From a bacterium (lineage in GTDB: Bacteria; Zhuqueibacterota; Zhuqueibacteria; Oceanimicrobiales; Oceanimicrobiaceae), in the NCBI GenBank assembly GCA_046757165.1, contig JBHHXT010000078.1, positions 1-20,723 on the forward strand: a stretch of 20,723 bases of DNA, written 5' to 3'. A program made the position numbers and the translations under genes. A model generated the notes under the pieces. The model searched no databases and had not been told where the DNA came from. It saw only the letters and a program-made list of their open reading frames with translations. Positions 1-20,723 of the stretch are shown in pieces; position 1 is the stretch's first letter; every line of letters begins with the position of its first letter.

Positions 1-264
1 ATGTTAATCAATTTAAGTGCGTTGAATGGCAGCGCAGGTTATGCTTTCGTTTTGGACACTCACACACTCGTGTGGTATCTCGAGGATAATCCGAAACTAT
101 CTGAGTCTTGTAAGAAGGCAATCGAAAATACAAACAACCGGATCATCATTTCGATAACCATTCTATTAGAAATCAAGTACCTCCATTCTAAGAAGCGCTT
201 CAAAACAACGCCTGACATTATTGCGGATGACACGGATCTAATGGAATGGAACGGATTGGCTTAA
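1..264 (+). pseudogene. PIN-domain (VapC-like) ribonuclease toxin, C-terminally truncated
   Basis: Has the PIN N-terminal signature VLDTHTLVWYL, then PKLS...IISITILLEI. Similarity stops after KKRFK. The last ~14 codons (IADDTDLMEWNGLA) read through a palindromic repeat element starting at 223. It is too short for a full PIN domain, and the true start is uncertain at the window edge. Confidence 0.65.
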
Positions 265-353
265 TTAATTAACCTGATTCCCTAGTTTTCATCCAAGATT
301 CAAATCCGCTTAAATCCGTGTCATCCGCTAAATCCGAGTTCCATTCATTTGCA
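223..353. repeat. Palindromic CGGAT/ATCCG short-period intergenic element
   Basis: Perfect 15-bp inverted repeat GCGGATGACACGGAT (223-237) / ATCCGTGTCATCCGC (314-328). Bases 330-353 are the reverse complement of 11898-11921 with one mismatch in 24 nt. Confidence 0.85.
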
Positions 354-368
354 TGGATTCCAAAAAAC

Positions 369-397
369 TTGAATTCTTTGTCATGATTGTGCATATT
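369..397 (+). promoter_or_regulatory. Putative sigma70-type promoter upstream of the PrsW-family gene
   Basis: TTGAAT (369-374) - 17 nt - CATATT (392-397). Confidence 0.35.
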
Positions 398-423
398 GGT
401 TCATGGTAGGCAGTGTTGATCTC

Positions 424-588
424 CTAACCCGGACGAGCCGGAACCAGACAGGAAACCAGCGAATTAGCGCTAATGGACGCGAATAGAATCAAGATAATAT
501 CGGCGTTTATTCGTGTTCCTTAGCGGTTGTCAACCCTGTGCAGTAAAGTCTTGGCAAAAAACGTCAAGACGTTACAACTCAGCGCCTA
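424..588 (+). repeat. MITE-like element with head, internal palindromic repeats and tail
   Basis: Head CTAACCCGGACGAGCCGGAACCA. Internal ~10-nt-period arms (GCGAAT/GCTAAT/GCGAAT versus ATTCGTG...TTAGCGG). Tail AAAGTCTTGGCAAAAAACGTCAAGACGTTACAACTCAGCGCCTA. Head and tail recur elsewhere in the window. Flanked by a CCTAA direct repeat (423-427, 585-589). Confidence 0.65.
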
Positions 589-616
589 ATAACCTAAATT
601 CCCCCGCGGGGAAACG

Positions 617-1621
617 ATGCATGATCTGAGCAGAATTTTTCTCAGCCTCCTGCCGGTGTTTGCTTTTCTGGCCGGGTTGATCGTTCTGGATAGTTATAAA
701 CTGGTGAAGTTGCGTTCTGTTTTGGCTGTCATCGCACTCGGGCTGCCGGTGGCGTTGTTTTCCATGCTGGTTAACAGTTCCCTGTTGAACGTCGCTTCGA
801 TTGACCTCACCACGTATTCCAGATATGTGGCGCCGGTTGTTGAAGAATTGCTGAAAGCAATCTGCGTCATCTATTTGATAAAAACCAAAAAAGTAGGGTT
901 TCTGGTGGATGCGGCCATCTATGGCTTCGCCATTGGCGCAGGCTTCGCGCTGGTCGAGAATGTTTATTATCTGTCCACCCTGGAGAGCACAAATCTTCAA
1001 CTGTGGGTTATCCGGGGGTTCGGAACCGCGGTCATGCACGGCGGCACCACGGCCCTGTTCGGCATCATTTCCAAGAACCTGGTGGAGCGCAAATCTTCGC
1101 AGGGCATGCAGTATTTCTTGCCCGCCCTGGCCTTTGCAATCCTGACCCATTCGGCCTTCAATCATTTTGTGCTCCCGCCGCTATTGACCACACTCAGCTT
1201 GCTCGTCTTCCTCCCTCTGCTGATCGTCGTCGTGTTTGAGAAGAGTGAAAAAGCCACGCGCAAGTGGCTGGGCGTGGGGTTTGACACCGATATGGAGCTT
1301 CTGGAGATCATCACCCGGGGCAAGATCTCGGAAACCCGAATTGGCCAGTATCTGGAATCGATGAAGAGCAGTTTCCCGGGGGAGGTGGTCGCCGACATGC
1401 TATGCCTCTTGCGCCTCCATCTGGAGTTAGCGATTCGGGCCAAAGGCATCCTGATGATGAAAAGTACCGGTTTCGAGGTCACGCCCGACCCCGAAATCAA
1501 GGAAAAGTTTCAGGAATTGCGCTATTTGGAGAACACCATCGGCAAAACCGGCAAACTGGCGATTCTGCCATTTTTGCACACCTCCGCCCGCGATCTCTGG
1601 CAACTGTACTTTTTAGATTGA
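617..1621 (+). CDS. prsW: PrsW-family intramembrane glutamic protease with a C-terminal soluble extension
   Basis: Multi-pass hydrophobic protein with the PrsW motifs EExxK (VVEELLK), FxxxEN (GAGFALVEN), a conserved H (VMHG) and HxxxN (THSAFN). About 120 aa of hydrophilic tail follows the last TM segment. Confidence 0.88.
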   Translation: MHDLSRIFLSLLPVFAFLAGLIVLDSYKLVKLRSVLAVIALGLPVALFSMLVNSSLLNVASIDLTTYSRYVAPVVEELLKAICVIYLIKTKKVGFLVDAAIYGFAIGAGFALVENVYYLSTLESTNLQLWVIRGFGTAVMHGGTTALFGIISKNLVERKSSQGMQYFLPALAFAILTHSAFNHFVLPPLLTTLSLLVFLPLLIVVVFEKSEKATRKWLGVGFDTDMELLEIITRGKISETRIGQYLESMKSSFPGEVVADMLCLLRLHLELAIRAKGILMMKSTGFEVTPDPEIKEKFQELRYLENTIGKTGKLAILPFLHTSARDLWQLYFLD

Positions 1622-1680
1622 TCGTGAAACAAATATTACGTACTTTTGATTCACCGCACCATATACAAGCCGACATTGTG

Positions 1681-1815
1681 TTTTTTGGGCAAGGTTTGCG
1701 CGACATATTTGGCCACGGATTTACACTGATAAAACACAGATTTCAAGAGACAAGGTATTTGGAACGAATCCGTGGCCCAATGAATTATTTGGTTGCGGCA
1801 GAAGGCCCCTCCCAG
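1681..1815 (-). repeat. Second copy of the head/palindrome/tail element, reverse orientation
   Basis: On the minus strand the head is GCCGCAACCAA (+ strand TTGGTTGCGGC, ~1789-1799) and the tail is AAACCTTGCCCAAAAAA. Perfect 11-bp inverted repeat GGCCACGGATT (1711-1721) / AATCCGTGGCC (1767-1777). Confidence 0.65.
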
Positions 1816-1870
1816 ATTTTCTTTGTTTCCGGCAAGAGAGTATCGAGCCGTGAACCCTGAATGAGTCGCT

Positions 1871-2275
1871 ATGCAAAAGAGATTCAAGAAAGCAATCACC
1901 TCCTTGGACCGAATCTTCGATTTTACCGGGGAGTTTACGCAAAAGCATAAGCTGCCGGAGTCCGTTGTTTTTTCGATCAACTTTGCCATCGAAGAGATTT
2001 TTACCAACATGGTCAAGTATGACCGGCAAACCCCACACGACATTCTCATCGTGCTCGAAAAAACAGCGCACGACGTGACCATTTCCCTGACCGACTTCGA
2101 GGTTGACAGATTCGATGTCACCACAACCGAAGACGTCGATACGACGCAGCCGGTGGCAGAACGAAAAGTCGGGGGTCTGGGTTTGCACCTGGTGAAAAGG
2201 GTCGTTGACGACGTCATCTACGAATACAAAGACAAGAACAGCAAAATCACACTGATTAAATGCTTGGAGAAATAG
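1871..2275 (+). CDS. RsbW/SpoIIAB-like anti-sigma Ser/Thr kinase (HATPase_c_2 fold)
   Basis: N-box AIEEIFTNMVKY and G2-box VGGLGLHLVK, 134 aa, directly upstream of a STAS gene. Confidence 0.85.
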   Translation: MQKRFKKAITSLDRIFDFTGEFTQKHKLPESVVFSINFAIEEIFTNMVKYDRQTPHDILIVLEKTAHDVTISLTDFEVDRFDVTTTEDVDTTQPVAERKVGGLGLHLVKRVVDDVIYEYKDKNSKITLIKCLEK

Positions 2276-2276
2276 C

Positions 2277-2561
2277 ATGTTTGATATTCGCATCAACGAG
2301 GACGGGCGTGTTATGCTGAAAGGGAGACTTGATGCTTCTCAAGCTGACAAGGCGAGAGCCGTGCTCGATACGATCGATAAATCTTGTGTCGTTGATTTCA
2401 AAGAACTGACTTATATCTCCAGTGCCGGGTTGGGGGAATTGCTGGGCTTGCAAAAGCGGCTCATGGACGCGGGAGAGGGGCTGACTCTGGTCAATTTCAA
2501 CGAGCACATCCGGGATATCTTCAGATACGCGGGATTTCATACCATCTTTGAAATGGAATAA
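2277..2561 (+). CDS. STAS-domain anti-sigma-factor antagonist (RsbV/SpoIIAA-like)
   Basis: LKGRLDA...VVDFKELTYISSAGLG motif with the phosphorylatable Ser, and a C-terminal IFRYAGF. Starts 1 nt after the kinase stop. Confidence 0.92.
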   Translation: MFDIRINEDGRVMLKGRLDASQADKARAVLDTIDKSCVVDFKELTYISSAGLGELLGLQKRLMDAGEGLTLVNFNEHIRDIFRYAGFHTIFEME

Positions 2562-2565
2562 TCCG

Positions 2566-2592
2566 CCAACTTTTTGGCGGCTAATTTGTAAT
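2566..2592 (+). promoter_or_regulatory. Putative ECF sigma promoter (autoregulatory)
   Basis: CCAAC-TTTTT-N11-TGTA, i.e. AAC-N16-TGTA. The same motif and spacing occur at 3955-3979, and it resembles the B. subtilis SigW consensus TGAAAC-N16-CGTA. It overlaps a CCGCCAA/TTGGCGG hairpin (2563-2580). Confidence 0.65.
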
Positions 2593-2610
2593 TAGGTCAG
2601 AAGCGCAATC

Positions 2611-3162
2611 ATGACTGAAGTAGATGACTATCTGGAGGTCAAGAAGTGCCTCGACGGGGATAGCAACGCCTTTGAAAATCTCATCGACAAATATCAGAAG
2701 GCCGTTTTCAATGCCGCGTTGCGTATGGTCAGGGACCTGGACGATGCGGAGGACATCACTCAGGCAGTCTTTCTGAAGGCTTACGAAAAGCTGCGGACGT
2801 TCAACCCCAAGTTCAAGTTCTATAGCTGGATCTACAGAATTGCCATCAATGAATCGCTCAATTTCATAGAAAAGCACAAGAACTTTGAGGGTCTGGATGC
2901 GGCAATGACCTCGAAGGAAAAAACACCTGAGGAACACTATGAGGATATTGAATTGAGTGAAAAAATACAGGACGCCCTGATGGGGCTCAATATCCATTAC
3001 AGGGCCGTCATTATTCTGCGACACTTCGAACAGCTATCCTACAAGGAAATGAGCTATGTGCTCGACCTGCCGGAGAAGACCGTGAAGTCAAGATTGTTTA
3101 CAGCTCGGCAGCTTTTGTCAGAAATCTTAATGAACAAAGGTATCGCGGCAAATGCTCGATGA
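2611..3162 (+). CDS. ECF-type RNA polymerase sigma-70 factor (SigW/RpoE-like)
   Basis: Region 2 (DAEDITQAVFLKAY, FYSWIYRIAIN) and region 4 HTH (LSYKEMSYVLDLPEKTVKSRLFTAR), 183 aa. Confidence 0.95.
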   Translation: MTEVDDYLEVKKCLDGDSNAFENLIDKYQKAVFNAALRMVRDLDDAEDITQAVFLKAYEKLRTFNPKFKFYSWIYRIAINESLNFIEKHKNFEGLDAAMTSKEKTPEEHYEDIELSEKIQDALMGLNIHYRAVIILRHFEQLSYKEMSYVLDLPEKTVKSRLFTARQLLSEILMNKGIAANAR

Positions 3163-3922
3163 ACAAATCAAACAGCTCGTCAATCAGGGAATCGACGGGG
3201 ATCTTTCAAAGAAGGAGCGTGCAAAGCTCGAGTCCTATCTTCTGGAAAGTCCGGAGGCGAGAAGCTATCTCAAGATGCTGCAAGAGCTCGACAGAACGCT
3301 GCGGCAGGTAAAAGCAGAGGCACCCCCACGACACCTTAAGAAAGCGATCATGAAATCTATTGGCCATCGCCAAAGGGCCGGAGAAAGAGCCTCGCCCACT
3401 CGGCGGTCGTGGCCGCGCCCGAGAATCAACTGGAGCTACGCGTTCTCCTTTTCGGCGGGAGTGGCAGCGGGAGCGCTTGTGTTCGCACTGCTGGGCACCC
3501 GGCTATCTGAAGGAAAGATGGCCAGGAGCAACCTGACAGGTACGCTGCTGCCGGCGCCGAACGCACAACCATTCGAAACCATCATCGACTTGCCAGAGAT
3601 TGCCGGCAAGGTCGGCTGGACGGCCTCACCAGATGTCGCGGTCGTGGAGCTTGCCTTAGACTCACAGGTCCCGCTTCAGGTGACGCTGGAGTTCGACACC
3701 GAAGTCCTCCTGAGCGCCTTCCGCCACCTGGGACCGGGTGCGGTTCAGGTGGACATCAGCCGGAGGAGCTTGAGCTTCATCCACAGCGGCGAGCAGATTC
3801 ATTCTTTTGCGTTCAAGCGCCACACTCCGTCCGCACCGCGGGTCAACATGAAGATTCTGGCAAACGGCCGTCTGCTCTATGAGAGACTCTTGAACACTGG
3901 CGGCAAGCCCGGGCGACCTTGA
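3152..3922 (+). CDS. Single-pass membrane anti-sigma factor (ZAS-like N-terminal domain lacking the Zn ligands)
   Basis: Overlaps the sigma stop by 11 nt. The N-terminus IDGDLSKKERAKLESYLLESPEAR resembles the zf-HC2/ASD pattern. One TM segment (AFSFSAGVAAGALVFALLG) is followed by a beta-rich extracytoplasmic domain. Confidence 0.8.
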   Translation: MLDEQIKQLVNQGIDGDLSKKERAKLESYLLESPEARSYLKMLQELDRTLRQVKAEAPPRHLKKAIMKSIGHRQRAGERASPTRRSWPRPRINWSYAFSFSAGVAAGALVFALLGTRLSEGKMARSNLTGTLLPAPNAQPFETIIDLPEIAGKVGWTASPDVAVVELALDSQVPLQVTLEFDTEVLLSAFRHLGPGAVQVDISRRSLSFIHSGEQIHSFAFKRHTPSAPRVNMKILANGRLLYERLLNTGGKPGRP

Positions 3923-3954
3923 CCCTCAGCACTTGGTCTGGAGGAAAAACCTGA

Positions 3955-3981
3955 CCAACTTTTTTTCTGCTGGTCTGTATT
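3955..3981 (+). promoter_or_regulatory. Putative ECF sigma promoter for the repeat-protein gene
   Basis: CCAAC (3955-3959) TTTTT-N11-TGTA (3976-3979), with the same spacing as 2566-2590. Confidence 0.65.
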
Positions 3982-4045
3982 TCGAAATAAAGAGAATAAA
4001 TCGAATCTAAAATTTTTGTTTCTAACCATCTTGAGGAGGTCCATT

Positions 4046-4987
4046 ATGAGTCAGCCTTCTAAATCATTGTTTGGCAGCGGCAAGAATCGGGTTCTCCTGG
4101 CCGCCGTCGTGTTAGCCGTCGTTGTGGTGGGGTATTTCGCCTATACCGGCTTTCCTCCCTCGACTGAGGATGTCAGCGGGACTATCGGCGGCGTCAAAAA
4201 AGCAGAGAAGTACCAGGTCGAGCAGATGACTGCCGATGCTGTGCTGTTGGAAAACCCAGAGCTGCAAACCTTGCTGCAAAGCGACAAATTTCAGAGTTTA
4301 TTGCAGGACGAGGGGTTTCAAAAGCTGATCGCCAACGCGCGCTTTCATGAATTGATGGCCGATGCGAAATTTCAAGAGCTGATCGCCAGCGCCAGGTTTC
4401 AAGAAATGATGGCGGATGCCCGCTTCCAGGAGCTGATGGCTGACGCTCGTTTTCAAGAGCTGCTGGCTCAGGCCCAATTCAGGGAGCTGGTTGCCAGGGC
4501 GACGTTCCGGGAGTTGTTGGCCCAGGCCCGGTTCCGGGAGCTGGTCGCGACCGCGCAGTTTCAAGAGCTGGTTGCCGATGCCCGCTTTCAGGAGCTGGTT
4601 GCGGAAGCCAGGTTCGACGAACTCAGAGCAGAGGCATCCTACAGCGAGCTGATGGCTGATGCACGTTTCGTTGAACTCATGGCCACAGCCCAATTCCAGG
4701 AGCTGATCGCCGACGCACGGTTCGTCGAGCTTCTTGCCAATGCCCGGTTTGCTGAGCTGATGGCGAACGCGAGATTTCACGAGCTGATGGCGAACGCCCG
4801 CTTCATGGAGCTGGTCGCCACAGCACGATTTCAAGAGCTGATTGCCAACGCCAGTTTCGTCGAGCTCCTCGCCAGCGCCAGGTTTCAGGAACTGATGGCG
4901 ACCGCCACCTTTCAGGAGCTGATCGCCAGCGCCAGATTCCAGGAGCTGATGGCCAACCTTCAAACCACAGCTCTGATGGCACGCTGA
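4046..4987 (+). CDS. Uncharacterised N-terminally membrane-anchored or exported protein with 25 tandem 9-aa repeats (313 aa)
   Basis: Strong RBS GAGGAGG before ATG 4046, preferred over the TTG at 4016. Basic N-terminus and hydrophobic VLLAAVVLAVVVVGYFAY, a linker, then FxELxAxAR repeats to the C-terminus. Confidence 0.9.
   Translation: MSQPSKSLFGSGKNRVLLAAVVLAVVVVGYFAYTGFPPSTEDVSGTIGGVKKAEKYQVEQMTADAVLLENPELQTLLQSDKFQSLLQDEGFQKLIANARFHELMADAKFQELIASARFQEMMADARFQELMADARFQELLAQAQFRELVARATFRELLAQARFRELVATAQFQELVADARFQELVAEARFDELRAEASYSELMADARFVELMATAQFQELIADARFVELLANARFAELMANARFHELMANARFMELVATARFQELIANASFVELLASARFQELMATATFQELIASARFQELMANLQTTALMAR
4289..4963 (+). repeat. Coding tandem repeat, 25 x 27 nt
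   Basis: Units run from FQSLLQDEG (4289) to FQELMANLQ (4937-4963) with no indels. Synonymous codons vary between units. Confidence 0.95.
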
Positions 4988-5035
4988 GGCGTGCCGGTTC
5001 GCGCACCACATCCGCGAACTGAACCTGAGCGAAAT

Positions 5036-5077
5036 AGAGGAGATTCTGACCCCAGGGCTGGAATCTCCTCTCCTTTT
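5036..5077 (+). terminator. Probable intrinsic terminator after the repeat gene
   Basis: AGAGGAGATTC (5036-5046) / GAATCTCCTCT (5061-5071) perfect 11-bp stem, followed by CCTTTT. Confidence 0.65.
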
Positions 5078-5125
5078 GATCTAGCAAGCGTCCTGGAGTT
5101 TTGTAGTGCGACGGCCCGGCCATCA

Positions 5126-5245
5126 CAGGCCGATAGGCTGTAGACTTTTAGTCTGTAGGAAGATGAGAAGAGCTGCGGTTTCGGCGTTTTGATTAGAGCA
5201 TTGCGCAAAACCTAACAGCCTAATAGCCTACAGTCTAAACGCCTG
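5126..5245. repeat. Imperfect inverted repeat built from 7-8-nt units (TAGGCTG-like / CAGCCTA-like)
   Basis: Left arm CAGGCCGATAGGCTGTAGACTTTTAGTCTGTAGG (5126-5159). Right arm CCTAACAGCCTAATAGCCTACAGTCTAAACGCCTG (5211-5245). Confidence 0.75.
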
Positions 5246-5271
5246 AATAGGCCTATCTTCGGAGGAGGGAC

Positions 5272-8244
5272 ATGCAAAGAAATACGATTCAGCGCTGCTG
5301 TTTTTTTTGTGGGTTGATTCTTCTTCACCTCACTTCGCCGCTTTCAGGACAAATCGAAAAACTGACATCCGATAGGCTGAAATTGCTCTACCTGGGCAAG
5401 GCACAAGAATACCTCGTTCCCCATCTCGCACGGTGTTTTGAAAATGCGCTCGAGTTTCATCGCCAGACGTTCAATTATGAGCCCAGTGAGGAGGTGACCG
5501 TTCTTCTGCAGGATTTCGGTGACTTTGGCAACGGCGGGGCCACCGCAGTGCCAAACAACCTGATCTCCATCGGCATGGCGCCCTTTAGCTATGCCTACGA
5601 AACCATTCCAGCCAACGAGCGCATGAACTGGATGATGAACCACGAGCTGGTCCACATTCTCGCCAGCGACAAGGCCGCCCCCTCCGACCGTTTCTTTCGC
5701 AAGATTTTTTTTGGCAAGGTCATGGCCGTGCCGGAAGACCCCGTGTCCATGCTGTATGCCTATCTGACCAATCCGCGTCTCTACTCGCCGCGCTGGTACC
5801 ACGAGGGCATCGCAGTGTTCATGGAAACCTGGATGGCGGGTGGACTGGGCCGCGCCCTGGGGGCCTATGACGAAATGGTCTTTCGCACCCTGGTGCGCGA
5901 GAATGGCTATTTCTACGATGTGGTCGGCCTGGAGTCAGAAGGGACCAAAGTGGATTTTCAGGTGGGCGCCAACTCTTACCTGTACGGCACACGGTTCATG
6001 ACTTACCTGGCCTACCACTATAGTCCGGAAAAGCTCGTTCAATGGATTTCCCGCGCAGACAACAGCAAAGCCTATTTTTCATCGCAGTTCAAGAAAGTCT
6101 ATGGCGTCTCCCTCAACACGGAATGGGCAAATTGGCACAAATGGGAGCAAACCTGGCAACGCGCCAATCTCGACTCGATCCGCAAGTTTCCGACGACCGC
6201 CTATCGCGTCGTGTCGAACCAGACTCTGGGGTCTGTTTCGCGTTCCTATTTCGACGCCGACAATCACAAACTCTACACCGCCATCCGCTACCCCGGGCAG
6301 GTGGCGCACATCGCGGCCATCGACGTGGAGAGCGGTGAGCTGGAAAAAATATGCGAGATCAAAGGCGCGGCGCTGTTTTACGTCACCTCCCTGGCCTATG
6401 ATCCGGAGTCGGCGACTCTCTTCTACACCACGGATAACAACGGCTGGCGTGACCTCAATGCCGTGGTTTTGACCACGGGCAAAAAGCAACGGCTCATCAA
6501 AGACGCCCGCACGGGCGACCTCGCTTTCAACCGCGCGGACAAATCTCTGTGGGGCGTGCGCCACTACAACGGCATCTCGACCCTGGTGCGGATTCCAGCC
6601 CCGTATGAAGAATGGAATCAGATTCACTCCTTTCCGTATGGCCAGGATATCTATGACCTCGATGTGGCGCCGGATGGCTCCGCGGTCACCGCGGCTCTGA
6701 TCGAGGTCACCGGCAAGCAAAAGCTGATCAAGATGAATATCGAAAAGTTGATGACCAACGGCAGTACGGCCCCGCCCTATGAGGTGATTTTCGATTTCGA
6801 GAACAGCTCGCCAGCGGATTTTGTTTTTTCTGCTGACGGCCGCTACCTGTTTGGGTCGTCGTACTATTCGGGTGTGTCAAACATCTACCGCTACGACTTC
6901 GAGCTGGACGACATGTCGATTCTGAGCAATTGTGAAACCGGTTTCTTCAGGCCGGTGGTGGTGTCGCCGGACTCCCTGGTGGTCATGCGGTATTCCGCCA
7001 GCGGCTTCCAGCCGGTGATGATCGCTCACGAGACCGTTGACAATGTCAATGCCATCAGGTTCGCCGGTAATGAAGTGGCAAAAAAACATCCGGTCGTGCA
7101 GAGCTGGCGGCTCGGCACACCGGCCCGGATCAACCTGGATTCACTGGGCACCTCGAGGGGGAAGCACAGGACCTTCGCGGACATCCGTCTGGCCACCGTC
7201 TATCCGGTGGTGCAGGGGTATAAAGATTTCGCCGCTGTCGGGCTGAAGTTCAATTTCGCTGACCGGTTGGGGTTCAGCGGCTTCGAGCTTGCGGCGACCT
7301 ATTCTCCGGACCGGGATTTGCCTTCCGATGAACGTGCCCATGTGAAATTCAATTTTCACCACTGGAATTTGAGCCTCAGCGGCACGTACAACGGCGCCGA
7401 TTTCTACGACCTTTTTGGCCCAACAAAAACGAGTCGAAAGGGGTACTCGCTGGGCTTGCATCATAAGAGCACGCTGCTCTATGATGAGCCGAAGACCCTG
7501 CACTGGGATTTCGACATCACCGGCTATGGTGGCCTGGAAAGGCTGCCAGACTTTCAGAATGTCTCCACGACCTTCGAGGAGCTGCTCACCGCGCGAACCG
7601 GCCTGCTCTACTCCTTTACGCGCAAATCTCTTGGTGCGGTGGACGATGAAAAAGGTGTGGTCTGGGAGCTGGTCAGCCACAACACCTACGTGAATAAAAC
7701 CTTTGTTCCGCGGGTGTTCACCAACTTTGCTTACGGGGTTTTGCTGCCGCTCGACCACTCCTCTCTCTGGTTGAGAACGTCAGCCGGACATGCGTTTGGA
7801 GACCGGGACGATCCCTTTGCGAATTTCTTTTTCGGGGGCTTCGGAAACAACTGGGTGGACTATTTGAACGAAAAGCGCTACCGGGAGCATGACAGTTTCC
7901 CGGGTCTGGAGATCAATGAACTCGGTGGCAAGACCTACGTCAAGGCCATGCTCGAGTGGAACTTGCCCCCGTTGCGTTTCCGCCGTGTTGGCTTTCCGGC
8001 CTTTTATGTCAACTGGGCGCGGCTGGCCCTGTTTTCATCTGCCGTTGCAGGCGTGAGCCGGGATTTCAAAGTTGCGGACCGGACCACCTTCTTCAACCTC
8101 GGCGGACAACTCGATTTCAGCCTGGTTTTGTTTTCCAACATGCACTCGACCCTTTCGATCGGCTATGCGGTTGCGGTTGAGGAAAACCAGTCCCCTGACC
8201 AGGCCGCCGGCGAATTCATGGTCTCGCTGAAAATTCTGCAATAA
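5272..8244 (+). CDS. Exported 990-aa protein: gluzincin (clan MA) metallopeptidase-like domain, TolB/WD40-like beta-propeller, and putative outer-membrane beta-barrel (Omp85-like)
   Basis: RBS GGAGGAGG and a signal-peptide-like N-terminus. HELVH at 5641-5655, followed by WYHEGIAVFME as third zinc ligand. Propeller-type repeats (LAYDPES, LDVAPDGS, FVFSADGRYLF). The C-terminal ~350 aa have alternating aromatic/hydrophobic strands. Confidence 0.72.
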   Translation: MQRNTIQRCCFFCGLILLHLTSPLSGQIEKLTSDRLKLLYLGKAQEYLVPHLARCFENALEFHRQTFNYEPSEEVTVLLQDFGDFGNGGATAVPNNLISIGMAPFSYAYETIPANERMNWMMNHELVHILASDKAAPSDRFFRKIFFGKVMAVPEDPVSMLYAYLTNPRLYSPRWYHEGIAVFMETWMAGGLGRALGAYDEMVFRTLVRENGYFYDVVGLESEGTKVDFQVGANSYLYGTRFMTYLAYHYSPEKLVQWISRADNSKAYFSSQFKKVYGVSLNTEWANWHKWEQTWQRANLDSIRKFPTTAYRVVSNQTLGSVSRSYFDADNHKLYTAIRYPGQVAHIAAIDVESGELEKICEIKGAALFYVTSLAYDPESATLFYTTDNNGWRDLNAVVLTTGKKQRLIKDARTGDLAFNRADKSLWGVRHYNGISTLVRIPAPYEEWNQIHSFPYGQDIYDLDVAPDGSAVTAALIEVTGKQKLIKMNIEKLMTNGSTAPPYEVIFDFENSSPADFVFSADGRYLFGSSYYSGVSNIYRYDFELDDMSILSNCETGFFRPVVVSPDSLVVMRYSASGFQPVMIAHETVDNVNAIRFAGNEVAKKHPVVQSWRLGTPARINLDSLGTSRGKHRTFADIRLATVYPVVQGYKDFAAVGLKFNFADRLGFSGFELAATYSPDRDLPSDERAHVKFNFHHWNLSLSGTYNGADFYDLFGPTKTSRKGYSLGLHHKSTLLYDEPKTLHWDFDITGYGGLERLPDFQNVSTTFEELLTARTGLLYSFTRKSLGAVDDEKGVVWELVSHNTYVNKTFVPRVFTNFAYGVLLPLDHSSLWLRTSAGHAFGDRDDPFANFFFGGFGNNWVDYLNEKRYREHDSFPGLEINELGGKTYVKAMLEWNLPPLRFRRVGFPAFYVNWARLALFSSAVAGVSRDFKVADRTTFFNLGGQLDFSLVLFSNMHSTLSIGYAVAVEENQSPDQAAGEFMVSLKILQ

Positions 8245-8270
8245 CGCACTGCAAAAAACTACATTTTTGG

Positions 8271-8296
8271 GGAACCCTCCACTTTCCTCGAGCGTT
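8271..8296 (+). promoter_or_regulatory. Possible ECF-type promoter of a different class upstream of the ABC operon
   Basis: GGAAC (8271-8275) - 17 nt - CGTT (8293-8296). Single occurrence. Confidence 0.35.
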
Positions 8297-8425
8297 TCTA
8301 ATTGATGTAATTCTTACCTCGACCTCGCGTCGACTTTTGTTCTAAGCTTAATACAATCAGCCTGTTCTGGACAAACGTTAGTTGACAGTGTTTTGCAACA
8401 ACCATTAATGAAATGAGGGTAGGTT

Positions 8426-9187
8426 ATGTTAAAAGACGGTAAAGTGATGATCGAAGCAAAAGGATTGAGCAAGTACTATGGCCCTTTTGTGGCGATAAAG
8501 GACATTACTTTTTCCATCCCGGAGGGCAACATCGTCGCCTTTCTCGGCCCCAATGGTGCGGGCAAGTCGACGACCATGAAGATTCTGACTGGCTACCTGG
8601 CGCCAAGTGAGGGGTCTGCTGCCATCGCCGGTCTGGACATTCGAAGCGACCGGATCGAGGCGTGTAAGAAGCTTGGTTATTTGCCTGAGAACGGGCCTTT
8701 GTACCAGAACATGACACCGCTCGAGCTGCTGAACTTCTTTGGCGAGGCCCGCGGGATTGAACCGAAAAAGCTCGAGAGACGAATTGATGCAATCGTCGAA
8801 CAATGCGCCCTGCAGCTTGTGCTGGAAAAGCCCATCGACAAACTCTCGCGCGGCTACAAACAACGCGTGGGGCTGGCCCAGGCCCTGTTGCACGACCCTG
8901 CCGTCCTGATCATGGATGAGCCCACTGCCGGTCTGGACCCGAACCAGATTCGCGAATTTCGCACAAACATCAAGAAGTTAGGCAAAAAGAAGACCATCAT
9001 GATCTCGACGCACATCCTGCAGGAGGTGGACGCTATCGCCGACTACGTCCTGTTCGTCACTGACGGTAAGTTGGTTTTCACCGGTACGCCGGGTGAGCTG
9101 AAGGAAAATGGCTCGCTCGAGGACCCCTTCTACAAACTGACCAATCAGGGCAAGCCGGTGACAGCAAAAAAGGAGGTCTCGGCATGA
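8426..9187 (+). CDS. ABC transporter ATP-binding protein (GldA-like, ABC-2 type)
   Basis: Walker A GPNGAGKST, signature LSRGYKQR, Walker B LIMDEP, H-loop STH. Confidence 0.95.
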   Translation: MLKDGKVMIEAKGLSKYYGPFVAIKDITFSIPEGNIVAFLGPNGAGKSTTMKILTGYLAPSEGSAAIAGLDIRSDRIEACKKLGYLPENGPLYQNMTPLELLNFFGEARGIEPKKLERRIDAIVEQCALQLVLEKPIDKLSRGYKQRVGLAQALLHDPAVLIMDEPTAGLDPNQIREFRTNIKKLGKKKTIMISTHILQEVDAIADYVLFVTDGKLVFTGTPGELKENGSLEDPFYKLTNQGKPVTAKKEVSA

Positions 9188-11874
9188 ACATCAAGCTACA
9201 AAACATAGAGGTGACCATCAACTGGAAGGTGGTGCAGGCCATCGTCAAGCGCGACCTGCGCATCTATTTTTCCAACCCCACCGGTTACGTCTTCATCACG
9301 CTTTTTATCTTTCTGAGCGCTGCTGCAGCCTTCTGGCAGGAGCGCTTTTTTATGAACAACCTGGCCAATCTCGACCAGCTCAACCAGATGTTCCCGCTCT
9401 TGCTGCTGTTTTTTGTGCCCGCTCTGACCATGGGCGTCTGGGCCGATGAGCACAAGCAGGGCACTGACGAGCTTCTCTTGACCTTGCCCGCCTCCGACCT
9501 GGAAGTGGTGCTGGGCAAGTATCTGGCGACACTGGGCATTTACACCGCTTCCCTGATTTTGTCTCTCAGTCACATTCTGGTTTTGATGTGGCTCGGCAGC
9601 CCGGATCTCGGGCTGATGTTGGGCAATTACATGGGCTACTGGTTTCTTGGCGCCGCTTTGATCGCCGTGGGCATGCTGGCCTCTTTGCTCACATCAAACA
9701 TCACCATTGCCTTTATTCTGGGCGCCATCTTTTGTAGCTTTTTTATGCTTGTCAATGTGTTTGGCCAGGTCATCAGCCAGGCGGTTCAGGATCTGATTTC
9801 ATCAATCGGCGTGGTCGTCCATTTTCGCGATTTTGCCCGCGGCGTGGTGAGTTTCTCAGGCGTCCTTTATTTCCTTTCGGTCACGGGCGTGATGCTCTAT
9901 ATCAATGTGCTTCTCATCGGCCGGCGCCACTGGCCTCTGGAAGCAGATGGCTACAGGATGTGGGTGCATCATCTCGTGCGCTCTGTCGCCATCGTGATTG
10001 CGCTCATCAGCGTGAATGTCATGCTGGTTCGCGCCAGCATGCGTCTGGACGTGACGGCCGAGCAACTGCACTCGCTCTCCGATGAGACCGAGGACTTGCT
10101 CGACGAATTTCCTGAGGACCGGCCCGTGTTCATCGAGGCGTTCATCAGCAAAGAGGTGCCGCAACAGTATGTGCAGACGCGCTCGAATCTGCTTGGCTTC
10201 CTGCAAGAGATGGACGTCGTCGGTGGCAGCAAGGTGCAGCTCATCATCCGTGATACCGAGCCGTACACAAAAGAAGCCCAGGACGCGCGCGAAAGATTCG
10301 GCATCACCCCGCAGGAGATTCCGGACCTGGGTAGCGCACGCGCGGCCACGATTCCAACGTTTCTGGGCGTGGCCTTTAAGTGCGGGGCCGAGGAGCAAGT
10401 GATTCCGTTTTTCGACCGCGGTTTGCCGGTCGAGTATGAGCTGGCGCGCAGCATCCGCGTGGTCGCCAGAACCGACCGCAAGAAAATTGGCGTGCTCACC
10501 ACGGAGGCGAAGCTTTTCGGCGGCTTCGACTTTCAGTCCTTCCGCAGCACCCCGCCCTGGCCTGTGGTCGATGAACTGAAGAAGCAGTACGAGGTGGTTC
10601 AAGTTTCAGCCACCAGCCCGATCGAAGAGGAGCTGGATGGCTTGCTGGTGGCGCTGCCGTCTGCGCTGCCACAGGAGGAAATGGACAACCTGAAAGCGTA
10701 CATTCTGGCCGGCACGCCGACTTTGCTTTTGCTCGATCCATTGCCGATAACCAATATTGGGCTGGCGCCGTCCGAAAAGTCCGGCTCGAACGTCAACCCA
10801 TTCATGCGCAACCAGGGCCCGCCACCGAAACCAAAGGGCAACATTCATGGATTCCTGGCCGACCTGGGCGTGAGCTGGAACAAGGCACAGATCGTCTGGG
10901 ACATGTACAATCCTCACCCCGAGTTCGCACAGTTGCAACCGGAAATCGTTTTTGTTGGCAAAAGCAGCAACGCAGAGGCGTTCAACCCCGAGCACCGCGG
11001 CAGTGCGCAGCTCCAGGAGCTGGTGTTCCTTTTCCCGGGCTTCCTGAAAAAGTCCGCCAGCGCCAATTTCACCTTCACGCCCCTGATCAAGACGGGCGAG
11101 CAATCCGGCTCTCTGAATTATTCGCAGCTGGTGCAGCGCAGCTTCTTCGGCACCCAACTCGTCAGCCCGCGCTTCGGCCGGCGGCCCAACAGTCTCGACT
11201 ACACGGTCGCGGCACATGTGCAGCGGGAGATAACCCCGGAAGATTCTACCGAAACGCCCAGGAAGGTCAATCTGATCGCCATCGCCGATCTGGATTTTAT
11301 TTCACAGGACTTTTTTGAAATCCGCAAGCGCGCGGTCGGAAATTTGAACTTCGATAATGTGTCATTTTTTCTCAACTGCATGGATGTCCTGGTCGGTGAT
11401 GAATCGTTCATCGCCCTGAGAAACAAGCGTGTGAAACACAGAACCCTCACACAGGTCGAGGAACAAACACGCAAGTTCATCGAGCAGCGCAACCAGGAGG
11501 AACAAGAAGCGGAAGCGGAAGCGTCGCGAGCCCTGGCAGAGGCGCAGCAACGGTTGAACGAGCGCGTCAATGAAGTTCGCCAGCGCACCGACCTCGACCA
11601 GCGCACCAAAGACATCATGGCCAACAACCTGCAGGCCGTTGAACAAAAGAGGTTTGACGCCATGAAAGCAAGCATCGAGGCACAAAAGGAAGCGAAAATC
11701 AACTCCAGCAAAGAGAACATGGAAGCGAAGATTCGCAGCATTCAAGGAAACATCAAGATCTTTGCTGTTATTCTGCCTCCGATCCCGGTCTTTGTATTCG
11801 GTGTTTTGGTTTTCATCCAACGGCAGAAGCGGGAAAGAGAGGGGGCGCTGGCGGCAAGGAGATTGCGAAGTTGA
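9184..11874 (+). CDS. Fused ABC-2 permease (GldF-like) and GldG-family periplasmic auxiliary component
   Basis: ATGA overlap with the ATPase gene. N-terminal multi-TM region with YFSNPTGY and EHKQGTDELLLTLP. Then RLDVTAEQLHSLSDET, IADLDFIS and NCMDVL GldG-type motifs, a coiled coil and a C-terminal TM. Confidence 0.88.
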   Translation: MNIKLQNIEVTINWKVVQAIVKRDLRIYFSNPTGYVFITLFIFLSAAAAFWQERFFMNNLANLDQLNQMFPLLLLFFVPALTMGVWADEHKQGTDELLLTLPASDLEVVLGKYLATLGIYTASLILSLSHILVLMWLGSPDLGLMLGNYMGYWFLGAALIAVGMLASLLTSNITIAFILGAIFCSFFMLVNVFGQVISQAVQDLISSIGVVVHFRDFARGVVSFSGVLYFLSVTGVMLYINVLLIGRRHWPLEADGYRMWVHHLVRSVAIVIALISVNVMLVRASMRLDVTAEQLHSLSDETEDLLDEFPEDRPVFIEAFISKEVPQQYVQTRSNLLGFLQEMDVVGGSKVQLIIRDTEPYTKEAQDARERFGITPQEIPDLGSARAATIPTFLGVAFKCGAEEQVIPFFDRGLPVEYELARSIRVVARTDRKKIGVLTTEAKLFGGFDFQSFRSTPPWPVVDELKKQYEVVQVSATSPIEEELDGLLVALPSALPQEEMDNLKAYILAGTPTLLLLDPLPITNIGLAPSEKSGSNVNPFMRNQGPPPKPKGNIHGFLADLGVSWNKAQIVWDMYNPHPEFAQLQPEIVFVGKSSNAEAFNPEHRGSAQLQELVFLFPGFLKKSASANFTFTPLIKTGEQSGSLNYSQLVQRSFFGTQLVSPRFGRRPNSLDYTVAAHVQREITPEDSTETPRKVNLIAIADLDFISQDFFEIRKRAVGNLNFDNVSFFLNCMDVLVGDESFIALRNKRVKHRTLTQVEEQTRKFIEQRNQEEQEAEAEASRALAEAQQRLNERVNEVRQRTDLDQRTKDIMANNLQAVEQKRFDAMKASIEAQKEAKINSSKENMEAKIRSIQGNIKIFAVILPPIPVFVFGVLVFIQRQKREREGALAARRLRS

Positions 11875-11897
11875 GCGGCATCCTAATGCAGCAAAGC

Positions 11898-12050
11898 TGC
11901 AAATGAATGGAACGCGGATTTGACGGATAGGACGGATTGACACGGATCTGATTTTGGGTGAACACCAAAAAATTCATGAGCCACATGATCCCTATTCCAC
12001 TGACTTCGACACATCCGTTAAATCCGTCTTATCCGTGTTCCATTTTTTGC
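11898..12050. repeat. Palindromic CGGAT/ATCCG element between the GldFG and DUF4340 genes
   Basis: Left arm AATGGAACGCGGATTTGACGGATAGGACGGATTGACACGGAT. Right arm ATCCGTTAAATCCGTCTTATCCGTGTTCCATT (12013-12044). Shares 23 of 24 nt with 330-353 in inverted orientation. Confidence 0.85.
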
Positions 12051-12112
12051 CCTTTGTTGCAAAAGATCGGAGGTAATAACATAGAGATGAACAGGATAAC
12101 CAGGAGAACAAG

Positions 12113-13489
12113 ATGAACGAACTGAAGAAAACCATCATCTTCGGCGGTGGCGCCGTCGTGCTCGCCTTGCTGGCGTTTGTCACCGCGCCAAGCAGGGTGA
12201 CACCGGATGCCTTTCTGGATAAAGACGAACCGTTCTTCCCGGAATTCACTGATCCCAACATTGCCACCACTCTTGAAGTCATCGATTTCGATGCGGAAAC
12301 CGGCGAGGCCAAGCCATTCAAGGTGACGTTCAAAGCGGGGAGATGGACCATCCCGTCGCACCATGATTATCCGGCTGACGGCAAGGAGCGGCTGGCAAAA
12401 ACCGCAGCCAGCATCATCAGTTTCAAGAAAAACGAATTTCGCTCCGACAATGTCGCCGACCACCAGGCGCTCGGGGTGATCGATCCACTGGACGAGAGCA
12501 ACGCCTCCCTCGAGGGGCGCGGCCAGCGCGTGACGATCAAAGGACAAAATGACCAGATCCTCGCCGACTTGATCATCAGCAAAGAGGAGATCGAAGGGAA
12601 AGAAAAATTTCGTTTTGTCCGCCTCCCGGACCAGAAACGAGTCTATGCTGCCCGCACCGATATCGATATCTCAACCAAATTCAGCGACTGGATTGAAGCG
12701 GATCTGCTGAAAGTCGAGAAAGACAGGATAAAGGAGGTCACCATCCGGGACTACTCCATCAATGAGCGCACCGGCAGCCTGCGGAACCGGGACACCGTTG
12801 TTTTGACCCGGGACGGAAGCGATTGGTCGATGAAAAAACTCCCTTCCGATAAGGAGATTAACACGACCAAGATCAATGACCTGGTGCGGGCGCTGGATGA
12901 ATTGTCCATCGTGGGTGTGCGGCCAAAGCCGCAGGGGCTTTCGCTCTCCTTACGGAAAATGGAAAGCGAGGACATGAAACTCACGCACGAAGCCATGCTT
13001 TCCTTGCAGTCAAAAGGGTATTACTTTACCCGCGACGGCCAGCTCGTATCCAACGAGGGTGAGATTCAAGCGCATACCAAAGACGGTGTCATCTACACGC
13101 TCCGCTTTGGCGAAGTGGTTTACGGTTCAGGGCTGGCGGTGACGGCCGGGACCGAATCCGAAGAAGGCGAGGAAAAAGGATCAGGCGAAAACCGCTACCT
13201 GTTTATCAGCACTCGCTTCGATGACGGCGAGTTCCGGGAGCCGCCGAAACCACCGAATACCGACTTTGCCACCAAGCCCGACAGCTTGTGGACCGACGCA
13301 GACAGAGAGAACAAAGAGAAGCAACGAAAATGGGATGAATGGAAGCTCAAAATGGACACCGGACAGGAGCTTTCTGACAACCTCAACGAGCGCTTCGCAG
13401 GATGGTACTACGTCATTTCCTCCAGCAGTTTTGACAAGCTGCATTTGAAACGCAAGGATCTGCTCGAGGACAAAAAGAATGATACATGA
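12113..13489 (+). CDS. DUF4340-like membrane-anchored protein of Gld-type ABC operons
   Basis: RBS CAGGAG and an N-terminal TM. Motifs WTIPSHHDYPAD, FVRLPDQKRVY and WYYVISSSSFDKL. Typical third gene of GldA/F/G modules. Confidence 0.75.
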   Translation: MNELKKTIIFGGGAVVLALLAFVTAPSRVTPDAFLDKDEPFFPEFTDPNIATTLEVIDFDAETGEAKPFKVTFKAGRWTIPSHHDYPADGKERLAKTAASIISFKKNEFRSDNVADHQALGVIDPLDESNASLEGRGQRVTIKGQNDQILADLIISKEEIEGKEKFRFVRLPDQKRVYAARTDIDISTKFSDWIEADLLKVEKDRIKEVTIRDYSINERTGSLRNRDTVVLTRDGSDWSMKKLPSDKEINTTKINDLVRALDELSIVGVRPKPQGLSLSLRKMESEDMKLTHEAMLSLQSKGYYFTRDGQLVSNEGEIQAHTKDGVIYTLRFGEVVYGSGLAVTAGTESEEGEEKGSGENRYLFISTRFDDGEFREPPKPPNTDFATKPDSLWTDADRENKEKQRKWDEWKLKMDTGQELSDNLNERFAGWYYVISSSSFDKLHLKRKDLLEDKKNDT

Positions 13490-13536
13490 TCCAGGCGCTT
13501 GAATCAGCGTCCACCGACAGTTTTAACGATATTGGA

Positions 13537-13571
13537 TCCACACGGATTAACTGAACAAATTTCCGTGTGGA
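13537..13571. repeat. Short hairpin of the CACGGA family
   Basis: TCCACACGGA (13537-13546) / TCCGTGTGGA (13562-13571) perfect 10-bp stem. It may also terminate the ABC operon. Confidence 0.6.
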
Positions 13572-13613
13572 GTATTTTACCTTTTTCTGCCCGCAGGGCC
13601 ATGCGCATTTTGT

Positions 13614-13642
13614 TTGTGTTTTTTCAGGCGGGTTCGTATATT
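13614..13642 (+). promoter_or_regulatory. Putative sigma70-type promoter for the Uma2 gene
   Basis: TTGTGT - 17 nt - TATATT. Confidence 0.3.
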
Positions 13643-13695
13643 TTCTACCATGAATCATCGACACCAATGAGCTTGACGAACACCTGCACGGTATC

Positions 13696-14274
13696 ATGAA
13701 AGTTAAAGAAACGACCTCAACCTACCTGACACGGAAACGTCCTTTCACCTACCAGGACTATCTGAAGCTACCCGAAGATGATTTCCGCTATCAAGTCATA
13801 AACGGGGGGCTCGTTATGACGCCATCCCCCATCACAGCTCACCAAAGGGTATGCGAGCGCATTGGCTATGAACTCAGCAAGTATGTTGAAAGGACAAAGA
13901 CCGGTGAAGTTTTGCGCGCTCCCATGGATGTCGTCTTGAGTAAAGAGAACGTTTACCAACCGGACATTCTGTTCATTTCGAATGACAATAGCCAGATCGC
14001 TCGAGAAAACAACATCGACGGGGCGCCGGATTTGGTGATCGAGGTGCTTTCGCCAGCGACCAGCACCTATGATTTGATCTCCAAGAAGGAGAACTACCAG
14101 AAATACGGCGTCGAGGAGTACTGGATCGTCGACCCGAAACAGGAGTGGATCGAAGTCTACTGCAATGACCACGGCGAGTTCAAGCTCGAATCTCGCCTCG
14201 AAAAGGAAGGGACCGTCAAGTCAAGGCTGTTGAAGGGGTTTCAAGTAGACATGGTCCACGTGTTCAGGCGCTGA
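13696..14274 (+). CDS. Uma2 (DUF820) family putative restriction endonuclease
   Basis: TYQDYLKLP, PSPITAHQ, QPDILF, GAPDLVIEVLSP and YGVEEYWIVDP motifs. Confidence 0.93.
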   Translation: MKVKETTSTYLTRKRPFTYQDYLKLPEDDFRYQVINGGLVMTPSPITAHQRVCERIGYELSKYVERTKTGEVLRAPMDVVLSKENVYQPDILFISNDNSQIARENNIDGAPDLVIEVLSPATSTYDLISKKENYQKYGVEEYWIVDPKQEWIEVYCNDHGEFKLESRLEKEGTVKSRLLKGFQVDMVHVFRR

Positions 14275-14376
14275 AGACAAAAACCTCCTGAGGTCGAAAC
14301 CGGGCACAGGTTGCTGGTTTCCTGACCTCCAATCCCCCACAAAACTTCTACTAAATTTGAATACGTGCGAAAATAG

Positions 14377-14414
14377 AATAGCCTTCCGAAGGAGTGAACC
14401 TTCGGAAGGCTATT
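14377..14414. terminator. Hairpin between convergent genes (probable terminator, REP-like)
   Basis: Perfect 16-bp stem AATAGCCTTCCGAAGG (14377-14392) / CCTTCGGAAGGCTATT (14399-14414). A T-rich tract follows on the minus strand. Confidence 0.75.
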
Positions 14415-14443
14415 GGTTCCACCTCGCAATCGAGACGATTGCG

Positions 14444-17400
14444 CTATTTGACCAAAAGCATCTTGCGTGTGAAGACCAGATTGTCGCTCTTCATCCGCAC
14501 GAAGTAAATGCCCGCAGCAACCTGCTCTCCCTTCTCATTATGGCCATCCCATAGGATGCTGTAGCTGCCAGCCTGCCGCACGCCGTCAAACAAGGTCCGG
14601 ATGCGTTGTCCCAGCATGTTGTAGACCTGCAAAGAGACAGGTCCCGTTCCGGCAACATCATAGTTGATGACCGTACTAGGGTTGAACGGATTCGGATAGT
14701 TCTGCGACAACTGGAAGGCTGTTGGCAGTGTCATGCCACCGTCCGGAGTTTCCACATCCGAGATCACATCGAGCAAACGCGGCAAGTGGAAGTCGATGCC
14801 ATCCGCTATCCCCGGGCTGGTCACGGTCACCTCACCGGCTCCGGAGGGGATGTTATCTGCAAACGGGATAAATGATGCCGGATCGCCGCCGCCTAAGAGG
14901 AGCCGGAACAAGAACGAAAACAGGTCAAACTCTGCGAGATCGGGCACCACGATCTGGTCCGGATAATAAAGGTCTGCAAACAACTCAATATTTAATTGTC
15001 CGAGCAGGTCGTCTCCCGAATCCAGCAGTCCGAAGAGCAAGGCCAGCGGGTCGCCTCCGAGGTCGCCGGCGAGGTCCAATTGTTCCAGCAGCAAGAATAT
15101 CTGAAACAGCGAGAATGTGCGCACATAATAGGTGCCTGTGCCCAGACCCGGGATAAAATATTCTCCGGGCTGAGACGCAGAGCCGGCCGAAAGCGTGGTT
15201 GCAGCGAGCTGACCCGGAGGCAGTACTGGAAACCCACTCAAGCCAGCAGAGACAACGTGACCGGTGCCATCGTAGGCGAGAACGAGAACCCCATTGAGCG
15301 GCACAGAGCCGTCGAGGTTGGTCACCATGCCGCGAATGACGCCCAGAGCGGTGGCGAGGTTGATGTCAGCAACGGTCGCGGCCCCTGCTGTGACGGCCAC
15401 AGGCGTGGAATTGGCCGCGTCAAATGTCGTGCCGCCGCCATGATAGGTGACGGAGAACGCCGGCGCGACCGGCAACGCCGCCACCTTGTAGCTGCCTGGT
15501 GGCAGGCCGAATATCTTGAATCCGCCGGAAAAAGTCGTTTCAGCACCGCCCGCAACCGCTCCGCTCGTGGCCTCATAAGCGACAACAAAGGTTGTGGATA
15601 ATGAATCCGCCCCGACCGGAAACCCCGGCGCGATATTGACAAAGCCTTCAATGCTTCCGGCGCGCACCATGTTGAAATCAATGTCAGGCGTTACGACCGG
15701 AGCGGTGACCAGGACCGGGGTCGCCTCCTCGGGCGTGGCTGCGCCATCATAGAACTGTGGCAGGTAGAGCACGAGATCTTGCGGGTTGAGGGTGTCAGCC
15801 GGTACAACCAGACCCAGAAGGACAAACGTGCCGCTCGGCAGGGGCGCCACGACATATTCGCCGGTTGTGCTGTCAAAGACAGGAAAGGCGATTTCCGGCA
15901 GCCCCGTCTCGACATTGAACGCGAACACAAGGCCGGTCCCCACGATGGGCGTCACCCCATCGGTGGCTTCGACAAACCGCCCGCTGATGGCGCCAGCACG
16001 GTCGAGGACAAAATCGATCCCCTCGTGCGTTTCAGGTACCGTGACCTCCACGGGGGTCGCCTGATCCAGATCAAAAATACTCTGGACATTGTCATAGTAT
16101 TCGTCGATGACCATCTCCTCGAGTGGGACGTCTCCACTTAGAAGGGCGGTCAAGAGCGAAACCGTTCGCAAGATGTACGGCCCGGGGGACAAACCAGTAA
16201 TGGTGTAAGTACCGGAAGCATCCGAAAAGGCCACGCCAAAATCGATGGCATCAAAAAAGAACTTGCCTAAATTCTCAGCGTCCACTCTGACCGCAATCAC
16301 CAGCACGGAATCGAGCGCGGTGCCGGCATCATCGGTAATGGTTCCCGAGATGCCGCCAGCGGTGTCCAGCTCGAAGTCGATGTCCGGGATCGTATCCAGG
16401 TCGACGGCGGTAACCGGCGTGGCCAGGTCTGAGGTCGGGGCGTCATCGAAGTACTCTCCGCGGACACCCGGGGCGTCGGGGGACAAGAAGCTGGTGAAGT
16501 TGTCGGCATAGACAACATAGTCGCCCGCATCCAGCCCCTCGACGATGTACTCGCCGAAGACGTCGGAAACACCAAGTCCCTGAATCGTGGTGTCGGCAAC
16601 GTTGAAGGCGAAAACAAAAGAGAGAAACAGCGGGCCCGACGGGCCGGTGACGGTTCCCGCGATCGCTGCCCCCTGCGGTGCATCCGGTGCGGCCTCGAGG
16701 CTAAAGTCGATGTTCGTAAGCTCGGTGTCGAGTGTTGGAATGTCGACCACATCGGCGCTCTCGAAATCCGGCTTGTTGTCAAAGAATTCTGGCAGAAACC
16801 CGGCAACCAGGGCCGCAATCTTGAACATGCCGGTTGTGGGAAGATTGAAGGTGTAGGCGCCATCGGCATCCGTCACGGTATCCACTTCACGGGGAAGACC
16901 AAACGGGTCGACGCGGAAGATGGCGAAATGCACGTTTTGGCTCCCGATCGGCGTCGTGCCGTCAGCCTGAAAAATGTGACCGCTCACGGTGGCGCCTTGC
17001 AGCAGGTCGAAGTCGATGCCGCCTGCCTCCCCGCCCTCGGGTACGGTCACCAGGGTTGCATCGCGCCAGTTCCGAAAGCCATTCAGGGGAACATCATCAA
17101 AAAACTCATCGACATAGCGGCTGTGCGTCAACACGCGGTAGTCAGCCGCCGGCAAATCGACAATACTGTAGTTGCCCGCCGCATCAACCATCGCATGGCC
17201 GGCCGGGAATCCGTGCACGGTGAATGCGACCACTTCGACAAAACCTGTCGGTGCGGCCCCCTCGATGGTAACGGTGCCGGCAATCGATCCGACCGCGGAC
17301 GTTGACTGAAGGAGGTCCCGTTGTGATTTCAACCTCCTTGTCAGTTCCGCCAGGTCCACGCCCTGCGCCATGGCGTTATCGATGGCTTTCACATAAGCCG

Positions 17401-17683
17401 CCATTTTCTGCTCAACCGGAAAGTCACGCATCTTTTGCCGGAAGATTTCATCCATCTTCGCCTGCTCGACGTGCGCTTTCACGCCCTGCAGAAACATCTC
17501 GTTGGCTTTTGCAAGCTCGAGCTTTTCTGTGATTTCCTTGTTTGCGGCGACCTTGCCAAAGGACAATGCGCCATCCTTGCCAGCACCGAACGCCTGACTC
17601 AACGCCACAGCCAGAAACAAAAAGCCAGCCAACAGCAGGTATGCTGACTTTCTGAACGCTCCATCCTTAACTTTGTTTGTCAT
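14444..17683 (-). CDS. Secreted protein with 7 carboxypeptidase-regulatory-like beta-sandwich repeats and a C-terminal FlgD-Ig/T9SS-type-A-like sorting domain
   Basis: RBS AGGAGG and a signal peptide. Seven units begin GxIxGxV and end (G/D/N)IDFxL. C-terminus LSQNYPNPFNPSTVINY...WDGHNEKGEQVAAGIYF...RKMLLVK. Confidence 0.88.
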   Translation of the reverse strand: MTNKVKDGAFRKSAYLLLAGFLFLAVALSQAFGAGKDGALSFGKVAANKEITEKLELAKANEMFLQGVKAHVEQAKMDEIFRQKMRDFPVEQKMAAYVKAIDNAMAQGVDLAELTRRLKSQRDLLQSTSAVGSIAGTVTIEGAAPTGFVEVVAFTVHGFPAGHAMVDAAGNYSIVDLPAADYRVLTHSRYVDEFFDDVPLNGFRNWRDATLVTVPEGGEAGGIDFDLLQGATVSGHIFQADGTTPIGSQNVHFAIFRVDPFGLPREVDTVTDADGAYTFNLPTTGMFKIAALVAGFLPEFFDNKPDFESADVVDIPTLDTELTNIDFSLEAAPDAPQGAAIAGTVTGPSGPLFLSFVFAFNVADTTIQGLGVSDVFGEYIVEGLDAGDYVVYADNFTSFLSPDAPGVRGEYFDDAPTSDLATPVTAVDLDTIPDIDFELDTAGGISGTITDDAGTALDSVLVIAVRVDAENLGKFFFDAIDFGVAFSDASGTYTITGLSPGPYILRTVSLLTALLSGDVPLEEMVIDEYYDNVQSIFDLDQATPVEVTVPETHEGIDFVLDRAGAISGRFVEATDGVTPIVGTGLVFAFNVETGLPEIAFPVFDSTTGEYVVAPLPSGTFVLLGLVVPADTLNPQDLVLYLPQFYDGAATPEEATPVLVTAPVVTPDIDFNMVRAGSIEGFVNIAPGFPVGADSLSTTFVVAYEATSGAVAGGAETTFSGGFKIFGLPPGSYKVAALPVAPAFSVTYHGGGTTFDAANSTPVAVTAGAATVADINLATALGVIRGMVTNLDGSVPLNGVLVLAYDGTGHVVSAGLSGFPVLPPGQLAATTLSAGSASQPGEYFIPGLGTGTYYVRTFSLFQIFLLLEQLDLAGDLGGDPLALLFGLLDSGDDLLGQLNIELFADLYYPDQIVVPDLAEFDLFSFLFRLLLGGGDPASFIPFADNIPSGAGEVTVTSPGIADGIDFHLPRLLDVISDVETPDGGMTLPTAFQLSQNYPNPFNPSTVINYDVAGTGPVSLQVYNMLGQRIRTLFDGVRQAGSYSILWDGHNEKGEQVAAGIYFVRMKSDNLVFTRKMLLVK

Positions 17684-17787
17684 AACGCCTCCTTGTTATT
17701 TGGTTGATTGGATTGAATTAGTATTGTTCCGTGTGGAATAAATAAATTATCTGTGGGTTTCTTCAATCAGTGGGTTCATATATTTAG

Positions 17788-17812
17788 TTGGTTCCGGCTT
17801 CGCCGGCGTGAG
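17788..17812 (-). repeat. Head motif of the MITE-like element (degenerate copy)
   Basis: Reverse complement CTCACGCCGGCGAAGCCGGAACCAA resembles CTAACCCGGACGAGCCGGAACCA at 424-446. Degenerate ATCTGTGG/ATCAGTGG units lie adjacent. Confidence 0.55.
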
Positions 17813-17829
17813 TATTTCGCATCAGGGTG

Positions 17830-17858
17830 AAAGTAAATAGGATTTAACAATTTATCAA
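17830..17858 (-). promoter_or_regulatory. Putative sigma70-type promoter for the 1079-aa gene
   Basis: Minus strand TTGATA - 17 nt - TACTTT. Confidence 0.4.
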
Positions 17859-17888
17859 GACAAAAATCATAAAGAAATGTTAACAATC

Positions 17889-19223
17889 TTAGTATCGATG
17901 AATGAGCTTGAAGCGACCCATTCCTGCTTTGTCCAGGAAAACAAACCTTCGGTCCATGTTCTTATAGTACCAGATTTCATAGTAACGGCAGGTCTGTTCG
18001 TACCGGAGGCGGTGTTGCTCTGACGGCGGTCCGTGCAGAATGTAAATCCGGCCGCGATCGCTGTCGCATCCTGATTGCGCCAGGACAAAGTTCGAGTAGT
18101 GTTTGACGGCGTAGTCTACGCGCTCCTGGAACAATTCTCGCAGCTCATTTCTTTCGGTTTCCGGAGTGGGGTCGCGCTGCTGCCAGAACTGCTCGAGCCG
18201 CTGCACCCGCTCAGCTTCACCGGCGTTCATCAACGCCCTAAACTCGTCGCGGCCAGCTATGTAGCGCATGGCAGACAGGGTGTAATTGGCGCGCTCCTTT
18301 TGCAGGAAGAGCGGTGACGGCTCCCAGTGTTGAATCTCGAAATGCGAACGGGCGCTGCCCTTATGCCCGCCTGCGCGTGCCTCGACGACCAGAATGTATT
18401 TTCCCGGCCACCAGACCAACTGTCTGAGTGGAATCATTTTGTTCAGCCTGCCGTGCCGCATGCGGACGGTTTCGTCTCGATTCAGAAGGCGGTCCCCGGT
18501 CTGATTATAGATGCGGTAGTTGAGCCAGACCGAGTCCCGGGCAGAAGAATAGATCTCGAAATAAGCCCCGAATTCCGAATCCACCTCCTGCCAGGTCCGG
18601 AGCAGATTCGGAGAGCTCAGGACCAGGCCGTCCCCGTCGTACTCCCGCCTGTCGACAAAAGCCAGGTCGCTGAGCACGACCGGTTCTGAAAAATCATCGA
18701 CAACAACGCTCTTCCTGCAAACCAGGTTGCGGTCTGTTTCCAGGTCGGTGAACTCGATGTAAAGCTGGTAGCGCCCGGCGGGCAGGCTGAACCGCCAGTG
18801 GGTGCGCGTGACATGTTTCCTGGAATTTGTCTCTTCGTAAACCGCGGTTTCCAGGCCGTCCCGGTCGATCGTGCCCGCGACTCGCTCGCCAGCAGCGTTC
18901 AGGAGCTCCACCACAATTTCGTATTCTGCCAGATAACGCCCGCCCTGCAAGCGAAATTGCAGCAGGTCATGGACAAATTCGACAAATATATTGAGCACGG
19001 CCGTTTCGCGATCCTGCGTGGCAAAGACGAAGGTATCGCAGAGAAATTTCGGTCGCTCGCGCTCAGTCTGAAAGGTAACCTTTGCTTCAATCTGGTCCGG
19101 CCTTAGATGAGCAGAAACTGAGTAGAGAGGACTGACTGATAAAGTCACAGCAGCAAGCAGCGTGAATAACCTGCACATGGATCCGTCCCGAGTTTTGTGA
19201 AGCCACAGCCACAGTTGTGACAC
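17889..19223 (-). CDS. GWxTD-domain protein (degenerate motif)
   Basis: C-terminal FWQQRDPTPETERNE...RVDYA...GCDSDRGRIYILHGPP...YEIWYY...FVFLD. An alternative ATG start at 19178 gives a clean signal peptide (MCRLFTLLAAVTLSV). Confidence 0.88.
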   Translation of the reverse strand: MSQLWLWLHKTRDGSMCRLFTLLAAVTLSVSPLYSVSAHLRPDQIEAKVTFQTERERPKFLCDTFVFATQDRETAVLNIFVEFVHDLLQFRLQGGRYLAEYEIVVELLNAAGERVAGTIDRDGLETAVYEETNSRKHVTRTHWRFSLPAGRYQLYIEFTDLETDRNLVCRKSVVVDDFSEPVVLSDLAFVDRREYDGDGLVLSSPNLLRTWQEVDSEFGAYFEIYSSARDSVWLNYRIYNQTGDRLLNRDETVRMRHGRLNKMIPLRQLVWWPGKYILVVEARAGGHKGSARSHFEIQHWEPSPLFLQKERANYTLSAMRYIAGRDEFRALMNAGEAERVQRLEQFWQQRDPTPETERNELRELFQERVDYAVKHYSNFVLAQSGCDSDRGRIYILHGPPSEQHRLRYEQTCRYYEIWYYKNMDRRFVFLDKAGMGRFKLIHRY

Positions 19224-19284
19224 CTATTATCGTCCCCTACCTGGCCGGTCTAAACGCCGGATGCGGTTATTCTGCCCAGATTTT

Positions 19285-19319
19285 TCGAATTTGGAGCTTC
19301 AGATTTCGGATTTAGAATT
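19285..19319. repeat. Five degenerate 7-nt tandem units
   Basis: TCGAATT TGGAGCT TCAGATT TCGGATT TAGAATT. Confidence 0.6.
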
Positions 19320-19371
19320 TCCGGTTGTCAAATCCCGCGCCTTCTGCGGGGCTCATCGCCTGGACTTTTTC

Positions 19372-19400
19372 TTGACATTCTCGTCACGTTTCGCTACGTT
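19372..19400 (+). promoter_or_regulatory. Putative sigma70-type promoter with no clear downstream gene
   Basis: TTGACA (19372-19377) - 17 nt - TACGTT (19395-19400). Confidence 0.45.
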
Positions 19401-19582
19401 TTATCAATCCCTATCTCCAACGACGATTTCCACTCTCGATTGCATGCATCTGCGGCGGCGACCTCTGATTCTCAGGAAGGGAGAAAGCGATGTAATTGTC
19501 AAACGGTTTATTTGCCGAATGCACCCGAGTGAAAATATTCAAAGGTTCGATGAAGTTCCCCCGCCGGGAGCCTGGGAGGGGT

Positions 19583-19630
19583 TAGTACCTGACGAGTAAT
19601 CTTTTGCAACTTTTTGGCAAGACTTTTTGC
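19583..19630 (-). repeat. Tail motif of the MITE-like element, next to the integrase 3' end
   Basis: Reverse complement GCAAAAAGTCTTGCCAAAAAGTTGCAAAAGATTACTCGTCAGGTACTA aligns with 540-588 GCAGTAAAGTCTTGGCAAAAAACGTCAAGACGTTACAACTCAGCGCCTA. Confidence 0.6.
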
Positions 19631-19657
19631 AGCCCCAGTCTCTTTCGAAATTGGAGT

Positions 19658-20530
19658 TTACGCCCCAAAATCCAAAGGACTTTGGGCTTCTTTAATGGTT
19701 GTGCTTTTTACCGTGTGCGTATAGATCATCGTGGTTTTGATATCACCATGACCCAAAAGCTCCTGGATGGTTCGAATATCATAGTTGGCTTGCAGGAGAT
19801 GACTGGCAAAACTGTGTCGAAACGTGTGGGCGGTGGCGGGCTTGGTTATCCGGGCCTTATAAACCGCCTTCCTGATCGCCTTTTGGACATGAGTCGGGTG
19901 CAGATGGTAGCGTTTTCGTTCATCGGTTTCGGGGACGAGTGTCAATGCTTTCGCCGGAAAGAGCCATTGCCAGATAAATTCTTTTGCGGCACTCGCGGAT
20001 TTTTTCTCGAACGCGCCAAACATGAACGTGCCATGATAATCTGCTTGCAGATCTTTCTGATGCAAATTATGCACGCGACGAATTTGGTCTTTTAGCTCAT
20101 CCAAAATGGCGTATGGAATCGGCACGGTTCTGTCTTTTTGTCCTTTGCCGTCATGCAAATCAGCAAGGAGCTGGTCCCAGGCGGCCTGTTGCGGGGTCAA
20201 AACCCGCGAAGATTGCTCTGGCAGTTCCTGGTTTCGAACAGCCGCCGGTGTGGGTGAGTCATGCGCAGCATCATGCTCGGGAAAAGCATAATACAAATTG
20301 ATGGCATGACCAGCCTCTTTTTGCTGCCGCACATTTTGACCTTTCTCATGCAGCTTTTTGATAAACAGCGGCAACGAAGCGCGCCGGTTGGGAGCATGGT
20401 GGTATTTGTTGCAAAAATCAAGATAGAAGCGCAGCCATTTCAAGTAGGTGTTGTGGCTGTGTCGCGGGACCTCACGCTGCGTCAACAGGCGGGTATATTC
20501 GTTTTTCAACTGCGCCGGTATCTCGAGCAT
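19658..20530 (-). pseudogene. intI: Integron integrase with a large in-frame internal deletion
   Basis: Contains [12 protein letters not shown], the IntI-specific insertion ([20 protein letters not shown]...RYHLH) and box [14 protein letters not shown]...[10 protein letters not shown]...TTMIYTH. The N-terminal SAM-like domain ([12 protein letters not shown]) is present, but box I (YGxGLRxxE) is absent. Start taken at ATG 20530 (MLEIPAQ). Confidence 0.85.
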
Positions 20531-20654
20531 CGGACTTATCCAGTTTCCCGATATCGCCCTCTGTGGGGATGTTATGCAGTTAGCTTTCTTGCTATATACG
20601 GATTTTTGGTTGCAAGTCAATAGAAAAACTGTAACCATTGGGGAGATAGCGAGA

Positions 20655-20678
20655 AAACTATGGAATTATTTGTTGGCT
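20655..20678 (+). other. Probable attI site with crossover G/TT at 20672
   Basis: AT-rich tract ending in GTTGGCT, upstream of and divergent from intI. GTTGGC is complementary to the GCCAAC of the next attC. Confidence 0.45.
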
Positions 20679-20693
20679 CCGACGCTTCGCGCC

Positions 20694-20723
20694 CGCCAAC
20701 GTGGCGCTTCAGCGGATAAACCG
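20694..20723 (+). other. Left half of an attC site (cut by the window end)
   Basis: R'' CGCCAAC, a 5-nt spacer GTGGC, L''-like GCTTCAGC, then GGA. This is the usual attC left-arm layout. Confidence 0.6.

Follow-up and report, generated by a model that had tools for sequence, protein, structure and literature searches.

A conserved gene cluster of double-membrane bacteria joins PrsW, an ECF sigma factor and a peptidase-bearing outer-membrane barrel in a candidate trans-envelope signaling circuit

Comparison of gene neighborhoods supports the view that seven genes, at positions 617-8244 of a 20,723-nt stretch of bacterial DNA (GCA_046757165.1 JBHHXT010000078.1:1-20723, here called the window), make up one conserved system that recurs among uncultured double-membrane bacteria of many groups. 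The evidence tips modestly toward the cluster being a self-contained proteolytic circuit that passes signals across the envelope of these bacteria, and, to the same modest degree, toward a circuit that works like cell-surface signaling, with a WD40-Omp85 peptidase and PrsW instead. If so, it would represent a novel route by which signals cross the cell envelope. A targeted literature search turned up no published description of the seven-gene system, in agreement with the first-pass annotation, which recognized no characterized system with this gene set.

ORF finding, together with searches of Pfam and NCBIfam profiles, identified seven real genes, all on the plus strand, as had been claimed from the sequence along with their functions. 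The first (617-1621) encodes a PrsW-family intramembrane protease of 334 amino acids, which matches PF13367 over residues 33-204 (E=5e-23; 82 bits against a cut-off of 23.5). Then come genes encoding an RsbW/SpoIIAB-like kinase (1871-2275; 134 aa; PF13581, HATPase_c_2, E=8e-17), a STAS anti-anti-sigma-like protein (2277-2561; 94 aa; PF13466, STAS_2, E=1e-10, with TIGR00377 just below its cut-off), an ECF sigma factor (2611-3162; 183 aa; Sigma70_r2 and r4_2), a single-pass anti-sigma factor (3152-3922; 256 aa), a membrane-anchored repeat protein (4046-4987; 313 aa), and an outer-membrane protein (5272-8244; 990 aa) composed of a signal peptide, a HEXXH+E domain of the zinc-peptidase type, a propeller, a linker, and a barrel. 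The source genome is 6.09 Mb in size.

These genes do travel together, and counts anchored on the barrel gene, on PrsW, and on whole genomes agree, although genomes that are related do not count as independent of one another. Of the 50 loci with enough flanking sequence, 49 have a repeat-type gene as the immediate 5' neighbor of the gene for the 990-aa protein. Among barrel-anchored loci, PrsW was found in 67 of 71 and all seven functions in 23 of 31. The reverse search, from PrsW, considered metagenome loci with at least 5 kb upstream (n=34) and found the barrel gene in 33 and a repeat leader in 33 (the two together in 33), anti-sigma in 30, sigma in 30 (it is missing from the flank in the other 4), STAS in 31, and RsbW in 27. 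In a survey of 151 whole genomes from the phylum, a strong leader match was found in 39, of which 38 have a barrel of at least 45%; such a barrel was found in 40, of which 38 have the leader; and PrsW is present in 38 of 39. Parts of the system are also found separately: sigma, anti-sigma, and PrsW with neither repeat nor barrel gene (G103 and G035), a leader-kinase gene directly after PrsW with no barrel gene (G054), and repeat, barrel, and PrsW genes with no sigma in the flank (L038, L064, and L069). These modules share the G-T motif described below with PrsW. In G002, there is a second, stand-alone repeat-barrel pair. Two genomes with PrsW (G119 and G122) gave no anti-sigma match with the anti-sigma query, and their PrsW lies beside a GAF-type gene. 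No tie to a repeat protein and PrsW holds for more distant barrels (29-33% identity) or for the PD40 paralogue encoded by the source genome (21%).

A shared promoter had also been proposed to link the parts, and it was recovered, limited to the sigma and repeat genes. The pattern, CCAAC-TTTT...TGTA with a fixed spacer, which has the AAC-n-TTTT ... GTA register given for Bacillus SigW and SigV promoters in the available part of PMC5758882, was sought with a matrix built from 20 sites that precede repeat genes in other genomes. At a score of at least 15 it precedes 41 of 44 sigma genes, vs 0 of 363 control stretches. In the window, P1 (2565-2593, plus strand; CCAAC-TTTTT, 10-nt spacer, TTGTAATT; score 29.2) precedes the sigma gene, and P2 (3954-3982, plus strand; score 31.3, the best site in the genome) precedes the repeat gene and probably covers the barrel gene too. 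P1 and P2 are the two top-scoring sites of the entire genome, which has 4 sites scoring at least 24, vs none in a shuffled 3-Mb strand. The -35 part of P1 lies inside a GC-rich hairpin (2563-2580) that is not significant by itself; 14 terminator-like sites were found, vs 10.2 expected by chance. Among repeat genes, 21 of 27 that are not fused have the pattern in front of them, vs 0 of 15 fused ones; it stands before none of 68 barrel genes and none of 70 PrsW genes; and in an independent, PrsW-anchored set, 44 of 45 sites precede either the sigma gene (28) or the repeat gene (16). It does not extend to PrsW, RsbW, STAS, or the barrel gene. Since the same promoter stands before both genes, the sigma factor, which is of the stress type, very probably drives the repeat gene, as had been surmised.

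That an ECF sigma factor is held by a single-pass anti-sigma factor is the known logic of the family, and here sigma, co-encoded anti-sigma, and autoregulatory-type promoter are all present. The anti-sigma factor matches NF052375 below the cut-off (E=6e-12) and no Pfam family at E<=0.1. It has an N-terminal helical domain, a membrane helix at about residues 97-115, a G-T-L at 130-132 (3539-3547), and an outside domain that, judged by eye, looks beta-rich; in an alignment of 27 ORFs, GT is the sole conserved motif outside. The repeat protein has G-T-I-G at residues 45-48, so the two proteins do share a juxtamembrane motif, G-T-(I/L/M) after the membrane helix, as first noticed. Of 33 non-fused ORFs chosen for lying after a sigma gene, not all of them correctly, 26 show G[TAS][LIMV] past the membrane helix. 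So short a motif could serve for dimerization or docking instead of marking a protease site. In 18 loci, the N-domain of the anti-sigma factor is fused to the repeat protein (they are separate in 29, with 6 changes of state on the barrel tree), and the fused genes usually retain an internal start. In view of these fusions, an anti-sigma factor can have the repeat protein as its signal-receiving part, and the place of that protein on the outside points to a signaling role.

The PrsW family is defined by four catalytic motifs in membrane helices: EExxK, FxxxE, H, and HxxxN/D. All four are present in the window protein, and they are conserved (as EExxK, FxxxE, HG, and HxxxN) in the consensus of 70 homologues, as is a C-terminal extension of about 120 aa beyond the PrsW domain. 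The same genome encodes an RseP homologue that matches over the cut-off. PrsW is described as cleaving RsiW in Bacillus (PMC3482391, in part), and gene logic, together with the presence of RseP, suggests a putative site-1 cut of the anti-sigma factor by PrsW followed by a site-2 cut by RseP/RasP. Release of the repeat protein by PrsW is likewise putative, suggested by gene logic.

The repeat gene begins at the ATG at 4046, preceded by a GAGGAGG site; the TTG chosen by the ORF finder (4016) lies upstream. Its product consists of an uncleaved N-terminal helix (residues 17-34, approximately), a conserved segment (45-74; 4178-4267), and 27 nine-residue units (4250-4978), beginning at residue 69, with F at position 4 in 24 units and L or M at position 7 in 27. 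At the DNA level, there are 23.7 copies of a 27-nt unit (4316-4954). The earlier count of 25 units is right within counting convention. Only the first 75 or so residues are conserved (G45, T46, Q60, and L68 are nearly invariant in 36 aligned leaders), and the tail varies freely, with periods of 9, 10, 12, 13, 18, 8, or 6, or no clear period (12 of 52 tails), charges from -35 to +47, lengths of 108-667 aa, and differing hydrophobicity. Most tails contain amphipathic short helices. The tail is modeled as an array of 7-residue helices (pLDDT about 80 over residues 68-306, pTM 0.59), and no solved fold matches the protein above Z 4.4, nor is a solved STI1 fold among the clear matches. STI1-HOP_DP (PF17830) matches the tail below its cut-off (E=8e-6; 26.1 bits vs 29.1), and in the first Atlas match (0.93), 33% of members carry UBQLN1 and 25% carry STI1. 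The leader and promoter also occur on a PI3/4-kinase-like passenger (G000:C23 and G054), which is found in 2 of the 151 genomes and carries no second motif, and one locus (L064) has three leader genes in tandem.

The 990-aa protein has a HEXXH (5641-5655) and E178, a TolB-like propeller (residues 307-590), and a 16-strand Omp85-type barrel (639-987). This architecture, proposed at the outset, is confirmed by the invariance of H124, E125, H128, and E178 in all 61 aligned homologues and by an AlphaFold2 model (pLDDT 90, pTM 0.89) with a six-blade propeller. The propeller resembles TolB (Z 22.6, rmsd 2.9 over 240 aligned residues; best Foldseek E 3e-9; VIA-align Z 22-24), and the barrel resembles Deinococcus BamA (8xnb; Z 19.1, rmsd 4.3, 294 aligned). 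Omp85_2 matches below its cut-off (E=3e-4), as does Peptidase_MA_2, weakly, in two homologues (P0005 and P0020). Structural neighbors come from PD40/Omp85/Peptidase_MA_2 clusters (Atlas TM 0.78-0.83, with PD40 and partly Omp85); fold lists for the whole protein were filled by propellers, and no peptidase appeared in them. The insertases BamA and TamA have POTRA domains and an RG(F/Y) motif in loop 6. Neither the Pfam search nor the model revealed a POTRA domain here, and in loop 6 there are FGG and SFPG together with an insert that is conserved, so the protein was rejected as an insertase of that type. A long, lid-like loop is kept in the model.

The repeat and barrel proteins are predicted to be partners, a conclusion supported by their strict adjacency and by modeling of the complex, and thus the partnership first suggested gains in force. 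In the model, segment 45-74 of the repeat protein docks on the peptidase/propeller face of the barrel protein with a score of 0.72, vs 0.00 for the best control; 116 of 157 solved pairs reach the mark, as do 2 of 215 mismatched ones (roughly, with our own alignments). Model runs share at least 92% of contacts, and the pLDDT of the partner is at least 74; a sequence search found no similar solved complex. The predicted interface includes G45 and I47 of the repeat protein and residues 115-119 of the barrel protein, near the start of the HEXXH helix, but the confident contacts include none of H124, E125, H128, and E178. Interface residues of the barrel protein are conserved about as well as the rest (0.65 vs 0.64), and in distant barrels with no leader partner these residues are retained about as often as residues overall. 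Since the docking segment begins only about 10 residues past the inner-membrane helix, it may not reach the outer-membrane protein unless released.

RsbW and STAS are real members of the cluster, linked less tightly than the others. RsbW occurs in 35 of the 40 loci with at least 6 kb upstream, and the alignment of homologues shows its N-box and GGLG kept, with the glycine after the G1-box aspartate not conserved. YISSAG, the phospho-acceptor-type motif of STAS, is found in 37 of 47 homologues, with variants in 9. A GAF/PP2C phosphatase gene is often an eighth member, lying alongside in 18 of the 31 loci with good flanks. It is absent from the window; 17 PP2C-like genes lie elsewhere in the source genome. 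In its HATPase_c_2 kinase, its STAS protein with serine motif, and the often adjoining GAF-SpoIIE phosphatase, the set resembles the Rsb partner switches of SigB and SigF. There, however, RsbW binds and inhibits a SigB/SigF-type sigma, whereas the adjoining sigma here is of the ECF type with its own membrane anti-sigma. Position suggests whatever tie there may be between RsbW/STAS and that sigma.

The circuit we favor might operate as follows. The ECF sigma factor would be sequestered by the anti-sigma factor and, once free, would transcribe the repeat gene and probably also the barrel gene and, where the genes stand in their usual order, PrsW. The repeat protein would sit in the inner membrane, its segment 45-74 predicted to dock on the periplasmic peptidase/propeller face. 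PrsW would make the site-1 cut in proteins with a helix and G-T-(I/L/M) (the anti-sigma factor, the repeat protein, and their fusions), and RseP would complete it. The barrel protein, acting as outer sensor or gate, would set by its grip on the segment whether the segment is cut; FoxA/FoxR is an earlier case in which a barrel shields an anti-sigma factor from cutting (PMC11637429, in part). Where the genes are separate, the sigma-induced repeat protein could act in trans as an adaptor or competing substrate, damping the response, and its tail may be a loosely constrained spacer or bait. RsbW, STAS, and PP2C would add a cytoplasmic input, perhaps directed at the extension of PrsW. The co-occurrence counts, the promoter, the fusions, the modules found apart, the complex model, the intact catalytic motifs of PrsW and the peptidase, and the RseP homologue speak for this circuit; counting against it are the ordinary conservation of the interface residues, the closeness of the docking segment to the inner-membrane helix, the shortness of the G-T motif, the PrsW genomes with no anti-sigma match, and the PrsW loci with no sigma in the flank.

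Other readings must be weighed. That unrelated genes came together by chance might be imagined from the window, where PrsW comes first rather than in its usual place directly 3' of the barrel gene and the genes that follow, of an ABC transporter, are unrelated to the cluster, but the co-occurrence and promoter counts refute the idea, and we give it next to no credence. Perhaps instead, as in the main idea of the first-pass annotation, the cluster is a sorting route, in which PrsW cuts at the helix and G-T-I-G, the segment that follows directs the freed repeat protein to the barrel, and the barrel moves it to the surface, maybe as a helical filament or coat. The strict repeat-barrel pairing, even in the stand-alone pair of G002, the constant N-terminus and free C-terminus, the predicted docking, the tandem leaders, the kinase passenger, and the proposed role of PrsW as the peptidase that releases toxins (PMC3482391, in part) would all suit export. 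Yet the passenger is rare, with no second motif and, in G054, no barrel match; the barrel has a lid-like loop and no POTRA; short hydrophilic units are unlikely to build one kind of filament; and the anti-sigma fusions favor signaling. We consider export unlikely, though the least so of these alternatives.

The cluster might also be an auxiliary module of outer-membrane biogenesis, laid out like TamA-TamB, with a helical repeat protein, anchored in the inner membrane, that holds hydrophobic cargo for an Omp85 insertase bearing a quality-control peptidase. The Omp85-type barrel, the amphipathic helices, and the STI1/ubiquilin-like features of the tail are consistent with this. But the docking segment is beside the membrane anchor rather than at the opposite end, the tails differ widely in length, have unrelated periods, and are in some cases hydrophilic, no clear match had a solved STI1 fold, and the fusions go unexplained. 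Both this module and the companion notion that the sigma/PrsW part merely induces it seem to us quite improbable. Somewhat less credible still is that the tail is a substrate of the HEXXH peptidase, its 9-residue products serving as signals to the circuit or outside. The invariant zinc-ligand motif, the docking near its helix, and the aminopeptidase-like N-domains of WD40-like Omp85 members (PMC4104836, in part) could be cited in its favor, but no sequence or cleavage motif is constant among the units, whereas the peptidase keeps 44-65% identity from phylum to phylum, some tails have no clear period, and the catalytic residues stay outside the confident contacts. The first-pass annotation had put forward a curli-like filament or repeat-derived signal peptides, and neither holds up as the leading mechanism, given the variability of the tails in period, charge, and hydrophobicity, the helical model, and the 18 fusions.

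In curli, the CsgA repeat subunit is a beta-amyloid and CsgG is the channel. The cluster likewise sets an outer-membrane gene next to one for a repeat protein whose N-terminus has a conserved targeting segment, but its repeats are helical, its membrane anchor uncleaved, and its barrel monomeric, with 16 strands and a peptidase. Curli/type VIII secretion was rejected on the helical model and the lack of a CsgG/E/F match: Pfam and NCBIfam searches found no Csg families among the window proteins, and no conserved extra neighbor family of that kind was found around homologous loci.

The SigW/RsiW/PrsW/RasP system of Bacillus subtilis shares with the proposed circuit an ECF sigma, a single-pass anti-sigma, a PrsW with intact motifs, a site-2 protease, and the promoter register noted above. 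It differs in that the cluster belongs to double-membrane hosts, has a dedicated PrsW neighbor with a conserved extension, a tiny regulon (sigma and the repeat gene) with CCAAC at -35 and TGTA at -10, and an added outer-membrane partner, repeat protein, and partner switch. SigW is the best NCBIfam match of the sigma factor (E=6e-38, below the cut-off), but orthology was rejected (NF007223, 130.5 bits vs 209; TIGR02948, 116.8 vs 243.1).

Cell-surface signaling (FecA/FecR/FecI and FoxA/FoxR/FoxI) has in common with the proposed circuit a barrel whose periplasmic N-part binds an inner-membrane partner, a sigma that induces the barrel, and an anti-sigma factor that undergoes proteolysis (PMC11637429, in part), all of these predicted here. 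Different are the Omp85-type barrel with peptidase and propeller in place of a TonB-dependent transporter, PrsW instead of Prc, the lack of a FecR domain, and the separate sigma-induced repeat protein that bears the docking segment. Membership in the TonB-dependent class was rejected, there being no TonB-receptor family match, 16 strands, and no FecR-type anti-sigma.

The 990-aa protein resembles the WD40-like Omp85 subfamily, described as having an aminopeptidase-like domain, a TolB-like propeller, and a BamA/TamA-like barrel (Heinz and Lithgow 2014, PMC4104836), the available part of which gives no function, partner, or gene context. Propeller and C-terminal 16-strand barrel correspond; the N-domain of the subfamily is of the 1z5h type, and here it is the HEXXH+E that is invariant. 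What sets the present proteins apart is that they form a clade, 44-65% identical across phyla, tied to the repeat protein and PrsW.

The proposal that seven co-oriented genes form one conserved system is borne out by three counts that agree, anchored on the barrel protein, on PrsW and on whole genomes. The genes were found where the first-pass annotation put them, with the family matches claimed: PrsW (617-1621), RsbW (1871-2275), STAS (2277-2561), an ECF sigma factor (2611-3162), an anti-sigma factor (3152-3922), a membrane-anchored repeat protein of 313 residues (4046-4987) and a 990-residue outer-membrane protein, the barrel protein (5272-8244). Every part belongs to a known family. A scan of species genomes returned 159 relatives of the barrel protein, from which 78 loci were kept, all from MAGs or SAGs; the source records are titled KSB1, Calditrichota, Bacteroidota/Ignavibacteria, Gemmatimonadota, Acidobacteriota/Aminicenantes, Gamma- and Alphaproteobacteria, Zixibacteria, Marinimicrobia, Cloacimonadota and Delongbacteria. 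BLAST over all 78 loci, many of them short of flank, found PrsW in 70, the repeat gene in 49, STAS and sigma in 47 each, RsbW in 46 and anti-sigma in 37. Where the flank sufficed, 67 of 71 loci had PrsW and 23 of 31 the full set of seven functions, and a gene bearing the leader (the conserved N-terminus of the repeat protein) stood immediately upstream of the barrel gene in 49 of 50. The genes usually run in the order RsbW, STAS, sigma, anti-sigma, repeat, barrel, PrsW; the window instead has PrsW first. A GAF- or other sensor-PP2C gene adjoins 18 of the 31 well-flanked loci and is absent at the window's locus.

Since the repeat alignment was too variable for a metagenome scan, the reverse test was anchored on PrsW. 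The search gave 458 loci, of which 80 were kept, and among the 34 whose upstream flank reaches 5 kb or more the barrel and the leader were each found in 33, STAS in 31, anti-sigma and sigma in 30 each, and RsbW in 27. Among 151 whole genomes of the phylum (a tally that takes in two unpublished genomes, G144 and G087, and related genomes that are not independent), a strong leader match occurs in 39, a barrel of at least 45% identity in 40 and both in 38, G087 being the sole leader genome without a barrel match. PrsW is present in 38 of the 39, and the six genomes whose only barrel is distant (29-33%) lack a leader match. Among 72,556 plasmid records a single match appeared, weak and partial. 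The co-oriented genes that follow, a GldA/GldF/GldG-like ABC transporter and a DUF4340 protein (8426-13489), were considered as members and set aside: among the 78 loci, ATPase matches occur in two (27-29%), and matches to the other ABC genes or to the DUF4340 gene in none.

The model of the barrel protein (pLDDT 90, pTM 0.89, from a 61-row alignment) gives the HEXXH domain, propeller and barrel that had been read from the sequence; the first is helical, the propeller has six blades and the barrel 16 strands. The propeller matches TolB, and the barrel part matches a BamA (Z 19.1, rmsd 4.3, 294 aligned). All 61 aligned rows have H124, E125, H128 and E178. A sequence search of solved structures gave no match for the protein alone and, for its alignment, two propeller matches only. 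Omp85 topology puts N-terminal domains in the periplasm, and distant relatives carry AMIN-domain extensions (a weak match); for both reasons the N-terminal domains of the barrel protein are assigned to the periplasm. Two such distant barrels, P0030 and P0033, have an N-terminal extension of about 250 residues, with the weak AMIN match in P0033. Another protein, P0025 (1365 residues), has PrsW and barrel in one frame and may be a real fusion or the result of a lost stop. The window's genome also encodes a distant barrel paralogue (G000:C11:30370-33399, minus strand; locus L081), 21% identical over 647 residues, with PD40 repeats, Peptidase_MA_2 and HEXXH.

The sole conserved part of the repeat protein is its N-terminus: a membrane helix, an aromatic/proline stretch, G-T-I-G and K/R-Y..EQ..D-V-x-L. 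In the window the start codon is the ATG at 4046, preceded by a GAGGAGG site, and the claimed nine-residue array could be counted as 27 units of consensus xARFQELMA. Among 52 tails measured (nine further ORFs, in which the motif was not located, were left out), the period is 9 in 23, 12 in seven, 10 in four, 18 in two, 8 in two, 13 in one, 6 in one and none in 12, and net charge runs from -35 to +47. The model of the window's tail (pLDDT about 80, pTM 0.59) is a succession of 7-residue helices. Foldseek found no match to the repeat model among solved folds at E<=0.001, and the best Z against solved folds was 4.4; this is not proof of a new fold. The STI1-like features of the tail are a lead only. 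The 285-nt gap between the repeat and barrel genes holds CCTAACAG-type short imperfect repeats with periods of 8 and 15 (5148-5260). Elsewhere, tandem leader-bearing genes with non-repetitive tails precede the barrel gene, three at L064:7494-9616 and two at L074:1-1822.

With a segment of the window's repeat protein (residues 43-78), the barrel protein (27-990) was modelled as a complex. The score was 0.72, against 0.00 for the best control, with at least 92% of contacts shared between runs and a partner pLDDT of at least 74; the mark for this score was reached by 116 of 157 solved and two of 215 mismatched pairs, a rough calibration that used our own alignments. The modelled segment spans the propeller (455-550), the linker (590-618) and the outer surface of the peptidase (46-54, 115-119, 189-198); none of the zinc ligands is a confident contact. 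As a prediction, this supports binding of the repeat-protein segment to the barrel protein. Extra conservation of the predicted interface was looked for and not seen (0.65, against 0.64 for the rest of the protein).

The claim of a shared promoter holds for the sigma and repeat genes, which are preceded by the same pattern with the same spacer, rare elsewhere. CAAC-T...GTA precedes 21 of 27 non-fused repeat genes, and the spacer is identical in all 20 sites, all from repeat genes, from which a matrix was built. At a threshold score of at least 15, this matrix finds sites upstream of 41 of 44 sigma genes and one of 31 anti-sigma genes, and of none of 70 PrsW, 45 RsbW, 46 STAS or 68 barrel genes or 363 control stretches. 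In the independent PrsW-anchored set, 44 of 45 sites scoring at least 19 stand before a sigma or repeat gene. The window's own sites, P1 before sigma (2565) and P2 before the repeat gene (3954), are the two top-ranked of the whole genome. High-scoring sites also occur divergent from sigma (L012:7175, minus strand), before a response regulator and PrsW (L116, in G035), and about 290 nt before a gene judged by eye to be TonB-dependent-receptor-like (G000:C22:11048, minus strand).

The register of the pattern equals that of Bacillus SigW/SigV promoters with a T-tract, as far as the accessible part of PMC5758882 describes them; the window's sigma itself falls below the SigW cut-off. In 35 of 40 loci, sigma's start codon comes 3-4 nt after the A of the GTA element. 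Because that part of PMC5758882 numbers the T-tract -29 to -26, the ATG would lie at about -7, upstream of the point where transcription is expected to begin. A transcript driven by sigma may therefore begin past the sigma start codon and yield the inhibitor alone, or else the sigma gene may be leaderless, in an unusual geometry; judged from sequence, the two are about equally probable. In the window (2565-2613), the ATG stands 17 nt farther downstream, inside the expected P1 transcript, and a hairpin covers the -35 box.

Also claimed was a shared juxtamembrane motif, and the anti-sigma factor and repeat protein do have a helix followed by G-T-(I/L/M) in common, and nothing else. In 18 loci the anti-sigma N-domain is joined in frame to the repeat protein, with no separate anti-sigma gene found there; 29 have both genes. 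Mapped onto a FastTree of 61 barrels, of which 14 are fused, 29 separate and 18 unlabelled, the arrangement changes six times, against a shuffled mean of 12, gain and loss of the fusion being indistinguishable. Most fused genes retain a ribosome site and an ATG ahead of the helix. A matching run of at least five bases occurs in 10 of 15 of them; among 2015 internal methionines of neighbouring genes the share is 1.8%. This comparison is biased toward the fused set, for which the best of up to four methionines per gene was taken. Fused genes thus probably make two proteins. An internal promoter was sought in them and found in none of 15. One fusion, P0179, is recorded under a Luteibacter MAG, and cultured Xanthomonadales relatives might offer a tractable host.

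The best reading of the cluster, to which we give somewhat better than an even chance, is regulated proteolysis across the envelope. The periplasmic face of the barrel protein would grip the repeat segment, and this grip would govern a PrsW cut in proteins with the G-T motif; RseP, a homologue of which is present in the window's genome, would then free sigma, which would raise production of the repeat protein and the barrel. The strongest support for this reading comes from the fusions, since the only outside part of a fused anti-sigma factor is the repeat protein. Precedent for a barrel that shields an anti-sigma factor exists in cell-surface signalling, according to the accessible part of PMC11637429. 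The cluster lacks defining parts of TonB-dependent signalling, as it does of curli.

An unlikely alternative reading couples a sorting and export route to gene control: the helix with G-T-I-G would act as a transferable signal for release by a dedicated PrsW, the 25 residues after it would direct cargo to the WD40-Omp85 peptidase-barrel, and a fused anti-sigma factor would itself be cargo, so that sigma would read the function of the export machine. One gene can yield inhibitor and cargo through two in-frame starts, and sigma's own promoter may start its transcript just past the sigma start codon, giving negative rather than positive autoregulation. Export of the repeat protein as such we consider rather improbable, and a TAM-like chaperone-insertase more so; peptide signals cut from the repeat tail seem the least probable of the three.

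The modules are sometimes seen apart. In two genomes (G103 and G035) PrsW is accompanied by sigma and anti-sigma, and neither the repeat nor the barrel gives a match; in G054, which has no barrel match, PrsW stands directly before a gene in which the leader is joined to a kinase and which also has a promoter-like site. Three loci (L038, L064 and L069) have PrsW with repeat and barrel and no sigma in the flank, and in G002 the repeat-barrel pair stands alone. PrsW therefore appears to track the G-T motif, and the barrel a second motif, although G119 and G122, where PrsW is present and this query found no anti-sigma, count against the former. The fourth promoter site of the window's genome (25.8, on contig C23) precedes a gene with the leader's membrane helix and D-I-S-G-T-I-G on a PI3/4-kinase-like domain. 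That gene (G000:C23:18924-19847, minus strand; L079) and the one in G054 (C74, L112) both combine the cluster promoter and leader with such a domain and are followed by a metallophosphatase; the C23 neighbourhood also has a second kinase-like gene and a STAS gene. The fusion is rare (two of 151 genomes). The idea that the leader sits on many different passengers was dropped: a profile search gave 25 proteins, and the six inspected either were anti-sigma fusions or had tails that were repetitive, of low complexity, or helical without repeats.

The cluster was not found described in the literature covered, in which few subscription journals are represented. The accessible part of the ECF classification supplement (PMC7826278) has no group with PrsW, STAS and Omp85 together, and PMC7593790 does not mention PrsW. 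The WD40-like Omp85 subfamily, whose domain layout the 990-residue protein appears to share, dates from a 2014 catalogue; the part of PMC4104836 available gives it neither function nor partner. Of 7999 scored candidates, 6698 reach E<=1e-100, so the clade of the window's protein is a large one; its named members are hypothetical or 'WD40 repeat' proteins. This clade can now be linked to a promoter, to a candidate partner whose predicted docking segment spans 30 residues and to a putative protease motif, and is therefore testable with few genes in a laboratory host. If true, the proteolysis reading would describe a design for trans-envelope signalling that uses neither TonB-dependent receptors nor DegS, and would provide a PrsW substrate motif for double-membrane bacteria.

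Elsewhere in the window, a short ORF at 1-264 resembles a truncated PIN domain by eye, with no Pfam match at 1e-5. Pfam identifies a Uma2 endonuclease (13696-14274) and, on the minus strand, a 1079-residue CarboxypepD_reg repeat protein with a FlgD/T9SS-type tail (14444-17683) and a GWxTD protein (17889-19223). A tyrosine recombinase with a SAM_4 domain follows on the minus strand (19658-20638), its catalytic-domain match beginning at profile position 51.

Follow-up and report, generated by a model that had tools for sequence, protein, structure and literature searches.

We analysed a stretch of 20,723 nucleotides (hereafter the window), positions 1 to 20,723 of contig JBHHXT010000078.1 in assembly GCA_046757165.1, from a bacterium of the Zhuqueibacterota. 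A gene for a repeat protein, hereafter REP, lies there between regulatory genes and a gene for a barrel protein, hereafter BIG. The following features were identified, all on the forward (+) strand:

617..1621 (+): PrsW intramembrane protease whose C-terminal extension is conserved (PF13367, 82 bits)
1871..2275 (+): RsbW-like kinase (Pfam; in 16/20 and 41/80 loci of the two surveys below)
2277..2561 (+): STAS anti-anti-sigma protein (Pfam; also in 16/20 and 41/80 loci)
2566..2590 (+): the motif of the REP promoter in a second copy, 5' of the sigma gene (second-best genome-wide match)
2611..3162 (+): ECF sigma factor, SigW/RpoE-like (Pfam, NCBIfam)
3152..3922 (+): anti-sigma factor with an N-terminal anti-sigma domain, a membrane helix, a G130-T motif and a beta-sandwich outer domain (NCBIfam E 6e-12, below cut-off)
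3955..3979 (+): ECF-type promoter candidate before REP (CCAAC, T-tract, 16-nt spacer, TGTA; motif counts and matrix)
4033..4039 (+): strong ribosome-binding site GAGGAGG, directly 5' of REP
4046..4987 (+): REP, 313 aa (ORF call; 560 homolog clusters)
4091..4144 (+): membrane helix or signal anchor, aa 16-33, a hydrophobic stretch found throughout the REP family
4154..4249 (+): conserved leader, aa 37-68, with PP, an inferred cut between G45 and T46, V50-x-x-A-x-K-Y56, Q60 and a DVxL box (family alignments)
4289..4963 (+): 25 repeat units of 27 nt, a predicted short-helix solenoid (TRF period 27; model)
5036..5071 (+): 13-bp hairpin between REP and BIG, attenuator or RNA-stabilising (z -2.8)
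5272..8244 (+): BIG, 990 aa, with a signal peptide, a gluzincin-type peptidase, a TolB-like propeller and a 16-strand Omp85-type barrel (motifs, weak Pfam matches, model)

A preliminary description of the window had presented REP as a membrane-anchored protein, about 70% of which is a gap-free nonapeptide repeat encoded by 25 consecutive 27-nt units. This was confirmed: REP has one N-terminal membrane helix, and its array spans residues 82-306 (72% of the protein), with 25 gap-free units and no indel. Among these 25 units, F1 is present in 24, E3 in 23, L4 in 24, A6 in 24, A8 in 23 and R9 in 15; units 1 and 25 are degenerate. These counts bear out the constraint described for positions 1, 3, 4, 6 and 8 and the freedom of positions 2 and 7, but position 5 (M, L, I or V in 24/25) is not fixed. 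The pattern F/Y-x-x-L/M at period 9 forms a run of 25 in REP, and 2000 shuffles gave no run longer than 3. All 25 units are distinct from each other at the DNA level. Identical codons encode the same residue in 45% of 1609 unit pairs, where rough genome codon usage predicts about 37%, so that the reported scrambling of synonymous codons is large but incomplete. Together, these two observations show that the array is old and maintained by selection on the protein, and homologs and synteny agree with the codon scatter in arguing against recent slippage.

We then compared REP with its homologs by a search with its first 100 residues, which matched 560 clusters (50% identity) at E<=1e-3. In the best 150 of these clusters, the elements kept were the membrane helix, PP, G[TA]IG and then A-x-[KR]-Y-x3-Q-x4-D[VI]xL. 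The leader, and not the repeat, is therefore the conserved part of the family. Among 89 tails, the period was 9 in 23, 12 in 13, 11 in 8, 18 in 4 and another value between 6 and 27 in 11; it was weak in 30, and some of these weakly periodic tails are coiled-coil-like. Tail length ranges from 26 to 1051 aa (about 40-fold) and unit length from 6 to 27 aa, and the C-termini are unlike one another. Each homolog has its own unit consensus, many of them Arg-free, the units being homogenised within species and divergent between species. The comparison of homologs proposed in the preliminary description thus revealed repeats that vary in unit, sequence and length. Its suggestion that cleavage between R and F would yield a library of nonapeptides found no support in the window's clade, since R precedes F at 15/24 unit junctions, many relatives have Arg-free units and 30/89 tails are weakly periodic; a peptide fate of this type is plausible for the sister clade described below. 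About 46 of 155 homologs (leaving out two unrelated proteins) are extended at the N-terminus, in most cases by an anti-sigma-like domain. No relative of REP was found on the viral contigs searched, a metagenome search with P0002 gave one match, which was spurious, and a leader-like match in the window's genome (C22) was rejected as not being a leader gene. The low-complexity sequence of REP and the lack of a Pfam family above cut-off could suggest a spurious ORF or a recent slippage repeat, and the absence of homologs would have pointed the same way. The 560 clusters, the conserved synteny, the promoter and ribosome-binding site and the scrambled codons refute this explanation, to which we assign a negligible probability: REP is a real gene under selection.

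An AlphaFold2 model of REP residues 37-313 (55 sequences; pLDDT 81.8, pTM 0.59) contains 27 helices of 7-8 residues, each closed by a break of 1-2 residues, with a period of 9; the leader has no secondary structure before residue 71 and a low pLDDT in this monomer model. The model supports a tail folded as a solenoid of very short helices and not as one long striped helix, the two alternatives raised beforehand, and the interruption of the helix every nine residues agrees with the earlier statement that REP is not a heptad coiled coil. Searches of Pfam, NCBIfam and PDB sequences gave no family above cut-off except TPR_END_plus (34.3 vs 32 bits, summed over repeats), which was rejected as an artefact of repetition with no single stretch passing. 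The lead-in had been likened to STI1/DP-type helices. This likeness is weak and remains under the Pfam cut-off: PF17830 (STI1/HOP DP) scored 26.1 bits for a gathering cut-off of 29.1, again with no single stretch passing, and matches at E<=0.01 were found in 7/49 family members. Foldseek returned no match to the model at E<=0.001. With VIA-align, the best match was the designed helical repeat 8eoz (Z 6.6, rmsd 3.6, 139 aligned), and the designed 5cwf (Z 5.4) and MgtE (8gpv, Z 3.7) were also matched, natural chains reaching Z <=4.0. Like REP, STI1/HOP DP, the N-terminal superhelix of MgtE and these designed proteins have short helices with capped breaks, but the Z scores are weak, STI1 lies under its cut-off and Foldseek found no match. 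As to an STI1-type hand fold with a client-binding groove, the REP model is a long solenoid and the fold searches gave weak matches. These fold-search scores are weak for helical repeats and do not demonstrate a new fold, or even a different one. A confident match to a known repeat family, the outcome that the preliminary description had named as counting against it, was found in none of the Pfam, NCBIfam, PDB and Foldseek searches.

The gene environment was assessed in 20 REP loci, chosen for long contigs among 45 genomes with a match, and in a BIG-centred survey of the best 80 of 687 matches, with records from KSB1, Calditrichia, Bacteroidota, Ignavibacteria, Latescibacterota, Eisenbacteria, Krumholzibacteria, Zixibacteria, Gemmatimonadota and Acidobacteriota, among others. 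Since loci and genomes are related, the counts are not independent events. An ECF sigma gene lies upstream in all 20 REP loci and BIG directly downstream in 19 (the other reaches a contig end); PrsW is present in 16, as are RsbW and STAS. Among the best 80 of 687 BIG matches, 65 loci were informative (at least 1.5 kb upstream), and in 62 of them the gene immediately before BIG is REP; PrsW follows BIG in 66 of 67. Two of the three loci without a detected REP have one by eye, leaving L111 as a true miss. REP stays before BIG where the sigma genes move (L082, L114, L124). Of 167 genomes from the window's phylum, 44 carry REP, 45 a BIG ortholog (at least 47% identity) and 43 both; these tallies were counted by hand, leave a kinase chimera (G067) out of the REP count and include the unpublished G158 and G162, without which 42/42 REP genomes have BIG. 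REP was also found in 26/301 genomes sampled in the phylum of an Acidobacteriota record. In a sample of the Bacteroidota phylum, PrsW lies within 1.5 kb after BIG in 11/16 loci of the window's clade, one of which (L167) lacks REP. Across 71 PrsW sequences, E76, E77 and K80 are conserved in 71, E114 and H141 in 70, and H178 and N182 in 69. No recurring modifying-enzyme or peptide-importer gene other than BIG and PrsW was seen in the 80 loci of the window's clade. The GldA/F/G-like ABC and DUF4340 genes downstream were rejected as parts of the system, with no ortholog-level match in 20 loci and two weak ATPase matches.

The preliminary description had pointed to a downstream peptidase, and BIG is indeed the likely partner of REP. 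Residues H124, E125, H128 and E178 of BIG (HExxH and a downstream Glu) are invariant in 150 sequences. This is the zinc-ligand pattern of gluzincins (clan MA), and the N-terminal domain is a predicted zinc peptidase. Among 18 BIG homologs, Pfam gave weak matches below cut-off to PD40 (11), Peptidase_MA_2 (8) and Omp85_2 (7). A moderate model (pLDDT 65) places 16 C-terminal strands in residues 639-989, with the peptidase and the propeller in the N-terminal part; the propeller resembles TolB (Z 22.3). Fold searches were dominated by the propeller, with no structural match listed for the barrel, and neither Pfam nor the model revealed a POTRA domain. With a propeller N-terminal to an Omp85 barrel, BIG has the WD40-Omp85 architecture, the Pfam matches being below cut-off. 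Plasmids gave one weak partial match to BIG.

The promoter candidate before REP belongs to a recurrent motif. AAC-N16-[CT]GT[AC] was found within 200 nt upstream of 48/79 stand-alone REP genes, versus 3.2+-1.9 in shuffles, and CAAC-N16-TGTA was the top gapped word of a blind search (43/79 REP upstream regions). The SigW consensus is of the AAC-N16-(C/T)GTA type with a T-tract. When the window's site was left out of the matrix, a whole-genome scan still placed rank 1 before REP (3953), rank 2 before the sigma gene (2564) and rank 3 on C23. The C23 match was set aside as independent evidence of a regulon, the 5' end of its gene aligning with that of REP. In the 80 loci, 56 matches score at least 18, and every one has the orientation of the genes; 28 precede the sigma gene, 27 REP and one the anti-sigma gene. 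The motif thus precedes 28/41 sigma genes, whose sites were outside the matrix training set. Its presence before both genes makes it most likely that the ECF sigma drives its own gene and controls REP. A strong hairpin (z<=-3) follows REP in 42/62 loci and BIG in 2/56, in a comparison that used a crude shuffle and a control junction after BIG that is often coding. Such a hairpin would be expected if the cell produces more REP than BIG. The preliminary description had given REP a strong ribosome-binding site, a promoter and a terminator of its own, and high expression. The ribosome-binding site was confirmed. The scan for sigma-70 promoters and terminators around REP found no promoter and no rule-passing terminator; an ECF-type candidate and the 13-bp hairpin were found instead. 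From this promoter, the ribosome-binding site and the conserved 3' hairpin, the REP product is probably abundant.

REP and the anti-sigma factor share a motif beside the membrane. Stand-alone anti-sigmas have G130 in 55/55 cases and G[TAS][ILMVF] in 50/55 (background 25%), about 15 aa past the membrane helix, parallel to G45-T-I of REP. A small residue occupies position -3 in 94% of 178 REP proteins and 78% of 55 anti-sigmas; the -1 glycine or alanine of REP was part of the search pattern. The glycine-threonine (GT) motif fits a candidate protease site for PrsW or signal peptidase, the -3 and -1 residues also suiting signal peptidase I, so that either protease could act there. PrsW could cut the anti-sigma at site 1, as suggested by the shared motif and by co-occurrence. 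The anti-sigma of the window has structure neighbours in the Atlas. In homologs where an anti-sigma is fused to REP, the extension aligns with the window's anti-sigma gene at 33%. These fused genes lack the REP promoter and have an internal ATG before the helix with a 5-6 nt Shine-Dalgarno match in 9/9 and 8/8 cases (16 distinct); a comparable match precedes 54/1342 control in-frame ATGs. In the simplest reading, a fused gene would yield two products from two starts. The internal ribosome site could also be a relic of recent fusion, which is less likely since the fused genes are spread over several phyla.

A second BIG clade is well separated (about 30% identity) and has an intact HExxH. Its 18 loci include 13 informative ones (5 end too soon), of which 11 have a tandem-repeat protein gene upstream of BIG; the exceptions are L136 and L139. 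Where their start is visible, these repeat proteins begin with an ordinary signal peptide, and V-[EQ]-x-A-x-R-[YF] comes at most a few residues after it. Their units are near-identical 16-mers continuing to the stop codon. A 9-column matrix made from leaders of the window's clade ranked 7/8 sister proteins above 99.5% of 7579 control N-termini. Profile-profile similarity between the sister cargo and the REP leader is negligible (0.6%), the link being the 9-residue motif. PrsW lies beside BIG in 0/18 sister-clade loci and ortholog-level PrsW occurs in 0/10 genomes, a distant PrsW being found elsewhere in 7/10. As the sister clade has V..A.RY without PrsW, V..A.[KR]Y tracks BIG, and the anchor and GT motif track PrsW and the anti-sigma. 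In several of the 9 sister loci examined, genes for sigma-54-type regulators, kinases and peptide-type ABC transporters lie close by; a family-5 binding protein and a permease were confirmed in L208. In L137, an ECF pair lies a few kb away.

From the computed gene order, promoter, motifs and folds, we propose that REP is a cargo released by PrsW and exported by BIG, with feedback through the anti-sigma. We give this full reading an even chance of being right; more broadly, REP is likely to be a BIG client of one kind or another. REP would cross the inner membrane, remain hung on its N-terminal helix and be cleaved between G45 and T46, most likely by the PrsW of the locus and possibly by signal peptidase. 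The freed leader, with V..A.KY, would serve as an address bound by BIG, which may trim it, and the barrel would move the tail outward. The conserved leader and variable tail without a conserved C-terminus fit such an address-plus-passenger arrangement. Outside, the amphipathic mini-helices could fold into solenoid rods, which may bundle as a surface coat or fibre of species-dependent sequence. As the anti-sigma has the same GT site, or in many species would be the long version of REP made from a second start, the cut that releases cargo would also free the ECF sigma. The sigma would then drive its own transcription together with that of REP-BIG(-PrsW), in a positive feedback probably gated by the RsbW/STAS/phosphatase module. 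A bolder extension is tentative, and we lean against it as a whole. It would make BIG a POTRA-less peptidase-propeller-Omp85 exporter of an undescribed class, recognising a 10-residue V..A.[KR]Y address. BIG would either ship species-specific alpha-helical mini-solenoids to the cell surface, to form non-amyloid fibres there, or cleave them to give signalling peptides. PrsW would serve this exporter as a dedicated leader peptidase. In many species a single gene would encode the cargo and, from an upstream start, an anti-sigma amounting to a tagged version of that cargo, by which the cell would monitor its export flux.

Other explanations were weighed against this cargo model. REP might remain anchored as a periplasmic sensor or strut in a chain that signals across the envelope, of the kind known for FecR and TonB, reporting the envelope state or touching BIG, with PrsW cutting the anti-sigma only. 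The anti-sigma-like extensions, of which the repeat would be the outer domain, the ECF linkage in 20/20 loci and the precedent of SigW/RsiW/PrsW (PMC8844934) speak for this possibility. However, the conserved motif adjoins the inner membrane, whereas the far end is unconserved and about 40-fold variable in length; the short form is served by a separate promoter and a 3' hairpin, which looks like production in surplus; and the sister clade carries the motif on a signal-peptide protein, with sigma-54-type regulators in several loci. We consider the anchored sensor rather unlikely. REP could also be a multi-unit peptide precursor whose tail is cut by BIG, the species-specific peptides leaving through the barrel as signals or antimicrobials in a quorum-type loop. 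This would account for units that are uniform within species and different between species, for the intact HExxH...E motif of BIG and for positive autoregulation, and it fits the sister clade best, with its near-identical 16-mers up to the stop codon and its peptide-type ABC genes close by in several of the 9 loci. In the window's clade, no junction residue is fixed, many tails are weakly periodic or coiled-coil-like, the folded REP model is confident and no modifying enzyme or peptide importer recurs. The features of a RiPP-like multi-core precursor (a fixed cleavage residue, recurring modifying or transport genes) are thus absent there, and we regard a peptide precursor as unlikely.

An improbable further alternative is that REP acts as a periplasmic stress effector, either an STI1-like groove chaperone or a PrsW decoy damping sigma, with BIG as a separate quality-control factor. 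The weak STI1/ubiquilin-like matches, the Met/Leu/Phe-rich amphipathic helices and the GT motif common to REP and the anti-sigma are compatible with it, but the STI1 scores are under cut-off, and it explains neither V..A.RY in the PrsW-free sister cargo nor the fixed place of REP before BIG, even where the sigma genes have moved. The cargo model has its own difficulties: L111 and L167 carry a BIG of the window's clade without REP, L136 and L139 have no repeat gene in the sister clade, PrsW follows BIG in just 11/16 loci of the Bacteroidota-phylum sample, and the BIG model is moderate, with a barrel lacking a listed structural match.

The REP-BIG locus is real, conserved and uncharacterised. 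The preliminary description had noticed neither this conserved ECF/anti-sigma/PrsW/Omp85 gene group nor the anti-sigma fusions, and had not recognised that conservation lies in the leader. It resembles two-partner secretion and SigW/RsiW/PrsW, but its scores and domains fall short of those that define TPS, STI1 or SigW equivalogs. FHA/FhaC is an example of two-partner secretion (type Vb). As with TpsA and TpsB, REP and BIG are encoded as an operon pair, one gene giving a repeat-rich passenger whose N-terminal address is conserved and whose tail varies, the other an Omp85-superfamily barrel; the two adjoin in the 62/65 loci. Passage of REP through the BIG barrel would be a further likeness. Unlike TpsA, which has a beta-helical TPS domain, REP is alpha-helical with a leader of 25-30 residues; Pfam matched no TPS secretion domain or beta-helix in REP and no POTRA in BIG, and the REP model is all-helical. 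BIG differs from TpsB by its peptidase and propeller and by the POTRA not seen, and two-partner secretion is not known to have an equivalent of the membrane anchor, of PrsW or of the coupling to an anti-sigma. Curli (CsgA/CsgG) and Fap (FapC/FapD/FapF) combine a beta-amyloid repeat subunit bearing a short N-terminal address with a dedicated non-Omp85 pore. The abundant repeat subunit, address and outer-membrane pore recall the arrangement proposed for REP and BIG, and Fap also has a linked peptidase, but the amyloid fold, the pores and the lack of an anti-sigma link set them apart, and no sequence or fold match was seen. In an overview of Omp85 and TpsB proteins, the WD40-Omp85 subfamily was likened to a BamA-BamB fusion, with no substrate named there (Heinz and Lithgow 2014, PMC4104836). 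BIG shares with this subfamily a TolB-like propeller ahead of the Omp85 barrel and adds a gluzincin-type peptidase; the word peptidase is absent from the main text of that overview, whose metalloprotease-Omp85 uses PF00149 and not a gluzincin domain.

Regulated proteolysis is described for SigW/RsiW/PrsW, and for SigP/RsiP with signal peptidase as the site-1 protease (PMC8844934). An ECF sigma, a membrane anti-sigma and a PrsW with an intact catalytic motif likewise occur together at the REP locus, with a similar promoter. The window's sigma scored below the SigW equivalog cut-offs (130.5 vs 209 bits for NF007223; 116.8 vs 243.1 for TIGR02948). The REP locus further differs in its diderm hosts, its second, probably sigma-induced protein with the same juxtamembrane motif, its predicted two-start anti-sigma/passenger gene and its linked outer-membrane peptidase-barrel and RsbW/STAS module. 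PrsW has been proposed as the releasing peptidase in polymorphic toxin export (Zhang et al. 2012, PMC3482391). In the systems discussed there, PrsW and the toxin form one fused protein and the hosts are mostly Gram-positive, whereas the REP locus has a stand-alone PrsW, a passenger lacking any toxin domain and a linked gene for an outer-membrane barrel. No description of the REP-BIG locus was found in searches of the open-access literature. The accessible part of the ECF classification supplement (PMC7826278) lists PrsW for ECF30 and ECF227 only, and Omp85 and PD40 are absent from it. In its accessible text, PMC13078400 deals with an unrelated Borrelia cluster and was discarded as a match.

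Should the cargo model be correct, REP would be a substrate for the WD40-Omp85 subfamily, none being named in PMC4104836, and PrsW would gain a second role as a leader peptidase in diderm bacteria. The tail would be a natural 9-residue helical solenoid, whose nearest structural likenesses are designed nanofibre proteins, and the two-start anti-sigma/cargo gene an unusual feedback design. This reading points to an undescribed protein export system. The REP gene is widespread in bacteria, and the locus is common in little-studied lineages (45/167 genomes of the window's phylum; 26/301 sampled in the phylum of the Acidobacteriota record). The address would be short and portable: in the window's genome, the REP promoter, anchor and GTIG part were found copied onto a kinase gene.

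The 5' end of REP, the membrane-anchored nonapeptide-repeat protein, recurs in a second gene of the same genome (G000):

L001:8925-9848 (G000, contig C23), minus strand: PI3/4-kinase-like gene whose 5' end copies that of REP

Both here and in L134 (genome G067), the kinase-like gene has a copy of the promoter and RBS of REP as well as of its membrane helix and G|TIG, but lacks the V..A.KY motif. This arrangement was found in two of 167 genomes of the window's phylum, and the gene is followed downstream by another kinase-like gene and a metallophosphoesterase.

REP itself varies between loci. It occurs in two tandem copies in some Acidobacteriota-phylum genomes (L186/L198 in G854, L190/L200 in G616). 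In Thermoanaerobaculia-type loci (L097, L104, L106, L110, L116 and L120) a coiled-coil-like tail takes the place of the short repeats after the same leader. G000 also contains a gene distantly similar to that of BIG, the downstream peptidase-propeller-barrel protein (L002; C11, contig 31468-33219; 21% identity). In the sister system (L137, L142-L153 and L202-L210), the protein upstream of the BIG paralog carries a signal peptide and V..A.RY, then up to about 16 near-identical repeats of 16-17 aa, each unit containing an aromatic-x-aromatic strand that may resemble beta-signals. Neighbouring genes encode kinase-TPR proteins, sigma-54 activators, GAF and PAS kinases and peptide-ABC components. 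This is a candidate peptide-signalling system.

A GAF + SpoIIE phosphatase was recurrent, in about 18 of 80 loci; with the RsbW-like kinase it forms a complete partner switch adjoining an ECF sigma factor. The conserved C-terminal extension of the intramembrane protease PrsW (130 aa), which had no match in Pfam, is a possible input for this switch.

L069:1022-2326: GAF + SpoIIE phosphatase
L116:2159-3898: GAF + SpoIIE phosphatase fused to RsbW-like kinase
Window 1229-1621: PrsW C-terminal extension

Short, imperfect repeats separate the hairpin from the BIG start, with TRF periods of 8 and 15 at 5211-5244. The ABC transporter region was not conserved alongside the repeat locus, and the features listed after it are ordinary.

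Window 5130-5260: CTG/TAG-rich repeats
Window 8426-13489: GldA/GldF-G-like ABC transporter + DUF4340 gene
Window 1-264: PIN-domain fragment
Window 13696-14274: Uma2 nuclease
Window 14444-17683, minus strand: large, secreted carboxypeptidase-regulatory-like repeat protein, FlgD-Ig tail
Window 17889-19223, minus strand: GWxTD protein
Window 19658-20638, minus strand: tyrosine integrase
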